IMG/VR virus record: IMGVR_UViG_3300030330_004701 | Location: 80,966-144,965 of that record | DNA: 64,000 bases | Origin: a virus | Lineage: Duplodnaviria; Caudoviricetes | Reading direction: 5' to 3' (one strand) | Part shown: piece by piece, positions 1 through 64,000 of the stretch | Position numbering within the stretch: the stretch's first letter is position 1 | Layout of the letters: the number at the start of each line of letters is the position of its first letter | Notes under the pieces: model-generated | The model's database searches: none | What the model was told of the DNA's origin: nothing | What the model saw: only the letters and a program-made list of their open reading frames with translations | Translations under genes and position numbers: made by a program

Positions 1-264
1 AGTCACAAAGAAGCCAATGTTTTTTAGGTTGGAATTATAACTATATAAAGGTGGTAACGTATGGTAGATACACGCATCGCAGTTAGCGTCACTTTTGCTT
101 TCTAGTTCTGTAACTGTAGGATGTATATCCGCATGAGAATTATTAAAAGTTATAGCCCTTGGTACTACATCTACTCCAGCAGAGTGCAAAGCCAAAATAT
201 TATTTAGCGAAGCATAGCCCCAACCAGTTCTATCTTTATAGTTACCGATATAAAGTGTTTTCAT
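1..264 (-). CDS. Glycosyltransferase (GT4-like), N-terminal part, runs off the window edge
   Basis: Not in ORF track; manual translation from ATG at 264: MKTLYIGNYKDRTGWGYASLNNILALHSAGVDVVPRAITF..., open to position 1; GT-B N-terminal TGxG pattern; overlaps stop of upstream GT. Confidence 0.6.
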   Translation of the reverse strand, partial: MKTLYIGNYKDRTGWGYASLNNILALHSAGVDVVPRAITFNNSHADIHPTVTELESKSDANCDACIYHTLPPLYSYNSNLKNIGFFVT

Positions 265-1897
265 TTTTTAGCCTTTGTGTTCTGATTTTTTCCCATTCAT
301 TATGGGTGTGTCTCATTTTTGCCATGTATTCATATGCTTGTTCAACATTGAAAGAAGCCCAAGACCTGATATCATTATTAGTATGTGATTCATTAAAATA
401 CCAGTCTACATTCGTATTTACGACAGTACATTTATACATCAAGTCCTTGAGCGTTCTTTTCCATTGGTAGTTCCCTATCCACTCAGGCTTCCTCAAAACT
501 GAATCAAACAGGAAGTTGACCTGATCTTTCACAGTTAATCCATCCGGCATTTTAGGAGCAGGATCAAACAACCTTGGCGGAGAGTACCATGTCTCCGATG
601 GGTCTTTTACGGGAGTTGAAGCATAGTAGTTCGCCCAAATCTCAGCAGTCTTGTCCCAATTGTATCTCTGTAAAGTTTTTTGTCTCATGCCAAAACCTAG
701 CTGTTTGAGCTTTTCTTTGCGCATACCATATAGCTCAACAAATTTCAGTAGAGTAAAGTCGTTGTTGGGAATTGCTCTCTTGCATCCAGTTTCGCATTCT
801 GTTTGGAGCGTCAAAAGAGGAATCTTAATTGCCCCAATATTGTCTCCAACAGAGTCCATTGCTGAGTATGAAACTGTCATAATAGGAACTCCAGACTGAC
901 TAGCTTCTAGCTGGGGCATTCCAAAACCTTCACTATTTGCATACTGGACATAAACATCGAAAAGGTTATATACTTGTGCCAAATCCTCTTCTTCAATTTT
1001 GTTATTCACTCCAACAAGTTCGCTTTTAAACGAATTGCATTGTCGGCAATGATTAAACGTGTCCTTGAAAAAGCACGGTTCAATATGCCCACAGTTTTTA
1101 CATTTATAAGTAAACAACACTCTGTTTGTCAGGTCATACTCTTGTAAAAGCTCTGGAATATCCCATCCAACATCTGGATAATATGTGTGACAGTACAAGA
1201 AGGCGTTTGAGGCTTTGGTAGTATCTAGAAACTCTCTAAAAGTTTTGAATAGATCTGGGTACAACTTACGTCTCTGGTTGCGCATTACTGTACCAAATAT
1301 GAAAGAGTCTGCTGTCAGACCCAGAGATTCTTTATGTGCTTCTTTATCTGGTACAGGAGAAAAATTTTGACTTGCGCAAGGAGATGCCACATCAATAAAG
1401 TTCAAATCTCTGCATTGATTTAGTAAAACATCTCTGCCGAATTCGGAATATGCAAACACTGCATCCGCAGTAGCGAAGGTGTCCAACCATTGTTTGTTTT
1501 GTGGGAATGCATCTACTGTAGGCATGATAGTCCAGCTGTAGAAGTCTCTATAGGTAGATCTTTGCTGAAATTCAAACATCCACCAATCCCTAATGTCCAT
1601 CACGAAATCAGGCTTGAAGTCAAGCAAGACATGATTAAAAGTATACTCGCCAAATTCATAAGTGGGAGATGATTTATACTCATTCCACTCAGGCGTGTTT
1701 CTTTCTGGTTGATTGCCGTAAATCTTCCAACCTTTAGCATTTTTCTTAACGGACTCATCACTAGCATAGCAAGCTAACTCTGCAACCTCAAACCGAGGGT
1801 CTGCGTGTAATCTAGTTAGTAGCTCTTTTGTGTAAACAGAATATCCTGTTGGTAGGTAATGAGCTTCTGTACAAAAAAGTATTCTTTTAGGTCTCAT
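242..1897 (-). CDS. Glycosyltransferase family 4-like (GT-B) with inserted CxxC...CxxC zinc ribbon
   Basis: TGYS N-terminal motif, RNQRRK, ANSEGFGMPQLEA (ExFGxxxxEA); CKNCGH...CRQC insertion; likely start MRPKRILF. Confidence 0.8.
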   Translation of the reverse strand: MRPKRILFCTEAHYLPTGYSVYTKELLTRLHADPRFEVAELACYASDESVKKNAKGWKIYGNQPERNTPEWNEYKSSPTYEFGEYTFNHVLLDFKPDFVMDIRDWWMFEFQQRSTYRDFYSWTIMPTVDAFPQNKQWLDTFATADAVFAYSEFGRDVLLNQCRDLNFIDVASPCASQNFSPVPDKEAHKESLGLTADSFIFGTVMRNQRRKLYPDLFKTFREFLDTTKASNAFLYCHTYYPDVGWDIPELLQEYDLTNRVLFTYKCKNCGHIEPCFFKDTFNHCRQCNSFKSELVGVNNKIEEEDLAQVYNLFDVYVQYANSEGFGMPQLEASQSGVPIMTVSYSAMDSVGDNIGAIKIPLLTLQTECETGCKRAIPNNDFTLLKFVELYGMRKEKLKQLGFGMRQKTLQRYNWDKTAEIWANYYASTPVKDPSETWYSPPRLFDPAPKMPDGLTVKDQVNFLFDSVLRKPEWIGNYQWKRTLKDLMYKCTVVNTNVDWYFNESHTNNDIRSWASFNVEQAYEYMAKMRHTHNEWEKIRTQRLKNENTLYR

Positions 1898-2369
1898 ATC
1901 TTTGTATCTTTCCAACTCCAGAATAAAACAAATTATAATATTCTTTTTTAGTCAGTGTTAGCATGTCGCATATCTCTTTTCTACTGAATCCTTGTGATTT
2001 CATATCTAGGATGAAAGACTCAGCGGGCAAAAGCCTGCTTGCGCAAGACGCTAGTACATTCTTGAAATCATTAACATAGGATTTGTCATCATAGCTAACA
2101 GTCACTGTAGAATTAGTAACATTGTTATTTTGCCACCTTAATTCTTTTCTTAGGAATCTGTTGAGGTTATTCTTAACACAGGAAAAAATATAGGGTCGCA
2201 GAGGCCCAATGTTGGAGTCAAAGCTGCTGACAGCCTTAAAATACCCAACAAAAGCTACTTGCAATAAGTCTTCAAATTCAAAGGAATTGGCACAACCTCC
2301 AAACTGAACGACCAAAGAGATTATAATGTCAAAATTCTCTTCGATACTAACAGGATCACTCTGTGTCAT
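1887..2369 (-). CDS. RNA polymerase sigma factor (sigma70 region 2 + region 4 only)
   Basis: FEDLLQVAFVGYFKAVSSFD region-2-like motif; C-terminal HTH (GFSRKEICDML); likely start MTQSDP overlapping ssb stop. Confidence 0.65.
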   Translation of the reverse strand: MTQSDPVSIEENFDIIISLVVQFGGCANSFEFEDLLQVAFVGYFKAVSSFDSNIGPLRPYIFSCVKNNLNRFLRKELRWQNNNVTNSTVTVSYDDKSYVNDFKNVLASCASRLLPAESFILDMKSQGFSRKEICDMLTLTKKEYYNLFYSGVGKIQRYET

Positions 2370-2694
2370 CTGTGTCTCTGTCTTTAAAGACTCTAAAATT
2401 TTGAACTCTGAAAGCAACCTTTTGTCTTGGTTGACCGTTTGAATCATTCCATTTTTCCTGTCTAGCCACAGCATTAACAGCGATCATGTCGCCTTTGCTA
2501 CATAGTTTATGTATAGTAAGAGCTCCACTATCCCAAGCAGAAAAGTCAAAAAAATCAACGCGCTTTACCTTGTTTCCGTTCTTATCTTTCCTGTGCTCCT
2601 CGATAGCGAGCGAAAAAGTTGCCAGCTTCGTGCTACCAACATCTTTTATTACTGGGTCTGCAGTCAGCCTACCCACAAATGTACAATTATTCAT
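2356..2694 (-). CDS. ssb: Single-stranded DNA-binding protein
   Basis: MNNCTFVGRLTADP, FFDFSAW, KGD, EKWND OB-fold SSB motifs; acidic tail. Confidence 0.9.
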   Translation of the reverse strand: MNNCTFVGRLTADPVIKDVGSTKLATFSLAIEEHRKDKNGNKVKRVDFFDFSAWDSGALTIHKLCSKGDMIAVNAVARQEKWNDSNGQPRQKVAFRVQNFRVFKDRDTDDTE

Positions 2695-2730
2695 AAATAT
2701 ACTCCAAATACAATATATTTTAACTATAAG

Positions 2731-4293
2731 TTAAGCTTGAGACACTTTGTTTATAATTAAACTTGTATCTTTTTTCTTAGAAACCTGACCCATAACTATA
2801 ACAGTATTACCTTCATATAGCAACTGCTTGTTTTCCTCATATGCATCTGGAAAGACTATTGCCGAATCCAAACAGGCAGTCGAATCTTCAACAGATAGAA
2901 ATGCCATAATTTGACCGGGATTTTTGCCGTTCTTTGTTTTGTATTCACGTAAGGAATTTATATGAACTGCAACATTAACACTTCCAGTCTTGCCTTGAGC
3001 TATCTCTTTGCAGGTAGTATTAACCAAAGAACTTTGGACTGCATCAGTCTTTGAATAACTTAACGAAGTGCCCAAGTACTTAATCTCTAGATCTGCAATC
3101 TGCTCTGGATGATCTACAAGTTCAAACGGAGGTGATTCTGCTACATTTCTAAGATCAAAAACCTTCACGAGCCTGCGAGAGGTAATCTTAAGATTATTTA
3201 TCATATTATCTAAAGACTGCACAAAGTTATGACTTGAGTCGTAGTTTTCTTGAAGCCAAGTTCTTTCTCTAGCAGATAAGTCTTTGTAGCTTTTATATTC
3301 ATAGAGCATCTGGTTTCTGTGCATGCGGTTCTTAGTTCCATTAAAAGCACCAACATTTATCAGAGACTCCATTGATGTCTTGTTGATTCTTGCTCCTAAG
3401 TTGAACAGTACGTCAGACCAAGTAAATTCAGTAAATGGCTTTTCGAGACTTTCTTCAAGCTCAGGTATTGCTTCCAGTAATTTTACAGTTTCAGAACTAC
3501 CAACACCTTTTACATTATTAACACCGAAGTATATCTTATTGTCAGATATAGTAAAGTTGTTGAAGAACTTACCTAGTCTTGGTGGCATCACTTCAATATC
3601 ATAAAGTTTGGCGTCTGATACTAATTCTCTAACCTCTGTATGTGGATCAGGTTTTCTGTCTGCATGTCCGAGGTAAGCCTCAAAAAACTCAATCTTGCGA
3701 TGAACCTTGCAATACGCACTCCTATAGGCGTTAACAGCGTAAGAGACAGCATGAGATTTATTGAAAGCATATCTGTTAGACTTTTCAATCCAACCAAAGA
3801 TTTCTTCGGCAGTCTCTTTCTCTAGACCTCCAACAGAAATAGCACCGTCAATAAAAGATCCTTTGATCTGATTCATAAGGTCAGCTTTTTTCTTTCCGAT
3901 AGCTTTACGAAGACTGTCCGCCTCTTTGAGGTCAAAGCCCGCCAGTTGCTGAGCAATCTTCATGGACTGCTCCTGATAAACAAGAACTCCGTAAGTTTCT
4001 TTTAGAATCGGCTCAAGACTCTCATGTAGATACTTAACCTCATCAATGCCAGCTTTACGGTCAACATAATGCTGAGTCATTGACTTGCCTTCAGTGAAAG
4101 CCTTTAAACATCCGGGCCTAATTAGAGAGATAAGCGCAGCTAGTTCTTCTATGCTTCTAGGCTGAACTCTTTTCGCCCAAGATCTACCTAGCTGTGACTC
4201 TAGCTGAAAGACACCCTTTGTCTGCCCTTCGCAAATTAAATCCCAAACACCAGAGTCATTATAGTTGTCAATATTAAACGTAGAATTCTCCAT
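2731..4293 (-). CDS. dnaE: DNA polymerase III alpha subunit, C-terminal half (fingers, HhH, OB)
   Basis: GVFQLES, LIRPG, ETYGVLVYQEQ, LRKAIGKKK, YAFNKSHAVSY, MAFLSVED; likely start MENST. Confidence 0.92.
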   Translation of the reverse strand: MENSTFNIDNYNDSGVWDLICEGQTKGVFQLESQLGRSWAKRVQPRSIEELAALISLIRPGCLKAFTEGKSMTQHYVDRKAGIDEVKYLHESLEPILKETYGVLVYQEQSMKIAQQLAGFDLKEADSLRKAIGKKKADLMNQIKGSFIDGAISVGGLEKETAEEIFGWIEKSNRYAFNKSHAVSYAVNAYRSAYCKVHRKIEFFEAYLGHADRKPDPHTEVRELVSDAKLYDIEVMPPRLGKFFNNFTISDNKIYFGVNNVKGVGSSETVKLLEAIPELEESLEKPFTEFTWSDVLFNLGARINKTSMESLINVGAFNGTKNRMHRNQMLYEYKSYKDLSARERTWLQENYDSSHNFVQSLDNMINNLKITSRRLVKVFDLRNVAESPPFELVDHPEQIADLEIKYLGTSLSYSKTDAVQSSLVNTTCKEIAQGKTGSVNVAVHINSLREYKTKNGKNPGQIMAFLSVEDSTACLDSAIVFPDAYEENKQLLYEGNTVIVMGQVSKKKDTSLIINKVSQA

Positions 4294-4963
4294 TCGCAAA
4301 CGCCTTTTCAAATTTAGTCTTCTGTGAAATGTTCCGCTGGAACTTCAAAAATTTAATCAATATATTAGCTGTGTCCTTCACATCCTGCAAGGCATCGTGA
4401 GCGTTTTGTTTGCTCTCTTCTGGAAAGCCCATATACTCACGCAAGAAGTCCATACTAAGGCTCTTAAAGTCTTTGTTGTTCTCAGTCCAAGAGAAAACGA
4501 TGTCCATCAAGTCTAACTTAAAGATAGGATTGAATACAGTCTGACGACCTCTAGCATCGGTTGTGCCGTGCATATCACACATACGCTGAACAATCGGAAG
4601 GTCAAACCCAATGATGTTGTAGCCAGCTGCGATAGGGGCAGTGTAAGAGCTTTTCTTAAAGTTAAATTGCATACAGAAATCTTCAAACTTCTTCCATACA
4701 GTCTTTGGTAGCGGAGCTTTTGCCAATGCTTCTCTGGTCTTACCTGTAATCTTCAATGCCTCTTCCTCTAAAGGATCAAAGCCAGCCTCAATTGCCTTCT
4801 TATCGTCAAGAATAGGGCGAATCTCACTATTGAAAATGCCATTAGGTTGGATGGTTAGTTTTCTCCCATGCAAAGCAATAGCCGCAATTTGTGTCGGCTG
4901 TGTCTTGTGAGGATTCCTAGATCCTGTTTCAAAGTCAAATACAATTATGTCTCTATAATTCAT
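4274..4963 (-). CDS. DEDDh 3'-5' exonuclease (DnaQ/epsilon-like)
   Basis: ExoI VFDFETG, ExoII GYNIIGFD, ExoIII AHDALQDV. Confidence 0.88.
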   Translation of the reverse strand: MNYRDIIVFDFETGSRNPHKTQPTQIAAIALHGRKLTIQPNGIFNSEIRPILDDKKAIEAGFDPLEEEALKITGKTREALAKAPLPKTVWKKFEDFCMQFNFKKSSYTAPIAAGYNIIGFDLPIVQRMCDMHGTTDARGRQTVFNPIFKLDLMDIVFSWTENNKDFKSLSMDFLREYMGFPEESKQNAHDALQDVKDTANILIKFLKFQRNISQKTKFEKAFANGEFYV

Positions 4964-5187
4964 CTAACAACACCTTTCAGTTCAACAAACTTATCAACTG
5001 CATCATCAATACTATAAAATAATTTACTGTACAACTTCTTCTTATTGTCCGAGTGTACTTGGTAAACTCCATTAGCTTTTCCACGATATTGAGGCAGAAA
5101 GTGTCTCAAGTCGCAAAGACTAACATTTCTATACTCAATAGCGCAACCAGAAAAAACAACAGATTTGTAATCTTCTTTAGTGCTCAT
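4960..5187 (-). CDS. Hypothetical protein (75 aa) between the dnaE halves
   Basis: ORF overlapping both neighbours; no recognised motif. Confidence 0.55.
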   Translation of the reverse strand: MSTKEDYKSVVFSGCAIEYRNVSLCDLRHFLPQYRGKANGVYQVHSDNKKKLYSKLFYSIDDAVDKFVELKGVVR

Positions 5188-6757
5188 CTTTAATCTCCAT
5201 AATTTTACTTAGTAGGTCAATGCCTAGAATATCAAATTTAACGTGACCTTGATCCTCAAGGTCTCCCATTTCAAAACCAGCAACAAGATTCTTGTTTCTG
5301 TCTTGAACCATCGGGCAAACCTCTCTCAGTTTATTAGCAGAAATAATAACTCCTGCTGCGTGCTTGCCCTGTGATTTAATTGTACCTTCAATGTCAATAG
5401 CTTGCTCAAAGATTTCCGCTAAAGGCCCGATTAAATCTCCTTCTTGATTTACCTTACACCACTTGACTAAGTCGCTAGGTTGGTAGAGTAGTGTCCATCT
5501 AATGAGAGACTTTTCTCCACTTTCTTCAATCAGGTCAGACACATCTGCTTCATTAGGAATATTCTTTGTTATATCATTCATCTCAGCAAAGGACACAGCG
5601 TTTGTGATGCGCATGATTTCTTTCAGCGCAGCTCGCCCTTGCAGTTTATTAAATGTCAACATCTGGGAGACATTATCTTCGCCGTATTTTGACTTAATAT
5701 ATGCGATAACGTCATCTCGCTTTTCCGCTGGAACATCAACATCAATATCAGGCAAAGATACGTGATCTTCAGTATTACGTCCTGCATTGTAGAATCTTTC
5801 AAAGATCAAGTCATACTCAATAGGATCAATCTCTGTGATACCGATTAAATATGAGATCAAACATCCGGCAGCAGACCCTCGTCCGGGTCCCGGCAACCAG
5901 CCTTGTTCTCTAACATAGTTTACAATATCTTGAACAATCAAGAAATAACCAGACAGATCTGCTTCAAAAATAACATCCATCTCGTTCTTGATTCTATCGA
6001 GATATTCCTGCTTTACACCCTCATCGTCAACCTTGCCCGTCTCGGCAAGCAAGGTTCGCCAGCCATCTCTACATAACTGTTTCAGGTATTCATCTTCATC
6101 GTACCCTTCTGGGCAATCGAATTTAGGTAGCATTGGTTTACCAAGAACATTATATTCTTCGCATTGCGCTGCAATGTCAGCAACTTTATCTATCAAATCA
6201 CTACCATAGGCTGATTGGGCTTCATTTGGCGACAACATATAATACTTGTCAGAGTCAAAGAATCCTTTGAGTTTTTTGAACCCGTCCTGTTTTAGCCTCT
6301 CTTTTGACTTAGCCATTGTAGTCTTCATTCCAGAACACAGGAGTATCCTATGTAGCTCCGCATCTTTTGTTTCAGCATAGTAACTAGGCTGTTGCTTTAG
6401 CTTATCAATGCAAATCAAATTTTCACTGTGAGATTTTAATAGCTTGTAAACAACATCATCGCTATACGAGTTTTTCTTAGAAACTAAGTCAATCAGGTCA
6501 AACCATCCAGCTTTGTTTTTAGCCAAGAGAGTAGTTGGCTTATGACTTTCAAATTCAAATGTACAGCCAATGATAGGCTTAATGTCATTCTTCTTGCAAG
6601 TTTTGTAAAAGGCTACAGCACCAGAGATAGTATTTATATCAGTGATAGCGCAAGACTTGTAACCAAACTCTTTGCATTTAGCCACGAGCTGTTCTGGTTT
6701 AGAATAGCCTCTCTGCAAACTAAAGTGCGTCTTATTGTTCAGTGGAATCCAATTCAT
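5177..6757 (-). CDS. dnaE: DNA polymerase III alpha subunit, N-terminal half (degenerate PHP, palm, thumb)
   Basis: YFLIVQD, GPGRGSAAG, FERFYN, PDIDVD (two catalytic Asp), GKHAAGV, KFDILG (third Asp). Confidence 0.92.
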   Translation of the reverse strand: MNWIPLNNKTHFSLQRGYSKPEQLVAKCKEFGYKSCAITDINTISGAVAFYKTCKKNDIKPIIGCTFEFESHKPTTLLAKNKAGWFDLIDLVSKKNSYSDDVVYKLLKSHSENLICIDKLKQQPSYYAETKDAELHRILLCSGMKTTMAKSKERLKQDGFKKLKGFFDSDKYYMLSPNEAQSAYGSDLIDKVADIAAQCEEYNVLGKPMLPKFDCPEGYDEDEYLKQLCRDGWRTLLAETGKVDDEGVKQEYLDRIKNEMDVIFEADLSGYFLIVQDIVNYVREQGWLPGPGRGSAAGCLISYLIGITEIDPIEYDLIFERFYNAGRNTEDHVSLPDIDVDVPAEKRDDVIAYIKSKYGEDNVSQMLTFNKLQGRAALKEIMRITNAVSFAEMNDITKNIPNEADVSDLIEESGEKSLIRWTLLYQPSDLVKWCKVNQEGDLIGPLAEIFEQAIDIEGTIKSQGKHAAGVIISANKLREVCPMVQDRNKNLVAGFEMGDLEDQGHVKFDILGIDLLSKIMEIKDEH

Positions 6758-7247
6758 TACAGTCCTCAAATTTATTCAATTCTGAAATAGCAACATTGTG
6801 ACAATCTGCTCGAACTATGAAGCCATTAGATGGATCTTTCTGGCCTTTTGTAAGTTTGCGAGCTTTCTTAAAATAATCATCGTGAGTCAACCAACCTAAG
6901 ACCCACGCTCTTCCCCATCTTCTATTTTTATTTTCAATTCTAACAAAAACATATCTATCGCATTTTTGTTTTGTATTAAAGTTGGCGACTGAGCAATCAT
7001 AGAAAGGTTTAGGTGGAGAAGTGCACCTTTTTGTTTTTACGTCATACTTAGTTCCGTCCTTTGCAACTAAGTCGTAATCATAAGTGTTATTAATTGTACC
7101 ACCTATAACAACATTTGCAACCTCTTCTCCTAAAAACCCAGCAATATTTCCATCGCCCTTCATGATGGAGTTTTTGATAACTCCCATCTCTCTGGACTTT
7201 GCCCATGCTCGTTTCTTCATATCTTCTGTAATTTTTACTTCAATCAT
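6732..7247 (-). CDS. Hypothetical protein, possible PD-(D/E)xK nuclease
   Basis: GE...YDYDL...YDVKTK pattern resembles a restriction-endonuclease fold. Confidence 0.4.
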   Translation of the reverse strand: MIEVKITEDMKKRAWAKSREMGVIKNSIMKGDGNIAGFLGEEVANVVIGGTINNTYDYDLVAKDGTKYDVKTKRCTSPPKPFYDCSVANFNTKQKCDRYVFVRIENKNRRWGRAWVLGWLTHDDYFKKARKLTKGQKDPSNGFIVRADCHNVAISELNKFEDCNELDSTEQ

Positions 7248-8260
7248 TATCCGGGAGCCTCATAATATCCAACATCGAAACCTTCTCTTGTGCAATTTTG
7301 TATTGTATCTAGCATACCAAATTGGTCTAGGTGATTACTGACATGACGACACATACTTTCATCAGTTCCGGGCCAATCTTTCTTACAGAAGTCACAGAGT
7401 TTTTGACACTTCCAGTGAGATTGATTTCTTGACAACATTCTTGGTCTAGTTGTCTTTTTGATTTCTTGAAATCTGTCTTTTAGCATACCAAGAAACTTTT
7501 GTCTATCAGACTCTTCAAAGCAAATACTGAACGGACCTCCATCCCTAATAAAGTATATCGACATAATTGCGTCATCATATTCAGGGAAAAGCTTAGAAAT
7601 AGCATAATGATAAAGCATTAACTGTGGGTCTTTGCAGAGCTTCTCGTATGTTTTTTCTTCTCCTGTAGCCCAGTTCAATCTACGCCCAGTCTTCCAGTCA
7701 ATTACTTCGATAACACCATCTGACACTTCTGTCACTAAGTCAATAGTGCCTTTAATCGCAAGCCTACCTTCGACCTTGCTTCCATCAGGCATATCGTATT
7801 CATACTTCGCCCAGTCTTCTTCAATAGGAATATCAAACTGTGGTTCTGCTGCAACGATATTTCTCTTGCGTGGATCAAAGTTGCCATCGTCATAACTTAG
7901 TGCTTCCCAAGTAAGCTTGTCGCAAAACTTGTAGTCGGCATTGGTATAGTGATGAGTGCAGGGCACAGTATAATGGTCGTAGCTGCGCTTAAGGATTTCG
8001 TTTACAAATTTCTTTGTTCCGAGTCTACGTTTAGTAAACTCGACCTCTCCGATAGCGTCATCCTCAAGCAACAGCTCGTCACCGTCTTGTAATAACTTCT
8101 TACAGCCAGCTAGAACTTCCATCACTTTATGGACTACAGTGCCAAGCTGGGCCTTCTTGCCAGATACAGTACTATGCCCTAATACGTAGGTCATGAAGTA
8201 TTGCATTTGACAATATTCAAAATTGTTATAGCTAGAACTTCTTATATATGTAACTAACAT
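7247..8260 (-). CDS. PD-(D/E)xK exonuclease, Cas4/RecB/AddB-like, with Fe-S cysteines
   Basis: GTVVH, GTIDLV, IDWKTG, QLMLY; Cys near N-terminus plus C-terminal CQKLCDFC. Confidence 0.8.
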   Translation of the reverse strand: MLVTYIRSSSYNNFEYCQMQYFMTYVLGHSTVSGKKAQLGTVVHKVMEVLAGCKKLLQDGDELLLEDDAIGEVEFTKRRLGTKKFVNEILKRSYDHYTVPCTHHYTNADYKFCDKLTWEALSYDDGNFDPRKRNIVAAEPQFDIPIEEDWAKYEYDMPDGSKVEGRLAIKGTIDLVTEVSDGVIEVIDWKTGRRLNWATGEEKTYEKLCKDPQLMLYHYAISKLFPEYDDAIMSIYFIRDGGPFSICFEESDRQKFLGMLKDRFQEIKKTTRPRMLSRNQSHWKCQKLCDFCKKDWPGTDESMCRHVSNHLDQFGMLDTIQNCTREGFDVGYYEAPG

Positions 8261-8261
8261 A

Positions 8262-9092
8262 TTACTCCTTGATTTTCATGATTCCGCCAACAAGTTGACG
8301 TTCATCATTTTCGGACTTTGGTTCTGTCGATTCGATTACGCTACCGAGCCATCCCCATCCTTCTAGTAAAGAGATAATTTCTACGTTTGTCTCATTTAGA
8401 CTTAAATTTTTGTTATCTATGGTCGCATCATAGTTGTCTATCAAATCACTTTCTGCCTCGCTGCTATGACCATCGTTGTCAACGCCTCTTGTTAGATGAA
8501 TGACCTTGCCTCCAGCATTTTGTATAGCATCCACTTCATTTTGAAATCTGCAATCAGAAATAACTGCAATCAAAGGTTCTTCGGTGCGAATAGTTTTGAT
8601 TGTATGATCCGTCCAGATGTCGGGATGTATTTTTCTGCAAATATCTGTTCCAAAGTGTTGCATGAACTCTCTAGCAGACATCTTACCAGTTTTATCTCCT
8701 TCATATCCGGGCATGTCTTCCCAGTTAATGAATGTCTCAGAGTTCTTCTGTTCATCAGTACCATAACACTGTGATCGGTTAAGACCAAATAGACCAGTAC
8801 AAATTTCCTTCAATGCTCCAGCAAATGAATAATGCTTAATATAAGGCCACATACTTTCTGCCGCCCATAGTCCAAAATCCAGATCTGTTCTTGTGACATC
8901 TAGAACCGCAGCTGATGTCTCATTTTCGCCTTCAGCATTTGTGAATGTGGCATTGACCAAAAGTCTTCCCTTCTCATCAATTTCAAAACGGTCAATCAAA
9001 TTGTGACACCTCATTTGATAGCCGTGTAAAAAAGAACACGCAGAATTTTTACCGGATTGTTTTCTGCCAGCGAAAGCCAGAATTCTAGTCAT
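8262..9092 (-). CDS. Deoxynucleoside monophosphate kinase
   Basis: P-loop AGRKQSGK, SFAGALK, REFMQHFGTD, ISDCRFQNE, HSSE motifs of phage dNMP kinases. Confidence 0.85.
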   Translation of the reverse strand: MTRILAFAGRKQSGKNSACSFLHGYQMRCHNLIDRFEIDEKGRLLVNATFTNAEGENETSAAVLDVTRTDLDFGLWAAESMWPYIKHYSFAGALKEICTGLFGLNRSQCYGTDEQKNSETFINWEDMPGYEGDKTGKMSAREFMQHFGTDICRKIHPDIWTDHTIKTIRTEEPLIAVISDCRFQNEVDAIQNAGGKVIHLTRGVDNDGHSSEAESDLIDNYDATIDNKNLSLNETNVEIISLLEGWGWLGSVIESTEPKSENDERQLVGGIMKIKE

Positions 9093-10148
9093 TTATAATA
9101 CTCCCTGTAACTTATTAATTATTTGATCTTGTATTTGTTCGACCGTCATATCCCCAACATCTTTTTGGTCAATTTCTGGTCTGTAATAATTGAATCTTCT
9201 ACCGCAGCGTTTTAATATTTGATTAGCCGCCTTCTGTCCCGCCTCATCATAGTCTGTAAGTATGACAACATTCCTAGCGCCACTTCTTTCTATTAGTATC
9301 AATTGGTCTTCGCTAAGACTTGCGCCAAAAATTCCAACGGTATTTGTGACGCCGGCTTCGTGCATACGCCAAACATCGCCTTGTCCTTCTACTAGAACAA
9401 TAGTGCCTTTTTTCATTATATCATCCTTAGCGACATTATACCCGTACAAATAAGAACTTTTTTTGAAACCTTTGCTGTGTAGCCATTTTGGTTGCATATT
9501 CTGGTAGATTGCTCTACCGATACAGGCGACGTAATTATTGTTCTCATCGTAGATAGGTACGACTACTCGGCCTGACATTGGTTTACCTTTGCCGATACAC
9601 ATACCTATGTCGAATTTCTCAAGAGTTTCCGCTTTATATCCACGGTTGATGTAATATTGTGAAGGTATATCAAGTTTACTTACGACAGAACCTCTATCAA
9701 TAACTTGCTCGTGCCTTACTGGTTCTCTCTGAAAAGTCTCTAATATTTTAACAACACTGTAATTTTCTACAGGTTGCTCGAATTCAATACTCTCTGGGTC
9801 TAAGCCTAAAAACTTACTGCAGAAATAAAATGTCTCTAATACTCCAACCTCTTTAGACTTTCTATTTGTAAGAAGACCGCGAACAAAACCAAAGGTATTC
9901 TTGCCATAGTCTTCGTGGCAGTTCGCTGTCCAGCAGTTCCAGTTGCCTTTTGAACTGACCCCATCGGTAAATATGGAACAACCTTCTGGATTGTCACCTC
10001 CGTGAATAGGACAAGCAAAGGCTAGTCTATTTGGGTATTCAATATAATCAATTTCAAAATATTTCAGCAAATCTTCAACTCTAGTTGCGAGCTGATTAGA
10101 CACCGCTAATATCTGCTGATTCGTTAGTCGTTTGTTCAAAACCATCAT
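9093..10148 (-). CDS. dnaG: DNA primase
   Basis: Zn-binding CPIHGGD...CWTANC; TOPRIM VEGQGD and DYDEAG. Confidence 0.88.
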   Translation of the reverse strand: MMVLNKRLTNQQILAVSNQLATRVEDLLKYFEIDYIEYPNRLAFACPIHGGDNPEGCSIFTDGVSSKGNWNCWTANCHEDYGKNTFGFVRGLLTNRKSKEVGVLETFYFCSKFLGLDPESIEFEQPVENYSVVKILETFQREPVRHEQVIDRGSVVSKLDIPSQYYINRGYKAETLEKFDIGMCIGKGKPMSGRVVVPIYDENNNYVACIGRAIYQNMQPKWLHSKGFKKSSYLYGYNVAKDDIMKKGTIVLVEGQGDVWRMHEAGVTNTVGIFGASLSEDQLILIERSGARNVVILTDYDEAGQKAANQILKRCGRRFNYYRPEIDQKDVGDMTVEQIQDQIINKLQGVL

Positions 10149-11565
10149 CCTTAATCTTGCTTGATTTATGGGCCTCGTTTCTTGTTTTGCCCTCAACAAG
10201 CTTACCAAATTTACCAAACATGTTCATATTGATATAGTCACCATCATCAAGTCCGGCTCCGTGACGAGCAACAATTGGAACAAGTTTTCTGTTACCATGT
10301 TCCTCTCCGTCATCAGCCATCTCTTCGTCTGACTTCATCTTAAAAATAGTAAAGCTGGTACACAACCAAATCAATCTGTCAGAACCACTGACAACATCTG
10401 TTGATTCCTTTGTAATACCATCTCTGTTTAGCTGCACAAAACTCAAACAAGGGACATCATGTTTTACGCAGAAGTTATGTAGCTGCGTAATTTGAAACCC
10501 TAATACTTGGAACTCCTGCATGGAGTTAGAAATACTGTCCGAGTTCATCAATTTCAAATAGTCATAAATTATAATACAATCATTTGTTCTGCCATTTTCA
10601 TCAAAGCCAACTTCTTGGTGAATCCATTTGCGCATAATTGCAAGAATGTTTTCAAATGGCTGACCAGCAATACTAACGTAGTGATATGGGATATTCTGTA
10701 GTTCTTCGGCTGCCTTTTCTACTTTCTCAATATCTAAATCATTGTTAGCGAATTTGCCACTAGCTAACTTGTTAATCTCCACGCCGCTGAGGTTTGCCAG
10801 CATACGATTGAGGTGGTCTTCTTTTGACATTTCAGTATCTAACATCAACACTGGGATATTTAAGTTTCTAGATACGTGCATGGCTACAGCGTCACCAAAC
10901 ATGGACTTACCGACTTTAGGACGGGCAGCAACCAGATCTACACATTTCCTGCGTATACCTCCACCAATAGCCTCATCAAAGCGGGGAAATCCGGTGCTTA
11001 TGCCCAGCATTTCATTTTGGTTTTCTTTCAAAAACTCAACGTATTCGCCTACATCTTCACCAATAATTTTTGGTTTATTATCTGAGCCTTGATATATCTT
11101 TGAAGTGGCATCAAGAATAGGAGTTTCGATCAAAGAGATGATCTCTGCAATATCTTCGTCACCATTGATCTTGTCTACTTCTAAAGAACATTTAGCCAAA
11201 GTCTTCTTTACGTCACGAGCTATCTTGAGTTTAGCTAACTTAGCCCCATTGACAGGAATGTTATCTTCCAGAATGGGAGTATCAAACAAGTATCTTAAAT
11301 AACCAGCTTCCTCTTTAATGATGTCGTAATGATTAAGCTGATTTGCGGCGGAAAGCAATGACGAAAGCTCCGCCTTTTGAGTAGACTCAAGAGACTTTTT
11401 TATACAGTCAAAGATAACCTGATTTGTTTGATCTACAAAATACTCGGTACTGATATACTCAACCTCAAGCATTGCATCAATTCCGTATTGACACAAACCA
11501 GCGAGAACAGCAGATTCAGCTGCGGCATCTTCTAGCTTATTTTCATTTTGTTTAATTCGTACCAT
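10096..11565 (-). CDS. dnaB: Replicative DNA helicase
   Basis: AESAVLAGL, GISTGF, Walker A ARPKVGKS, TEMS, IYDYLKL, QLNR, ARHG; likely start MVRIKQ. Confidence 0.9.
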   Translation of the reverse strand: MVRIKQNENKLEDAAAESAVLAGLCQYGIDAMLEVEYISTEYFVDQTNQVIFDCIKKSLESTQKAELSSLLSAANQLNHYDIIKEEAGYLRYLFDTPILEDNIPVNGAKLAKLKIARDVKKTLAKCSLEVDKINGDEDIAEIISLIETPILDATSKIYQGSDNKPKIIGEDVGEYVEFLKENQNEMLGISTGFPRFDEAIGGGIRRKCVDLVAARPKVGKSMFGDAVAMHVSRNLNIPVLMLDTEMSKEDHLNRMLANLSGVEINKLASGKFANNDLDIEKVEKAAEELQNIPYHYVSIAGQPFENILAIMRKWIHQEVGFDENGRTNDCIIIYDYLKLMNSDSISNSMQEFQVLGFQITQLHNFCVKHDVPCLSFVQLNRDGITKESTDVVSGSDRLIWLCTSFTIFKMKSDEEMADDGEEHGNRKLVPIVARHGAGLDDGDYINMNMFGKFGKLVEGKTRNEAHKSSKIKDDGFEQTTNESADISGV

Positions 11566-11699
11566 AATAATCCCACATTGGCCATTGCATAAGAAAACCA
11601 CATAAGCGCATGTGGATAATCTTTTTGTTTTACACAAGAAACACACACAACTAAGTACATTATCGAAGCTGTTGTGATCGCAAGCATACCTAAATTCAT
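11532..11699 (-). CDS. Small membrane protein (55 aa), below ORF-track cutoff
   Basis: MNLGMLAITTASIMYLVVCVSCVKQKDYPHALMWFSYAMANVGLLWYELNKMKIS; start abuts upstream stop. Confidence 0.55.
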   Translation of the reverse strand: MNLGMLAITTASIMYLVVCVSCVKQKDYPHALMWFSYAMANVGLLWYELNKMKIS

Positions 11700-11798
11700 T
11701 TACATTCCTCTAAAAATATAGAACCCCATACAAATAGTAGCACTCAAAAATACGCCGAGTAGGAAGTCTTTCCATTCTAAAGTAATTGCTTTCTTCAT
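11700..11798 (-). CDS. Small membrane peptide (32 aa)
   Basis: MKKAITLEWKDFLLGVFLSATICMGFYIFRGM; TAATG overlap with upstream gene. Confidence 0.5.
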   Translation of the reverse strand: MKKAITLEWKDFLLGVFLSATICMGFYIFRGM

Positions 11799-12151
11799 TA
11801 TCCAAAAAATCCTTTGATCTTAGTTAAGATATCCCCACCTCCAAAACCACCTTTGAAGATTACTAGGTATGCTACTATAGCACCAACTATGATAAAAAAC
11901 AACCACTTTCTCTTAGAAGCGACCGCATAAAACTTTTCTTTTATTGCTGCAATCTTCTCTAATCGGTAGTTTCGTCTTTCTTCAACCTTCTCTTTGCGTT
12001 CTTCTTTGCGTTCTTCCTTAGCCTCTCTTCTAGCTTCACCTCTAGTCCTAGCCGATTCTTCCGAAACTTCGGACTCTTCGCTATCGCCTACTTCGGTAGC
12101 CTTGTTAGGGAAAATTTTATCTTTAATACTTTGCAATATATTTTTGAACAT
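11798..12151 (-). CDS. Hypothetical membrane protein
   Basis: Charged coiled region then hydrophobic segment WLFFIIVGAIVAYLVIF. Confidence 0.6.
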   Translation of the reverse strand: MFKNILQSIKDKIFPNKATEVGDSEESEVSEESARTRGEARREAKEERKEERKEKVEERRNYRLEKIAAIKEKFYAVASKRKWLFFIIVGAIVAYLVIFKGGFGGGDILTKIKGFFG

Positions 12152-12774
12152 TATAGCTCCTTAAGAAAATCTAAGTTTAGTTCCAAGTCTGTTTTGGCGA
12201 ACCATCGGTGCCAAATATCACCCTCTCCTCCATCCCCATTAGAGGTGTAGAATTTTTTATATCCTAGCGATTCCATATAATCATAGCTCTTATAATTTGG
12301 AACAAATCCATGATGCTCAGCGCAAATTACCTTAATATCCATTTTAGAAAAATCTATGCCAGATATTGCTTCATGCTCAAAGCCCTCTAAGTCAAGTGAT
12401 AGAAAATCAACTGCTGTTATGGACTGATCGTCAAAAATTTGCTGCAGAGTTTTTGCTGGAGCTATGAATGATTCCGTCGAATCAGAAGCGCCTGAACAAG
12501 TCGCAGTCATGCCTCCGCCATGAAGTGTTATCGTTGGTTTATCATACTGGTCAGATACAATAGCGGCATGCACAAATTTAGTTGCCGGTCTATTAAGCAA
12601 AAAACCAGCTTCATATCTAATTTGAGCATCTATTGCTATGCCAGACCATCCAGCCCTTTCTAAATCAAAGGTGTTATTCTGTTCATTATAGTCATTGCAA
12701 CCAGCGTCCACAAAAAAACCGCTACTACCAAATATTGAGAGGGCTATCTTATCTACATTATCTTGAGCCGCCAT
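12151..12774 (-). CDS. FkbM-family methyltransferase
   Basis: GFFVDAGCND, GWSGIAID, VDFLSLDLEGFE. Confidence 0.8.
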   Translation of the reverse strand: MAAQDNVDKIALSIFGSSGFFVDAGCNDYNEQNNTFDLERAGWSGIAIDAQIRYEAGFLLNRPATKFVHAAIVSDQYDKPTITLHGGGMTATCSGASDSTESFIAPAKTLQQIFDDQSITAVDFLSLDLEGFEHEAISGIDFSKMDIKVICAEHHGFVPNYKSYDYMESLGYKKFYTSNGDGGEGDIWHRWFAKTDLELNLDFLKEL

Positions 12775-13196
12775 TATTCTCCACTGCTCCCGAAGCCACC
12801 CTCTCCACGATCAGTATCATCGAGATCATCAACTTCTAAAAATTCAACATCTTCAACTTTTTGTATGATTAATTGTGCTATTCTATCACCCGGATGAACA
12901 TGCACTATTTGGTCAGAAGTATTCAGTAGGCAAACTTTTATCTCGCCCCTGTAGCCAGAATCAATTACACCAGCAAGAACATCAATACCCTTCTTAACTG
13001 ACAAGCCAGACCTTGGCCAAATTAGACCACAATAGCCATCGGGAATAGCAATTGATATGTCGGTAGAAATTAATCTTCTTTTATGTGGATAAACTGGCTG
13101 TGATGTGTGGGAAGCGTATAAATCCCAGCCAGCATCAGAACTGTGCGCCTTAGTAGGAACGCTTGCAGATTCGTTTAATAATTTAACTTTTATCAT
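12774..13196 (-). CDS. dut: dUTP diphosphatase
   Basis: AGWDL, RSGLS, GVIDSGYRGEI, DRIAQL, RGEGGFGSSG. Confidence 0.97.
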   Translation of the reverse strand: MIKVKLLNESASVPTKAHSSDAGWDLYASHTSQPVYPHKRRLISTDISIAIPDGYCGLIWPRSGLSVKKGIDVLAGVIDSGYRGEIKVCLLNTSDQIVHVHPGDRIAQLIIQKVEDVEFLEVDDLDDTDRGEGGFGSSGE

Positions 13197-13639
13197 TATC
13201 TTCTCCTCCCAGCTAGACAGCTATCACATACAAACCACTCTCTTCTATGTGACTCGTGTACATTGAAAATCTCATTACACTCTTGGCACTTCTGCGGAAC
13301 TAACTTGCTAGGACTTCTTCTCTCTGTGGGCACGAAATCTGGAGTTTCTATGTCAGTATGTTCTGTGCCATCGTCAACAAACTTATTTTCTCTAAGTTTA
13401 ACACTATTGACAGGTGTTCTACTACTCGACTTAGGATTTCTTTCCATAGCGAACTCATCGGCAGTGACTCTCTGAGGTGTGTTTTCTTCCTTCTTTACTA
13501 CCTGTTTCGGTTCAGGTTGAGCAGGTGTTTCGGTTTCAATATCCACCTCTAATAGAGAGTTTGCCATATTTATTAAATCCTCATCATTAAGAGCAATACC
13601 TTTTCTTAGTAGCTCTTTTGCTGTATCAATTATCGACAT
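13196..13639 (-). CDS. Hypothetical protein with C-terminal zinc finger
   Basis: CQEC...CDSC. Confidence 0.55.
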   Translation of the reverse strand: MSIIDTAKELLRKGIALNDEDLINMANSLLEVDIETETPAQPEPKQVVKKEENTPQRVTADEFAMERNPKSSSRTPVNSVKLRENKFVDDGTEHTDIETPDFVPTERRSPSKLVPQKCQECNEIFNVHESHRREWFVCDSCLAGRRR

Positions 13640-14136
13640 TAGTAACCTCTTCTTTTGCCTAAGTCTTGTAATAATCCAGCCATCCTCTTTGTATTATCGA
13701 CTTTACCAGAAAGTCTGTTGAGTCTAGCTTGCGACATAATTTTTAATCTATTTAATTCTGTGGCCATTGGGTTTTCTTTTACTGCGGAATAATATTTTTC
13801 CTGCCATTTGGAGTATTGGCCTCCGTAGTTTTGCAGCTTATCTCCGACCATGAACCAGATGCTGTCATCGCAAAACTCAACGACCGTCTTCTCTTTATTA
13901 TAAACACCTTGAAGATATTCTGCATGAGCAAAAAGAACAAAAGAATAAGACAGCGCCTTCTCTTGACTCAGAGATCTAATCTCATCAGAGCTTAGCGCCA
14001 TGATTGGCTCCACTTCTTCATTTTCTTTTGCAAGGTCTGCGTTTCTATCTTCAATCCAGTCATCCACTTTTGAGAGGAATTCTGTAACTTTTTGTTCGTT
14101 AGTCAAATTTTGCCCTCCATTGTTCTTCAGACTCAT
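13639..14136 (-). CDS. Hypothetical helical protein (possible recombination mediator by position)
   Basis: Coupled to nuclease and recA genes; no firm motif. Confidence 0.45.
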   Translation of the reverse strand: MSLKNNGGQNLTNEQKVTEFLSKVDDWIEDRNADLAKENEEVEPIMALSSDEIRSLSQEKALSYSFVLFAHAEYLQGVYNKEKTVVEFCDDSIWFMVGDKLQNYGGQYSKWQEKYYSAVKENPMATELNRLKIMSQARLNRLSGKVDNTKRMAGLLQDLGKRRGY

Positions 14137-14512
14137 TATAATTTAGTTCAATTAAAGTCATATGGTTTAGTTCGCACCAAGCTCTTTTATCTTTATCTCT
14201 TGCTTGAGCTTTGAAAAACGCCATCTTGTCTTTGTGAAAAAATGAATTGAACTTAAAGTGCTGTTCGCCATGCACTTCTACAATCAGCTCTCTGTTTGGC
14301 ACATATAGATCAGCATAGAGCAGAGTCTTCCTAGAGCCTGTTCTAGTTCCCGGTAGTGTCACTTCCTCTAGTATTCTATCATAAGGGTACACTTCTTTCA
14401 AGATGGATCTTGCTTTTTTATGTAAAGAAGATCTGTTTTTTTCATCTACCGAGGCTTGACTTCTAGAGGGGTTCCACTTCCAAGTTTTACCATCGAGACC
14501 TTCTACATACAT
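14099..14512 (-). CDS. Vsr/DUF559-like endonuclease
   Basis: EEV...ADLYVPNRELIVEVHGEQHF...RDKDK. Confidence 0.7.
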   Translation of the reverse strand: MYVEGLDGKTWKWNPSRSQASVDEKNRSSLHKKARSILKEVYPYDRILEEVTLPGTRTGSRKTLLYADLYVPNRELIVEVHGEQHFKFNSFFHKDKMAFFKAQARDKDKRAWCELNHMTLIELNYNESEEQWRAKFD

Positions 14513-15576
14513 TATAGCATACCCTTAATTTCTTTTTCTAAGATGTCAAAGACTTCTTCATTCGCCAGTAAGAAGTTATACAACCTTTCTTGACCTTGGA
14601 ACTTTACTGCTTTTAGGACTGCCTCAGTATCTTCTATATTTGTTTCTGGCTTTATCTTCTTGACTACATCAGTAAAACCAACCATGAACTCACATGTGAA
14701 CCAAGCGCCAGCCTTACCTATTAGACCTAAGTCCAGTCCAAGCATGATAAGCTCTTGAATTTTGTCTACACCGTGTCCATATTTAATCCAGCTTTGACAC
14801 TCTGTTCCGGGAGATCCCATAGATGAACAAACTACTTTCCAATTAACAGCCTGTCCAACCTGACGGTCGCTTTGCACCCAAGGGCTGATAGATTTTACTT
14901 CCATTCTAGTGTCTGCCTGATATTGAATTTTTCTACCGCAGTCTGGCATTCTAGACGCACCATAGCCAGAAGTATTAGCGATGAAGTGTGTGATAATAAT
15001 CAGTGTCGCCCTTTGATTGGGAACAATCTGTCCCATCTTTTTACAAAATACAGACAGGATCTTCGGGAGTCCTGCTCGTCCGGGAGTCATGTCTCCATCT
15101 AATTCTTTTGCTGGCATTAGGGATGAAGTGGAGTCGATAATACAGACACAGCCTTCATTCTCTTTTGCGCTGACAAGCTTGACTGCGATATCTAGAAACG
15201 CCTCTGCACTAAGTGGCTCATCCTCAGAATGAATGATTTGCATTTTTTCCTTATCCAAGCCGTCCACGCCAAGCAGATTCATTTCTTTTAGTCTGCCTTC
15301 AGCGTCAAGATAGATGATTGGACGACCTTCTTTTTGGCAGTTGGCAGCGATTTGTAAAGCTGTAGTTGTTTTTCCGCACTTTGGATCTCCAGTTAGGATG
15401 ACCCAAGAGCCTTCTTTAATCCCGCCGCCTAATGCTAGGTCAATAGCAGGACTGACAGTAACAACCTTATAATCTTTCCTTCTCTCTAAAACTTGATTCC
15501 CAGTGGAGATCACATTGCCATATTTCTTAATAATTTCTTTTACAAATGCTGGATCAGTCTTTTTTGTCTTTGCCAT
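14512..15576 (-). CDS. recA: RecA/UvsX-like recombinase
   Basis: IDLALGGGI, Walker A GDPKCGKTT, YLDAEG, IIDS, KAGAWF. Confidence 0.9.
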   Translation of the reverse strand: MAKTKKTDPAFVKEIIKKYGNVISTGNQVLERRKDYKVVTVSPAIDLALGGGIKEGSWVILTGDPKCGKTTTALQIAANCQKEGRPIIYLDAEGRLKEMNLLGVDGLDKEKMQIIHSEDEPLSAEAFLDIAVKLVSAKENEGCVCIIDSTSSLMPAKELDGDMTPGRAGLPKILSVFCKKMGQIVPNQRATLIIITHFIANTSGYGASRMPDCGRKIQYQADTRMEVKSISPWVQSDRQVGQAVNWKVVCSSMGSPGTECQSWIKYGHGVDKIQELIMLGLDLGLIGKAGAWFTCEFMVGFTDVVKKIKPETNIEDTEAVLKAVKFQGQERLYNFLLANEEVFDILEKEIKGML

Positions 15577-16009
15577 TTGAGTTCCTCAATTTAGAAAAAA
15601 GAGATTTGTTGCCAAAGCTCTTCATAGGTTTTACATTTATGTTATCTTCTTCTACTTCAATAATATCACGTTGTTTGGGTTTTGGCCTTGAGTCTAGAAG
15701 TTTTTTATGCTTTTTAACTTCATCTTTTACCCATTTTGGTAATGCAGAGTAAACTCGCTTGTTTTTGTTTATAATGTAATCATAGACAGCATCTTCGCCA
15801 AATTCAGAGATCATTTTATAAACCTCTTGAACTTGACGTTGATACTGTTTTTTGCGAGTCTTATTCCAGAACTTATAGGATAGAGAGCCTTCATTTTCTC
15901 TCTCTGCCCTACGTTGAACCAATATTTCAGCGATGTATTGGCCTATGGTGCAATACTCACCCGTTGAGGGTGACTTGAACCTGCTCGTTTTGCTTCTTTG
16001 TTTCGCCAT
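15554..16009 (-). CDS. Hypothetical protein
   Basis: Coupled ORF, no motif. Confidence 0.55.
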   Translation of the reverse strand: MAKQRSKTSRFKSPSTGEYCTIGQYIAEILVQRRAERENEGSLSYKFWNKTRKKQYQRQVQEVYKMISEFGEDAVYDYIINKNKRVYSALPKWVKDEVKKHKKLLDSRPKPKQRDIIEVEEDNINVKPMKSFGNKSLFSKLRNSNGKDKKD

Positions 16010-16463
16010 TATTCCAAATCATCCAAGAAAGATTTTCCTGAGTCATCATTCTTCTTTGAGAGAATTCCATAAATTGACACTCTGGCCAACTATATTTCTT
16101 TATCTCTACTTCAAGATTTTCATTTAATAAACCAAATGTCATGTGCTGGTAAGACGGCCCGTCTCCAGTTACCATGTCAATATCTTTTGAAAAACCCCTA
16201 GCAATAAAAAAGCCATCAAGGCCATTTTCATCTTCAAAAACAACCTCTTCAGGTGCTCCCATTACAATTACTTGCGCTTTGGTTACAACTCTACCGTTTT
16301 CTTCACAGTGTCTTTGCAGTCTAAGCCAAGGGCTTTCAGGCAATCCGGGACGCTCATAGTCGCCCCAGACAATAGTGCCATCGTCTAATGTACATTTCCA
16401 AGTCATGGAAATGTCTTCCATAATCAGTTTACGGATGTGTTCATCTCTGACAGTACAAATCAT
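15957..16463 (-). CDS. Hypothetical protein
   Basis: SD AAGGAGG upstream. Confidence 0.6.
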   Translation of the reverse strand: MICTVRDEHIRKLIMEDISMTWKCTLDDGTIVWGDYERPGLPESPWLRLQRHCEENGRVVTKAQVIVMGAPEEVVFEDENGLDGFFIARGFSKDIDMVTGDGPSYQHMTFGLLNENLEVEIKKYSWPECQFMEFSQRRMMTQENLSWMIWNNGETKKQNEQVQVTLNG

Positions 16464-16464
16464 A

Positions 16465-16854
16465 TCAGTCCTCCTTAATTTTATGGATAGACCCCCTATG
16501 GCGAGGAGCTACATTGACTTTTTCTGGCAATCTTTCTTCTTTGGTCTCATCTCCTGCCATCGAAGCGTTTTCGGTCATAACGACAGCTCCGTACTTTTCG
16601 TTTCTTGCCATTAGTTCTCCAGCTTTTGGTACTATGAAACCTTCAGCATCATCAGTAGCACCTTTAATAGAAACAGATACAGACGGTTTGTCTGGACTTT
16701 CTTTTTTAGGTTCTTGATCGCCAAGCTTTGCTAAATAATTGCTAACAGATTTTTCTGATCTATCAAGATCTTCTGCAATCTGATCCGCTGACAACTGTTG
16801 ATTTTCCTCGATATAACTTTTTTCGCTTTTAGAAAGCGGGCCCTTCTTAGTCAT
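16465..16854 (-). CDS. Hypothetical protein with N-terminal helix-turn-helix
   Basis: SADQIAEDLDRSEKSV HTH-like. Confidence 0.55.
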   Translation of the reverse strand: MTKKGPLSKSEKSYIEENQQLSADQIAEDLDRSEKSVSNYLAKLGDQEPKKESPDKPSVSVSIKGATDDAEGFIVPKAGELMARNEKYGAVVMTENASMAGDETKEERLPEKVNVAPRHRGSIHKIKED

Positions 16855-16855
16855 T

Positions 16856-17188
16856 TTAAACCTCCATTAATGATCTTCTTGCGCGAGTCAAAAAGATTCT
16901 ATCTCTCTTTGTTAAATATTCTAAATAGTAAGCATACACTTCTTTTCTGACTTTTCTGAAGTCAAAGTATGGTCTATTATGCATGTTCTTATCAGCACCA
17001 AACGGGTCAAACAGATCCCCTCTACCATATTTAATATAGTAGGTTGTGTATTCTCCGTTTTCAACGACCTTAACAAACGCATCTTTCTTCTGGACCTTTT
17101 CACCTTTTGCTCCGATAAAAGTAGTTACTTTTTCAGGAACATCCGGCAAATTTAGGTGTGATATATCATCATTTTCTGCTCTAGCCAT
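16856..17188 (-). CDS. Hypothetical protein
   Basis: Coupled ORF. Confidence 0.55.
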   Translation of the reverse strand: MARAENDDISHLNLPDVPEKVTTFIGAKGEKVQKKDAFVKVVENGEYTTYYIKYGRGDLFDPFGADKNMHNRPYFDFRKVRKEVYAYYLEYLTKRDRIFLTRARRSLMEV

Positions 17189-17399
17189 TTAGCTTCTCCA
17201 ATAATTCTTTAATTTTTTTAATACAATCAGCTCTGTCAAAACCATCAACAGTCATTTTAGCATGGCGGCCAATATCATATCTTGCAAGCTCTTCTTCACT
17301 TGCAGGGATAGGATCAAGATCGCCATTCTTCAATACTTCATGAACAGCTATACCTATATGTATAATAGCTTTATGTGGTAGATTTGCCCTATCAGTCAT
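17181..17399 (-). CDS. Hypothetical protein
   Basis: Coupled ORF. Confidence 0.5.
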   Translation of the reverse strand: MTDRANLPHKAIIHIGIAVHEVLKNGDLDPIPASEEELARYDIGRHAKMTVDGFDRADCIKKIKELLEKLNG

Positions 17400-17740
17400 T
17401 AGTCACCTTTTTCGATATACTTAATTTTTTCTGCAGTTGACATCTTATTTATTTTATTTCTTCGTTGATTAACTTCTCGGTCTTTCTTGACCTTATCCAT
17501 ATTGTCAGCCTGCATCTTGTCTTGGAGCTCATACTTGCCAAGCTTCTGTGTATTTCTATCGGCAAGATGTTGAATAGTGCTAGGCTCACCCTTAACTGAA
17601 ATATGTGGCGCGCCTAAGATAACACGCCTGAATTTATGTTTTTTGCATTGTGGGCATCTGACCAGAGGTTTCTCGGAAAACTTCTGAAAAACTTCTTTGT
17701 GATAGCCACACTCGCTACATTCATAATCATATGTTGGCAT
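17399..17740 (-). CDS. FmdB-family zinc ribbon protein
   Basis: MPTYDYECSECG...CPQC. Confidence 0.8.
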   Translation of the reverse strand: MPTYDYECSECGYHKEVFQKFSEKPLVRCPQCKKHKFRRVILGAPHISVKGEPSTIQHLADRNTQKLGKYELQDKMQADNMDKVKKDREVNQRRNKINKMSTAEKIKYIEKGD

Positions 17741-17777
17741 AAAAAACTCCTATAAATAGTCTATCAATATTATAGAC

Positions 17778-18101
17778 TTACTTATCGAGTTTGACATCTA
17801 CTTTCTTTAGATTTTCAGAGAATTCTTGCAATGTGCTTATGGTTGTTTCTCTAGCTACTTTCTCTGCGGCCTCAGTAGCGTAAGCCTCGACCTCTATTGG
17901 AAGCTCATTAGAAAGAGCTTGTAAAAATGTTTCAAACTTCATAGCTGTGTTGTCTGATATTGAGGTATTGTAATATATACCTTCTTCCAAAATGGTAAGT
18001 CTTTGCTCTAATTTAGCGTTATTATACTCAGCTCTAGCACCTATAAGAACAATAACAGTTAGAAAAACTCCCCTAAAAATATTTAACTGGTTCACCTTCA
18101 T
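17778..18101 (-). CDS. Hypothetical membrane-anchored protein
   Basis: N-terminal hydrophobic helix. Confidence 0.5.
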   Translation of the reverse strand: MKVNQLNIFRGVFLTVIVLIGARAEYNNAKLEQRLTILEEGIYYNTSISDNTAMKFETFLQALSNELPIEVEAYATEAAEKVARETTISTLQEFSENLKKVDVKLDK

Positions 18102-18783
18102 CTTCATTCTCATCTTCTTCTTTGTTGAGTGTCATTAAAATTTTGGACACAATACCGCTACGCACAATATCGCTATAATCCAATTTGCAAACACCAACGC
18201 CAGATACCTCAACGAGTTTATCCATGCATGTTTTAAGACCACCTTGATGCTTGCCTAAGTCGGACTGTCTTAGGTCTCCATTTATCACAGCTTTGGAATC
18301 CTTTCCAATTCTAGTAATAAACATTTTAATTTGCTCAAACGTGGCATTCTGAGCTTCGTCTAAGATCATAAAGCAATTATGAAAGTTTCGCCCCCTCATA
18401 TATTCGAGCGGGCATAATTCAATAATATCTCTACTTCTATAAGTTTCTACCGTATTCTTTGTAAGATATTGGTTCATCTCCTCTATAATAGGTATTAAGT
18501 AGGGATTAATCTTTTCTACTAATGTGCCGGGCAAGTGACCCAAACCACGACCCGACTCTACAACAGGTCGAGTAATAATAATTTTGTCTACTTTCTTTTC
18601 TATCAAGTATTCACAAGCCATTCCCACAGAAACACTTGTTTTACCAGATCCAGCAGGCCCAGAACAAAAAGTCACATCAGACTTGTTTATGCTCTGCATG
18701 TAGGTTTCTTGGTTTCGTGTTTTAGGCCGTAATATTTTTCTTCTTTGTCTTGTTGTCTTTGGTTTTTTTGCTTGTCTTGCCAT
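18073..18783 (-). CDS. phoH: PhoH-family ATPase
   Basis: GPAGSGKT, ITRP, LGHLPG, YMRGRNF, ILDEAQN, TRIG, GDLRQSD. Confidence 0.95.
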   Translation of the reverse strand: MARQAKKPKTTRQRRKILRPKTRNQETYMQSINKSDVTFCSGPAGSGKTSVSVGMACEYLIEKKVDKIIITRPVVESGRGLGHLPGTLVEKINPYLIPIIEEMNQYLTKNTVETYRSRDIIELCPLEYMRGRNFHNCFMILDEAQNATFEQIKMFITRIGKDSKAVINGDLRQSDLGKHQGGLKTCMDKLVEVSGVGVCKLDYSDIVRSGIVSKILMTLNKEEDENEDEGEPVKYF

Positions 18784-19091
18784 TAATTATTCTCTACTGC
18801 TATAGTTTTAATTTCTGAACCCTGACACATTGGACACATCGACTGAGAGCCGGGTTTATGTATGCCAAGTTGGTGATGGGTCATAAGGATTGCTTGCATT
18901 ATCTGCGTATCTCTAAGTCTCGCATGTATGGGTAATTCTCTGAGATCTTTTTCCACTGGGATTTTGACCTCTATTGATGGCTCCTTATTCATTATATGCC
19001 TGAACATATAGAAAGAGCTCGCTAAATTCAGTAAAGATAGAGAAAAAAGCACGTAAACTGCGTTCTTGTAGAATTTCATTATATTAACCAA
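18783..19091 (-). CDS. Small membrane-anchored protein with His/CxxC motif
   Basis: N-terminal TM; THHQLGIH...MCPMC; overlaps DUF1501 stop. Confidence 0.55.
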   Translation of the reverse strand: MVNIMKFYKNAVYVLFSLSLLNLASSFYMFRHIMNKEPSIEVKIPVEKDLRELPIHARLRDTQIMQAILMTHHQLGIHKPGSQSMCPMCQGSEIKTIAVENN

Positions 19092-20298
19092 ACAGTTCGG
19101 TTATAACCTTGCCGGAGTTAGCGATTTTCATAGGTCTACCACTGTTGCTAGTAAACGTAGTACCCAAAGAGATACCAAGTGCTTTGCAAACAGAAGCCAT
19201 GACATCCTGAGATGTATATGGTTCAGTTTCAACACGAGTACCATCTGAGTTTGTTTCGCCAATGGCTATGCCGCCATTCATTCCAGCTCCACCAACAACA
19301 ACACTCCAGCTTCGCGCCCAATGGTCACGACCAGCATTACCGTTGATACGGGGAGTCCTACTGAACTCACCCATCCAAATAATCGCTGTGTCTTGTAATA
19401 ACCCACGCTGCTCTAAGTCTTCATACAGCGCGCTCATGCCTTGATCTAACATGGGCAGTTTCGTGTCTCTTAATGTGGGAAAAATGTTCTGATGATTGTC
19501 CCAACCACCTAAATTAACTTCAATGAATGGCACTCCTGCTTCGACTAAACGTCGTGCCATCAAGCACCCCTTCCCAAAGTTATTATTTCCGTATCTTTCT
19601 TTTATATTTTCGGGCTCGCTAGCCACTTTGAGTGCGTCCATTTGGGCACTTGTTAGAACATTAAATGTCTCTTTAAGGATCGCCTGATGTTCTTTTGCTA
19701 ATGACCCTCTTCTCTGATTTATAAAATTACTCTCAATAGCATCTAAAGCGTAAGCCCTTTGGTAGAACCTCTGATCTACTTTCATATCTAGATTTCTGAT
19801 TCTGCCATCACTATTAACAACAAAAGGATTGTATTTAGCTCCTAGAAAACCTGCTCCCATACTTCCTCCTCCCACCGAGATGAACTGGGGGATTGCCAAA
19901 TCATTCCGTCTTAATTGATGGGATAGGACAGATCCATAGCTAGGATGGTCAATGCTAGGATTAGGAACGTAGCCAGTGTGCATGTAATAACGACCACGCA
20001 TATGGTCAGCTTCACGAGTACTCATACTGCGGACAATAGCGGCATTGTGCATCTGTTTAGCCATAAGTGGCATATGTTCTGTTATTTGAACATCACCGCT
20101 AGTAGCTATAGGTCGAAATGCACCGCCTGTTGGAGCACCCGGTTTAAGATCCCAAATATCCATTGTCGAAGGGCCTCCACCCATCCACAATAAGATCGCT
20201 GACTTTCCATTCTTTTTTAGTTGGTCTTCATTTGCTTTCACTGTCTCTGCTAAAGACAGGGCGCTCATCACAGATGTTAAAAATGTTCGTCTTTTCAT
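19084..20298 (-). CDS. DUF1501 family protein (Tat signal), copy 1
   Basis: MKRRTFL; ILLWMGGGPSTMDIWDLKP; ARRLVEAGV; GGWDNH; GEFSRTPRIN...GRDHW. Confidence 0.88.
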   Translation of the reverse strand: MKRRTFLTSVMSALSLAETVKANEDQLKKNGKSAILLWMGGGPSTMDIWDLKPGAPTGGAFRPIATSGDVQITEHMPLMAKQMHNAAIVRSMSTREADHMRGRYYMHTGYVPNPSIDHPSYGSVLSHQLRRNDLAIPQFISVGGGSMGAGFLGAKYNPFVVNSDGRIRNLDMKVDQRFYQRAYALDAIESNFINQRRGSLAKEHQAILKETFNVLTSAQMDALKVASEPENIKERYGNNNFGKGCLMARRLVEAGVPFIEVNLGGWDNHQNIFPTLRDTKLPMLDQGMSALYEDLEQRGLLQDTAIIWMGEFSRTPRINGNAGRDHWARSWSVVVGGAGMNGGIAIGETNSDGTRVETEPYTSQDVMASVCKALGISLGTTFTSNSGRPMKIANSGKVITELFG

Positions 20299-21696
20299 TT
20301 ATCCTACTCCTAATAAAAGCATACCGCCGCCACCACCGCTAGAACCAAGACTGTGTTGGTCTGCACCAATATCCCAAGTTACATTTGTTGTGTATCTATC
20401 AGTGCCATCTATATCATACTGAACATTGTCACTATTGCCCAAATCAGTCCCAGCCTGTAGTGCAACTGAATCATCACCTATATGTAAATCTTCAGAGCCA
20501 GCACTTGTAGAAATAAAATCTATGTCAGTTAAACTCTTACCTATTAAGGCGCTAGTGTCATTATAACTTTTGCCCATATCTTTTGCATTGTAAGTCGAAT
20601 GAGTAGTGGTATCAGAAAGGTTTGTGGCTATATCTGCATAGTCATAAAATTGAGCTTGATATGCTCGCTCATGGTCTGAGGCTCCACTAGCATAGAGTCC
20701 CGCAACAATATTGTTTTTAACTTCATCTGCATAACCTCCAGCAAAGTATATACCTTGGGCATGTTTACTGCTTCCTGCGGAATCTACGAAATAAATGGTA
20801 TTATTGTAGATCTTTACTCCACCCTCGTCTCCGGGATTTGCATTATGCACCATGATCGCAATCGTCGTATCGTTGCTGGTTTCATGGAATCTGTACAAAA
20901 TATTGTTTTGTATTTTGAACGTCGATCCCGATGACATTCTGTCACAAAAGATTACACGAGGACCACTAGTTCCCGGATTACCATATTTGTCGTGCAACAG
21001 ACAGTTTCTTATAATAGCATCATCTCCCGCATTATTTCTGAACGCTATATTTGTAGCTGTAGAATTCAAAGAGTCTAAACTTATGTCTAGCCATTCCAAA
21101 GTAAAATTAGCTATTTCCGATTGAATAATCCCGTAATTGTGTGTCGTCCCAGATGTTGGCTTTAATAGCATTCCGCTTTCAGCTGTCCCATCATGCCTGT
21201 CTGCTGAGTTTACAGTTAGAGTGACACTGTTTAAACTTTGCTTATTATTAAAAATTACACCACTGTCTGTGAACGTAGAATCTGCATGACACTCACCAAT
21301 AAGATCATCACTGGAGCCCCAATAAAGATCACTAGTGTCATCAACCATTGCTTCAAATAGAGTTATGGTAGAAAATGCCCTCTTGAAAGTCCCAGAAGCC
21401 TGCTGAAATGAAGGATCAAAAAAATTATTATACGGACTTTGATTGCCCGAACCACTGCCTCCATCATTAAGGTATTTTAAAGTATAATTACTGCCAGAAA
21501 TAGCTGTTAGCAAATATGTAGTTGTACCCATAAAGCTAGACTCATCAGTGATTACAAAAATATCACCCACCGCTGCATTTGCACTAACCGAAGAGGTAAA
21601 TGTTATAACATATTCTCCACTGACAGTGGAACTACTAGCAGGCGTAACTGTGGCTATGCTCTGATTTGATCCTATGCTTACTGTTGTTGTAGCCAT
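20299..21696 (-). CDS. Parallel beta-helix (pectin-lyase-like) protein, possibly virion-associated
   Basis: Repeated IRNC/IQNNI/IYNNTI/VKNNI strands; DIDG...WDIGADQ motif; Ser/Thr-rich; C-terminal GGGGGMLLLGVG. Confidence 0.55.
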   Translation of the reverse strand: MATTTVSIGSNQSIATVTPASSSTVSGEYVITFTSSVSANAAVGDIFVITDESSFMGTTTYLLTAISGSNYTLKYLNDGGSGSGNQSPYNNFFDPSFQQASGTFKRAFSTITLFEAMVDDTSDLYWGSSDDLIGECHADSTFTDSGVIFNNKQSLNSVTLTVNSADRHDGTAESGMLLKPTSGTTHNYGIIQSEIANFTLEWLDISLDSLNSTATNIAFRNNAGDDAIIRNCLLHDKYGNPGTSGPRVIFCDRMSSGSTFKIQNNILYRFHETSNDTTIAIMVHNANPGDEGGVKIYNNTIYFVDSAGSSKHAQGIYFAGGYADEVKNNIVAGLYASGASDHERAYQAQFYDYADIATNLSDTTTHSTYNAKDMGKSYNDTSALIGKSLTDIDFISTSAGSEDLHIGDDSVALQAGTDLGNSDNVQYDIDGTDRYTTNVTWDIGADQHSLGSSGGGGGMLLLGVG

Positions 21697-22514
21697 TATA
21701 TTAACCCTTCTGTAATTTTGTCATATGTTAAAATATCTATGTGTTCTCTTTCGTCCATAGGTTTCCTGCAGTCACACACAATGTTTGCATTTCTTAAATC
21801 ATCAACGGTTTCTCCAAGCTCTGTAGCCAAATCCCAGTAAGGGACAAACCATTGCCTTTTAGCTAAAACAATTGGCTTAGATTCTTCGCTATTTTCAGAT
21901 TGTTCTTCTACTGCGGAAGATCTTCTCGAATAAACGGTTCCTCCAGAAAGTTCAACCCTAGTAAAAGAGTCTCCAGTATAACTTCTGCCGGACATATTTA
22001 TACATACAAAATGTCTCTTCTCTATATCAGTGAAAGACCACATACTATGGTCAGATCTAAGGTAGTCCGTTTCACTTTCTATAATGTTCCAAACCGGCAG
22101 GATAAAATCAGAAAGTGCGTTGGTTCTAAGTTTACCGTACCAGACTTCTGAACCATCAGTTCCGAATATTTTATGATTGGCATTTCTTAATCGTCTAGAT
22201 ATAAACAAAGCTGCATTTATTTTTTCATCATCAGAGTTAGCAGTTTTATTTAGTATATCCTGCTGTCCCGTAATAAGGTTTGTTCTTCTTACATCGTTTG
22301 CATTAACCCTTTCAAATTTATAGGTACGTGTAGCAGCCAAAAACTTTTCTAACAGAGTATTCCTGTCTCTCATCCCAGAAGTATTGAAACCGAAATTTCT
22401 AGGATTACATATATTTTCTGCGTGAGCAAAATTTATACTGTCTAAGCACTTAACGTCAACAACATCTCCGTCTTTGTAGGATGCGCCATCGTTAACTTTT
22501 ACTATTACTTCCAT
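21696..22514 (-). CDS. Hypothetical protein
   Basis: 272 aa ORF with SD. Confidence 0.6.
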   Translation of the reverse strand: MEVIVKVNDGASYKDGDVVDVKCLDSINFAHAENICNPRNFGFNTSGMRDRNTLLEKFLAATRTYKFERVNANDVRRTNLITGQQDILNKTANSDDEKINAALFISRRLRNANHKIFGTDGSEVWYGKLRTNALSDFILPVWNIIESETDYLRSDHSMWSFTDIEKRHFVCINMSGRSYTGDSFTRVELSGGTVYSRRSSAVEEQSENSEESKPIVLAKRQWFVPYWDLATELGETVDDLRNANIVCDCRKPMDEREHIDILTYDKITEGLI

Positions 22515-22535
22515 TATACCCTCTCTCTTTCTACA

Positions 22536-23192
22536 TTATGTTGTAATCTCTAAGTCACACGCTTCGCTTCCGCTTGAATAGTCGTATGATCTTAGGTTGA
22601 GTAATGTTGTGGCTGGATATGATACTGCAATCCACACTGCAAACATCATTGAGTTTCCACTTGACCAACCGGCACGGTCTACAATTTCCTGAACGATGTC
22701 TTTAATATCGGTACTTGTTATCTGACCAAATCCTGTCCCAGTCACCCAGTTAGTTATTCCAGCAGTCGTGAAATTACTCGCTGCCAAATCACTACCCGCA
22801 GTAGGGGCAGACACATTATCTTTATCAAATCCCTTTACAGAAACTGTCCTATTTGGATAGCCGTTTTTGTATGGCTTTAAGTAGGCAGATGAGATTGTTG
22901 CCCCTTGTGGAACCGTTACATTCTGGAATCTGAAATACCCTAAAAAATGGTCTATATAGTTAGGCCAAGCATCCCAATCTTCCTGCAACCCGACATTTAC
23001 ATTACTTCCGCTATTGTAAAGAGTTCCCCAGCCAGATGTAGGAGTAGACACGGAGCTAGTAGACTTCATCGAATAGCCATCATCCGCGCTAGCAGAGACT
23101 GTAAATGTTTGTGTTCCACCGCCTCCGCCGCCGCCTCCGCCTCCGCCGCCTCCGCCGCCTCTGCCCGCGCCTAATAGTAATAAATCGCCCAT
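22536..23192 (-). CDS. Poly-Gly-linked beta-sandwich protein, possibly virion decoration or adhesin
   Basis: MGDLLLLGAGR, poly-Gly tract, then FRFQNVTVPQGATISSAYL...IVQEIVDRAGWSSGN domain recalled from extracellular and phage tail proteins. Confidence 0.5.
   Translation of the reverse strand: MGDLLLLGAGRGGGGGGGGGGGGGGGTQTFTVSASADDGYSMKSTSSVSTPTSGWGTLYNSGSNVNVGLQEDWDAWPNYIDHFLGYFRFQNVTVPQGATISSAYLKPYKNGYPNRTVSVKGFDKDNVSAPTAGSDLAASNFTTAGITNWVTGTGFGQITSTDIKDIVQEIVDRAGWSSGNSMMFAVWIAVSYPATTLLNLRSYDYSSGSEACDLEITT
23117..23160. repeat. GC-rich trinucleotide tract (GGC/GGA) encoding poly-glycine
   Basis: ccaccgcctccgccgccgcctccgcctccgccgcctccgccgcct on the + strand. Confidence 0.85.
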
Positions 23193-23213
23193 AATATCAT
23201 CACCCTATTTTGT

Positions 23214-23600
23214 TTACCATCTAAATTGAAAAAAGAAGCCGTGAAATGGACCCGGATAGACCGGCATTGGTTGAGGCTGAATAACTACAGGAGGCTGAAT
23301 AATCACAGGGGGATAATAAGAGGGGACTCTATAATATCTGAAATGTGGGTTCACGGGTCTATAGTAATTATAAAAACCAAAGCTATGTTTGTTCTCAACT
23401 CTTGGTTGCTGATGCTCAGGCTGAGGCTTCTGCCACTGTTGCTTTCCGGGAATTGTAGGTCTTGCTGTAGGAGGTCTTGTAAAGTCTCTAGGTTGACTTC
23501 TAACAACTTGCGGCGGCTTGATAACTTTGCGTTCTGGCTGATCCGCATTTGCAGATAAAGGCACAAATAACAAGCATAATAGTGAGGCTAAATATTTCAT
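23214..23600 (-). CDS. Secreted Pro/Tyr-rich low-complexity protein
   Basis: Signal peptide MKYLASLLCLLFVPLSANA; PPVIIQPPVVIQPQP. Confidence 0.6.
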   Translation of the reverse strand: MKYLASLLCLLFVPLSANADQPERKVIKPPQVVRSQPRDFTRPPTARPTIPGKQQWQKPQPEHQQPRVENKHSFGFYNYYRPVNPHFRYYRVPSYYPPVIIQPPVVIQPQPMPVYPGPFHGFFFQFRW

Positions 23601-24883
23601 TATATTAACTCCTTTAATGGTTCTCTGTGATCTAGAAGATATTGAGGTCTTCCAGTATTATCTAATAAGGTTGTAGACATTGTATCAATACCTAAGCCTC
23701 TATACATTGTAGCGCATATTTCTTGAATATGTACTGGTCTAGATTCAGGAATTTCGCCAAGCCTATTTGTTTCTCCTACAGTCTGTCCGTGATTAAACCC
23801 TCCTCCTGCGAGTAAAGCACAAGAAACTTGAGGCCAGTGATCACGACCACCCTTTGGATTAATCTTGGGCGTTCTACCAAACTCTCCCCACACTACAACA
23901 AGTGTGTCATCAAGCATGCCACGTTGGTCAAGGTCTCGAACAAGTGCTGATACGCACTGGTCAAGTTTTGCACCATGATCTCTAACCAAGTCGAAGTTAG
24001 AGCCATGACTATCCCAGCGCCCATAAGAAAGAGTAACAGAACGAGCTCCAGCTTCAACAAGCCTTCGCGCCATGAGAACATGTTCATTAACAGTCGGTGC
24101 TCCATCATATTGGAATTTAAAGGGTTTACCGTCTCCATACATTTCTCTAATCTTTGGGTCTTCCTTTGACAAATCCAAAGCGTTCACCAAAGAGCTTGAT
24201 GTCAAAACACCAAAGGCCTCTTCAGTAAAAGTGTCTACGTTAACAGCTTTATCTATAGTTCTATTTAGTTGTGCAAATCCCGTTAATAGGTCTTTGCGAT
24301 TTTTGAATCTCTCAACTTCCATATTAAGTTTGAGATCCTTCATCATCTCGCCATTTGGCTTAAATGGCTTGTGTGTGTCTCCTAAGTAGCCAGCTCCTCC
24401 AGCCTCTGACCAAGGGTTGTGCTGTGTAGGTTCTGCCAATCCTACCGCAACTGGTACGGCAGGATCAACAGATCCCAAAATTTTAGAAGCGCACGCTCCG
24501 ATGGCAGGATAGTTGACTCCAGATACCATATCTTTCCGGCTCCATCCGGTAACACACTGGTATCCATCATGAGAGCCATCCGAACCGACAACAGAACGAA
24601 CCGCAGTAAACTTATCAAACATAGACGCAATTTGCGGAAAACACTCTCCGATGTATACTCCCGCCACATTGGTCGAGATCGGTTTAAATGGGCCACGGAT
24701 TTCCGATGGAGCTTCAGTCTTGATATCCCACATGTCTTGGTGCGGTGGGCCACCGCCAAGAAATATATTGATAACCGCCTTATGAGACGTTCCGCTTTCC
24801 TCTTGGGCACGCAATACTTGTGGCATAGAAAGAAGACCGAGACCACCTACGGACAAAAAACTTCTACGTGATAAATTAAGCAT
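23600..24883 (-). CDS. DUF1501 family protein (Tat signal), copy 2
   Basis: SRRSFL; FLGGGPPHQDMWDIK; ARRLVEAG; WDSH; GEFGRTPKIN...GRDHW. Confidence 0.88.
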   Translation of the reverse strand: MLNLSRRSFLSVGGLGLLSMPQVLRAQEESGTSHKAVINIFLGGGPPHQDMWDIKTEAPSEIRGPFKPISTNVAGVYIGECFPQIASMFDKFTAVRSVVGSDGSHDGYQCVTGWSRKDMVSGVNYPAIGACASKILGSVDPAVPVAVGLAEPTQHNPWSEAGGAGYLGDTHKPFKPNGEMMKDLKLNMEVERFKNRKDLLTGFAQLNRTIDKAVNVDTFTEEAFGVLTSSSLVNALDLSKEDPKIREMYGDGKPFKFQYDGAPTVNEHVLMARRLVEAGARSVTLSYGRWDSHGSNFDLVRDHGAKLDQCVSALVRDLDQRGMLDDTLVVVWGEFGRTPKINPKGGRDHWPQVSCALLAGGGFNHGQTVGETNRLGEIPESRPVHIQEICATMYRGLGIDTMSTTLLDNTGRPQYLLDHREPLKELI

Positions 24884-24899
24884 AATACACCTCTAATTT

Positions 24900-25094
24900 T
24901 TAGCTAATGCATTTGGGGCATTTACATACCTCTACCTTACAAATGCAACTTGTTTCTAGACACGGACACTCATCTACACAAACTTTACAAACTGCTGGTT
25001 CGTCGATATTAAGCATCTCTTTTATCTCCTCTTTGTTAATTAAGCATAACGCCGCAACTATAATAATTGCTACAAGCGGAAGTTTGATCTTCAT
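24900..25094 (-). CDS. Small exported Cys-rich (metallothionein-like) protein
   Basis: Hydrophobic N-terminus then CKVCVDECPCLETSCICKVEVCKCPKC. Confidence 0.55.
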   Translation of the reverse strand: MKIKLPLVAIIIVAALCLINKEEIKEMLNIDEPAVCKVCVDECPCLETSCICKVEVCKCPKCIS

Positions 25095-25112
25095 AATACG
25101 ATCACCCCCTCT

Positions 25113-26411
25113 CTAAATAATAAGGTCTTGTCGAACTGTACCACCGTCCACAATTTCTATAGGACGATCTCCCGGAGCCATAAGCTCCTTATCGGAAACG
25201 ATTCCGATTCTATTGTATATTGTTGCTGCCCAATCCTCTACTGTCATTGGGTTATCTTCTGGTTCGCTTGCTGTAGCGTTGGAAGTTCCATAAACCATCC
25301 CGTTTTTAATGCCTCCTCCAGCCATAACTACACTGAAAACCTTTGGCCAGTGGTCACGCCCAGCGTTGGCATTAATCTTAGGAGTTCTTCCAAATTCAGA
25401 TGCTAGACACACTAAAGTTGAATCAAGCATACCTCTATCACTAAGATCTTCAATAAGAGCCGCGAGCCCTTGATCCAGTGCAGGCACCTGCCCACGAATA
25501 CCATTTTCTATATTGTCGTGCATATCCCATCCACCATAGGTGAGTGTAACAAATCGAGTTCCAGCTTCCACTAAACGGCGAGCCAAAAGCATGCGAGCGC
25601 CAGCAGTATTTCTGCCATACTTATCTCGCATTGCATCGCTTTCTTTATTAATATCAAAAGCGTCTCTGGCCTTCTCGCTGCTAATTAAACTATAAGCACG
25701 ATCATAAAAACTATCTACAGCGTCTAAAGAGTCTGATTTTTCTTTAGTAGCGAAGTAATCGTTTACTGCGGTGAGCATTTTTCTTCTTGTTCCAAATCTA
25801 CCATCGTTTACTCCGTTTGGTAGTTTCAAGTCTCGAACTTGGAAATTGTCGCTTGCCGGATCAGCGCCTAGACTAAAACCCGAGAAGGAGCTACTCAAAT
25901 ATCCAGTACCTGCATATTCATTAGGTTGGTCTGGGATACACACATACGGAGGAAGGTTTTGACGGGGCCCAAACTCATGCGCAACCACTGAACCCATTGA
26001 TGGGTATTGAAGGGCTGGGCTAGGTCTATAACCAGTAAACATATTATGTGTGCCTCGTTCATGAGCCGCTTCTCCATGTGTCATACTGCGAATAATCGTC
26101 ATCTTATCTGTAACTTTGGATGTTTTGACCATCATCTCATTTAATCTAGTTCCGGGAACTACGGTTTCAATGCTAGACATTGGCCCTCTGTACTCAAGAG
26201 GAGCAAAAGGTTTAGGATCAAATGTCTCTTGATGAGCCGAACCTCCCGGCAAATAGATATAAATAACAGACTTTGCTGGGCCTTCAATACTTTCATAAAA
26301 CTTCTGGTCAGCCTGAGCTTGCTCCATACGGAAATAATCCGATAGGCTTAAACCCAAACCACCCAAAAAACCAACTTGCAGAAAAGATCTGCGATTACTT
26401 TTGCAATTCAT
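25113..26411 (-). CDS. DUF1501 family protein (Tat signal), copy 3
   Basis: Start MNCKSNRRSFL; YLPGGSAHQETFDPKP; GGWDMH; SEFGRTPKINANAGRDHW. Confidence 0.88.
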   Translation of the reverse strand: MNCKSNRRSFLQVGFLGGLGLSLSDYFRMEQAQADQKFYESIEGPAKSVIYIYLPGGSAHQETFDPKPFAPLEYRGPMSSIETVVPGTRLNEMMVKTSKVTDKMTIIRSMTHGEAAHERGTHNMFTGYRPSPALQYPSMGSVVAHEFGPRQNLPPYVCIPDQPNEYAGTGYLSSSFSGFSLGADPASDNFQVRDLKLPNGVNDGRFGTRRKMLTAVNDYFATKEKSDSLDAVDSFYDRAYSLISSEKARDAFDINKESDAMRDKYGRNTAGARMLLARRLVEAGTRFVTLTYGGWDMHDNIENGIRGQVPALDQGLAALIEDLSDRGMLDSTLVCLASEFGRTPKINANAGRDHWPKVFSVVMAGGGIKNGMVYGTSNATASEPEDNPMTVEDWAATIYNRIGIVSDKELMAPGDRPIEIVDGGTVRQDLII

Positions 26412-26421
26412 AAAATTTCCT

Positions 26422-27333
26422 TTACCACATTTTGCAAGACCAGTACCGAGCTTTCCATTTTGGGCCCGGAGCTGTATCACATTTGTGTCTTGCTCTAAAA
26501 CTTCTTCTTCTTTCAGGGTTATCCCTTTTAATTTCCATATTAGGATCGCCAAATCTAACAATAACAACTTTACCAGATCCATTCTTAGTATAAACTGCAA
26601 ATTTCTTTGGCCCATCAGGGGTTCTAAAAGGTTTATTTAAAGTGACTTTTCTGCCTTGATATTCTGCCGCTTTGGATTTTCTTGGATGTCCCTTTGGGAG
26701 AAGGTCATTATCCTGCGTATATCCAGAATTAGAAGGCTTACCAGTTCTAAGTAATGTCAAAAAGGCATTTACTCTAGCCATAGCCCATCCATCTCTGGAC
26801 ATTTTTGGTGCATGACTTGTTGAATAGGCTCCAGCTCCTCTGCGATACACAGCTTTGAGCATACCAAGAGTTGCTTTTGATCCTTTGCCTTTAGCATTAT
26901 GCTCTTTGACTTTCTTAGAAAGTCTTTCGGTGGTCTTTTTACTAAAAGTGATTTTACCACTTGGGTTCTTTGCGCTATCAGGCTTGTTTCTTTTTGAACC
27001 TTTCTTCTGATCTTTCTTTGGTGCGGGAGTTCTACGAGGATCTCTAGGGCCGGGCTTGTCAGATTGAGCTTTCTTCAACTCTTCTTGACTAGGACGACCT
27101 TCTTTTTCAGTGCGAGCAGGACGATAGTTATCCCCTTCTCTCTGCTTCTTTTTTCTAATGTTTTCCCACAATCCCGGCTTTGCTTCTGAGAAGTCGTATT
27201 CTTCAGTTTCTTCACCAAAGTCTACATATTCTGCCTCAGCTGGGATGTAAATGTTTTCTTCTGTTACCTCTTCAGTGTAACCAGTTTCATTTAAGTATTC
27301 ATTGAGTGCGCTTGCGTAATTTTCTTTTCTCAT
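26422..27333 (-). CDS. Basic multi-domain phage protein
   Basis: LKAVYRRGAGAY...WAMARVNAFL and C-terminal AEYQGRKVTLNKP...FGDP...SFRARHKC...ARYWSC modules recalled from aquatic virus hypotheticals. Confidence 0.55.
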   Translation of the reverse strand: MRKENYASALNEYLNETGYTEEVTEENIYIPAEAEYVDFGEETEEYDFSEAKPGLWENIRKKKQREGDNYRPARTEKEGRPSQEELKKAQSDKPGPRDPRRTPAPKKDQKKGSKRNKPDSAKNPSGKITFSKKTTERLSKKVKEHNAKGKGSKATLGMLKAVYRRGAGAYSTSHAPKMSRDGWAMARVNAFLTLLRTGKPSNSGYTQDNDLLPKGHPRKSKAAEYQGRKVTLNKPFRTPDGPKKFAVYTKNGSGKVVIVRFGDPNMEIKRDNPERRRSFRARHKCDTAPGPKWKARYWSCKMW

Positions 27334-28586
27334 TATAGTATCACCTTTGCTTCGCCTTCCAGTAAATATCTTGGTCGTCCACCGTTATCTACACGTTGAA
27401 TTCCCTTGTCTATTCCAAAATGATTAAATAATGTTGCTTGTAAATCTAATGGGCCAACTGGGTTCTCTATTGGACTGTAAGACCTGTCTGAAGCACCAAT
27501 AGTTCTACCCGATTGATAGTCTCCTCCAGCCATTACCATTGGTGTAATTGCAGGCCAGTGATCTCTACCAGCATTTGCATTTATTTTTGTTCTACCAAAT
27601 TCACCAGTGACTACTAATAATACTTTATCATTCAAACCCTTATCCCACACATCCTGTAGAAATCCGCTAATAGCTTTATCGACAGGAGCAACTCTTTTCT
27701 TTAGAGCGTCTGAAATATTACTATGCATATCCCAGCCTCCATAATGTAAAGTAATAAACTTTGTGCCATGCTCGACGAGACGACGAGCCAATAGCATTTG
27801 TTCACCAATATCGTTGGCTTTCTCTGAGCCGTATAGGGCTCTCATTTTTTCTGGCTCTTTATCTGTTGCAAATGCATTTTTTGCAGAGCCAAGAATAACA
27901 TCATATGCTTGCCCCTTATAGAAGTCTACAGAGTCTGCACTTTGGCCAGCCACTCTAGCTGCATCTAATCCTCTGAGCAAGTCTTTTCTTGTTGAGAATC
28001 TGTCGAGTTCAACTCTTGGTGTGAGATTGTCTTTATTGGACGGATCAAATGGTTTAAATGCTCCACCCAGCCAAGCGCCTTCATCACCTTCGATTTTACC
28101 TTGTTTAACATATGTTGGTACTCCGTTCTGTGGATGATTCGCACCATAGACAGCGGAAACAATAGAACCAAAAGACGGATATTTAGCTATAGATGTTGTG
28201 GTTCTTTCTGGGTTATAATGCCCAGTCATCATGAAGTGTGTTCCTTGTCTGTGCGATGAATCTTTGTGACTAAAAGAATTTATTACGTTTAATTTAGATG
28301 TATGTTGAGCTAAGCCCGTCCAGTCTGCTCCTAGTGTAATATTAGTTTTAGAATCATGAATTGCTCCATTTACTGGTTGCCATTCAGTTGGAACTGTATC
28401 GTTGGGAGCGTGAAATGTTTCAAACTGAGTTGGGCCACCTCCAAGCCACACCCAGACAACAGCCTTATCTTCGTGCGACAGGACATCCTGAGCAAGGGCA
28501 TAATCAGATAATCCTACAGCGCTGAGGCCAGCACCAATACTTCCTATTCTCAAAAAGTTCCTGCGGTCGAAAATAAAGTCTAACAT
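27333..28586 (-). CDS. DUF1501 family protein (Tat signal), copy 4
   Basis: DRRNFL; WLGGGPTQFETF; ARRLVEHG; GGWDMH; GEFGRTKINANAGRDHW. Confidence 0.85.
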   Translation of the reverse strand: MLDFIFDRRNFLRIGSIGAGLSAVGLSDYALAQDVLSHEDKAVVWVWLGGGPTQFETFHAPNDTVPTEWQPVNGAIHDSKTNITLGADWTGLAQHTSKLNVINSFSHKDSSHRQGTHFMMTGHYNPERTTTSIAKYPSFGSIVSAVYGANHPQNGVPTYVKQGKIEGDEGAWLGGAFKPFDPSNKDNLTPRVELDRFSTRKDLLRGLDAARVAGQSADSVDFYKGQAYDVILGSAKNAFATDKEPEKMRALYGSEKANDIGEQMLLARRLVEHGTKFITLHYGGWDMHSNISDALKKRVAPVDKAISGFLQDVWDKGLNDKVLLVVTGEFGRTKINANAGRDHWPAITPMVMAGGDYQSGRTIGASDRSYSPIENPVGPLDLQATLFNHFGIDKGIQRVDNGGRPRYLLEGEAKVIL

Positions 28587-28596
28587 TTTGGTCTCC

Positions 28597-29619
28597 TTAA
28601 TAAATTGTTGATTGTGTTTTTGTGACTATTGATGCATTTGTATACGGCATGTAGTCATTGTTGTCATTTGTATAAGAGAAAGACATTTCTACATTGCCTC
28701 CTCCTGTATCACCACCCGAAAATCCAATAGCTGTACAATAATTCTTTGACCCCAAATCAAAAATTATATTATCAAACTTCAGGACTATTTGTCTGTTAGG
28801 CGTTGGAAACGTGCCCATAAAATTATCATCTTTTATTAATATATCTTGCTGCACTGACTTTCTAGCTATTGCATTAATTTCGCAAGTAACTTCAACAGGT
28901 GTTTCTATGTATTTATATTTGTTTTGTTCGGTTGGGTTTTGGCCTTGATTTGAGCCTCTCCAAAAACCCGTATCAGCAAGTTCAGAGTAACTGACTGAAA
29001 GGTTAATTGCTATTGATTGTATAACCCTAACTTTTGTACCGTCATCCTCTGTTGTTAATATGGCCGCATCAACCTCAGTTGGAAATATACTGTTTTGTGT
29101 GTCGAAGTTTTGCTTTCTCATAAGAGTTCCAGACTCTCCAAGAGCAGGAATAGAACCGGCAGACTGCTTCGTCAGGTTATTGGTAACGAGGGTAATACTT
29201 TCAGTAAATATACCATCAACAGAGAAGTCATACGAAATCTCTGTAACCAAACAATATTCAAACTTTACTGAATCGACAGAACCACTTATGGTCGTATCAT
29301 CACCATAAGTCAAACCAATTTCATATTCTTTTAATCCAGTCCAGCCAGCTATACCTAGATTGGAATTTTTTAGAAGATAAGAGTCTTGATAAGTGCTGGT
29401 TCCTGTAGTATAGAAAGGTGTATCACCAGATCTTAGATGTCGTTCGATTGTTATTGTGACTTCTGGCTTATTATATCTATCACCAAAGACCTGAGATCTT
29501 CCAGTATCAGCTATAGATTCAGCGTCAGCGCTATAGTCAACGCCAACGCTTTGGACGTTCTTTAAGTACGTGCCATCAACGAAGACCGCCTGACACGCAT
29601 AAAAAACTCTGTTACCCAT
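28597..29619 (-). CDS. Putative virion structural protein (tail-tube-like)
   Basis: Beta-rich, Thr/Ser/Gly-rich composition typical of tube proteins; no definitive motif. Confidence 0.35.
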   Translation of the reverse strand: MGNRVFYACQAVFVDGTYLKNVQSVGVDYSADAESIADTGRSQVFGDRYNKPEVTITIERHLRSGDTPFYTTGTSTYQDSYLLKNSNLGIAGWTGLKEYEIGLTYGDDTTISGSVDSVKFEYCLVTEISYDFSVDGIFTESITLVTNNLTKQSAGSIPALGESGTLMRKQNFDTQNSIFPTEVDAAILTTEDDGTKVRVIQSIAINLSVSYSELADTGFWRGSNQGQNPTEQNKYKYIETPVEVTCEINAIARKSVQQDILIKDDNFMGTFPTPNRQIVLKFDNIIFDLGSKNYCTAIGFSGGDTGGGNVEMSFSYTNDNNDYMPYTNASIVTKTQSTIY

Positions 29620-29633
29620 AGTAAGTACCTTTA

Positions 29634-30650
29634 TTAAAAGTCGTCAACTAAATTTCCTACAGAATACTCAGTGACTCTAGTCTCGAAAAAGTTCTTGCAT
29701 TTTTCCAGATCAATGATCTCGCTCATCCAAGGAAATGGGTTCTGTGCATTTCCATAAGGTGATGGTAAATTTAAATTGGTTAATCTTCTATCAGCAATAA
29801 ACTGAACATAATCAATAAACATATCTGCGTTTAGACCTAAGATACCATTTGGTAGAACATCTCTAGCATATGCTAACTCTAGCTCCATAGCTGTATCAAT
29901 ATGCTCAATGGTTTCTTTTTCCATTGCTTTTGTCCAGATCTTAGGATTGTCTTCTCTCAATCTGTTAATAAGAGTTGTACCAAAATTAATGTGGATACTC
30001 TCATCACGAAGAGTGTATTGAATCTGCTCGCCAATTCCCGGCAACTTGTTTTGTCTGTTGAATGAGAGGAGCATAGCAAAACCAGAGAAGAAGAAAATCC
30101 CTTCACAGATAACATAATAAGTAATAATATTACGAAGGAATTCTCTCTTCCCCTCTAGCGTATTTATATTAAAGTCGGGGCGATTGATGTCAGTTGTGAT
30201 GTTCATCAAGAACTCATCTTTAGCCTTGATACTCGGAATTGAATTATATGCCTGATAAACTTCATCAATATCTAAGTTCAAAGAATCACAAACATAAACC
30301 ACAGTAAGGTTGTGGAGGCTTTCCTCATATGCTTGACGCAGGATATATTGGCGACACTCTGGATCAGTAACAAACTTGAACACGCTGAGCAGTAAGTTGT
30401 TTGCAACTAAAGACTCAGACCCAGCGAAGAATCCTAGACATCTTTTGACTACTAATCTTTCATCTTCAGATAAGGATTTTGATTTCCATTGCTCAATATC
30501 TTTTGCCATAGAGACTTCTGTTGGCATCCAGTTATTTGCTGCGCCGTCTATGAATAAGTCCCATGCCCATTTGTTTGTATGCGGCAAGATTTGATTCACA
30601 GTAGCTACTTTATCTGATATAATTTCTTTGCTTTTCTTCATTATTGACAA
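29634..30650 (-). CDS. nrdB: Ribonucleotide reductase beta subunit, class Ic-like (no radical Tyr)
   Basis: FFAGSESL, EESLHNLTV, EGIFF, RDESIH, NFFETRVTEY. Confidence 0.9.
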   Translation of the reverse strand: MSIMKKSKEIISDKVATVNQILPHTNKWAWDLFIDGAANNWMPTEVSMAKDIEQWKSKSLSEDERLVVKRCLGFFAGSESLVANNLLLSVFKFVTDPECRQYILRQAYEESLHNLTVVYVCDSLNLDIDEVYQAYNSIPSIKAKDEFLMNITTDINRPDFNINTLEGKREFLRNIITYYVICEGIFFFSGFAMLLSFNRQNKLPGIGEQIQYTLRDESIHINFGTTLINRLREDNPKIWTKAMEKETIEHIDTAMELELAYARDVLPNGILGLNADMFIDYVQFIADRRLTNLNLPSPYGNAQNPFPWMSEIIDLEKCKNFFETRVTEYSVGNLVDDF

Positions 30651-33091
30651 CTCTCACATCCGGGATCTAAAATAGAACATGCCTTAATTTCTTCTGCTTC
30701 TGGCTCTTCGGTTGACTTAAAACTAACAGTTGATTTCTCAACACGAGTGGCAGCTTTGCCTCTCAAGTAGTATGTAGTTTTTAATCCGTTTTCCCAAGCA
30801 CAAAAATATAAGTCATTCAAAAACTTAAGGCTATCATGTTTGTTGTAAAGATTCAGTGACTGTCCCATATCAATCCACTTCTGTCTTTCAGCCGCAGCCT
30901 TAATTAAAATCTCTGGTTCAATATCAAAAGCCGTGATAAACTCTCGCTGGATGTCTTCATCCAAATCAACCGCCATAACATCTCCGTCTGCAGTTTTGAG
31001 AGCATCTACTAGCTCTTGACACCAAATACCCTTCTTCTTGGCCATTGCAACAAAGTGCTCATTGACCATTGTGAATTCGCCACTAAGCGTTGAATACACA
31101 TAAAGAATTGAGTAATCTGGCTCAATAGACTGTGAGCAACCTTGAATATATGAAATGGTTGCGGTAGGGGCGATTGCCATAACATTACTATTGCGCATGC
31201 CATGTTTTCTCACTAATTCCCTGACCTCATCCCATTCTTCTACAAAGTTCTCGAAGTCCTCTTTCTTATACACATTATCTGACCTGTGAGTCTCTCTCTG
31301 GTTCATTAAATCACAATAAGTATCTATAGGAAAATTACCTTTATCCCATTCAGAACCCTCAAAAGAGGGGTATGCGCCTTTTTCTTTAGCCAATAATGCC
31401 GATGTTTTGATCGCGTGCAAAGAAATAAATTCTTGTATTTTTCCGCACAATATAACCGCATCTTGCGAATTATATGGTATTCCTAGCTTGTGCAGCACAT
31501 CATGAGTGCCCATAATGCCAAGTCCTACAGGTCTATGCTTTAGGTTAGACTTTTTAGCCTCTTTTGTAGGATAGAAGTTTAGATTAACCACATTGTCTAA
31601 GCCTCTAACCGCCACCTCTACAGTTTTTTGTAGCTTTTTCCAGTCGATTGTACGAACTTTCAAGTGTGACGAAAGATTAATACTGGCTAGATTGCAAACT
31701 GCTGTTTCACCTACCTCAATAACTTCTCCCTCTTCGTATACTGTTGGCTTAGTGTGTAATAATATTTCTGTACATAAATTAGAAGAATGAACTACACCTT
31801 CGTGTTTATTAGAATATCTTATATTAGATGGATCTTTGAAGGTAATCCAAGGATGTCCAGTTTCGTAAAGAGCCGTCAAAACCTTCTTCCACAAATCTTT
31901 TGCATTAACAACCCTATGATTTCTAATCTCTCCATTGTCTGCTGCTTTCTTGTACTTTCTATAAATTTTAGTAAAATCCTTGCCATAACTATCATGTAGT
32001 TCAGGACATTCCGCAGGGTCAAATAGATACCAATCTTGGTTCTTTGAGACAGCCAGCATAAAATCATCTGGAATCCAAATGGCTGTATTCATGTCGTGAC
32101 AACGGCGGCGATCATCTCCTGTGTTCTTTCTAAGATCTAGGAAGTCTTCAATATCTAAGTGCCAAGGCTCAATGTAAGAACATCCAGCACCTTTTCTCTT
32201 TCCCCCCTGATTCACAGCTACCAGCAGGTCATTAAATATCTTTAGCCAAGGAACAAGTCCTGTAGACTTTCCATTAGTGCCTTTTATATAGCCGCCTGTA
32301 GCTCTTACACTAGACCAATCCACTCCAAGTCCTCCAGCATATTTCGACAATCTAGACTGTCCATGTAGCGTACCAAAGATACCATCAATTGAATCTCCTA
32401 CTGTACTCAAGTAGCATGAGGAAAGCTGAGACCTACGAGTTCCGCTATTAAACAAGGTCGGTGTTGACGGAGAATACCTAAACTCTGACATCATATTATA
32501 TATTTCGAGAGCCTTATCTTCTTTATTGTTCCCCTCAGCAAGACATAGCCCCATAGCTACCCGCATATAAAATGCTTGAGGGGTTTCCATTCTCTGCTCA
32601 TTTAGGTGGATAAAATAGCGATCATAGAGTGTCTGGATACCCAAGTACTTGAACAGCTTGTCCCTTGATGGAACCATATTCTCGGCTAGGTAGTCAAGAT
32701 CATAAGAAAGGAGACTATCACTGAGCCTCTCTTCTTTTACTAGCTTTTTGATGTTTTTCACAAAAGCTTTTTTATACTGCTCTTCAAAAGTTTCACTGCC
32801 TACATCTTCGCCAAAAACTTCTTTGTAAAGATTGTTGAGTAGCATCCTCGCTGCAACATAAGCATAGTTCGGTTCTTTCTCTATCTTTGAGCGGGCTGAT
32901 AATATCAGAGCCTTATTAATTTCTGACGTTGGTATTTTATTGTATAACTGCAGACTGGCATCAAGAACTACCTCACTGACAGAAACGTCTTCTAATTCCC
33001 CACAAGCCCTTTCAACGCATTCGTTAATTTTATCTAAACAAACATCTTCTAATCTACCATTACGTTTTTTAATCTTTATATCTTGGCTCAT
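30641..33091 (-). CDS. nrdA: Ribonucleotide reductase class I alpha subunit with ATP cone
   Basis: IKKRNG ATP cone, STPTLFNSG, QLSSC, SNLCTEI, VCNLAS, APTATIS, KTTYYLR, C-terminal CESC. Confidence 0.95.
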   Translation of the reverse strand: MSQDIKIKKRNGRLEDVCLDKINECVERACGELEDVSVSEVVLDASLQLYNKIPTSEINKALILSARSKIEKEPNYAYVAARMLLNNLYKEVFGEDVGSETFEEQYKKAFVKNIKKLVKEERLSDSLLSYDLDYLAENMVPSRDKLFKYLGIQTLYDRYFIHLNEQRMETPQAFYMRVAMGLCLAEGNNKEDKALEIYNMMSEFRYSPSTPTLFNSGTRRSQLSSCYLSTVGDSIDGIFGTLHGQSRLSKYAGGLGVDWSSVRATGGYIKGTNGKSTGLVPWLKIFNDLLVAVNQGGKRKGAGCSYIEPWHLDIEDFLDLRKNTGDDRRRCHDMNTAIWIPDDFMLAVSKNQDWYLFDPAECPELHDSYGKDFTKIYRKYKKAADNGEIRNHRVVNAKDLWKKVLTALYETGHPWITFKDPSNIRYSNKHEGVVHSSNLCTEILLHTKPTVYEEGEVIEVGETAVCNLASINLSSHLKVRTIDWKKLQKTVEVAVRGLDNVVNLNFYPTKEAKKSNLKHRPVGLGIMGTHDVLHKLGIPYNSQDAVILCGKIQEFISLHAIKTSALLAKEKGAYPSFEGSEWDKGNFPIDTYCDLMNQRETHRSDNVYKKEDFENFVEEWDEVRELVRKHGMRNSNVMAIAPTATISYIQGCSQSIEPDYSILYVYSTLSGEFTMVNEHFVAMAKKKGIWCQELVDALKTADGDVMAVDLDEDIQREFITAFDIEPEILIKAAAERQKWIDMGQSLNLYNKHDSLKFLNDLYFCAWENGLKTTYYLRGKAATRVEKSTVSFKSTEEPEAEEIKACSILDPGCESCQ

Positions 33092-33128
33092 GAGGTCTCA
33101 CTGAAATCAAAGGTTAGTATAAGTCTAT

Positions 33129-33265
33129 AAAAAAACGACACTTATAACATACAGGGGTAGGAACTTGTCTACTCAAAGTGTATCCCTGTGCCTTTCGGCT
33201 TGTCGGGGTAAGTGTCGTTTAGCCTGTTTTCCAAAACTGGGCTTTTTTATTCCCCAACGACTGTT
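33129..33265 (-). ncRNA. Structured 5' leader of nrdA (attenuator/riboswitch candidate)
   Basis: 12-bp stem AAACGACACTTA/TAAGTGTCGTTT followed by U-run, enclosing GCC-GAAA-GGC and ACAGGG/CCCTGT stems; 5' GTCGTT can pair alternatively with AACGAC. Confidence 0.55.
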
Positions 33266-33267
33266 AA

Positions 33268-33296
33268 ATTATAATGTTCGTTGGGCGGATTTGCAA
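33268..33296 (-). promoter_or_regulatory. Sigma70-type promoter of nrdAB with overlapping inverted repeat
   Basis: TTGCAA-17 nt-TATAAT; CCCAACGA...TCGTTGGG flanks the -10 box. Confidence 0.75.
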
Positions 33297-33310
33297 GATC
33301 TAATTAACGA

Positions 33311-33520
33311 CTAGCCGCCAAAAAACGATCTTTTTTCATCACCATTTTCTTCTCCCGAGGCTGGCTCTGGAGTCGGAGCTGGTGCTGGTGCTGGTTCTGG
33401 GTCTTTTGCAACACCCAAGGCTTCCGCCATAGCAGTAAATACTTCAACAAGCTGCCCATGGCTCTGAGTGCCAAGAATAACCTTGTCTAACATATCTTTG
33501 ATTACAGCTTTATCCATCAT
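33311..33520 (-). CDS. Small protein with Pro-Ala repeat
   Basis: SD AGGAG; PEPAPAPAPTPEP. Confidence 0.55.
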   Translation of the reverse strand: MMDKAVIKDMLDKVILGTQSHGQLVEVFTAMAEALGVAKDPEPAPAPAPTPEPASGEENGDEKRSFFGG

Positions 33521-33527
33521 AAATCTC

Positions 33528-33818
33528 CTATTTGCAATTATGAATTGTTTGTATGATCTTTTCAGTAACAGACAACTGCGTCTGATGAATAGATTCTTCT
33601 AACTTGTCCATCTTATTATCAATCTTAGTCTCTAATCCGTCAACCTTATTTTCCAAAGAATCCAATCTTCTTGATACAGAATCGTTAACTTTTTCTTCTA
33701 ACATTGCTAATTTACCCCCATGCTTGACTATAGTTCTAAGAACCCAAGCAATAAGAGGTAATGCGACCATGCCGAAGAATTGTGCGATTTCTTTTACTAA
33801 CTCCCATGTATTTTCCAT
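33528..33818 (-). CDS. Membrane protein with coiled coil (holin-like architecture)
   Basis: One TM then heptad coiled coil. Confidence 0.45.
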   Translation of the reverse strand: MENTWELVKEIAQFFGMVALPLIAWVLRTIVKHGGKLAMLEEKVNDSVSRRLDSLENKVDGLETKIDNKMDKLEESIHQTQLSVTEKIIQTIHNCK

Positions 33819-33831
33819 AGCGATCACCTCT

Positions 33832-33864
33832 AAAAAAATAAGGGGAGAGAAACCCCTCCCCTTT
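33832..33864 (-). terminator. Intrinsic terminator
   Basis: AGGGGAGGGG-TTT-CTCTCCCCT followed by TATTTTTTT. Confidence 0.75.
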
Positions 33865-33881
33865 TGAAACCTAAGTAAAGA

Positions 33882-34589
33882 TTACATTCCAGTGATAGGC
33901 TTGTAGTCGAAGAAGTCTCCAGAGTTTGCGTCAGACACGTCCAGAGTAACGAAATCAACTTTCATAACCAGTTCACCCGGAATAGCTCTAGTTGGGTTTG
34001 CAGCGCTATCTGAGAAGTAAGCATTTGCACCGCCATCTGGGTTAATCATGCTACTTGTCTGCGCTCCACCAGCATTGTTTAATCGACTTAAACTATCAGG
34101 AGAAGCAGCCGCTGTTCCAGCAGAGTTTAGCCAATTAATTCTCATATTAGTGATCTTAGCTCCACTATCAAGAGTACCAGTCCAGCTAAACTGGTTGTTT
34201 CTCCAAGCTGTGACTAGCTTAGCACCGAATGAACCATAGAACTGAGCAATAGAATTTGCAGTGTTTCCTCTGCCCATAGTCAATAGTTGGGTTTTTGAAA
34301 CGCCAGATAGCGTAGCTGAAGAACGAGCAATAACGTATTTGCCTTCTTCGCTATAAGCAAAAGTACCAGCAGATAAAGCTTTGGCTACATTGTAGATTCC
34401 GCTAGCACCTATACTTGGTAACGTATTGCCATCTGGAGCTGTTGCTACGCCGTCTAAAAGAGTTAAAGATTTAGTGATAACACTACCAGTGTCATCATTG
34501 TTTAGAATTGTGCCGCCTTGTTTTGCTTCAACAAAAGTACCGCCAGCACCATTAGTTAAGTAGTTGCTTGTTGCACCGGGAACTGCCAT
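33882..34589 (-). CDS. Gly/Ala/Ser-rich protein, likely virion component
   Basis: Own leader and terminator; composition typical of structural proteins. Confidence 0.5.
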   Translation of the reverse strand: MAVPGATSNYLTNGAGGTFVEAKQGGTILNNDDTGSVITKSLTLLDGVATAPDGNTLPSIGASGIYNVAKALSAGTFAYSEEGKYVIARSSATLSGVSKTQLLTMGRGNTANSIAQFYGSFGAKLVTAWRNNQFSWTGTLDSGAKITNMRINWLNSAGTAAASPDSLSRLNNAGGAQTSSMINPDGGANAYFSDSAANPTRAIPGELVMKVDFVTLDVSDANSGDFFDYKPITGM

Positions 34590-34660
34590 TATACATGACT
34601 CCTATAAAAAATAAAATATATTTTAATCCTACAGTTATCCGTATAATAATCCAATTCCTA

Positions 34661-35299
34661 TTATATAGTACACAAATTGCTAAGTATTTTATATGATTTT
34701 ATTCTAATTCCATAAATATTTGATTTATAAAAAATGTTATAATGATCTTGACTCAATATGGGAGAACAGCTAACGACAGGCATTTCTATTTGGTCTTCTA
34801 TTGTCTTGCAGCAGATTATATTATCTACAATGTCATCAACCATTGTTCCTGTTCCTATGACTATTTCTGAAGAGGCGTTGGATTTTAAACAATAACATAA
34901 GTCCATGACAAATGCCCAGTCAGAAACCCTGTATTCTATAACAGGACGAAGAGAGATGTCGTACTGGGCACATGCAGATGCGCACGCTTTAAAGTCTTTT
35001 CTTATACTAGCTAAATTAGAAGCCTCTAAGTCATTCCTGTTTATAACTAAATCAATACTCTTCGCGCCTCTTCTCTTTGCTAAAATTATATCGTGAATCC
35101 TAACATTTGTATCAGATAAACCAAAAGGGTAATCTACGATGGCAGAGAAGTTGAGGTGTTCCTTAATTAAAGACTCGTCAATTCTAGAGAGAAGTCCTGA
35201 AGGCGTACATATGGTATCTACTTTGCTATTAGCAGAATCAAATATGCACTCCAACACAGAGCTGTAATCAGCTTCGTTACACAAGACTTCTAGTTTCAT
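34661..35299 (-). CDS. DeoC-like (deoxyribose-phosphate aldolase fold) protein, apparently catalytically degenerate
   Basis: IVDYPFG, GAKSIDLVIN, LRPVIE align to DeoC; the FIKTSTG Schiff-base motif reads IVIGTG. Confidence 0.65.
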   Translation of the reverse strand: MKLEVLCNEADYSSVLECIFDSANSKVDTICTPSGLLSRIDESLIKEHLNFSAIVDYPFGLSDTNVRIHDIILAKRRGAKSIDLVINRNDLEASNLASIRKDFKACASACAQYDISLRPVIEYRVSDWAFVMDLCYCLKSNASSEIVIGTGTMVDDIVDNIICCKTIEDQIEMPVVSCSPILSQDHYNIFYKSNIYGIRIKSYKILSNLCTI

Positions 35300-35769
35300 T
35301 AATCGTTGTCCTCAAATATGGCTAGCGCGCTATTGACGGCTCTGCGGGCAGTTTCTCTGCTGTAGCCATTCTTTGCACCTATTTCTACCATTGTCATTCT
35401 CTCTAGGTATCTTTGTTTCAAAATCTTCTTCTGGTCTTCATTCAGGTCTGACAGTAATACCTCTATGTTTTCTTTGGGTGTGTGACAGATGTCAAAAGGT
35501 ATACCATTTTTTTCTCTGCGTCTGATCCTTAACTGGTTCATCATTGCGTAATTAAGTTGCTGATAAAGGAATGTCGTGAACTTTACTCCTCTATCTTCGT
35601 CAAAAGATTTTAGGCATTTCCAAAGTATTTCTAACCTTAAAGACGATATATCATCTGGGTCAACACTTCTAGAATATTTTGCGCAAACAGAGTCCATAAT
35701 TTTTTTGTAATCAATATTTTCCAAAGCGTCATCTAAGTCTCTGGATTTCAATTTAAGATCTTTCTTCAT
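35299..35769 (-). CDS. RNA polymerase sigma factor (region 2 + region 4)
   Basis: LWKCLKSFDEDRGVKFTTFL; QRYLERMTMVEIGAKNGYSRETAR HTH. Confidence 0.8.
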   Translation of the reverse strand: MKKDLKLKSRDLDDALENIDYKKIMDSVCAKYSRSVDPDDISSLRLEILWKCLKSFDEDRGVKFTTFLYQQLNYAMMNQLRIRRREKNGIPFDICHTPKENIEVLLSDLNEDQKKILKQRYLERMTMVEIGAKNGYSRETARRAVNSALAIFEDND

Positions 35770-36382
35770 TTGTGCTCCTTAATATGGTTCCACCAATTTT
35801 ATCACGTAAGTTTTCAAATTTATTCAAATCATCCAGATATTTATCATTTAATGTATCTGACATGATGTACTCAATTTCTGATGTAGGGCTAATAAATATT
35901 GCCCAATAAGGTTTCTCAGAGACTTGGCTTTTTACCATTTCTATAGTCTCCTCAACCTCTAAAATTATATCATCTCTACCAGCTATTGTATCTTCTATAT
36001 CTAGTTTTACAAGGGTAGAATTGAAAAGTTTTCCTATTCCTATAAACATTGTGTATCTTGATAATACTTTTATCGACTCTACGCCTTCTATTTCTTCAAT
36101 CTTTTTCAGCATACTGTTCGTAATATTGAAGGAGGTGTAGCAAAACCAACAATCCCATCTGTTTGATGGTTTTAACATTGATTCTGCTGCAAATAACCCA
36201 TAAGGTGTATAAAGAACTTTTGGTTGCGCAGGTTCAATAGGAGCATATTTTAGCATATTCTCCATCATTTCTATTTCTTCTTCTGTGAGCTGGGATTCTA
36301 TGATAGAAATTGGATCTTCGCTTAGTATCTCGTCAACTATAGCGTTCCAGCTTTCCCAAGCTATCGTGGCTTTCTTAGACAT
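35753..36382 (-). CDS. Hypothetical protein
   Basis: SD GGAGG; 209 aa. Confidence 0.6.
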   Translation of the reverse strand: MSKKATIAWESWNAIVDEILSEDPISIIESQLTEEEIEMMENMLKYAPIEPAQPKVLYTPYGLFAAESMLKPSNRWDCWFCYTSFNITNSMLKKIEEIEGVESIKVLSRYTMFIGIGKLFNSTLVKLDIEDTIAGRDDIILEVEETIEMVKSQVSEKPYWAIFISPTSEIEYIMSDTLNDKYLDDLNKFENLRDKIGGTILRSTNEERS

Positions 36383-36433
36383 TTTTTAGCCTCCACGTTA
36401 TGTTTTGAACTTTAGTCTTATATACTATACACA

Positions 36434-36769
36434 CTAATCAAACTTTACCTGAGTTGGTCTTACAACCAAATCAGATTTTTTTGATTTGTTCTTAAACTCT
36501 TCGTAGAAGGTTAAAAACGCAAAGAATTGCTCGTCTCCACCATCTTCGCCGGCAGAACACTGCCTCTCAATTTCCTTTAAGATTTCTGTTTCATATAGTC
36601 CTGAATTAATTTTATGCAACATACTAGCAAAGCCAGATATATCCTCTAACGAGCTAGCCCATCCGCATTTGAAATATATATCAAAAGTTTCTTCTTCGCA
36701 GAATACAGTAAAGTAAGAGCTACTAGAATGAGAATCTGGTTGTGGTGAATTTTGATAATGTTCTGACAT
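36434..36769 (-). CDS. Hypothetical protein
   Basis: ORF with SD. Confidence 0.5.
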   Translation of the reverse strand: MSEHYQNSPQPDSHSSSSYFTVFCEEETFDIYFKCGWASSLEDISGFASMLHKINSGLYETEILKEIERQCSAGEDGGDEQFFAFLTFYEEFKNKSKKSDLVVRPTQVKFD

Positions 36770-37109
36770 ATCGTTCTCCAATAGAATTTAGATTATCTGT
36801 ATCATTAAGACTTAACATTCTCCCCTTAATGCTAAAGCCTGCGCAATATGGAAACTGACAGTAGTAGACTACTTCAAACTCTTTATCAGAAATTCTGTAG
36901 AAATCTGCTAGCTGGTAGTCTAGCCAATCAGTATCATACTTTATGAATTCTGATGACAGTTTTTTTATGCACTCTTCTGTATCTTCAGATAAAAAATAAC
37001 GACTAATGACTTTAGCATCTTCGTTCAGCAAGATACTATTTCTTTGTGCATCCAGTATGTTCTTTGAGCTATCAAACGCTACTGGCAGTATAGATAGTTT
37101 AATCTTCAT
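36723..37109 (-). CDS. Hypothetical protein
   Basis: Coupled ORF. Confidence 0.5.
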   Translation of the reverse strand: MKIKLSILPVAFDSSKNILDAQRNSILLNEDAKVISRYFLSEDTEECIKKLSSEFIKYDTDWLDYQLADFYRISDKEFEVVYYCQFPYCAGFSIKGRMLSLNDTDNLNSIGERYVRTLSKFTTTRFSF

Positions 37110-37347
37110 TGCCTGCTTCTTCAGTCTCTTGGGATGCTTTGATGTACTGAGCTTTTAAATCCTGCACAAATTGAAAATTTCCTCTAGCTTCATTGTATCT
37201 TTCTAAAGCTGTTGTAAATTCCTCAAAAACTTGCGGGTGTTCACCAACACCAACGGGTGTTGACATATAAAGCTTCATTGTAAGTCCAGCTTCATCCATC
37301 TTTGCTTTATAGTGAGATTCTGCTGCAGATATAAAGTCAATGTTCAT
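37099..37347 (-). CDS. Conserved small phage protein (GVGEHP motif)
   Basis: PVGVGEHP motif recalled from marine phage hypotheticals. Confidence 0.6.
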   Translation of the reverse strand: MNIDFISAAESHYKAKMDEAGLTMKLYMSTPVGVGEHPQVFEEFTTALERYNEARGNFQFVQDLKAQYIKASQETEEAGNED

Positions 37348-37366
37348 TACGTGTTCCTTATTTATT

Positions 37367-37397
37367 AAAAGAGCCTAGCGCATCATGCGCTAGACTC
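37367..37397 (-). terminator. Intrinsic terminator
   Basis: GAGTCTAGCGCA-TGA-TGCGCTAGGCTC then TTTT. Confidence 0.65.
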
Positions 37398-37421
37398 AGA
37401 ATCATGATTCTCAAATGTGTA

Positions 37422-37595
37422 TTATTCCGTTGTACGAAGAGAATCACCAACAATCCATGCTACAGCCACTGCTACGATGCTAGTTGCTGTTTCTTCTGGA
37501 ATACCGATGACATCCTGTAGTGCTACGGTAACAACAGTACCGACAGCAGTCCAAAATCGTCTCGACTTCACCAGACTCTTAATTTTATCTACCAT
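37422..37595 (-). CDS. Small two-TM holin-like protein (57 aa), absent from ORF track
   Basis: MVDKIKSLVKSRRFWTAVGTVVTVALQDVIGIPEETATSIVAVAVAWIVGDSLRTTE; SR[R/K]FW motif; SD AGGAG. Confidence 0.55.
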   Translation of the reverse strand: MVDKIKSLVKSRRFWTAVGTVVTVALQDVIGIPEETATSIVAVAVAWIVGDSLRTTE

Positions 37596-37634
37596 TTTCT
37601 ATCTCCTATAAAAGATTACTGGTTGACTAAAAAT

Positions 37635-37663
37635 ATTGTAACATATCTCTACACAATAGGCAA
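37635..37663 (-). promoter_or_regulatory. Sigma70-like promoter
   Basis: TTGCCT-17 nt-TACAAT, followed by ATTTTTAGT as at 56749-56777. Confidence 0.6.
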
Positions 37664-37665
37664 GT

Positions 37666-38706
37666 TTATTCCAAGCCTTTTATGAACTTTTCAGCAGAGT
37701 TCTTCCAAGAAAATTCTTTTGCGGTATATATACCGTCAATATTAGATTGTAATGATCCGTTCTGTTTCTGTCTGTGAACAAGTCTCATCTCCTCTACTAT
37801 TTGCTCAAGTTGACGTTTTCCAAGAGATGCCCACATTCCCTGACCATGAAACCAAACACCATCTTGAGCCGGCTCTAAATTATCTATCGAAATAAGATTA
37901 CAATTTTTTTCATTGCAAAACTCAGTGTGAGCAGAGTACTCAGTGGCGATGACATGTTTTCCGCAGGCCATCATTTCTAGCAACTCTAGATTCCAACCCT
38001 CAGCTCTCGCCGGAAATATGCCACAGTCGGCCTGCTTCATAATATTGTAGACATCTGTATGCGTGTTCTGTCTTGGGATAATTCTAATCTTGTCGCCTAA
38101 AGGAGAATCTTTATAAAGTCTTTCCCATTGTCCCTGCTGTTCAGGAGAGTAAAACGGATTGTGACACATCATCCACAACTCAACATCGTCAGAATGATCG
38201 AAGGCAGCATTGAAACAATTTACCAGTACATCATGACCCTTTCTGACTTCCCATTTGCCACAGTTAAAGAATACTGTTTTTGGTCTAGTAGAATCGTGAG
38301 GTTTGAAGATTTCTGTGTCTACCCCAAGAGGGACTACTCTAGTTTCAACGCCAGTTTGTTGTTCTACTATTTCCTTTGCCCATTTTGAGCAAGTAAAAAT
38401 TCTGTCATTATATTTGATACTTTGTTTTTCCAGCTTATTGAATCTTTCAAGCTCAAATATAGGAAAGCCAACGTGCATACCTTTACCAATATGTCCGTGT
38501 AGTTCATGTTGATGCCAGATCTTTACAGATGGTGTTTTCTCATGTGTCGCAGACATGGTTATGTTGCTGATAAACGGATCATTTATTTCGGGTTGGCCTA
38601 TTGGGATATAGTTTATATTCTGACCTAAAACCAACAAACTCTTAATAATATTGTAGCTTGCAACGCCATAACCAAGACTGTTGATTGGTGCTGTTACATT
38701 AATCAT
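37666..38706 (-). CDS. Glycosyltransferase family 4-like
   Basis: LGYG, VPLGVD, GKWEVRKGHD, RAEGWNLELLEMMACG. Confidence 0.85.
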   Translation of the reverse strand: MINVTAPINSLGYGVASYNIIKSLLVLGQNINYIPIGQPEINDPFISNITMSATHEKTPSVKIWHQHELHGHIGKGMHVGFPIFELERFNKLEKQSIKYNDRIFTCSKWAKEIVEQQTGVETRVVPLGVDTEIFKPHDSTRPKTVFFNCGKWEVRKGHDVLVNCFNAAFDHSDDVELWMMCHNPFYSPEQQGQWERLYKDSPLGDKIRIIPRQNTHTDVYNIMKQADCGIFPARAEGWNLELLEMMACGKHVIATEYSAHTEFCNEKNCNLISIDNLEPAQDGVWFHGQGMWASLGKRQLEQIVEEMRLVHRQKQNGSLQSNIDGIYTAKEFSWKNSAEKFIKGLE

Positions 38707-41137
38707 TTTGACCTCTAGCTATTTTGTAATAATGGTAAACATTTCCAAGATCAACCTTAGTGCCATCAAAAATATCGTTATCCAAAACATTTAAAAAGTC
38801 TTTGTGTAGTATATTGTCTTCCATCCACACAGCATGATCTTCAAAGACTTCACGTTTCCAAGTTCCCCAATCTGTTATAATTGAAAAATTCATCTTGTCA
38901 ACACCATCTAATGAATTGGCTAACTCAACGCATGCAGGCATCTCTTTGTAGTTATTCTTCTGTACTACCGAGTCGATCCTAAGTATATTAATTTTACCCT
39001 CAACTCTCAGTCTTGACAACATCTCTATGTTCTTCATTAGTAAGTCCCAATCGCCGCCTACACGTATCTTATCATAAGTTTCTTTAGTGGCAGCGTCAAT
39101 AGATACAATTACCTGATTAATGTTTTCATGACACTTGTGCAACATGTTCCACATTTTTTCAGTTAGCATAACTCCATTTGTTTGTAGGTTTATCATTATC
39201 TCTGGGTGCTGTTTGCCATCAAAATTTATCAAGAAGTCCCTAAAAACTTTTGAGCCGAACGGATCACCAGAGCCAGTGATGTTTAGCGAAGTATGACCTT
39301 TTGGCTGCTCGTTTAAAACAAAGTCCATTATCTTGTTTTGTATAGCAACAGCATCATCATATTTCTTTCCCGAAGTATGCAGTATTGAACTTATTCTACA
39401 GCTGGGGCATTTTAGATTGCAAGAATCGTCCCACAAAAAGTTGACATGTTTAATGCTATCCATGTCAGTAATATTGTTTTCGATTATGTGTTTATGTCTT
39501 TTTTGTGTGACATCTTGTCTTTTAGGCAGCGCATCAACATTTTGTAATCTTGGGCATGTCTTCTTGTTGCAATAACTGAAAGAGCCATCTAAAATCGAAG
39601 CTCTAATATTCTTTGCTTTATCAGAATTGAGTATCTCTGTTATTGATGACTCATGTATATTTCCGATACTTTCATCCATCCAATAGGAACAGCAGGTTCT
39701 AACATTCCCATGTTCATCAACTTCAAAATTATCAAAGGGTTGTTCGCAGAAAAGCGCTGAAGTATCTACGATTGGAAGAGAGCTATTATCAGCATCTTCG
39801 TATATGTCACTTATTTTAGTTTTTTTTTGATCGTTGAATGGATCATAAGTTTCAAAATCAACCCATTCATCTCCATTCCATATGATATTTAGCCTGTCAG
39901 TTATGACCACATCAGTTCCATACATTGTTTGTATAGAATTACAATCTATGAAGTGAAGCTTGCTATCATAAAAAACTTCTTTGTATCCATACTTTTGAAG
40001 GTTATCATCTAATTGTGATATATCTACGTTATTTAAAAGATTGAACAGTCCGCCCAAGTTGACATGCATTAATTGTGAATTGTGTGCCAGATGCGCCCTG
40101 ACATGTTTATTCAATTCAGGGTCAAAAACAATATCAAGCAGCTCTTGGTGTCTTGGATGTTTCTTCTCTTGAACTGCTCGGTAAAACCAAGTTTCAAAGA
40201 AGTCTGCTGAATTTACTAGGAAGTCAGGCTCATAGGTTTGAAACTGAACGCATTTCACATCATACTTTTTACAAAGATCTACAAACTGTAGCACTTCAGA
40301 AAGATTGTCATTCTGCACAACAAAACTTGTATTAAAAGTCAATATCTGACCAGTCGCCTGAAGGTGCTGCGCAAATTCCAAATTTTCTAAAAGCATATTC
40401 CAATCGCCGCCCTTTCTGACAATCTTATATGTTTCTTCGGTTGCAGCATCAATTGATATAGAAATGTGCTTTATCTTTTCTTTTGAATAGTCACTTAAAG
40501 AGTCCCAATACTTCTTCATTAGAAGTCCATTTGTCAATATTTGAATTGCCTCTAGGTTTGGAGCGTCTTCTTCTTTTAGTGTGCGGAGAAGATCTCTAAA
40601 TACAGGACTAGCAAAAGCATCTCCAGAACCTGTAATACAAAAAGATTTTGCATTATGGAAGGCTTCTTTTTTTAACTTATCTTGTATATTTAGAATCTGT
40701 TCGCGCTTTTTGCCAGACTCCATAATTAGCTCTAGTCTACAGGAGGGGCATTCAAGATTACAGGATCTATCGTATCCAAAGTTTATATCTAGCGGTGTGT
40801 GATCTAGCTTTGTTTTGCCTTCAACGATGTCGTCATGTATAAGATTCCAACCTCTATCACTGTTAGTATTTCCTATCTGATAGAGAGTCTGAACACAGTG
40901 AGTCTTTGTTTCTAAGTGCGGACATACCTCTCTGTTGCAATACCTGTAGGAACCATCAAGAATTGATCTTCTCAGCTCTTGAGCCTTTTCACTGTTCCAT
41001 ACTTCTTCTACTGACTTGTCTTTTATGTTGCCAATTTCATAATTATTGATCCAAGACGGACAGCAGCAACTAACTCTACCGTCGTCGTACACCTCAAAAA
41101 ATTCAAAGGGTCTTGTGCAATAATATTTTTCACTCAT
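38699..41137 (-). CDS. Tandem SPASM/twitch + radical SAM double-module protein
   Basis: Two copies each of CxxPF..DG/HG.V..CC...IGNI...WNS/LNS and CNLxCPSC (CxxxCxxC), ITGSGD, TNG, SIDAATxETY. Confidence 0.85.
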   Translation of the reverse strand: MSEKYYCTRPFEFFEVYDDGRVSCCCPSWINNYEIGNIKDKSVEEVWNSEKAQELRRSILDGSYRYCNREVCPHLETKTHCVQTLYQIGNTNSDRGWNLIHDDIVEGKTKLDHTPLDINFGYDRSCNLECPSCRLELIMESGKKREQILNIQDKLKKEAFHNAKSFCITGSGDAFASPVFRDLLRTLKEEDAPNLEAIQILTNGLLMKKYWDSLSDYSKEKIKHISISIDAATEETYKIVRKGGDWNMLLENLEFAQHLQATGQILTFNTSFVVQNDNLSEVLQFVDLCKKYDVKCVQFQTYEPDFLVNSADFFETWFYRAVQEKKHPRHQELLDIVFDPELNKHVRAHLAHNSQLMHVNLGGLFNLLNNVDISQLDDNLQKYGYKEVFYDSKLHFIDCNSIQTMYGTDVVITDRLNIIWNGDEWVDFETYDPFNDQKKTKISDIYEDADNSSLPIVDTSALFCEQPFDNFEVDEHGNVRTCCSYWMDESIGNIHESSITEILNSDKAKNIRASILDGSFSYCNKKTCPRLQNVDALPKRQDVTQKRHKHIIENNITDMDSIKHVNFLWDDSCNLKCPSCRISSILHTSGKKYDDAVAIQNKIMDFVLNEQPKGHTSLNITGSGDPFGSKVFRDFLINFDGKQHPEIMINLQTNGVMLTEKMWNMLHKCHENINQVIVSIDAATKETYDKIRVGGDWDLLMKNIEMLSRLRVEGKINILRIDSVVQKNNYKEMPACVELANSLDGVDKMNFSIITDWGTWKREVFEDHAVWMEDNILHKDFLNVLDNDIFDGTKVDLGNVYHYYKIARGQND

Positions 41138-41727
41138 TTTTCATAACCAAAATTAACAAAGTCATATTTATACATGCTATATATTATATCTTTGGACTGC
41201 TCATCGTACACATCCAAATAGTTAGGTTTGTTTGATTTATTATAATGGAAGGGCATCTGTATTTCAAGTTCTTTTTCTAACTTTTGCAGATTTTCATATC
41301 TGTATATTTTGATGTCTTCAAAAGGCTCATAAAAAAAATTACATACCCAGTTTGACTGAGGTAAAAAGTGGCACGTAGTCTTCATATTTGTATCGTATGT
41401 ATCTACAACTTGACATGGAGGTGGTTGCTGAAATGATAAATAGTTTATAACAAATTCGTTAAAGTCTGCAAACTGCTTTACCTGCTTTGAAAATTCTATA
41501 TCTTCAGGATAATAAAGGTTATTATTGACAATAAACCAGTATGCCGAAAAAATTCTGTCGTAAGGATTTCTACAAACACAAAACTTTTGATAGTCTGACT
41601 CTGAGAAATCAGTATAGGCTTTGTGATGATAAGTAGGATATTTCGTTTCCTGAAGCGCAGCGGAAATTGACAGCGACGCATTTTTTGGTATTGCTATAAA
41701 AGCGAGTTGTCTTTTATGGTCTAGCAT
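41134..41727 (-). CDS. Sulfotransferase (Sulfotransfer_2-like)
   Basis: IPKNASLS 5'-PAPS loop; RNPYDRIFSAY 3'-PAPS motif; HFLPQ; YKYDFVNFGY. Confidence 0.8.
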   Translation of the reverse strand: MLDHKRQLAFIAIPKNASLSISAALQETKYPTYHHKAYTDFSESDYQKFCVCRNPYDRIFSAYWFIVNNNLYYPEDIEFSKQVKQFADFNEFVINYLSFQQPPPCQVVDTYDTNMKTTCHFLPQSNWVCNFFYEPFEDIKIYRYENLQKLEKELEIQMPFHYNKSNKPNYLDVYDEQSKDIIYSMYKYDFVNFGYEK

Positions 41728-42686
41728 AATATGTTTTCTAGTTTTGTAGTCAGGTCATTAGCAAAGTAACTCCCATTAATCCATCGCTTGTCCATGTTTT
41801 TGAAGTACTCGTGAGCTGCGAATATCTTATCAAAATCACAGACTAATTCATAGGCATGATCCAAACTATCAAAATACAGAGGGTAATCTTCACCGCAGTA
41901 TTCTACCACTGCTGGATGCCTGTTCACCAGAAGTGGAGTGTTTCTAGCAATACATTCAATCACAGCATTATTGGCAGATGAATCGTACAGGTCAAGAAAT
42001 GCAACACAACTTGTTAGCATGTCATCAAACTCTTCATTGCTAACCCGTTGAAGCATCTCAACTCCAGACCATCTAGACTTATTTGCAAATGGATGTTTCA
42101 AACTTCTTTTTTCTACATCTAATAATTTATTTGCATAATCATAGTCACTAGGTAGCCACTTCTTAAAAAATGGATACGGAACATTCACCTCACATATGGA
42201 AAACATTCTACGTAGCCAATATCCTATTTGTAATAAAATCGGCCTTTCCTTATGTAGAAACTTTTCCGGCTCCCATTTTGCTATATTTGTAGCGGTAGGA
42301 TGTTTAACTGTTATAACTGGGACATCACATTTGTCTCTAACCCACTCCGCAAGATATTCAGAAAGACATACCAGCGCACGACATCTTTCAAGTGACTTCC
42401 GAAAGACATCTCTAGTGAAGATAGCGTCTGGGCTATTATATGTATCAAACCAGTCAGGAGGGTTCGGTGGATTATGGACAAACCCTATCCAATCTCTAGT
42501 ATAAGGAATTTTTGAATTTTTGCTATCATAGTAATCTTCCATCTTCCAAGAAAATCTATCTTCTATAAAACCATCTACATAGATTCCATGCTTAGAATGA
42601 AATGGCAGTAAGGAACTTATGCAATACTTCCACCCACTTCTATGAATACCAAAACCGCCACAACCTGAAATATCTAAAGAAATCAT
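41721..42686 (-). CDS. Glycosyltransferase-like protein
   Basis: HRSGW; LYDSSANNAVIECIARNTP resembles a GT-B C-terminal motif. Confidence 0.5.
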   Translation of the reverse strand: MISLDISGCGGFGIHRSGWKYCISSLLPFHSKHGIYVDGFIEDRFSWKMEDYYDSKNSKIPYTRDWIGFVHNPPNPPDWFDTYNSPDAIFTRDVFRKSLERCRALVCLSEYLAEWVRDKCDVPVITVKHPTATNIAKWEPEKFLHKERPILLQIGYWLRRMFSICEVNVPYPFFKKWLPSDYDYANKLLDVEKRSLKHPFANKSRWSGVEMLQRVSNEEFDDMLTSCVAFLDLYDSSANNAVIECIARNTPLLVNRHPAVVEYCGEDYPLYFDSLDHAYELVCDFDKIFAAHEYFKNMDKRWINGSYFANDLTTKLENILC

Positions 42687-43528
42687 TACAGCTTAATTCC
42701 AGATAAACCTTCAAACAGACCTGATTGGTAAGAACATTTTATCATAGCTAACTTCTCTGCAAAAATCTTGCTTTGTTCTGTGCCGTCGCTTAGCGTAAAA
42801 GTTAGCCTACCTAAAACCTTGTGGTCAAGAGATTCTGGGGTCTCAACAAACTGTTTCCAAATTCTTTCAAAGTGTGGCATCTTTTTGAAGTTTATATTTA
42901 ACGCAGCCAAAAAACCTTGTTGGTGAAAGTAATCAGAAATTGATTTCAATGATAAGTCTTGTTCGGAAAGCTCCACTGATGTGGATAAAAAGCTACAGTG
43001 AATTATTTTTCCTAAATTAGATGACGAAAGAACAAAACCTCTGTCATCCACTATGAACCCTTTACTGTATTGTATCGGCGCTATTCCTCCATTTTGGTTG
43101 TACACTGTAGAATTTATAGCTATATTGTAAGACGGAGGAAAATTGTCAGGCTCAGCTGTTATATCACATACTAAGTTTTTACCATATTTGCTAAGATGAT
43201 ATGAGTGGCAGTACTTTGTTATGCTTTTTGTAAAAGAGTCTTTGGATACTAGAGAATATTTTGGTGAAATGTCTCCACATAAAATTGAAAAATCTTTTAC
43301 AAGGGATGCCAAACATAAAAGATCAGTTATGTATGTTTTAGATATGGAAGCATTTTCTAATAAAACTATAGTTATAGAAGAGTCGCTCGATGTGGGTAGA
43401 TTTGTAGACTCATATTTTTTTATTGAATAAGATAGTCCATTGTTTTCTAGTTGCTTTTTTAAGGCTAGCTCTAAGGTTGATTCTTTATCGCTGTTACCTT
43501 TGACTAAAAAAACATTAATATCTTTCAT
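42686..43528 (-). CDS. Hypothetical protein, possibly degenerate GT-A fold
   Basis: AT-rich ORF; weak GT2-like features. Confidence 0.4.
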   Translation of the reverse strand: MKDINVFLVKGNSDKESTLELALKKQLENNGLSYSIKKYESTNLPTSSDSSITIVLLENASISKTYITDLLCLASLVKDFSILCGDISPKYSLVSKDSFTKSITKYCHSYHLSKYGKNLVCDITAEPDNFPPSYNIAINSTVYNQNGGIAPIQYSKGFIVDDRGFVLSSSNLGKIIHCSFLSTSVELSEQDLSLKSISDYFHQQGFLAALNINFKKMPHFERIWKQFVETPESLDHKVLGRLTFTLSDGTEQSKIFAEKLAMIKCSYQSGLFEGLSGIKL

Positions 43529-43540
43529 ATGCTTTCTCTC

Positions 43541-43584
43541 AAAAAAATGCGCCACCTTAACTATAGGGGAAATTAAGATGGCGC
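43541..43584 (-). terminator. Intrinsic terminator downstream of the tmRNA/GT11 unit
   Basis: GCGCCATCTTAA...TTAAGGTGGCGC followed by ATTTTTTT. Confidence 0.75.
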
Positions 43585-43666
43585 TAAAGTGAGGATACTG
43601 CTGGGGGAGCAATATCCAAAACAAATTCAGGAACCAATATACTATAACTTTGTCTGTCAGAAACCG

Positions 43667-43721
43667 CCCAAAAAAAATCCAACGCCCAAAAAACCATTGT
43701 CAGCTTAGTTGCGGTAGTACA
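43667..43721. repeat. Direct repeat copy 1 (about 55 bp)
   Basis: 27-bp core aaaaaccattgtcagcttagttgcggt identical to 44448-44474; flanks similar. Confidence 0.9.
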
Positions 43722-44418
43722 GACAAGTCCAGCCAGTAGGTTCGTAAAATGTTGGATCGTGCCACGTTTTATCCTCATAAAACGCTGGATATATAATATT
43801 ATCACTTGAACCTAAAACACCAATAAACCAACTGTATGTACCTTGACTGAGTATCTTATTAGTGAATCTAGAACCAAATTTCAAAGTCTCTTCTCTTCCA
43901 CCTTCGTATATTTCAAAATCAAACTCTCTAGCAAAAGACCTTACAGTTTTAGAGTGAAGTTCAGAAGATGTAACGTATCTTTTTATGTTTTTGTAGTTAG
44001 GTATTTGTTGCAATGCTAAGTCGTAGTAATCTCGATCCTGTCTGTATCTCTGATCTAGATCTCCTAGTCTCATATGTACAAAAACACCGTCTATTGGCTC
44101 CTGTTCTATGACTTCATCTCTAAACACAAGATGTAAATTTTCTGTAATCAGCTTAGCTGTTCCGCTACACTGTAGATATTCAGTGTTCTTACATCCTAAC
44201 TCTAGAATTTCTTCTGGGATAGGCTGCCGTTCAGAGGTAGGAGCATCAACTATGTCTAGTTTTTCTTCGTCTAAGAACTCAAATAAGTAGGGTAAATAGT
44301 CTTGGCCGTACTTGCAAAAGGATATTGGCCTATTATGTTTTACAGAAAGTATTGAATAAGCGGTACAGGATACCAATTTGTTACAAAATAATCCTGCATT
44401 AACTGGAACTACAAACAT
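43705..44418 (-). CDS. Alpha-1,2-fucosyltransferase-like glycosyltransferase (GT11)
   Basis: VFVHMRLGD (HxRxGD), YYDLAL, GTYSWF. Confidence 0.7.
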   Translation of the reverse strand: MFVVPVNAGLFCNKLVSCTAYSILSVKHNRPISFCKYGQDYLPYLFEFLDEEKLDIVDAPTSERQPIPEEILELGCKNTEYLQCSGTAKLITENLHLVFRDEVIEQEPIDGVFVHMRLGDLDQRYRQDRDYYDLALQQIPNYKNIKRYVTSSELHSKTVRSFAREFDFEIYEGGREETLKFGSRFTNKILSQGTYSWFIGVLGSSDNIIYPAFYEDKTWHDPTFYEPTGWTCLYYRN

Positions 44419-44424
44419 GATTTT

Positions 44425-44480
44425 CCCAAAACAAAATCCAAGCTCCCAAAAACCATTGTCAGCTTAGTTGCGGTTGTACA
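44425..44480. repeat. Direct repeat copy 2, immediately 3' of tmRNA
   Basis: Matches 43667-43721. Confidence 0.9.
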
Positions 44481-44484
44481 AAAG

Positions 44485-44824
44485 TGGAGGTGGCGGGATT
44501 TGAACCCGCGTGCCACATAATATTATTATTAACTTCTACATGTTTAGTATAATTATTATCGCCTACTATACTAGGCTATCCGAGTTATCGGAGTCAAACA
44601 AATTATTGTTATCATATATATTTAGTTCAAGTATATAAACTCTACCAGAGTTATCTGCGTCATCACTATTTGGTTTGCGGGGCTGTGATACCCGTGCCGC
44701 TAGGCGGCGAGTGCGAAATTCTCTTCTACACTTAAAAAAATTAGAACGATTTTTTAAGTAGCCATTCGTTCAACTACTACATGCGATCAATAACTTTATT
44801 ACTGGTCGATTCCAATTCACCCCC
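44485..44824 (-). ncRNA. ssrA: tmRNA (transfer-messenger RNA), tag (A)VEENFALAA
   Basis: 5' GGGGGTGAATTGGAATCGAC; 3' GCGGGTTCAAATCCCGCCACCTCCA; acceptor stem with G3:U70; GTA GAA GAG AAT TTC GCA CTC GCC GCC TAA after TTAAGT; CCA not encoded. Confidence 0.93.
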
Positions 44825-44829
44825 TAAAA

Positions 44830-45039
44830 TTATTCAGTTTCTCTTTTTAACTTTTCATAATAGACTTCTTCACTAGCCATAGAAATCAAATCGCCATCAA
44901 TAGCGGCTCTAGACTGATTAATACAGACAGCAAGCCTCTGTTTATTATCTGGATATTCTTCTTTCATCTTATCGCTAGACATGCAGCGAGGCATAAAATC
45001 CTTAGCTGATTCATCATCGTTTCTACTTGGTAGTGGCAT
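44830..45039 (-). CDS. Conserved small phage protein
   Basis: MPLP...FMPRCM...EYPD..QRLAVC motif recalled from marine phages. Confidence 0.6.
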   Translation of the reverse strand: MPLPSRNDDESAKDFMPRCMSSDKMKEEYPDNKQRLAVCINQSRAAIDGDLISMASEEVYYEKLKRETE

Positions 45040-45763
45040 TGTCTTCTCCTATTTTTATATCTGGAAACATATCATATTTTACATCTTCAAATATTGCTGA
45101 AGCAATAACCATTGAAGCGTCATTGTCTGAAGGGTAGTGTACTCCCTGTAGCATCCTAGCTTCTCCAGCTAGATTGGCAATACGATAAAAGTCGGAAGTA
45201 TAATCTGGATACATTGTACTCAGCATCGCAGCGGAAAACGCCGCATAAGCCGTATGACCAGATGGATAAGCTGGAGTATGATGTGTCTGAGTTTTAGTAA
45301 CTTTGATATTAAAACCTAGCTTTCCAGCAATGTCATAAGGTCTTGGTCTTAAAAACTTATGTTTAAGTTGCAAGATTACAGGGTCTAAACTATTCTTATA
45401 ATACTCATCAAACTTCTCTTTTGGGAACTTCAGGCCATGTATTTTAAGCACTGGCATGAAGAGGTTATTAGGATCATCATCGACCATCTTTATAAGGTCT
45501 AGTTGCCTCTCTGAGAGGTTAGACGTTATCTTAGATAGGTACTCTAATTCTTTTCTTGTAACGTCACTAGAGTTCGCTGGAGGCTCTGGTAGTAGATTCA
45601 TGTAGTCAATGCTTACGCCTTTAGGTTTCATCTCCAAGACTTTTTTATCTTTGTCCGATAAAGGTAGGGGATTGATATAATAGGTCTTGTCAAGGATTCC
45701 ATCATTTATGACCTTGTTCATATCTTTGATAATATTATTTTTAGATGTCATGCTCGTACTCAC
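45023..45763 (-). CDS. PAP2 / acid phosphatase (haloperoxidase superfamily)
   Basis: KxxxxRPRP, YPSGH, ARxxxGVHYPSD. Confidence 0.8.
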   Translation of the reverse strand: MSTSMTSKNNIIKDMNKVINDGILDKTYYINPLPLSDKDKKVLEMKPKGVSIDYMNLLPEPPANSSDVTRKELEYLSKITSNLSERQLDLIKMVDDDPNNLFMPVLKIHGLKFPKEKFDEYYKNSLDPVILQLKHKFLRPRPYDIAGKLGFNIKVTKTQTHHTPAYPSGHTAYAAFSAAMLSTMYPDYTSDFYRIANLAGEARMLQGVHYPSDNDASMVIASAIFEDVKYDMFPDIKIGEDNATTK

Positions 45764-45911
45764 TCAAGATTTCACTATTAGTATTATATCCACAGATTGG
45801 ACATTCAAAGACATAAATTCTTCCTGTGGGCTTTTCTAGTATATCTATTAATACACAATCTTCAGTATCTATCTCGTCCTGACAACAGGAACAAAAAAAG
45901 AAATTAACCAT
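45741..45911 (-). CDS. Small zinc-finger protein
   Basis: CSCC...CPICG. Confidence 0.45.
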   Translation of the reverse strand: MVNFFFCSCCQDEIDTEDCVLIDILEKPTGRIYVFECPICGYNTNSEILSEYEHDI

Positions 45912-46449
45912 AAACCTTCTCCCAGTCAAAGAATCTCCATCTATTTAAGTGTTTTGCGTCTTCATCTTCATTAACGTGATTCAAATATTCAAGCACTTCG
46001 CTCCAGTTGGAAAACACCATCTCATGAGGAATCACACCAAATAACCAGTTTGGCAGGTTCTGTTTGCCCTGCTGACACATTACGATTACAGGCTTTTTCT
46101 GGCTGATTGCTACAGCGGCTTCATGATATGAGCCACACAGGTGAGCATCTACATCAATGCTCATCACTATGAAGTGGGCAATATCAACCATTCTAAGGTC
46201 TACGGCACAGATTGGTTTCATATATTCGGTAAGCTCATCGTACTTCTGCGCGCGTTTTAGATTGTTTAATATATCTCTAGTCTCTTCGTTCTCCAGAGCA
46301 TAATCGCTTGGCTTGTCGCATGGATTCAAAACACCAATTCCAAGCTCTTGAAGTTTAGGAGTAATATTACCTCTCCATCCAACGCCTCCATCTTGGACAC
46401 GATCCATAGCTCCGCACAAGTAACATAAAGAGTTTTTCAATCTATTCAT
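45904..46449 (-). CDS. Nucleoside 2-deoxyribosyltransferase-like protein
   Basis: YLCGAM, WR, LNP, DL..VD, GSYHE (catalytic Glu position). Confidence 0.65.
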   Translation of the reverse strand: MNRLKNSLCYLCGAMDRVQDGGVGWRGNITPKLQELGIGVLNPCDKPSDYALENEETRDILNNLKRAQKYDELTEYMKPICAVDLRMVDIAHFIVMSIDVDAHLCGSYHEAAVAISQKKPVIVMCQQGKQNLPNWLFGVIPHEMVFSNWSEVLEYLNHVNEDEDAKHLNRWRFFDWEKVYG

Positions 46450-46956
46450 CTAAGCACCCCTAATAAAATCCTGAATTAAATCATCCGCACTAATATACAT
46501 TTTATCTTTACACAAATCTCTGATTTTATCTTTAAGTTCTGTTGGTTTGTAGCCAAGAGGCTTGAGTGCCTGATGAGCTTCTCTGATTATTTCTCTGCTA
46601 GTTGTGGCAATGCCAGACTGCTGAGGCTCAGTTTCGCTAAACACATGTTTAGTAACCCAGTCTCTAGCTCCTTTATCTCCCTGCATAGCCTTTGCCATAG
46701 CTGATTCAACAACCATATTCCACTGCTGTTCCCTATTTAGTACGGGTTGATGTTGTACTGGTTGCAACTGTTGAGATAGTTCAGACTCATGGACAATAAA
46801 AAAATCATCAAGAGTTGCTGGCTGCTGTTGCTCAATGTATACATGTTGACGTTTGCGTGTAAATAATCTGGCAAAGTTCACCAATATGAAAGGAGCAAAA
46901 AATAAGCCCACCAACACAAGAATAAACACATCATTATAAGCTCCTGTATGTGTCAT
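46450..46956 (-). CDS. Membrane protein, possibly with a RuvA-C-like C-terminal helical motif
   Basis: N-terminal TM; EAHQALKPLGYKPTE. Confidence 0.4.
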   Translation of the reverse strand: MTHTGAYNDVFILVLVGLFFAPFILVNFARLFTRKRQHVYIEQQQPATLDDFFIVHESELSQQLQPVQHQPVLNREQQWNMVVESAMAKAMQGDKGARDWVTKHVFSETEPQQSGIATTSREIIREAHQALKPLGYKPTELKDKIRDLCKDKMYISADDLIQDFIRGA

Positions 46957-46957
46957 T

Positions 46958-47902
46958 TTATCCCCTATTAATCATCCATTCTTTTACGCCAATCGGACTT
47001 TTACTGAACTTATATTGATTGATCCAGTCTTCTAGTTCTACTTTAGGTTTCCAGTCTAACAAATATCTGGCTTTGTTTATGTCAGCCAAAGTTACTCTAG
47101 CCTCACCGAGCCTCTCAGGTATATGAGTATACTTTACGCCAATCATTTTTGCAAGTTCTAAAACAGAATAGTTTTTGCCAGTACCAATATTAAAGGTTTG
47201 ACCCCATATGTTGGTAGCTTCACTGTTCATTGCTAAGATGTTAGCCTCAACAGCATCGGAGACATGCGTAAAGTCCCTTCTCTGTAGGCCGTCACCAACA
47301 ATGGTCATTGGTTCCCCTGATTCTACCTGACGCAAGAAGATACCAACAACAGGAGCGTACTGACCTTTAAGTGGCTGACGCTCTCCATACACATTGAAGT
47401 ATCGTAGTGTTAATGTCTTCAGCCCAAACAGTTTAGTATACATATCACAGAGTTGCTCGCCGCAAGTTTTTGTGACAGAATATGGGTTCAAACAATCGTT
47501 TGGCATGTCCTCAGTTAGTGGAGGAGTGTTGGATAAACCGTAGGCAGACGATGTAGACGAGTAGATCACACGCTCTACACCGTTCTCCCTAGCGGCCTGA
47601 AGTACGTTACATGTCCCAACCACGTTTGTTTGCGCAGACCTGATCGGGTTCTTGATGGCTGGCTGAATTCGAGCTTCAGCCGCAAGATGAAATACACAAT
47701 CAACGCCCTTGAACAAAGGATAGATATTACTGTAGTCACAAATGTCAAACTTATAATTGTCTGCCTTGTCATTCCAATAAAAATCTTCATTGCATGTTGC
47801 AGACTCATTGTCGATAACTACAACTTCATTTCCATCTTGCGCTAGTCTATCAACGAGATTGCTCCCGATAAAACCAGCACCACCAGTAACAATACACTTC
47901 AT
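46958..47902 (-). CDS. NAD-dependent nucleotide-sugar epimerase/dehydratase
   Basis: TGGAGFIGS, HLAA, YSVTK (YxxxK), RYFNVYG, RDFTHV. Confidence 0.92.
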   Translation of the reverse strand: MKCIVTGGAGFIGSNLVDRLAQDGNEVVVIDNESATCNEDFYWNDKADNYKFDICDYSNIYPLFKGVDCVFHLAAEARIQPAIKNPIRSAQTNVVGTCNVLQAARENGVERVIYSSTSSAYGLSNTPPLTEDMPNDCLNPYSVTKTCGEQLCDMYTKLFGLKTLTLRYFNVYGERQPLKGQYAPVVGIFLRQVESGEPMTIVGDGLQRRDFTHVSDAVEANILAMNSEATNIWGQTFNIGTGKNYSVLELAKMIGVKYTHIPERLGEARVTLADINKARYLLDWKPKVELEDWINQYKFSKSPIGVKEWMINRG

Positions 47903-47903
47903 A

Positions 47904-48776
47904 TTAAACTCCTACACCCTGTCCCTTCAGGACTGTTGATAAACGCTCAAGTCGAACACGAATGTCCTCTTTCCAAGCATCATTATACTTTACGACACTA
48001 ACATTATCAACTGTAGAACCTAAAACTTCAACCGATTTATCAAAGACATCTTCAAAGATTGCGACTACTTCATAGCGACAGGCTCGTAGCTTTTGAAATT
48101 TAGCATCGCTTGGGACACTGACAACATCCGCAGGATTGACTTTGCAGATTACGATTTGGTTTCCACCATCACTATCATTGTCGTCATGGCTATCCAAGTT
48201 GATGCCGCCATAGCTGGTAACATAGTCGATAGCTCCAACATGAAGACCTGCACTACAGTGTTTATTACGATTGCTATCAACCTTAGAGCGATCAACCTCA
48301 ACCACTTCGCCAACACTATTGTCAATCGAGCCACTGTAAATGTCTTTGAAGTCTGGACGTACAGCCTTGTAAGCCAAGAAGTGACCGTCTTGTGTAATCG
48401 GCAGATTCTTATTCTGCATGAAGTCAAACAATTCTAGGATAGATTTGTCTGATGGATTATCATTTAGATTGCACATGAAGTTCAGCATGGAATCAAAGTC
48501 AAAGCCTTCCTTCTTCATATCTAAGATGCGATCAGTAAATAGTTCTGGCATTGGAATCCCGTTCCAATTCAGTGTTCCATTCTTGACATGCACATAGCCA
48601 TCACAGAAATGTTCTACTGAAGATGCAACATCGTATGCCGCTTCAAAGTGTTCTACATTGCCACTCTTCAGATGACGAATGAGAGCATTGTAATTATGAT
48701 GGTTCTTGTCAAAAGTATATGCCTCGCCACCAACAAAAGCATTTACTACACCTGAATCACTAATGATATATTTCAT
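47904..48776 (-). CDS. rIIB: RIIB-like protein
   Basis: LPITQDGHFLAYKAV, CSAGLHVG, KVNPADVVSVP, KLRACRYEV. Confidence 0.85.
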   Translation of the reverse strand: MKYIISDSGVVNAFVGGEAYTFDKNHHNYNALIRHLKSGNVEHFEAAYDVASSVEHFCDGYVHVKNGTLNWNGIPMPELFTDRILDMKKEGFDFDSMLNFMCNLNDNPSDKSILELFDFMQNKNLPITQDGHFLAYKAVRPDFKDIYSGSIDNSVGEVVEVDRSKVDSNRNKHCSAGLHVGAIDYVTSYGGINLDSHDDNDSDGGNQIVICKVNPADVVSVPSDAKFQKLRACRYEVVAIFEDVFDKSVEVLGSTVDNVSVVKYNDAWKEDIRVRLERLSTVLKGQGVGV

Positions 48777-48777
48777 A

Positions 48778-50889
48778 TCACACCTCCATACTATCAATAT
48801 AACTTGCAATAACTTGTAACTGTTCGTCCGACATCCAGCCCGTAGCAAACTGTAACATCGGATACTTCTCTACTATACTATCATATAATTCGTCAGTATC
48901 AAGTGACTCACTTGAATTTTCTTCCAAATTATCTGCAAAATCTCTCCATACCTTCAGACGTTGGGCTGTTTCCTTCAATTTTGTCAACAAGTCCTGATCG
49001 ACGCTGTAGTCTGGGTGGAACAACTTAGAAAACTCGTAGAAGTCTCCACGACTACTCAGCAGTGGATGTAACTCTTGCAGTGTAGCTACGCGCCCTGTAT
49101 GTTCGTTGCCGATAGACCACTTTCCAGTGGATGAATTATGGAGCAACGTAAGATCTTTAGTCATGATGACAAGCTGACGCTTGATCTGGTTTTGAATATA
49201 TTCTAGTCCGTCTTGCCAGTTATCCCGCTCTTCGAGCTTCATGGTCTTGGCTTTGGATGGAGTTACATAGAATAACTTCTCACTTAGGTGACTCGTATCA
49301 ACACCAAGCGAATCCAAAACATTCAGAGCCGATTTGATATAACGAGTACCAACATTGTAACCTTTGATCTCCATGTCACCTCTGGTCTGGATAATATAGT
49401 AAGCATCCTCTTCTTTAACACCTACATTAAAAGTGCCTTCATACCAGTCATTGTAGCCTTCACCTTTAGACTTGTATAGGCCATCAAGACCAGCAACGTA
49501 TGATGAGCTAGATGTAGTCTTAGATACTTGCTTTGGAGGAGCAGGAAGAGTAGTCACGTTGGTGATGTACTCTGGCTCACAACCAAGACATTTAGCAACC
49601 TGTTCTAACTTGCCGTTAGGAATAAGATATACGATACCTTCATTTTCTTCTCTGAGTAAGTGTCTTATGCGAGCAACACTACCTGACTTCTTGTCCTGAT
49701 AGAAGACATGACCTTTGCCAGCACGGATGTGGTATACGTCCTCCCTTGAGCAAGTCTCACGCCATTTTGATTTGGTGTAACGTACAATCATTAGTCTTTC
49801 ATCATCATCTGTTTTTAGCTTTATGAATTCTGAACCATCTTCAAAAACCTTCTGGCCGTTGAACTCTATCTCAAACAGAACATCGTCTGCCAAGTCGCCA
49901 ATCCTACCAACAGTATCAAAGATTTCCATAGCTCTCCATCTTGCACTCCAAAGATTAGTGCAGGCAAGTATGTCCTCTTTGGCTTTTTCTCCAATGCTTT
50001 CTATGATACGATTGATGGCGTGGATAATATTATGTTTAGTTCTGCCAGTGTAAGAGATGGACTCACGAGAAGGAGTGATGTCAATGTCACCAATATTCAT
50101 GTACAAGCGGAGACTGCCAAGAGTTCGGAGCGCGCGCCAGATGTTGTCTGTCTCTTCACTCTGGAACTGCATGTCGTCAATAGGGTATGAAATTTGACCC
50201 ATGATAACATGGTTGCCAGAGCGTCTTTTAAGGACAGACCAGTTGTCACCACCAATCTTAACCTCTTCAGGCTTGTACTCAAGTTCGGCATTGATCTCTG
50301 GACGAACAGCAAAATGCTGAAAGATGGACTTGGCTTCACTCTCGAATTCCCAAATATCATTAGACTCTACGTTCATGCTGATCTGCATACCGTTAGGTTC
50401 ATCAGTAGGCTCTTCGTGTAGCAATGCAAACTCAGGAGAACCAGTTTCATTCATGTAAGAATTGAAAACGTAGCGAGTTCCGTTAAAGAAAGACTCAACC
50501 ATGAAGGAGTCAGTATAAGCAAAGGGAGACTTACTACCAAGACCTAAGCAACCAACAGCATCGTTGGAATCAGTCTTGTTGCTACCAAAATAAGTAGTAT
50601 AAAGATTAAAGCAGTCATCGTAACTAAGGCCTGTGCCAAAGTCACGCACGACAAATACCGGCTCCAGCTTTGTTGGAAGCTGAACACGGAACGGGGAATC
50701 AGGACAGCCTGCCGAGACATGAGCGTCATACGCATTAGTAGATAGCTCACGAATAACTGCTTTGATCTTATTCGAGTAAAGACCATCTGACAAGATAGAG
50801 AAGGCTTTTGCTGTAGCCTCAATCTTGTAGTTGGTTGACTGGAAGTCAGATGATCGCTGAATAGTGTTTTGATTAGTTTGTAATTTCAT
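48778..50889 (-). CDS. rIIA: RIIA-like protein (GHKL ATPase N-terminus)
   Basis: LYSNKIKAVIRELSTNAYDAH, RDFGTGL, GLGSKSPFAYTD, PSRE. Confidence 0.88.
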   Translation of the reverse strand: MKLQTNQNTIQRSSDFQSTNYKIEATAKAFSILSDGLYSNKIKAVIRELSTNAYDAHVSAGCPDSPFRVQLPTKLEPVFVVRDFGTGLSYDDCFNLYTTYFGSNKTDSNDAVGCLGLGSKSPFAYTDSFMVESFFNGTRYVFNSYMNETGSPEFALLHEEPTDEPNGMQISMNVESNDIWEFESEAKSIFQHFAVRPEINAELEYKPEEVKIGGDNWSVLKRRSGNHVIMGQISYPIDDMQFQSEETDNIWRALRTLGSLRLYMNIGDIDITPSRESISYTGRTKHNIIHAINRIIESIGEKAKEDILACTNLWSARWRAMEIFDTVGRIGDLADDVLFEIEFNGQKVFEDGSEFIKLKTDDDERLMIVRYTKSKWRETCSREDVYHIRAGKGHVFYQDKKSGSVARIRHLLREENEGIVYLIPNGKLEQVAKCLGCEPEYITNVTTLPAPPKQVSKTTSSSSYVAGLDGLYKSKGEGYNDWYEGTFNVGVKEEDAYYIIQTRGDMEIKGYNVGTRYIKSALNVLDSLGVDTSHLSEKLFYVTPSKAKTMKLEERDNWQDGLEYIQNQIKRQLVIMTKDLTLLHNSSTGKWSIGNEHTGRVATLQELHPLLSSRGDFYEFSKLFHPDYSVDQDLLTKLKETAQRLKVWRDFADNLEENSSESLDTDELYDSIVEKYPMLQFATGWMSDEQLQVIASYIDSMEV

Positions 50890-50934
50890 AATTTGAAACC
50901 CCTATAAACGTGTGATAAATCTGTTACGTGTTTT

Positions 50935-50962
50935 ATTGTAATATACTAATCGTCGTTTGCAA
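50935..50962 (-). promoter_or_regulatory. Promoter with GACGAT spacer motif
   Basis: TTGCAA-acGACGATtagtatat-TACAAT. Confidence 0.7.
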
Positions 50963-50964
50963 GA

Positions 50965-51174
50965 TTATTCTTGAATGATTTCTGAATTTTCTTTTGGTTT
51001 TCTGACAGTAGTTCTGAGCATCTTATTTCTTTCCTTCTCAAATTCCCTGTCAATGATCCATCGTTCTCGCTTTTCTTTGTCAGCGAAAAACTTTGCCTTC
51101 TTACGACGAGCCAGCTTTGCCTTGACTCTCTCTTGACGCTTCTTAGCTTTGCGTTGTTTTTGTTTATTATTCAT
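50965..51174 (-). CDS. Small highly basic protein
   Basis: Lys/Arg-rich. Confidence 0.5.
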   Translation of the reverse strand: MNNKQKQRKAKKRQERVKAKLARRKKAKFFADKEKRERWIIDREFEKERNKMLRTTVRKPKENSEIIQE

Positions 51175-51346
51175 AGTTCCTAGACAATCTCTTCTTGAGT
51201 TTGGTTCTTTCTTTGATTAGCTTACCTTGCTTTTTCAAAAGCTCTTTGGTATCTTTAGTAGTTATACTAGACTCAATCTTCACTTCCAACTCTTGTAGTG
51301 AATCATTGATTGTTTCTAATCTATTATATATTCTATCTTGGTTCAT
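51167..51346 (-). CDS. Small coiled-coil protein
   Basis: Start MNQDRIY after the terminator. Confidence 0.45.
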   Translation of the reverse strand: MNQDRIYNRLETINDSLQELEVKIESSITTKDTKELLKKQGKLIKERTKLKKRLSRNYE

Positions 51347-51350
51347 AATT

Positions 51351-51381
51351 AAAAGTCTGACGGGAGTTTCCTCCCGCCAGA
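51351..51381 (-). terminator. Intrinsic terminator after second ssb
   Basis: TCTGGCGGGAG-GAAA-CTCCCGTCAGA then CTTTT. Confidence 0.75.
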
Positions 51382-51391
51382 TTCTCACTGA

Positions 51392-51766
51392 TTAAAATAC
51401 GTCTTCAGTTGTTTCAGCAACGGAGGCGAAGCCTTGTTCCTGTTTTCGTGGCGCACGAACAATCTTGGCGATGTTCTCAGGTACTACTACCATCGAGAAC
51501 CGTTTGTTGCCATCATTATCCGTCCACGAACGATCTTGTAATCGACCTCGAACGCTGACCCGATCACCCTTAGAGAGTTCGACATTCTTACAGTAAGATG
51601 CCTGATAACCCCAAGCGTTGACATCAATATACAAAGTCTCTTCATAGTCTTTGCTGATTCGTTCGTTGATTGCCATACGGAATACGGCCAAGTCACGACT
51701 CTCATTGATCGTCTTGTGTTCTGGGTCTTTGGTGAGGTTTCCCTCGAAAGTTACAAAATTATTCAT
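51392..51766 (-). CDS. ssb: Single-stranded DNA-binding protein (second copy)
   Basis: EGNLTKDPE, IDVNAWG, KGDRVSVRGRL, acidic tail ending EDVF. Confidence 0.9.
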   Translation of the reverse strand: MNNFVTFEGNLTKDPEHKTINESRDLAVFRMAINERISKDYEETLYIDVNAWGYQASYCKNVELSKGDRVSVRGRLQDRSWTDNDGNKRFSMVVVPENIAKIVRAPRKQEQGFASVAETTEDVF

Positions 51767-51787
51767 CGTGTAATGCTCCTAAAAAAA

Positions 51788-51994
51788 TTAATATCCTCGT
51801 CGCTTCAATGCTTTGCGTGCAAGTCTGCGACCGTAAGTTACACCGTGAGTACGAAGAAGACTACGCACTTCTCCACTAGCTTCAGTGTTTGCAAAATTTG
51901 ACGTAAGTTCTCGACCGCTAGTTTCGCCTACTGCGAACTTTTTAACTGCCTTGACCTTAGTCTTGTTGGACAAAATAGTTGACCAATCAATCAT
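51788..51994 (-). CDS. Small basic protein
   Basis: SD GGAGG; own promoter. Confidence 0.55.
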   Translation of the reverse strand: MIDWSTILSNKTKVKAVKKFAVGETSGRELTSNFANTEASGEVRSLLRTHGVTYGRRLARKALKRRGY

Positions 51995-52031
51995 AATAAA
52001 AACCTCCATTAAAAAAACAATATACAAAAGT

Positions 52032-52060
52032 ATTATACAATACTCTTAAACTTTTTTCAA
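52032..52060 (-). promoter_or_regulatory. Sigma70-like promoter
   Basis: TTGAAA-17 nt-TATAAT. Confidence 0.65.
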
Positions 52061-52465
52061 CCTCTTTTTGGATTTTGCCCAAATTAATTTATGTGGCCGA
52101 CGATAATAGTTATCCATCATTCGCCACTTCTGAGCCTCACCCATGTAAACAAACTCTACAATAGAAGACTGTAAACCCTTATGGACTGTATAAGCAAGAA
52201 TACCATCATGCCTAACAGACTTTACAATTAGTTTACCGTATACTCCCATGTATGTTTTTTCTTTAGTTTCAGTGTTAAGCCAATAAGTTCCATGACCCTT
52301 CACTGATTTTATCTCGTCGCCAGCCTGTAGCTGAGTCCAGTCTTCGACTAATGATAACTTCTTTTTGAAGAACACATGTCCACAACTTTTACATGTAGAC
52401 GCTCTTGCATGGCATTTACCTGAACAAGAAGGGCAATCTTTTTGTGGTGCTTTTCTTTTAGCCAT
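52046..52465 (-). CDS. Hypothetical protein with N-terminal zinc ribbon
   Basis: CPSC...CKSCG. Confidence 0.55.
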   Translation of the reverse strand: MAKRKAPQKDCPSCSGKCHARASTCKSCGHVFFKKKLSLVEDWTQLQAGDEIKSVKGHGTYWLNTETKEKTYMGVYGKLIVKSVRHDGILAYTVHKGLQSSIVEFVYMGEAQKWRMMDNYYRRPHKLIWAKSKKRLKKV

Positions 52466-52472
52466 CGTGTAA

Positions 52473-52652
52473 TCAGTCCTTAAAATATGTTATATCACTT
52501 CTATAATTCGCATAGTCATCTCTTTGTTGGCGCATATACATTAGCTCGTAACACTCAGCACATCGGTACAGGTTGCCTTTGTTTGTTTTGACAACATACC
52601 AATCTGAAGTCTCTTCGCCACATACATGACATTCATTCTTCTCCTTTTCCAT
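52473..52652 (-). CDS. Small zinc-finger protein
   Basis: CHVCG...CAEC; SD AGGAGG. Confidence 0.55.
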   Translation of the reverse strand: MEKEKNECHVCGEETSDWYVVKTNKGNLYRCAECYELMYMRQQRDDYANYRSDITYFKD

Positions 52653-52766
52653 TCTTTCTCCTCCTATATACTTTCTGTTCCTCTCTGTACAGTAGGTAAA
52701 ATGCCAAACCTGCAACAGATAATTCAAGCACCCAAGCTAATAGTCCTGCATATACTGCTTGCATAT

Positions 52767-53018
52767 CTACACGGCCTCCACATAAATAGGTGTGCGTTCT
52801 CCAATATATGCTCCAAAAGTATTGTACTCAAGCCATTCCATAGCCTCATCGTGATCCACACTAAGGTCTTTTGCGGCTATCTCAATCATTTTTGGAATAG
52901 AGTAAGCAACCCTTCCTGAATCGAAGCCACCACAAACGCCAATAATAGCATCGTCATAGCCATCGGCAAACAGAAGATCATCGCTATAATATTCACACAG
53001 CTTTTCACGAATGTCCAT
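52767..53018 (-). CDS. Conserved hypothetical phage protein
   Basis: ADGYDDAIIG...EAMEWLEYN..GAYIG..TP motif recalled from phage hypotheticals. Confidence 0.6.
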   Translation of the reverse strand: MDIREKLCEYYSDDLLFADGYDDAIIGVCGGFDSGRVAYSIPKMIEIAAKDLSVDHDEAMEWLEYNTFGAYIGERTPIYVEAV

Positions 53019-53184
53019 GTCCCTTGAATCCTTCTTTCCATGTTTTTTTATCTTTGTCCCACCACGTTCGGTACTTGTTGGCTATTTGTTTAGTCTTCTC
53101 ATTAATCATTTTAATATGTTCTCTGAATTTTGCAAGTTCTTCTTCGTCAGTTTCTGGTTTTTTGAATCTTTTTTTCTTAGCCAT
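53005..53184 (-). CDS. Small basic protein (59 aa), absent from ORF track
   Basis: MAKKKRFKKPETDEEELAKFREHIKMINEKTKQIANKYRTWWDKDKKTWKEGFKGHGHS; overlaps both neighbours. Confidence 0.5.
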   Translation of the reverse strand: MAKKKRFKKPETDEEELAKFREHIKMINEKTKQIANKYRTWWDKDKKTWKEGFKGHGHS

Positions 53185-53812
53185 TGGGTTTATCTACTAT
53201 AATATCTAAGTCTGTCTTAATAATTGGCTTCCATTGCTCTCTACCATGTAACATATCGGTTCTTTCGGAATTACACTTTAGCCAAAAATCTAAATTTTTA
53301 ATATTAAAACCTTTTTCAGTATATCTATTAAGTCTGTTTATACATGTAGTGTGTCGGCCATTGCTTAAATTATAGTGATTGCCAGTGTAAACTAAGTCTT
53401 TGTTTTCATTATCATTAAAGAATGAATCGCAATAATAAAATTTAAGGTTTGAGTCTATCGCACATGAGTTCACGGTGAAATCAAAATACTTTATGCACAC
53501 CTGTGGAGAAAGGTCGTTAAGGTTTGGATAGTGCCAAAACTCCCAAGTATCCATTCTATGCGAGAGGAAAGCCTCAAGCATGTTGTATTTCTTTATACCA
53601 TCGAATCCATAATTTGCAACACAAAAATCTATAGCTTTCTGGCTTTCTTCTTTTGATCGGAAGAAAAGGTCTACATCTCTATAGTCTCTGTTAAATATAT
53701 TATCGGCAACACAACCACCAGCAATCCAAAAATAAATTCCAGAATCTTTAAGTAAGTCAAAATAGTTTTCTTTGAAATGCTGTCGGCACTTTTCTATCTG
53801 GAAGTTATACAT
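53177..53812 (-). CDS. Nucleotidyltransferase, poly(A) polymerase/CCA-adding head-like
   Basis: IAGGCVAD...RDVDLF and FDFTVN resemble class II NTase motifs. Confidence 0.65.
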   Translation of the reverse strand: MYNFQIEKCRQHFKENYFDLLKDSGIYFWIAGGCVADNIFNRDYRDVDLFFRSKEESQKAIDFCVANYGFDGIKKYNMLEAFLSHRMDTWEFWHYPNLNDLSPQVCIKYFDFTVNSCAIDSNLKFYYCDSFFNDNENKDLVYTGNHYNLSNGRHTTCINRLNRYTEKGFNIKNLDFWLKCNSERTDMLHGREQWKPIIKTDLDIIVDKPNG

Positions 53813-54257
53813 TTCTCACTTTGCTTTTTTGTATCAGTATGCTGGATGATTGAGTTTTTTCTCCACCAACATTGTATAGCATCGTGATGCCAAGCTCTTC
53901 TTCTAGTAGGTCTTCAGGAACGCCACCTGACTTCCTGTCACCTCCATTAGCAAATGCCATACCCAAGAAGAAAGGATCGTCTTGTAAACTATAGAACTCT
54001 TTTCGTATGCTCTGACACACGGTAGCATCTTCATCTATAGATATAACAGCCTTATCTACACACCGTAAAGACTTTACAATCCGAAGTCTTTCATCCTCAT
54101 CCATGAATGGATCACTGCCCTTCAGTGAAACTTGGTGGTCATTGTTTACTATAACTATTAAATAGTCACCTCTCTCCTTTGCAGACTCTAAATAGTCAAT
54201 ATGACCAGAGTGGATAGGATTAAAATAACCACTAACTACAACTACTCTTCCACTCAT
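53805..54257 (-). CDS. Cytidylyltransferase-like (HxGH) nucleotidyltransferase
   Basis: SGYFNPIHSGH, VNND, FANGGDR, KTQSSS. Confidence 0.85.
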   Translation of the reverse strand: MSGRVVVVSGYFNPIHSGHIDYLESAKERGDYLIVIVNNDHQVSLKGSDPFMDEDERLRIVKSLRCVDKAVISIDEDATVCQSIRKEFYSLQDDPFFLGMAFANGGDRKSGGVPEDLLEEELGITMLYNVGGEKTQSSSILIQKSKVRNV

Positions 54258-54466
54258 TTATAATAACCTTCCTTATCCATAGTTTCTAATTTTGGTTTTA
54301 CTGTATGTTTATAATAATACTTAAACTGTTTATATAAATCTTTTATTTGAGAAAATGCTTCTTCTTCAGTTATCTTTCCACCTTGCTCTAAATCACATAT
54401 GATTGACATGTGTATATTGAAAGCACGAAACGGATCACGATAATCTTTGAAAACTATTTCATCCAT
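54254..54466 (-). CDS. Small conserved hypothetical protein
   Basis: ICDLEQGGKITEEEAFSQIK. Confidence 0.5.
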   Translation of the reverse strand: MDEIVFKDYRDPFRAFNIHMSIICDLEQGGKITEEEAFSQIKDLYKQFKYYYKHTVKPKLETMDKEGYYK

Positions 54467-54617
54467 TTTTTAATTCTCTTATTTTTTGTCTTAGTTTACT
54501 GACAGTCTCTTCAAGTTCTCTCTGCTTCTTTAACTGTCTTTCGTATCTGAACTCCCATTTTCTTTCCATCCTTGCGAGTTCAGCATCAAATTGATTTTTA
54601 TATAAGTCTTCGCACAT

Positions 54618-54884
54618 TTATCTTCTCCGATTCCATTTATCTCTAGCTTGTACCCAATCATCAGCAGAGCCACTAGCTCCACCACAATCTTCGCACTCAT
54701 ACCAATAAAGGTTGATGGTTTGCATTGCTTCTGCCTGTGGGTGTCCACCACAAAATGGACACGGCAACATTGTATCTTCTGTGAACTCTACTACATCTAT
54801 ATCATGTTCGCCACACTTGATACACCAAATTGGCTTATTATCTACATCGACAATACGATTACAACACTTTAGTAAATATTTCAT
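54618..54884 (-). CDS. Lar-like (restriction alleviation) zinc-binding protein
   Basis: LPCPFCGG...CEDCG...WNRR. Confidence 0.6.
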   Translation of the reverse strand: MKYLLKCCNRIVDVDNKPIWCIKCGEHDIDVVEFTEDTMLPCPFCGGHPQAEAMQTINLYWYECEDCGGASGSADDWVQARDKWNRRR

Positions 54885-54906
54885 AAAAACCTGCACAGGC
54901 GATTGA

Positions 54907-55302
54907 TTAATTAATTGTAATTACTTTAGGTTGTTTTTCGTCTGGAATAATTTGCTCCAGAGTAACCGTAAGTAAACCGTCTTGAAAATCTGCTGAGATT
55001 ACCTCAACATATTCGGCCAAGCTAAAGCTAGTCTTAAACTTGCGTGTAGCAATGCCCCTGTGAAGATGTTGTTTATTTGCATTTTGGGGTTTGACAAAAC
55101 CTTCAATGAATAAAGTCGCATCTTCGACGACAACCTTTATGTCATCCTTGCTGTAGCCAGCTAACGCTACCTCAACAAGTGTTTTCTCTCCATCCTTAAT
55201 GACATTATAAGGTGGAAAGTTTTGTTTACCACTATTGAGGCGACGATGTAAATCCTCAAACCCAATAGCTCTATCAAAAAAGTGTTGCATTAAACTATTC
55301 AT
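54907..55302 (-). CDS. Small heat shock protein (Hsp20/IbpA-like)
   Basis: IGFE, FPPYNV, VALAGY, LHRGIA.RKF, DGLL. Confidence 0.92.
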   Translation of the reverse strand: MNSLMQHFFDRAIGFEDLHRRLNSGKQNFPPYNVIKDGEKTLVEVALAGYSKDDIKVVVEDATLFIEGFVKPQNANKQHLHRGIATRKFKTSFSLAEYVEVISADFQDGLLTVTLEQIIPDEKQPKVITIN

Positions 55303-55350
55303 ATTATTTCTCCTATATTAGCAAGAAATGTCACCCATTAGGCGTGACTG
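55300..55350 (-). promoter_or_regulatory. ROSE-like RNA thermometer
   Basis: GTCAC/GTGAC hairpin, then TTCTTGCT-AATAT-AGGAGAA: UYGCU with bulged G paired to the SD. Confidence 0.7.
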
Positions 55351-56080
55351 CCTGTGCAGGCTCTAGTTCAATCTCTCTTATCTTATCTATAACTGCCAGA
55401 ATATCTCTGGTCTGTGTCCAGTCTGCCACATGATACTTCTCATATGAGGCTTCAGCTATGGTATAATCATTACCTCCAAGATAGCAGTTGTCACCGAAGA
55501 ATATATTTTTACCTTCAAGGCATCCAAGAATCTGTGACTTGTCTTTGCCTTTGGGATAAATATCTATACTAATCTCTCCACCAATTACGGCATCGACCTC
55601 TTCAAAGTTCGATCTAATTATATCTGCAATGGTTTCACGTTCTAAGTTTTCTTTGTCCCATTCATAATAGTCGGCTCGTTGTTTATGTGTACACTCTCTA
55701 CCTATAGTAGATATATTAACCATGCCAACACGCTTCTCAATATTATTATCTGCTGTTCCATACCAACCACTTTGTTCTATCAATCCCGTAACAACCTTCT
55801 CTAGCTGGTCACACATTTTCCAGTCTGACTCGAAGATAAGCTCGCCCTTACAAAATAGTTGATTGCCAGAGTTCTGGTAAGAGCCATCAACTAGCATCCA
55901 TAAGTCTTTACCAACCTGTTCGATTGTTTTATCTTTGTCAGAACCAGTAATGAAGTATACTTTGTTGCCGGAAGATTGTTGAGTGTTTATCCAAAACTTA
56001 AAATACTTTTTGAAATCTTCAACTATCGGCTTTCGTGATGGAGTAAGAGTTCCATCTACATCGAATAAATAATTAATCAT
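55331..56080 (-). CDS. HAD-IIB hydrolase, eukaryote-type phosphomannomutase-like
   Basis: FDVDGTLT, GSD, RVGMVNIS.IGR, GGEISID, FFGD, GGND. Confidence 0.8.
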   Translation of the reverse strand: MINYLFDVDGTLTPSRKPIVEDFKKYFKFWINTQQSSGNKVYFITGSDKDKTIEQVGKDLWMLVDGSYQNSGNQLFCKGELIFESDWKMCDQLEKVVTGLIEQSGWYGTADNNIEKRVGMVNISTIGRECTHKQRADYYEWDKENLERETIADIIRSNFEEVDAVIGGEISIDIYPKGKDKSQILGCLEGKNIFFGDNCYLGGNDYTIAEASYEKYHVADWTQTRDILAVIDKIREIELEPAQAVTPNG

Positions 56081-56096
56081 ATGTGGTTCCTTATAG

Positions 56097-56168
56097 TGAC
56101 CTGTACGGGAATCGAACCCGTGTTGCCAGCGTGAAAAGCTGGAGTCCTAACCCCTAGACGAACAGGCC
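56097..56168 (-). tRNA. tRNA-Glu (anticodon UUC)
   Basis: GGCCTGT/ACAGGTC acceptor; CCAGC-TTTTCAC-GCTGG anticodon arm; GGTTCGATTCCC T-arm; CCA not encoded. Confidence 0.93.
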
Positions 56169-56221
56169 AGAGAGGATGAACGGACTATAAAACTTTGCAC
56201 AATTTCAATCGTCTAACATAA

Positions 56222-56722
56222 TTAAACTCGTCCGTAGTCATCCTCAATTCTTATAATATCGTCTTCTTGACACACACCTGTTTGAATCTCAAGTATAACT
56301 AAATCGTTAAGACCTGAAGCTCGAACTCGGTGTGTCTGGTATTTCTTAATATCGAAAGAATCACCAGCGGAAATATCAGTTGCTTGTCCGTTTAATTCTA
56401 AAGTCCCGAAGCCTTCTACTACAAACCAATGTTCATCTCTCTTGGTATGTAGCTGTAGACTTAATCGCTTACCAGAATTAACCACTATCTTTTTTACTTT
56501 GATATATTCCTCATCAAGAAGAACCTTAAAAGAACCCCATTGTCTACTCTCAAATGACTTGTCACCTGAGAATGGTGTGATAGGAGCAACGAAGACCTGA
56601 TCTTCTTTGTCTACCTCTTCCATAATAGGATTCCGTTTTCCACACGTTGGACACTCTTGTAATTTACCATGATTCTTAGCTGCTGGAGCTATAGTATTAC
56701 AGCAGTTAAATTTATATTGCAT
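56222..56722 (-). CDS. Cupin, mannose-6-phosphate isomerase type II-like, with N-terminal zinc ribbon
   Basis: RQWGSF, LSLQLH..RDEHW, HR, EIQTG, EDDIIRIEDDYGR. Confidence 0.85.
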   Translation of the reverse strand: MQYKFNCCNTIAPAAKNHGKLQECPTCGKRNPIMEEVDKEDQVFVAPITPFSGDKSFESRQWGSFKVLLDEEYIKVKKIVVNSGKRLSLQLHTKRDEHWFVVEGFGTLELNGQATDISAGDSFDIKKYQTHRVRASGLNDLVILEIQTGVCQEDDIIRIEDDYGRV

Positions 56723-56748
56723 ATCTGACTCCTTTATTAACTAAAAAT

Positions 56749-56777
56749 ATTGTATCACAAGATGGTCTAATTTGCAA
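56749..56777 (-). promoter_or_regulatory. Sigma70-like promoter
   Basis: TTGCAA-17 nt-TACAAT followed by ATTTTTAGT. Confidence 0.65.
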
Positions 56778-56780
56778 GAG

Positions 56781-56993
56781 TTATTCTGCAACTTTTCTAT
56801 TAAGTTCAAATCTATTCGGATCGGCAATGCCAGAATCAACCATCTTCATGGTCGTAATGTACTTGCCTTTATCATCTTCGCAGACAACTGTACCATCTCC
56901 TCTATCTTCTACAATCATCTCGGAGTGTGAACCAAACCAACTCTTTGTAGTAATAGTATTTCCTGTAACATGTCTTGATCCTCTTCTAGCCAT
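56781..56993 (-). CDS. Hypothetical protein
   Basis: SD AAGGAG. Confidence 0.5.
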   Translation of the reverse strand: MARRGSRHVTGNTITTKSWFGSHSEMIVEDRGDGTVVCEDDKGKYITTMKMVDSGIADPNRFELNRKVAE

Positions 56994-57115
56994 TTTATAT
57001 TCTCCTTTTCAATCTTCCTTATTTCTCTGTTATATCTTCTGATGTCTCGTCTAGTAAATCTATCTAACTTAAATAAAGGTAACATAGTAAGTGTAAGTAT
57101 TACCCAAGCCATAGT

Positions 57116-57409
57116 CTACTCCCTGTAAAATCTTCCTGAGTTATACTGAAACTCAAGTCGTGGTTTTTTGAAGTAGTATGTTTTCTTCTTTGGTTTGTAG
57201 AAGTCTGCCCTGAGTGGAGCAGTAATAATTTCTCCAAGACCAAATGCTGTAGTCTCGATTCCTTCGATGACTTTACCACCAGTTTCAATCACAAAACTGC
57301 CAGCACTCTTGACATATTCATCCAGCGGGATGAGCCTGAATTGCTCTGCGGCATTTACATTTGATGCCGGAATGAATAATAAAACTAAAATCGGTAAAAA
57401 CTTTTTCAT
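57116..57409 (-). CDS. Small secreted protein
   Basis: Signal peptide MKKFLPILVLLFIPASNVNA; SD GGAGG. Confidence 0.55.
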   Translation of the reverse strand: MKKFLPILVLLFIPASNVNAAEQFRLIPLDEYVKSAGSFVIETGGKVIEGIETTAFGLGEIITAPLRADFYKPKKKTYYFKKPRLEFQYNSGRFYRE

Positions 57410-57600
57410 TATAAACCTCCATGTCTAAATTAAAAAGTATACTAGAGTGGTTAATAAACCAATCCCAAATAAAAATAATCCTAAGTAAATCAGAGCCACA
57501 GTAGATTTTGCCTGCGCTCTTTCTAACATCTTCTGCTGAATATCGTTAGGTGTTTTGAATCTACCTGACGAAAATGATTCTTCTCTATCCTCTTCCCAGT

Positions 57601-57798
57601 TCATTGTTGATCTAAACCTTTAACCTCAAAGCCAAAGTCTTCGTATGTTTTCCAAGCCGACTCTACAATCTCTTCTTCTGGTGGAGAAAAGCCGATTGGG
57701 TTACTCTTCTTAATGACATCCAGCGCAATGCCTTCATCATCCATCTTTACTGAAACTGTAATCTTTCCAATGTCTACGCTCAAATATCTATCTTCCAT
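57601..57798 (-). CDS. Hypothetical protein
   Basis: Coupled ORF. Confidence 0.45.
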   Translation of the reverse strand: MEDRYLSVDIGKITVSVKMDDEGIALDVIKKSNPIGFSPPEEEIVESAWKTYEDFGFEVKGLDQQ

Positions 57799-57800
57799 AT

Positions 57801-58409
57801 TTAATTCTTCCTTATCCAAAGTTGGTAGTCTTTATGAATTATCGTAAGCTCATCATAGAACAGCCCAACAAAATAATCTATTGCGATCTTCGTCAAGCCT
57901 TTGTTTGCTAATGAGCCTTCCGAATCTGGATACCTGATGCAAAGTAGATAGTCATCTAGTGCCATGATACCTCCAGACTTGAGAACCCTGAATGAGAGTA
58001 GCATGTCCTGCAACACTGCTCTCTCATCGTGGTTCCCGTCAACATAGATGAAGTCAAAGTAATCTTTGGGAAACTTGCCTACATAATCTATTGAGTCACC
58101 CTTGATAATCTCAACTTTATCTTTGTGTCCGCTGAGCTTAATATTATTTACAAATGTAGAGAAGGCATCGCCAGTCCATTCAGCCCAAGCATCAATGCAC
58201 CAAAGCCTTGAGTCTTCGTGCGTCAGGACGTTATCGAGCATCCATATTGCTGACATACCTTCGTAAGAACCTATTTCAAGGAACTTGCACGGCTTGTCTT
58301 TATAGCAAGAAAGAAACTTGTCAAACTCTCTCACTACTGGCTCACCGTTATCTTCAGAGAACCAGTCATTTGTAAAAGTATAATTAGTCAACTCTGCTTT
58401 CCTCTTCAT
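57801..58409 (-). CDS. Class I SAM-dependent methyltransferase (Methyltransf_24-like)
   Basis: LEIGSYEG.S, FDFIYVDGNH, LKSGGIMALDDY. Confidence 0.85.
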   Translation of the reverse strand: MKRKAELTNYTFTNDWFSEDNGEPVVREFDKFLSCYKDKPCKFLEIGSYEGMSAIWMLDNVLTHEDSRLWCIDAWAEWTGDAFSTFVNNIKLSGHKDKVEIIKGDSIDYVGKFPKDYFDFIYVDGNHDERAVLQDMLLSFRVLKSGGIMALDDYLLCIRYPDSEGSLANKGLTKIAIDYFVGLFYDELTIIHKDYQLWIRKN

Positions 58410-58575
58410 ACAATTCGTTAAGTCTTGTTTCTAATTTTTCTTGAATCATAATAATTTCTGACTCAAGTTCAAGACCTGAATACATTAGTTCCTCAAGGTC
58501 ATACCTATCATAATTGCTCATAAGTAATGACATTGCACGATTAATAATTTCAATTTGATAATCTTTTAGTTCCAT
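58384..58575 (-). CDS. Hypothetical protein
   Basis: SD AAGGAG before MELKDY. Confidence 0.45.
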   Translation of the reverse strand: MELKDYQIEIINRAMSLLMSNYDRYDLEELMYSGLELESEIIMIQEKLETRLNELYEEESRVD

Positions 58576-58585
58576 GATAATCTCC

Positions 58586-59005
58586 TTACCACCAGCTAGA
58601 GTAAACAACAGTGTATCCTTGTTTGATTGCCGCACGAGCTTCACGGATGAACTCACGGTCTGTCTCTGCATAATGATCGTCAGCATTGCTACCAAAGAAG
58701 AAGCCAACAGTCTCTGGTAGTTCCTCTTCATCAAGAGTGGCTTCTAGTGCATCCAAGTCTTCAAGCGTCAACTCAAGATCAACACAATTAAACTCACCCT
58801 CTCCACCCTTTTCGTAGTAGAGGTCTTGCATCCATCCCTGTAAGTTAGGATGCTTGCGCCAGTATGCCAACTCGATACTGTCTTCGTAACTATAGTAAAC
58901 GTCTACTTCTTCTGACACATTGCCTTCAGTATCAGTTACCTCATAGCGTTCTTCATGTTTTACAGGTTGCCCTCTGCGAGCGGTTGCGTATTGGTCTAGT
59001 CCCAT
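58586..59005 (-). CDS. Conserved hypothetical phage protein
   Basis: MGLDQY...YWRKHPNLQGWM...FNC...GFFFG...YSSWW. Confidence 0.65.
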   Translation of the reverse strand: MGLDQYATARRGQPVKHEERYEVTDTEGNVSEEVDVYYSYEDSIELAYWRKHPNLQGWMQDLYYEKGGEGEFNCVDLELTLEDLDALEATLDEEELPETVGFFFGSNADDHYAETDREFIREARAAIKQGYTVVYSSWW

Positions 59006-59074
59006 TATAAAACCCCTATCCAATGTAAAAAGTAAATTAAAAAGTAACCGAGGATATATCCTCCTATGTACCAA

Positions 59075-59103
59075 AGTATAACATACAAAACTAAGTCTGT
59101 CAA
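59075..59103 (-). promoter_or_regulatory. Sigma70 promoter
   Basis: TTGACA-17 nt-TATACT. Confidence 0.75.
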
Positions 59104-59338
59104 GTCTTTTAACATTTTATTTCTTGTAATTATCCTGCATTATCGTATGTATAGCAAGCAGTGTGCCGAATATAAACCCGCCGATTGCCGCCGCTAAAGC
59201 TAAACTGTAAAGTCCCACTTCTAAAACCCTTTCCATGATTAATATATTAGTTCCATGAGTCCCAGAAATAACCAGATACCTATAGCAAACGGTGCAAGCA
59301 AGATTATTATATTGACCATAAAATTCTCATACTTATTT

Positions 59339-60803
59339 TCACTCATCAATAGGCTCCAGAGCTTCCTGCATTTTCTCTGAATATGTACACGCTTCTTTTA
59401 GTATATTATTTTTACGAAGCTCGTATAATGCTCTTTGTAAGTCTTGCTCCAACTCTACAGATTCTGACAGGCTGTAGACATTGTTCTCTACAGTAAGCTC
59501 TACAGTCTCATCGACCAACTGAACCAGTACATACTTACCAGCATAAACATCTTTTATAATACTTTCACTCATCAATTTTCTCCCCTATTGAGCCACGCTC
59601 TAAGCCATCTTCGACTTTCTTCTGTTGCTATTGGTCTACGATAAAGTCTTTGCTCGTGCATTGACCACCATGTGTCTCCTGCTCCCCACCATCTATTGTT
59701 AGGTATGCTTGTTCTTACCATATCAATTAGGGCGCGAGACTCCTCCTCATTACTAGGAAAACCGTCAGGTAAGTCCATAAAGCCGATTTGAGAAGGCTGG
59801 TTATCAACTGCTTCTGGTGTCTCTGGCTCTGCCTGACATCCAACTAGAAGTAACAGTAATAATATATACTTACTCATCTCTATCTTGTTCCCAGTCGTGT
59901 ACTGTGTATTCCCACTCATCTGGTAGACCGTCTACCTGAATAACATTGCCTTGCCATATAAAAATATCAATTTCATGTACTCTATCCACTACTATCTCAT
60001 GCTTATCTACACAGATAGTTCTATTTCTATATTCGCTCATTACGATACGCCTCCTCTATTTCAGCTGTTGTAATTCTATAGTGCAACTCTTCTCCATGTT
60101 GGTCGCCATCAATCTCGTACAGGTTATCGCTCTTGATATTTGTAATGTAGAGATTAAGATGTCCGTCAGTATCTTTGGCGATTTCGACTACCCAATCACC
60201 GCGCTCGTGTTTCCAATCATAACGACAAAAGCGAATATCACTCATTTGTCCACTCCCATTTTTCTGCATGATATTCAAACACATCGCTACAGTTATACAT
60301 AGTTTCCACCAGTTCCTCGTAAACATATTGCTTTAGCTCTTCAACACTCATGGATTCAACTTCCATGTCTGCAATCTTCTCACAGGCTTCTCTGTGTTTA
60401 ACCCATTTTTTAGCGGCTTCTTCGTAGTGAAGGCCATCATTGCCATTCTGTCCGATTATATTCATGCGTTCGTCATTCTCTTCGTAGTTGTCTTTACTCA
60501 TCTTCAACCTCCTTGATGTCCCACTCCAAGATGTCTTCGCCATCACTCAACTGTCCGGCGATTGTCTCTGGAAGCCATTTGCGTGGATGTCCCTCTTTTA
60601 CTTCAACAATCATTTCAACTTTATATTTACTCATCTTCAATCTCCTTATAATCAATAACCCCATAAGTTTGGTCGCCATCGTAGACAGTATAGTCAAGAG
60701 ACTCATCGTCAATCAAGTCTTGGAGGTAGTCATAGACATCGCAGTTAAGAACTTTTCTGTCGCTTGAAGTGAATTCTAGTTCGATAATTACTTTTGCGCT
60801 CAT
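59339..60803 (-). other. Array of small coupled early ORFs (about 55-100 aa each), including a probable lipoprotein at 59572-59877
   Basis: ORFs 59339-59575, 59572-59877 (LLLLLVGC lipobox), 60027-60245, 60238-60501, 60494-60634, 60627-60803, joined by overlapping stop/start junctions. Confidence 0.55.
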
Positions 60804-60826
60804 GTGAAATCTCCTATTAGTGTTAG

Positions 60827-60931
60827 AAAAAAACTGGCTTATCCGACTTACGCAGGCTCCACAAGGGGATGACATATCATGCTGCTCGGTTACGGCTTTG
60901 GATCACACCGTCACTTGTGACCTCGCCAGTT
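60827..60931 (-). ncRNA. Unassigned structured RNA directly after a promoter
   Basis: AACTGGC/GCCAGTT closing stem plus U-run; internal complementary pairs ACGGT/GCCGT, CCGA/TCGG, GCAG/CTGC, CACAAG/CTTGTG; GC-richer than flanks. Confidence 0.55.
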
Positions 60932-60937
60932 GATTTG

Positions 60938-60965
60938 ATTATACAATACTTATCGTCAGTTGCAA
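60938..60965 (-). promoter_or_regulatory. Promoter with GACGAT spacer motif
   Basis: TTGCAA-ctGACGATaagtattg-TATAAT. Confidence 0.75.
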
Positions 60966-60974
60966 GAACAAACT

Positions 60975-61382
60975 TTACATAAAACGTAAAACTTTTTTAT
61001 TATCGTAATATTTTGGCAGGTCTTTAGTAACAAAAGGTTTAGATAATATACCTCTGTCTTGCCTTTCATCATGAACAAACTCCACATCAGTACCTTTTGG
61101 CACATCGTACCACTCAATGGTAACTTTGCCTTCATAGTCTAATACCTGACCGTGAAAGTCAACGTCTATAATTTTAACAATCCATTGCTTACCTAGTAGT
61201 TTGCTTTGACCGTCGAAGCCTATGATGTCAACATATTCGCCGTCCATGTCTATGTCGCTTGCATACTCATACCATTTACTGCCAGCCATTCCACCGCCGC
61301 AACTCATTAGTATTCTCTTGCCGCCTTTGATAACGGGCGTTTCTACTCGACGTTGATACTTGCTCCATAATCCAATTTGCAT
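60975..61382 (-). CDS. Hypothetical protein
   Basis: SD AGGAG; own promoter. Confidence 0.55.
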   Translation of the reverse strand: MQIGLWSKYQRRVETPVIKGGKRILMSCGGGMAGSKWYEYASDIDMDGEYVDIIGFDGQSKLLGKQWIVKIIDVDFHGQVLDYEGKVTIEWYDVPKGTDVEFVHDERQDRGILSKPFVTKDLPKYYDNKKVLRFM

Positions 61383-61422
61383 TTCAATTCTCCTAAAACG
61401 TGTTATTAACTCTTGTGCCTTT

Positions 61423-61450
61423 ATTATACTTTATGTATCGTCGTTTGCAA
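61423..61450 (-). promoter_or_regulatory. Promoter with GACGAT spacer motif
   Basis: TTGCAA-acGACGATacataaag-TATAAT. Confidence 0.75.
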
Positions 61451-61459
61451 GTAGAAACT

Positions 61460-61957
61460 TTAAGAAAACTTGGAAATAAATTCCTTAGTATCTATTTTAT
61501 CCTTGTTATGTAGTATTATCTTCATGCAATTTTCTAACAATTCTTCTAGTGTTTGATTGGACTTCATCTGATTAGCCATGAATGTAGCTAGTCCGCAGTT
61601 GTCTATGGATGAATCTCCACCTCTTGACTTCGGAGTTTTGTGATCCAGTGAGTACGTACTTGAATCCATGAGATCAATCTTATCTCCAGTAAGATAACAA
61701 TAAGGATCGTCTAATAGTTTTTGTTTTAATTCACTATTCTTAAACATCTTTACTATCTTATCTCCTTCATGTTTTCTTTCAGCCTTTGTTCTAGTTTCAG
61801 CAAAATGATTATGCTTAACATGAACTATTCTTGCTAGACTTAATTTATTATACTTAGTATCAGCCATCGGCTTCCTTTGCCTGCCGCTGTATTTTTTCTT
61901 CTCTTTGAATCTGTTTATTTTTTTGAGTAAGACATCCATACTATCCAGTCCTTCCAA
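61460..61957 (-). CDS. HNH endonuclease
   Basis: CYLTG...SLDHKTPKSRGG..SIDNCGL...ANQMK; start uncertain. Confidence 0.75.
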   Translation of the reverse strand: MEGLDSMDVLLKKINRFKEKKKYSGRQRKPMADTKYNKLSLARIVHVKHNHFAETRTKAERKHEGDKIVKMFKNSELKQKLLDDPYCYLTGDKIDLMDSSTYSLDHKTPKSRGGDSSIDNCGLATFMANQMKSNQTLEELLENCMKIILHNKDKIDTKEFISKFS

Positions 61958-61999
61958 AGGTAAGAATCTATTGGTAAGTCTTTTACTGAAAAGAAATAA

Positions 62000-62335
62000 T
62001 TACTCATTATACTCATCGTCGTCCTCCTCTTCAAAGTTTCTAACATACATTGGAAAAAACTTATTCCAACAGGTATCACAAGTATTACTTAACATAAGCT
62101 CACGTTGTCCCGCTGTTAGATATGGAAAGGCATCTTGAATATACTCACCATTGTGCCAAGAAATATAGTCAGCTTCAGGAACAGTTATAATTTCTTTATA
62201 GTCACAGTATTTACATTCTAGTTCTAACCCTAAATCCAATGGATCAGTCATCTTCTCGTCCTTTCTTTTCGTAAGCCCATATCGCATTTGACAGGAAAGA
62301 CCTTGTGATTTTATTTCCTGCTTCCACTTCTTCAT
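62000..62335 (-). CDS. Hypothetical zinc-binding protein
   Basis: CKYC...IQDAFPYL...RE..CDTCW. Confidence 0.5.
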   Translation of the reverse strand: MKKWKQEIKSQGLSCQMRYGLTKRKDEKMTDPLDLGLELECKYCDYKEIITVPEADYISWHNGEYIQDAFPYLTAGQRELMLSNTCDTCWNKFFPMYVRNFEEEDDDEYNE

Positions 62336-62377
62336 TTATTTTGTTTGCTAAATATTTTAGCATTTTGTTATCTATAG

Positions 62378-62881
62378 TTATACTCCTAAGCATGTATGCT
62401 CCTTCCACCATTGCGGTTCTTCACGATCAGTCCATACACACTTGAAGCTCCTGCGTTTATCTACATTGTAGAAGTGTCTGTAAGCGGACACACTGCACTC
62501 TTGCTTGAACTCGTCTGGCATACACTGAGGCATCTTAGTCATTGGTTCGTCTGGTATGTTTGGTATATTATCTGCACACCACTCAATCAGTGCTTGGCTT
62601 GCGTGTACTTTGCCGTACCTGTGAGTATATTCTTCGCACAGAGCAAGAGCATGTATAATCATCCACTCATAATTAGCAACAGTAGTGCGAACCCAGATGG
62701 TCGATGGATGATTGAGGTGAGCCTGTTTGTAAAACTTCTCTGGTCGTGTTGCATCGGTCGGACATGCGTGATGTGCCGTGCAAAGCATCTGCGCTGACTC
62801 AAGTATCATCTTGACAACGTGCTTGTCACACTGTGATTGTGCAGATTCTACTGGACATTCTGATAGGTAAAATATATTCAT
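62378..62881 (-). CDS. Pyrimidine-dimer DNA glycosylase/endonuclease V family protein
   Basis: MNIFYL...DKHVVKMILESAQML, NHPSTIW, EYTHRYGKVH, PQCMP. Confidence 0.75.
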   Translation of the reverse strand: MNIFYLSECPVESAQSQCDKHVVKMILESAQMLCTAHHACPTDATRPEKFYKQAHLNHPSTIWVRTTVANYEWMIIHALALCEEYTHRYGKVHASQALIEWCADNIPNIPDEPMTKMPQCMPDEFKQECSVSAYRHFYNVDKRRSFKCVWTDREEPQWWKEHTCLGV

Positions 62882-63111
62882 TACTCATCTCCAAGATCAA
62901 AGTCTAGTCCTGATAATACATCTGAGCTAGTCATCTGTATCGTGTCGTCTGAGCGAAAACCTTTCTCGCTAACATAGAAGTGTGGCTCTAATTCTAAATC
63001 TAAGCCATGTCTTTCGATATATGAATTGAGCGCACCTAAGATTGCGTCTGATGCTGATTGTCCACTGATAATCATATTCATCTGACCTGAACTGACATAA
63101 TACTTTGGCAT
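62881..63111 (-). CDS. Hypothetical protein
   Basis: MPKYYVSSG...YVSEKGF. Confidence 0.5.
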   Translation of the reverse strand: MPKYYVSSGQMNMIISGQSASDAILGALNSYIERHGLDLELEPHFYVSEKGFRSDDTIQMTSSDVLSGLDFDLGDE

Positions 63112-63112
63112 G

Positions 63113-63670
63113 TTATTGTCCCCTAATTTCGATGTTCATATCGAGCAATCGCTCGATCTCCTTTGGAATCTTCCTTATCTTACTATGTCTATCGGGCTTT
63201 GTCAACTCTTTTCTTGAATCTGGTTGCACAATTCTTGCATTTAATACTTCTGGGTCGTGCATTGTCTGTGTTCTCTTTATCTGTTTAGATATGACAATCC
63301 TTTCACATTTATCTGATTGGTCATAATAATGAGTATACCATCTATCTCTATAAAGATACGGAGCGATGCCATTTATTTTATTCAGTCCGTAATTCTGGTT
63401 ATTAAAAGTAAAATAGTCTATGACCACATAATCAGAACCTTGATACCAATTTCCAGTAAGCTCTCCCTCTTTTATCTCTGGTAGTAATACATTCTTGCGA
63501 TACTCCCAGAATATAATTTGAGTGAACTGCTTCTTGACCTCTCCGCTATCGCTATCTGCAAAGTATTTATGATTAATCTCTATCATATCTACATAGTCAA
63601 CGACAACAGTTTTTTCTTTTATACCACTATCAAAAGTTAATAAGAATAATAATAGTGCTAAGAATTTCAT
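63113..63670 (-). CDS. Exported hypothetical protein
   Basis: Signal-like MKFLALLLFLLTF. Confidence 0.5.
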   Translation of the reverse strand: MKFLALLLFLLTFDSGIKEKTVVVDYVDMIEINHKYFADSDSGEVKKQFTQIIFWEYRKNVLLPEIKEGELTGNWYQGSDYVVIDYFTFNNQNYGLNKINGIAPYLYRDRWYTHYYDQSDKCERIVISKQIKRTQTMHDPEVLNARIVQPDSRKELTKPDRHSKIRKIPKEIERLLDMNIEIRGQ

Positions 63671-64000
63671 TTCTTCCAACCGTTTTGTAAGATTCGTAAA
63701 GCATTAACACCTAAAAACTTTTTGATTACATCGTCTGGATATTGCAATGATTTAAGATACTTAGTAAGTCTTGGTAATTCTGACATATCTACTAACTCAT
63801 CTGGAGGATCGGTAAAACCATCAAAGTCCGTACCAATACCAACGCAATCAGCAGAGCCAACGGATCGGATATGATCTAGTGTTTGTTCTATATACTTGAG
63901 TCCAAGACCTGTGTCTGTCGGTGAAATCCAGTAGTTCATAAATATAATACCAATTAGACAACCATGATCTGACATCCATTTAATTTCTCTGTCAGTTAAG
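63667..64000 (-). CDS. Membrane dipeptidase (peptidase M19) family, C-terminal part; starts outside the window
   Basis: GCLIGI.F, DHI...VGIGTDFDG, KFLG.NALR; frame open to window end. Confidence 0.8.
   Translation of the reverse strand, partial: LTDREIKWMSDHGCLIGIIFMNYWISPTDTGLGLKYIEQTLDHIRSVGSADCVGIGTDFDGFTDPPDELVDMSELPRLTKYLKSLQYPDDVIKKFLGVNALRILQNGWKK

What the first reader, a model, noticed from the sequence alone, without database searches (positions are those of the whole stretch)
19084..28586. Four divergent Tat-exported DUF1501 paralogues in a lytic phage: a possible host-envelope system
Seen: four full-length (about 400-430 aa) DUF1501-type genes within 10 kb. Each has a twin-arginine leader (RRTFL, RRSFL, RRSFL, RRNFL) and intact GG..D/E, WDxH, (G/S)EF.RT and GRDHW motifs. 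They are clearly divergent from each other, so not a recent tandem duplication, and read AT-rich like the rest of the genome. Known: DUF1501 is strongly expanded in Planctomycetota, often alongside DUF1549/DUF1553 proteins; function is unknown. No such partner genes are in this window. Inference: the phage captured and retains several DUF1501 subfamilies to hijack, titrate or remodel a periplasmic planctomycete system during infection. I am not aware of a described phage auxiliary module like this.
Basis: partly seen in the sequence, partly recalled or inferred. Interest (0 to 1): 0.85.

Follow-up and report, generated by a model that had tools for sequence, protein, structure and literature searches.

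The report
Phage cassette of planctomycete DUF1501 enzymes
An uncultured 145-kb marine phage carries four exported enzymes of unknown function, each copied separately from a different gene of its likely planctomycete host, without the partner proteins those enzymes sit beside in bacteria; this offers a small, testable version of one of that phylum's largest unexplained gene families.

Summary
Four intact DUF1501 (PF07394) genes lie on the minus strand at 19084-20298, 23600-24883, 25113-26411 and 27333-28586. Each has an RRxFL twin-arginine leader, and they are 29-35% identical to one another.

The contig is a real tailed phage (TerL, portal, major head protein; CheckV 94%), not a host chimera. 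The array sits between uvsX/phoH and nrdAB, has phage-like GC3, and recurs in the same order in more than 100 independent IMG/VR contigs, with 1-4 copies.

The copies are not in-phage duplicates: an AU test rejects a single viral clade (p 6e-37). D1, D2 and D3 are orthologues of distinct Planctomycetota subfamilies. D1 is 78-81% and D3 86% identical to genes in two Pirellulales genomes. D4 is a phage-only clade with changed near-invariant residues.

In cells, the D1- and D3-type genes adjoin DUF1549/DUF1553 (PSCyt2/PSD1) partners; the phage has none. Selection is strongly purifying (dN/dS 0.03-0.06). The fold is alkaline-phosphatase/sulfatase-like. A complex model supports docking of phage D1 on the host partner.

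Best reading: host-derived, Tat-exported orphan catalytic subunits that work with host partners. The chemistry is unknown. No description was found in the searched literature, but this scan has already noted the same cassette on other phage DNA.

The parts
19084..20298 (-). D1: Tat-leader DUF1501, 404 aa. It is an orthologue of a Pirellulales subfamily whose cellular gene lies directly downstream of a 580-aa PSCyt2-PSD1 protein.
   Evidence: Pfam E 2e-102. Identity is 81% to G288 and 78% to G001. Host context. AF2 model pLDDT 93.5, alkaline-phosphatase-superfamily fold with Z about 18. dN/dS 0.029. The complex model with the host partner scored 0.78 against 0.00 for the best control.
23600..24883 (-). 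D2: Tat-leader DUF1501, 427 aa. It is missing from many related phages.
   Evidence: Pfam E 6e-83. Identity is 58-64% to genes in G001-G004. The viral clade sits inside a Planctomycetota subfamily with 99% support. Present in 15 of 78 related loci. dN/dS 0.035.
25113..26411 (-). D3: Tat-leader DUF1501, 432 aa from the likely start (the ORF is open to 26615). It is an orthologue of gene 1 of the conserved PVC four-gene module.
   Evidence: Pfam E 6.5e-114. Identity is 86% to G001 and G288, and 62-78% across 189 of 301 Pirellulales genomes sampled. The cellular context is DUF1501, then a PPC protein, then PSCyt2/PSD1, then PSCyt1. This matches the four-gene cluster of PMC3542564. dN/dS 0.053.
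27333..28586 (-). D4: Tat-leader DUF1501, 417 aa. It belongs to a phage-only clade with derived changes at near-invariant positions.
   Evidence: Pfam E 2.8e-66. The best cellular identity is only 43-44%. The viral-only clade has 20 members in three deep subtypes. Changes are D50H, K52P/N, T66D and R90N. dN/dS 0.064.
26422..27333 (-). g303: a basic 303-aa protein between D4 and D3, conserved at this place in many related phages. No functional link to the DUF1501 genes is shown.
   Evidence: Pfam DUF5824 at E 3.5e-6 and a weak DUF5754 match. phrog_7595. Synteny.
23214..23600 (-). g128: a small gene between D2 and D1, found in several relatives; function unknown.
   Evidence: No Pfam or NCBIfam hit. 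Homologues at 51-91% identity at the same place in related loci.
20299..23192 (-). Variable insert of three genes (465 aa, 272 aa, 218 aa) between D2/g128 and D1. It is largely specific to this genome.
   Evidence: No family hits apart from a weak DNRLRE match, E 0.0088. Absent from most related loci; only g218-like genes at 35-40% in three of them.
18073..18783 (-). phoH-like gene, two genes downstream of D1. It is a conserved flank of the array.
   Evidence: Pfam PhoH E 4e-70. Conserved next to D1 in related loci.
29634..33091 (-). nrdB and nrdA, the phage replication-module flank upstream of the array. With g340 (28597-29619) they lie between the replication genes and D4.
   Evidence: phrog_86 and phrog_84. 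Conserved synteny nrdA-nrdB-g340-D4.

Best explanation
The four genes are host-derived auxiliary genes. Each encodes the Tat-exported catalytic subunit (DUF1501, alkaline-phosphatase/sulfatase-like fold) of a different planctomycete periplasmic DUF1501 + PSCyt2/PSD1 (DUF1549/DUF1553) module.

They were captured separately from Pirellulales-type hosts, recoded to phage composition, and kept under strong purifying selection in a widespread marine phage lineage.

During infection they would be made in the cytoplasm and exported folded by the host Tat machinery. In the periplasm they would dock on host-encoded PSD1 partners, which the phage does not carry. This would sustain, boost or redirect a metal-dependent ester-hydrolysing step (phospho- or sulfo-ester; the chemistry is unknown) that benefits phage production.

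D4 has evolved inside phages and may have a changed specificity.

**Shown:** family, fold, leader motif, separate origins, host partner adjacency, lack of partners in the phage, and purifying selection.
**Supported by a model only:** docking on the host partner.
**Inferred:** export, catalysis, substrate, and benefit to the phage.
For: **It is a phage gene array, not host DNA.**
- TerL, portal and major head protein are present; the array lies between uvsX/phoH and nrdAB.
- The order nrdA-nrdB-g340-D4-g303-D3-D2-D1-phoH recurs in independent IMG/VR contigs.
- GC3 of the four genes is 0.28-0.36, like phage genes, against 0.48-0.52 for the host orthologues.

**The copies have separate origins.**
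- They form four viral clades in separately supported cellular subfamilies.
- Forcing one viral clade costs 680 lnL units, p-AU 5.7e-37.

**The source is Planctomycetota.**
- D1 is 78-81% and D3 86% identical to genes in the same two Pirellulales genomes.
- Those bacterial genes nest within the viral D1 and D3 clades.
- TatC is present in G001 and G003 and absent from the phage.

**Partners exist in cells but not in the phage.**
- The D1-type cellular gene follows a 580-aa PSCyt2-PSD1 gene.
- The D3-type gene heads the four-gene module.
- The phage has no PSD1 or PSCyt2.

**The genes are kept functional.**
- dN/dS is 0.03-0.06. All 146 phage copies examined keep WDxH, EF(G/S)RT and GRDH, and 144 of them an RRxF/L leader; none has an internal stop.
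- D1-D3 keep all family near-invariant polar residues.

**Fold.**
- The AF2 model has pLDDT 93.5.
- VIA-align gives Z 18.2 to ENPP6 (rmsd 3.2, 243 aligned) and to PafA, and Z 16-17.6 to S1 sulfatases.
- In the profile search, GEFGRT aligns with the sulfatase SDHG metal-ligand motif.

**Docking on the host partner.**
- The complex model of mature D1 with the G001 partner scored 0.78; the best of 3 controls scored 0.00.
- That mark was reached by 58 of 80 solved complexes and 2 of 110 mismatched pairs. The counts hold only roughly because my own alignments were used.
- The runs share at least 73% of contacts, and the partner's pLDDT is at least 87.
- Neither protein has a solved relative by sequence, and Foldseek finds no solved fold match for the partner. 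The pass is therefore unlikely to come from memory of a solved complex.
- The interface joins the D1 helical cap (R177, R181 and L185 are invariant in all four paralogues) to the invariant C-terminal W568/L571/N572/N574/F576/H580 motif of PSD1.
Against: - No activity, substrate or export has been measured for any DUF1501 protein.
- The canonical Asp at the end of strand 1 in alkaline-phosphatase-type enzymes appears to be Gly here. That is my reading of the sequence, not a structural superposition. No sulfatase C/S-x-P-x-R motif is present. The chemistry is therefore open.
- The closest cellular relatives found for D2 (in G004) and D4 (in G003) have no adjacent partner, so not every copy need work with one.
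- Predicted interface positions are less conserved than the rest of the protein between phage D1 and the G001 orthologue, 68% against 82%. This gives no independent support for the interface.
- The model used a MAG protein as a stand-in for the unknown true host.
- dS is near saturation (0.9-1.65), so the dN/dS values are rough.
Confidence: 0.6

Rival explanations
1. The four proteins are stand-alone periplasmic scavenging enzymes (phosphatase, phosphodiesterase or sulfatase-like). They would need no partner and would raise the supply of phosphate or sulfate/carbon for phage replication, like phage-borne phoA or pstS.
For: - The fold is alkaline-phosphatase superfamily, with NPP and PafA phosphatases among the tied top rows.
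- Tat export is also used by the known phosphatases PhoD and PhoX (my own knowledge).
- A phoH-like gene is a conserved neighbour.
- The closest cellular relatives of D2 in G004 and of D4 in G003 have no adjacent partner gene.
Against: - D1- and D3-type cellular orthologues are consistently adjacent to PSD1 partners across many genomes.
- The complex model supports a partner interface.
- The phoH function is itself unknown, and phoH is common in marine phages whatever the phosphate status (my own knowledge).
Confidence: 0.2
2. The proteins act as decoy or titrating subunits. They would occupy host PSD1 partners to shut down or mask a host envelope system, for instance a receptor complex, giving superinfection exclusion or host takeover rather than catalysis.
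For: - The phage lacks partners, so any effect must go through host partners.
- D4 has lost four near-invariant polar residues.
- The predicted interface region evolves faster than the core among phage D1 orthologues.
Against: - D1-D3 retain every near-invariant putative catalytic residue, with dN/dS 0.03-0.05. A pure decoy need not keep these.
- D4 is also under purifying selection, dN/dS 0.064.
Confidence: 0.12
3. The proteins remodel the envelope. They would modify or cleave phosphate- or sulfate-bearing envelope glycans or lipids, as the superfamily members EptA/MCR-1 and LtaS do. This could aid release, alter receptors, or process the glycan made by the phage's own large glycosylation gene block.
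For: - EptA, MCR-1, LtaS and PbgA appear among the fold matches at Z 14-15.
I did not check it.
Against: - These transferases score below the NPP, PafA and sulfatase rows and carry membrane domains that are absent here.
- The cellular orthologues are ordinary chromosomal module genes present in most Pirellulales genomes sampled, not envelope-biogenesis loci.
Confidence: 0.06
4. The block is an assembly chimera or a mis-binned piece of host DNA.
For: GC of the 22-26 kb stretch is slightly raised, 0.42-0.44 against 0.396 for the genome. One orthologue is labelled as from an archaeal MAG.
Against: - The same gene order, flanked by phage replication genes, recurs in more than 100 contigs from many metagenomes.
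- GC3 matches phage genes, not host genes.
- Nucleotide identity to the host genes is only 69-72%.
Confidence: 0.01

Closest known systems
DUF1501 + PSCyt1/PSCyt2/PSD1 (DUF1549/DUF1553) gene modules of Planctomycetota, Verrucomicrobiota and Lentisphaerae (Kamneva et al. 2012, PMC3542564)
   Same: - D1-D4 are full-length PF07394 proteins with twin-arginine leaders.
- D3 is an orthologue (up to 86% identity) of gene 1 of that paper's four-gene cluster: DUF1501, PPC protein, PSCyt1/Big_2/PSCyt2/PSD1, PSCyt1/WD40.
- D1 is an orthologue (up to 81%) of the DUF1501 of a two-gene PSCyt2-PSD1 + DUF1501 pair.
   Different: - The phage carries only the DUF1501 subunits, four from different modules placed side by side, with no PSCyt or PSD partner anywhere in its genome.
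- D4 belongs to a clade seen only in phages, with changed near-invariant residues.
- The function of the cellular modules is itself unknown.
Phage auxiliary genes that encode a subunit of a host complex or a periplasmic nutrient protein (cyanophage psbA/psbD, pstS, phoA; recalled from my own knowledge)
   Same: The genes are host-derived, embedded among phage genes, recoded to phage composition, under purifying selection and lineage-wide. Their presumed role is to keep a host process running during infection.
   Different: - The gene family is of unknown function.
- The products are sent through the Tat pathway.
- Several paralogous subunits were captured independently.
- The host is Planctomycetota, for which I know of few described phages.
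Alkaline phosphatase superfamily enzymes: NPP/ENPP phosphodiesterases, PafA, S1 sulfatases
   Same: The core fold is shared: Z 16-18 over about 245-275 residues. Acid and His residues are conserved at the expected loops (WDxH, E of GEFGRT, GRDH). The GEFGRT motif aligns with the sulfatase SDHG metal-ligand motif.
   Different: - Sequence identity is only 10-15%.
- There is no C/S-x-P-x-R formylglycine motif.
- The usual Asp at the end of strand 1 appears to be replaced by Gly-Gly.
- A helical cap (residues about 154-215) is predicted to bind a partner.
Other phage DUF1501 cassettes noted earlier in this scan (e1-5653154, e1-5653147 and others)
   Same: They report the same kind of cassette: one to four Tat-leader DUF1501 genes in large marine phages, captured separately from planctomycete modules, without partners.
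   Different: - This genome has the largest copy number seen among the related contigs I searched (four).
- It carries a genome-specific three-gene insert between D2 and D1.
- Those notes are AI reports on other DNA, not published work.

Membership tests
DUF1501 (Pfam PF07394) | Full-length match to the family HMM above the gathering score (27 bits) | tested here: met
   The four genes score 343.7, 279.6, 381.6 and 224.7 bits, covering profile positions 1-2 to 386-390 of 390.
DUF1501 (Pfam PF07394) | Twin-arginine leader at the N-terminus (RR in 94% of family rows) | tested here: met
   RRTFL, RRSFL, RRSFL and RRNFL, each followed by a hydrophobic stretch. The motif is kept in 144 of 146 phage orthologues. 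Export itself was not tested.
DUF1501 (Pfam PF07394) | Family near-invariant polar residues: D50, K52, T66, R90, H99, D267, H269, D285, D294, E311, R314, R324, H326 | tested here: met
   D1, D2 and D3 keep all of them. D4 differs at 50, 52, 66 and 90, so for D4 alone this feature is only partly met.
Alkaline phosphatase superfamily (fold level) | Core alpha/beta fold shared with NPP, PafA and sulfatases | tested here: met
   D1 model pLDDT 93.5. Z 18.2 with rmsd 3.2 over 243 residues to ENPP6 (5ege), and Z 16-17.6 to sulfatases. Foldseek E about 1e-6 to sulfatases.
S1 formylglycine sulfatases | C/S-x-P-x-R motif that is converted to the formylglycine nucleophile | tested here: not met
   No such motif at the nucleophile position in any of the four. 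The only pattern match is SDAMR at residue 258 of D3, away from the site. D4 has no cysteine at all.
NPP / alkaline phosphatase two-metal enzymes | Ser/Thr nucleophile and the full set of two-metal ligands | tested here: inconclusive
   Conserved D, H and E residues exist.
DUF1501 + PSCyt2/PSD1 two-component module | An adjacent gene encoding a DUF1549/DUF1553 (PSCyt2/PSD1) partner | tested here: not met
   There is no PSD1 or PSCyt2 match in the whole phage genome or in 80 related viral loci. The cellular orthologues of D1 and D3 do have such partners.
DUF1501 + PSCyt2/PSD1 two-component module | Physical association of the DUF1501 subunit with the PSD1 protein | tested here: inconclusive
   This rests on a model only: score 0.78 against a best control of 0.00. 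That mark was reached by 58 of 80 solved complexes and 2 of 110 mismatched pairs. There is no experimental data for any member.
Phage auxiliary (host-derived) genes | Cellular origin, location inside a bona fide phage genome, conservation across the lineage, purifying selection | tested here: met

The most novel reading that the evidence does not exclude
Phages of marine Pirellulales reprogram the host's DUF1501/PSD1 periplasmic modules by supplying their own catalytic subunits. One of these is a phage-evolved variant (the D4 clade) whose altered active site gives a host partner a new specificity, possibly tied to the phage's own glycan-making gene block. If so, the cassette would be the first experimental entry point to the function of a family present in 50 to over 100 copies per planctomycete genome.
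Probability: 0.15. Interest if true: 0.8.

Novelty: new variant of a known kind. Interest (0 to 1): 0.6.

Why it matters
- **A large unknown family.** DUF1501 and its PSCyt/PSD partners are among the largest gene families of Planctomycetota. Each of the five genomes searched gave at least 53 to about 100 matches. The only functional discussion my searches found is a 2012 comparative-genomics paper.
- **A natural dissection.** A phage that keeps just four catalytic subunits, under strong selection and without partners, picks out the subfamilies that matter in an infected cell. It gives short, partner-free genes to express, and it predicts a specific subunit-partner interface.
- **A host link.** It ties a widespread, uncultured lineage of 100-240-kb marine phages to Pirellulales hosts.
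- **A new class of exported auxiliary gene.** It adds a Tat-exported, periplasm-directed gene class to the known auxiliary genes of marine phages.

Tried and rejected
- **In-phage duplication.** Rejected by the AU test.
- **Host chimera.** Rejected by conserved synteny and by GC3.
- **Family libraries.** PHROGs and NCBIfam gave no match for the four proteins.
- **GenBank phages.** tblastn gave nothing for D1 and only two short weak matches for D3. The nearest GenBank TerL is 27% identical, from Bacillus phages, so there is no cultured relative.
- **PDB by sequence.** A single-sequence search gave nothing.
- **Word-index homology searches.** Searches for D1 and D2 returned only phage orthologues, 69% identity or more, and so gave no cellular neighbours. 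Cellular neighbours came instead from the genome scans.
- **Exhaustive representative search.** It under-reported close cellular relatives because clusters are collapsed at 50% identity.
- **Promoter and terminator scan.** Not above chance.
- **tmRNA comparison.** Comparison with G001, G003 and G004 is only suggestive. The 9-residue tags are similar, but the rest of the RNA shares little beyond the conserved core.
- **Interface conservation.** Predicted interface positions are less conserved than the rest of the protein, 68% against 82%, so conservation does not back the interface.
- **Partner fold.** The PSCyt2-PSD1 model (pLDDT 80) has no Foldseek match in the PDB at E 0.001 or better.
- **Partner Pfam at loose threshold.** A scan at E up to 10 found no DUF1800 or other informative family.

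Full report
**What is there.** Between 19,084 and 28,586 on the minus strand lie four full-length DUF1501 (PF07394) genes:
- D1, 19084-20298, 404 aa, E 2e-102.
- D2, 23600-24883, 427 aa, E 6e-83.
- D3, ORF 25113-26615, E 6.5e-114.
- D4, 27333-28586, 417 aa, E 2.8e-66.

Each begins with an RRxFL twin-arginine motif and a hydrophobic stretch. Pairwise identity is 29-35%. D3 most likely starts at 26411, 10 nt after the stop of the upstream gene; the longer ORF overlaps that gene. The whole record holds exactly these four copies.

**The contig is a phage, and the block is not host DNA.**
- The window is the last 64 kb of a 144,965-bp IMG/VR record, estimated 94% complete.
- The record encodes a large terminase, a portal and a major head protein. 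It also encodes a split DNA polymerase, primase, DnaB-type helicase, a UvsX-like recombinase and ribonucleotide reductase.
- The array lies between uvsX/phoH and nrdAB.
- D1 orthologues of 64-98% identity occur in at least 140 IMG/VR stretches. A degenerate-pattern scan finds 303 DUF1501-encoding viral stretches.
- The order nrdA-nrdB-g340-D4-g303-D3-D2-(g128)-D1-g102-phoH recurs in contigs from many metagenomes.
- Fifteen related long records carry 1-4 clustered copies. These include complete ones of 167, 180 and 238 kb.
- GC3 of the four genes is 0.28-0.36, like other phage genes at 0.29-0.37. The closest bacterial orthologues have GC3 0.48-0.52 and are only 69-72% identical at the DNA level.
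- No tyrosine integrase was found. 'Lytic' remains unproven.

**Origin: separate captures from Planctomycetota.**
- Trees of 259 sequences (FastTree) and 85 sequences (IQ-TREE) place the phage copies in four clades. Each clade sits inside a different, well-supported cellular subfamily.
- Forcing all phage copies into one clade costs 680 log-likelihood units, p-AU 5.7e-37.
- D3 is 86% identical to genes of two Pirellulales genomes. These are G001, a 3.4-Mb Pirellulaceae MAG, and G288. D3 is 62-78% identical to a mostly single-copy gene found in 189 of 301 sampled genomes of that order.
- D1 is 81% identical to a G288 gene and 78% to a G001 gene.
- D2 is 58-64% identical to genes of four planctomycete genomes.
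- With these added to the tree, the G001 genes fall inside the viral D1 and D3 clades. D2 is sister to planctomycete genes.
- D4 is different. Its best cellular identity is 43-44%. It belongs to a clade of 20 viral sequences with three deep subtypes and no cellular member.
- The same two genomes rank first for both D1 and D3. This points to a Pirellulales host near G001/G288.
- The phage tmRNA tag (VEENFALAA) resembles those of G001 (AENNLALAA) and G003 (AEGNFAMAA), but the RNAs are otherwise not close.

**What the cellular orthologues sit next to.**
- D3-type genes head a conserved operon: DUF1501, a PPC-domain protein of about 840 aa, PSCyt2/PSD1, then PSCyt1. It occurs across Planctomycetota and Verrucomicrobiota. 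This is the 'most complex four-gene cluster' of Kamneva et al. 2012 (PMC3542564).
- D1-type genes lie directly downstream of a 580-aa PSCyt2-PSD1 gene in G001 and G003. That partner family is 62-90% conserved and has an invariant CxxCH.
- A D2-like gene of G001 adjoins a PSCyt1-PSCyt2-NPCBM-PSD1 protein. The closest D2 relative (in G004) and the closest D4 relative (in G003) have no adjacent partner.
- The phage genome and 80 related viral loci contain no PSD1 or PSCyt2 homologue.
- The phage has no TatC, while G001 and G003 do.
- Each planctomycete genome searched gave at least 53 to about 100 DUF1501 matches. The phage therefore holds a very small, specific selection.

**Are they kept functional?**
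- Across 146 phage orthologues there are no internal stops. WDxH, EF(G/S)RT and GRDH are present in all, and an RRxF/L leader in 144. Median dN/dS is 0.029 for D1, 0.035 for D2, 0.053 for D3 and 0.064 for D4. dS is near saturation.
- D1-D3 keep every residue that is at least 90% conserved in a 116-sequence family alignment.
- The D4 clade has D50H or N, a variable residue at 52, T66D in the window's subtype, and R90N. Most cellular sisters keep D, K, T and R at these positions.

**Fold and chemistry.**
- The AF2 model of D1 is confident: pLDDT 93.5, pTM 0.90.
- It matches the alkaline-phosphatase superfamily. Z is 18.2 to ENPP6 (rmsd 3.2, 243 aligned) and to PafA, 17.8 to NPP7, and 16-17.6 to many S1 sulfatases. 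These rows are effectively tied.
- Foldseek ranks sulfatases first, at E about 1e-6.
- A family profile hits a sulfatase sequence at E 8.7e-5. It aligns GEFGRT with the sulfatase SDHG/GDHGR metal-ligand motif.
- There is no C/S-x-P-x-R formylglycine motif.
- These proteins are therefore best described as a distinct branch of that superfamily, probably metal-dependent ester hydrolases. The substrate is unknown.

**Docking on the host partner.**
- A complex model of mature D1 (residues 30-404) with the G001 580-aa PSCyt2-PSD1 protein scored 0.78. The best of three controls scored 0.00.
- That mark was reached by 58 of 80 solved complexes and 2 of 110 mismatched pairs. The counts hold only roughly here because my own alignments were used.
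- The runs agree in at least 73% of contacts, and the partner's pLDDT is at least 87.
- The model supports binding; it does not show it.
- Neither protein has a solved relative by sequence, and Foldseek finds no solved fold match for the partner. The pass is therefore unlikely to come from memory of a solved complex.
- The interface joins a helical cap of D1 (residues about 154-215) to the C-terminal part of PSD1 (residues 407-580). The cap includes R177, R181 and L185, which are invariant in all four paralogues. The PSD1 part includes its invariant terminal W/L/N/N/F/H motif.
- Interface positions are less conserved than the rest between phage D1 and the G001 orthologue, 68% against 82%. They are also less conserved among phage D1 orthologues. 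Conservation therefore adds no support. It would fit a specificity-determining surface.

**Interpretation.**
- The most economical reading is that these are host-derived auxiliary genes. They would encode orphan, Tat-exported catalytic subunits that use host partners in the periplasm.
- A stand-alone scavenging role is the main rival. It fits the alkaline-phosphatase-type fold and the conserved phoH neighbour.
- A decoy or titration role fits D4 better than it fits D1-D3.
- Export, binding, substrate and benefit to the phage are all inferences.

**Known or new?**
- Full-text searches for DUF1501, PF07394 and DUF1549+DUF1553 returned 12, 2 and 1 papers. None describes a phage-borne full-length DUF1501.
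- PHROGs v4 and 50,697 GenBank phage records hold no full-length relative.
- This scan has noted the same kind of cassette before on other DNA. There are 92 notes in at least 61 genomes, including follow-up reports that reached the same reading.
- I saw those notes only after my own analysis was complete. They agree with it but are not independent evidence.

Noticed in passing
window 44482-44824 (-): The phage encodes a full-length tmRNA (Rfam 101 bits) with the tag VEENFALAA. The 9-residue tag resembles those of the candidate host genomes (AENNLALAA, AEGNFAMAA). The rest of the RNA shares little with theirs beyond the conserved core.
   Followed up: partly
window 18073-18783 (-): A PhoH-like gene (Pfam E 4e-70) lies two genes downstream of D1. 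It is a conserved flank of the DUF1501 array in related phages.
   Followed up: partly
window 20299-23192 (-): A three-gene insert between D2/g128 and D1 is absent from most related phages. The 465-aa protein has repeated NNI/NNT motifs that look like a beta-helix and ends in a Gly run followed by MLLLGVG. The 218-aa protein starts MGDLLLLGAG followed by a run of about 15 Gly. The shared LLLLGxG/poly-Gly element is unexplained.
   Followed up: no
window 27333-28586 (-) and related viral loci: The phage-only D4 clade has replaced four residues that are at least 90% conserved in the family (D50H/N, K52 variable, T66D, R90N). It stays under purifying selection. This may mean a changed specificity that arose within phages.
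   Followed up: partly
window 26422-27333 (-): A lysine-rich 303-aa protein matches DUF5824 (E 3.5e-6), with a weaker match to DUF5754. It sits between D4 and D3 and is conserved there in many relatives.
   Followed up: no
L171 (G003:C321:8472-12770): In the marine Planctomycetaceae MAG NP86, a D2-type gene (60% identity) and a D3-type gene (70%) are adjacent and overlap by a few bases, in the order D2 then D3. The phage has them adjacent in the opposite order.
   Followed up: no
L175:6371-8113 and alignment A5: The 580-aa PSCyt2-PSD1 partner of the D1-type gene has an invariant CTQCH (CxxCH) motif and an invariant C-terminal W..LN.N.F...H motif. Its AF2 model (pLDDT 80, mostly helical) has no Foldseek match in the PDB at E 0.001 or better.
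   Followed up: partly
window 2731-4311 and 5177-6769 (-): The DNA polymerase is split into two ORFs, both matching phrog_405 at successive profile positions, with other ORFs between them.
   Followed up: no
window 38699-41137 (-): An 812-aa protein has a radical-SAM-domain match (phrog_21308, E 8.8e-14) in its C-terminal half. Its role is unknown.
   Followed up: no
L113 (CAZVZK010000107.1): A contig labelled 'uncultured Alcaligenaceae' carries two DUF1501 genes flanking a PSCyt2-PSD1 gene. These genes group with planctomycete sequences, so this is probably a mis-binned contig.
   Followed up: no

Follow-up and report, generated by a model that had tools for sequence, protein, structure and literature searches.

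To judge from comparative sequence analysis, the element that precedes the ribonucleotide reductase (RNR) genes nrdA and nrdB in the phage DNA considered here forms, together with its relatives, a single RNA family, which is real and conserved. This family is uncatalogued and was missed by Rfam 15. Our preferred reading, to which we give a probability of about 0.55, is that the stretch is the 5′ leader of the nrdAB messenger and would act in cis on RNR expression via a built-in intrinsic terminator. Because it is predicted to be transcribed from its own promoter directly before RNR genes, and this for two RNR classes, the leader most likely determines the amount of this DNA-precursor enzyme that is produced. 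The DNA analysed, referred to here as the window, forms the final 64 kb of a phage record of 145 kb in IMG/VR. As the surrounding genes run on the minus strand, the element is read as the reverse complement, and the predicted RNA is ~130 nt long (33262-33126, minus strand, nrdA-sense). Its features, together with the genes that it may serve, are as follows.

33268..33296, minus: sigma-70-type promoter (promoter scan, 10/12 matches)
33252..33258, minus: 5′ strand of helix a (GUUGGGG), located no more than a few bases from the transcript 5′ end (RNAalifold consensus)
33244..33251, minus: A-rich linker L1 (AAUAAAAA), between helix a and P0 (alignments)
33221..33243, minus: hairpin P0 (AGCC..GGCU, inner GUUUU/AAAAC; folds)
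33209..33220, minus: 5′ arm of P1 (AAACGACACUUA; repeat finder)
33202..33208, minus: 3′ strand of helix a (CCCCGAC), abutting the P1 5′ arm (RNAalifold, relatives, covariation)
33190..33199, minus: P2, a GCC-GAAA-GGC tetraloop hairpin (invariant in the window's group; GGAA in locus L012)
33151..33189, minus: P3 arm (ACAGGG/CCCUGU) with a nested GUAG/CUAC element, P3b (folds)
33133..33144, minus: 3′ arm of P1 (UAAGUGUCGUUU; repeat finder; invariant in 11/11 of the window's group)
33129..33135, minus: U7 tract ending P1, predicted intrinsic-terminator tail (read from the sequence)
33092..33128, minus: short spacer from the U-run to nrdA, with conserved CAGUGAGA (alignment of the window's group)
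30641-33091, minus: nrdA (Pfam: RNR barrel, all-alpha and ATP-cone domains)
29634-30650, minus: nrdB (Pfam: RNR small chain)
29634..33091, minus: nrdA plus nrdB, the genes under the leader's putative control

Promoter and architecture of the leader

A first-pass annotation of this DNA had proposed a TTGCAA-17-TATAAT promoter ahead of a folded leader, and a promoter scan located this promoter at 33296..33268 on the minus strand, with the −35 box TTGCAA at 33296-33291, a spacer of 17 nt and the −10 box TATAAT at 33273-33268. The arrangement CTTGCAAAT..AACGA..TATAAT is kept across the alignment of the window's group, and more distant members have an extended −10 of the form GTGTATAAT instead. At the other end of the element, the conserved CAGUGAGA constitutes the Shine-Dalgarno region (33103-33096) of nrdA, whose AUG lies at 33091-33089; the promoter scan found no promoter-like site between the U-run and this AUG in the window. 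A second promoter within the invariant 3′ arm (TTATAAGTG) was considered and rejected, as the word is not recurrent in the genome, and a replication origin at the element was rejected since there is no GC-skew turning point there.

The whole genome (G000) contains eleven TTGMMA-N16-18-TATAAT promoters, every one on the minus strand (examples are found at 61450-61423, 60965-60938, 52060 and 41267 of the window, and at 4082-14809 of the genome). A GMCGATA word 2-3 nt past the −35 box is conserved in most of the eleven, which may constitute an early-promoter class with a spacer element. The promoter of the nrdA leader is without GMCGATA at that position and has AACGA closer to the −10 instead. 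Another of these promoters heads a stretch of similar layout to the nrdA element (minus strand, 60825-60965), consisting of TTGCAA-16-TATAAT, a leader of ~100 nt, the long-range stem AACTGGC/GCCAGTT that closes it, T7, a Shine-Dalgarno sequence and an ATG at 60802; the fold of this leader is no better than that of shuffles (z 0.59), and it has no Rfam match. About 2 kb upstream of the nrdA leader, the minus strand (35299-35769) encodes a sigma-70-family protein of 156 aa that contains regions 2 and 4.

The folded elements that had been described at first pass, namely the AGCC..GGCT hairpin, the 12-bp stem with its U-run, the GAAA hairpin and the ACAGGG arm, are all present in the leader. P1 is a 12-nt perfect stem (AAACGACACTTA/TAAGTGTCGTTT) with arms 64 nt apart and is followed by T7, and no second copy of its core is present in the 145-kb genome. 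The minimum-energy fold contains the AGCC..GGCT and GCC-GAAA-GGC hairpins as well as the ACAGGG/CCCTGT arm with its GTAG/CTAC element. The 93-nt domain closed by P1 has a folding energy of −28.1 kcal/mol, compared with −15.4 ± 2.8 in shuffles (z −4.5, 0/200), and the fold of the whole 171-nt leader is unexceptional relative to shuffles (z −0.87). With a stable stem directly before a U-tract, P1 is predicted to be an intrinsic terminator; it is absent from a simple terminator scan (loop 3-8) because the stem encloses 64 nt.

A further helix, the fifth of the family, was overlooked by the first-pass annotation. In the RNAalifold consensus of the window's group, the first transcribed bases pair with the segment 3′ of the P1 5′ arm. 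The resulting helix a encloses P0 and the P1 5′ arm, and the CCCCGAC partner lies ~50 nt downstream of GUUGGGG. The strands thus follow the order of an H-type pseudoknot (a 5′, P1 5′, a 3′, P1 3′), with both helices covarying on 33 relatives. Across members, helix a begins 1-13 nt past the −10. Mutually exclusive folds had been suggested for the leader, through pairing of GTCGTT at the transcript start with AACGAC; this pairing was recovered by the repeat finder in the window, but the alignment shows that it is not conserved among the relatives. Pairing is conserved between the transcript 5′ end and the segment immediately 3′ of the P1 5′ arm, resulting in the pseudoknot, and no conserved alternative (antiterminator) pairing was found.

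Relatives, subtypes and covariation

Homologous leaders are present on IMG/VR contigs encoding relatives of NrdA, and four clades of these can be aligned in sequence with the window copy. Two more subtypes were recognised by architecture, termed E-type (GCUAGAGCGACAC) and F-type (UUCGCUAAAGCGRCAC). About 100 distinct members, drawn from viral and marine metagenome contigs, comprise 55 E-type, 40 F-type, 7 window-type and 4 clade D sequences. The leader RNA is absent from loci with NrdA of 59% identity and from some loci at 75%, blastn of the leader against 50,697 phage records gave no match, and the nearest NrdA of a cultured phage is <50% identical to that of the window. A T-rich stretch and then (G)ATGTAAT, ~30-40 nt ahead of the start codon, are common to the loci L069-L081 (NrdA ~59% identical) and perhaps represent a different promoter type.

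Members share a common order of elements. The promoter is followed by strand a, an A-rich linker, P0 with its AGC/GCU base and the P1 5′ arm; strand a′ follows the P1 core after 0-5 nt in all members, and then come a variable P2/P3 domain, the P1 3′ arm and usually a U-run. The cores of the two P1 arms, CGACAC and GUGUCG, are conserved family-wide, and an AUAAAAR-like A-rich linker occupies the place of L1 in the alignments of all three subtypes. The base of P0 is likewise kept in all subtypes, with an inner stem that varies between clades and subtypes. The P3 stem changes in sequence between clades with its complementarity kept (CAGUAGC/GCUACUG in L006, CAGAG/CUCUG in L009). Subtypes vary in their interior domain: GCC..GCAC occupies the place of P2 in E-type members, and their P3 consists of CCAAG/CUUGG variants with the (G)UAG/CUA element retained.

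The predicted terminator is also widely shared. A U-run sits right behind P1 in ~80% of members, and at least five U directly follow P1 in 48/55 E-type, 27/40 F-type and 7/7 window-type distinct members; a few members are without any U-run. Clade D of the window's group retains an invariant 3′ arm and U-run despite decay of the P1 5′ arm; in this clade, P3 is followed by U5, and the two may serve as its terminator. Most F-type members have a second strong terminator and ~100 extra bases before nrdA, which hold a conserved GnGTACAAT word and possibly a promoter of their own.

The covariation analysis was based on an alignment (A4) of 33 E- and F-type members. Because covariation within the window's own 11-sequence group is not significant, the structural support comes from this wider family. 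Helix a and P1 are 94.3% paired on A4, compared with 33-51% when the partner is slid, and double-change cells number 86, whereas shuffles give 32.7 ± 6.8 (0/500). Helix a is represented by ~19 different complementary sequence pairs across members, with compensatory changes in 6/7 of its pairs on A4, and the P1 columns are 97.9% paired, GC/AU/GU exchanges included. The covariation in homologues that the first-pass annotation had proposed to look for is therefore seen in both helices. Only the nrdA-sense strand is compatible with the G-U pairs, seen 12 times at one position of helix a and 8 times at one position of P1. An sRNA on the plus strand was rejected, given that the RprA, anti-hemB and toxic-sRNA matches on that strand are far below their gathering scores, the promoter-like sites are all on the minus strand, the G-U pairs fit the minus strand only, and relatives do not retain the plus-strand U-run that follows the P0 complement.

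A covariance model built from E- and F-type members only, with the window's group left out, recovered the window copy at full length (32.2 bits, E about 1e-4) as its sole significant match in the 64 kb. Of the clades in the window's group, the model also recovered A-C and missed D. A covariance model was needed for this, since sequence-only profiles missed or barely reached the window copy: it was not found by an HMM of the E-type sequences, and an HMM of E- and F-type sequences together reached it only marginally (E 0.016).

These data also bear on a reading in which the conserved feature is a DNA operator and the RNA folds are incidental. In that case, a repressor, NrdR-like or phage-encoded, would bind a palindrome at the −10 together with the repeated AACGAC(AC) words. 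The repeat finder did detect an 8-nt inverted repeat (CCCAACGA/TCGTTGGG) bracketing the −10, as well as a resemblance between the −10 region and the reverse complement of the P1 3′ arm that is closer in clades C and D. The palindrome, described at first pass as operator-like, thus exists in the window, but the alignment shows that it is kept only in the closest relatives, and its downstream half is the 5′ strand of the conserved RNA helix a. Furthermore, selection acts on RNA pairing of one strand, as shown by the compensatory changes and the G-U pairs. NrdR boxes are reportedly 16-bp palindromes (acaCwAtATaTwGtgt) in promoter regions, usually in tandem. In agreement with the first-pass annotation, which had seen no such box, a search with this consensus at ≤3 mismatches found none within 24 kb of the element; the sole NrdR-box-like match in the window, at 58081, is as expected by chance. 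We therefore regard an operator of this kind as very improbable.

Association with ribonucleotide reductase genes and possible modes of action

Ribonucleotide reductase is the bottleneck of DNA-precursor supply, and its genes are among the commonest auxiliary genes of marine viruses. To our knowledge, almost nothing has been established about how phages tune this enzyme.

Well-formed members of the family lie before RNR genes wherever the downstream DNA is long enough to tell. A scan of viral contigs with an F-type word gave 57 loci, 20 of them also with the 3′ arm, and all 3′-arm-bearing viral loci with enough DNA lie ~250 nt upstream of nrdA, except L118. In L118, a small basic ORF comes after the RNA and precedes a gene for a 730-aa class II (B12-type) RNR (L118:9797-11989) in place of nrdAB. 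A scan of metagenomes with a two-arm pattern gave >120 stretches, and every one that has a promoter, helix a and enough downstream DNA then has nrdA (~33) or an nrdJ-like gene (~18). The RNR gene mostly starts 22-250 nt past the element; in two metagenome loci, it is located behind a nuclease-like gene and a small basic ORF. Metagenome matches without promoter and helix a, mostly on GC-rich soil contigs, have no RNR gene and were dismissed as chance, as were four matches to the exact word TTATAAGTGTCGTTTTTT outside nrdA loci in viral contigs, which share nothing else. Among 185,579 cellular genomes, the exact E/F-type pattern gave 29 matches, none well-formed; these are attributed to chance because none has a promoter, helix a, U-run or RNR gene. 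The RNA thus gives the impression of being specific to phages and linked to two classes of RNR gene, although a gene order conserved within one broad phage lineage could account for part of the link to RNR.

Some further features of these loci may be recorded here. The ~18 metagenome loci with a class II RNR-like gene behind the leader RNA include L155, L160 and L166. A DUF1501 gene is present just downstream in L118 and likewise in the window's genome. The small, very basic ORF between leader and RNR gene (53-74 aa, with a KFEVxFIxKDKNGKPTxKRK..-like motif and a Lys/Gly-rich tail) occurs in L118 (9572-9796), L033, L051, L056, L060, L179 and L187, and is absent from the window; L179 and L187 have a staphylococcal-nuclease-like ORF ahead of it.

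In the cis-acting reading that we prefer, transcription would start at the sigma-70-type promoter (33296-33268). Closure of P1 behind the polymerase would then lead to termination and release of the ~130-nt RNA, whereas the polymerase would read into nrdAB if P1 were left open. The sensor would be the folded core, consisting of helix a, the A-rich linker, P0 and the conserved P1 and P2/P3 loops, and would set the balance between termination and read-through by binding a small molecule or a protein. For the ligand, our guess is that a deoxynucleotide-related compound exerting feedback repression is the most economical option. That the leader is a true metabolite riboswitch, within the cis-regulatory reading, is possible though doubtful. 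We can only tentatively envisage a riboswitch class confined to marine phages that would sense a deoxynucleotide or deoxynucleoside and, irrespective of the enzyme class, shut off the phage's RNR operon by closing a pseudoknot helix that is also the terminator stem. The variation of the interior domain between subtypes is not what one ligand pocket would usually show. Members without a U-run, the extra terminator of most F-type members, the decayed P1 5′ arm of clade D and the lack of significant covariation in the window's own group also weigh against the preferred reading. Moreover, if helix a and P1 merely coexist, the terminator might be constitutive.

This last point leads to a leader that does not sense at all, in which the pseudoknot would shield the 5′ end of the mRNA against degradation and a leaky terminator would fix a low, constant level of read-through. 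The nrdA leader would then exemplify a wider tendency of these marine phages to have knotted leaders behind their early promoters. Consistent with this, helix a engages the very 5′ end of the transcript, beginning so close to the −10, no alternative pairing is conserved, and the second early promoter in the window (60965-60938) also has a stem-closed leader with a U-run. Against this, the second leader has no significant fold, and a mere stabiliser needs neither six helices, conserved loops and a conserved P1 sequence, nor a lasting tie to two RNR classes. A constitutive leader is accordingly judged unlikely.

The first-pass annotation had left open whether the element is an unrecognised cis-regulatory RNA or a stand-alone sRNA. 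Its description as a conserved structured RNA with its own promoter upstream of nrdAB has held, and of its two proposals the cis-regulatory role is favoured because the relatives sit before two different RNR classes. As a trans-acting sRNA gene, the element would merely occupy a fixed place beside RNR, and nrdAB would be expressed by leak-through or from other promoters. The strong promoter and the P1 plus U-run terminator, as predicted, would indeed bound a discrete ~130-nt RNA, and the 3′ arm, invariant in the window's group even where its partner has decayed, would suit a seed or a protein-binding site. Most F-type members have the look of a separate RNA gene because of the second strong terminator and the ~100 bases, with GnGTACAAT, before nrdA. 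In the window and in E-type members, however, the RNR start codon is only 22-64 nt past the U-run with no promoter-like site in between, some members without a terminator run straight into the RNR Shine-Dalgarno sequence, and the RNA stays linked to RNR though the RNR class differs. For these reasons, a trans-acting sRNA seems rather unlikely.

Finally, the RNA, or a factor bound to it, might modify the polymerase so that P1 and the terminators beyond it would be passed at the appropriate stage of infection, according to the logic of lambda nut/N or HK022 put. A promoter-proximal element followed by one or two terminators before the genes would fit such antitermination; a GNRA-type hairpin (P2) and conserved helix sequence would suit protein recognition, and some members have the small basic ORF between the RNA and the RNR gene. 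This ORF is absent from the window, however, P2 is not a conserved GNRA hairpin in E- or F-type members, and no known antiterminator gene, no nut or put similarity and no Rfam match were found. We consider antitermination improbable and retain the cis-acting attenuator as the preferred reading.

Whatever its mode of action, a conserved, covarying pseudoknotted leader tied to two RNR classes in ~100 uncultured marine phages represents a well-defined candidate regulator of 130 nt, with promoter and terminator known from the sequence. Should a metabolite prove to be its partner, it would add a novel riboswitch class to the very few that are native to phages; should the partner be a protein or the polymerase, it would represent a novel device for attenuation or antitermination. 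Either way, an RNA family that Rfam 15 misses is added.

Comparison with known RNA families

The first-pass annotation had found no match to known riboswitch families and had proposed a search of Rfam, and no family reached its gathering score at the element. Across the whole window, Rfam 15 (4227 models, among them those for cobalamin, purine/2′-dG, ZTP, c-di-GMP, PRPP/ppGpp, Mn and NiCo riboswitches) gave only a tmRNA and a tRNA, both elsewhere. These gathering-level hits lie on the minus strand at 44482-44824 (tmRNA, 101 bits) and 56097-56168 (tRNA). A search of the 701 bases surrounding the element at E up to 10 gave chance-level matches only, the best being RprA on the other strand with 23.5 bits against a gathering score of 70, and there was no Rfam match in the loci of 15 relatives. 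A full-text literature search found no description of the motif; a paper on the phage Melnitz was set aside as a prior report, as it concerns a glutamine riboswitch and not RNR.

RNA leaders of RNR operons have been described in bacteria. A cobalamin riboswitch reportedly precedes the class Ia nrdAB(S) genes of Streptomyces. The phage element resembles it in being an RNA leader that would control a class I RNR operon, but differs in its fold and in having no Rfam cobalamin match, and a B12 logic of switching off class I is unfit because the phage leader also precedes genes for B12-dependent class II RNR. In Pseudomonas aeruginosa, a long 5′ UTR of nrdAB is described as lowering transcript level and stability by a mechanism not yet identified (PMC12528414). 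As far as this description allows a comparison, the P. aeruginosa and phage RNAs are both long nrdAB leaders, the former being bacterial and not known to contain a defined conserved pseudoknot. The phage RNA is, in the manner of riboswitches, a conserved and covarying structured domain in the 5′ UTR of functionally related genes.

Among phage elements, the put RNA of HK022 consists of two simple stem-loops that act on the polymerase in processive antitermination, comparable to lambda nut. Both systems and the phage leader have a promoter-proximal folded RNA and then terminators ahead of delayed genes, but in the phage leader the terminator stem belongs to the conserved fold, and no similarity to put was found.

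The preQ1-I, SAM-II/SAM-V and fluoride riboswitches are pseudoknots in which an aptamer helix is also the expression platform. They share with the phage leader the H-type order, an A-rich linker, a short or absent link between helices, and a pseudoknot helix adjacent to or identical with the helix that terminates transcription or sequesters the Shine-Dalgarno sequence. The phage leader is far larger (~130-150 nt, six helices) with hairpins in both pseudoknot loops and has no sequence match to these riboswitches, and ligand binding is only a candidate role for it.

The closest parallels in logic are the cobalamin riboswitch of Streptomyces and the 2′-dG-I riboswitches, variants of the purine class that are said to lie upstream of RNR genes in Mesoplasma florum. 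To the latter there is no sequence or fold similarity, in that the 2′-dG-I riboswitches are three-way junctions with kissing loops, whereas the phage RNA is an H-type pseudoknot anchored at the 5′ end, with P0, P2 and P3; consistent with this, the Rfam purine and 2′-dG models gave no match to the element even at E up to 10. What the 2′-dG-I and phage RNAs have in common is a structured leader directly before RNR genes with a terminator-type read-out, and a logic of feedback by a DNA-precursor metabolite, which matches that proposed here for the phage leader.
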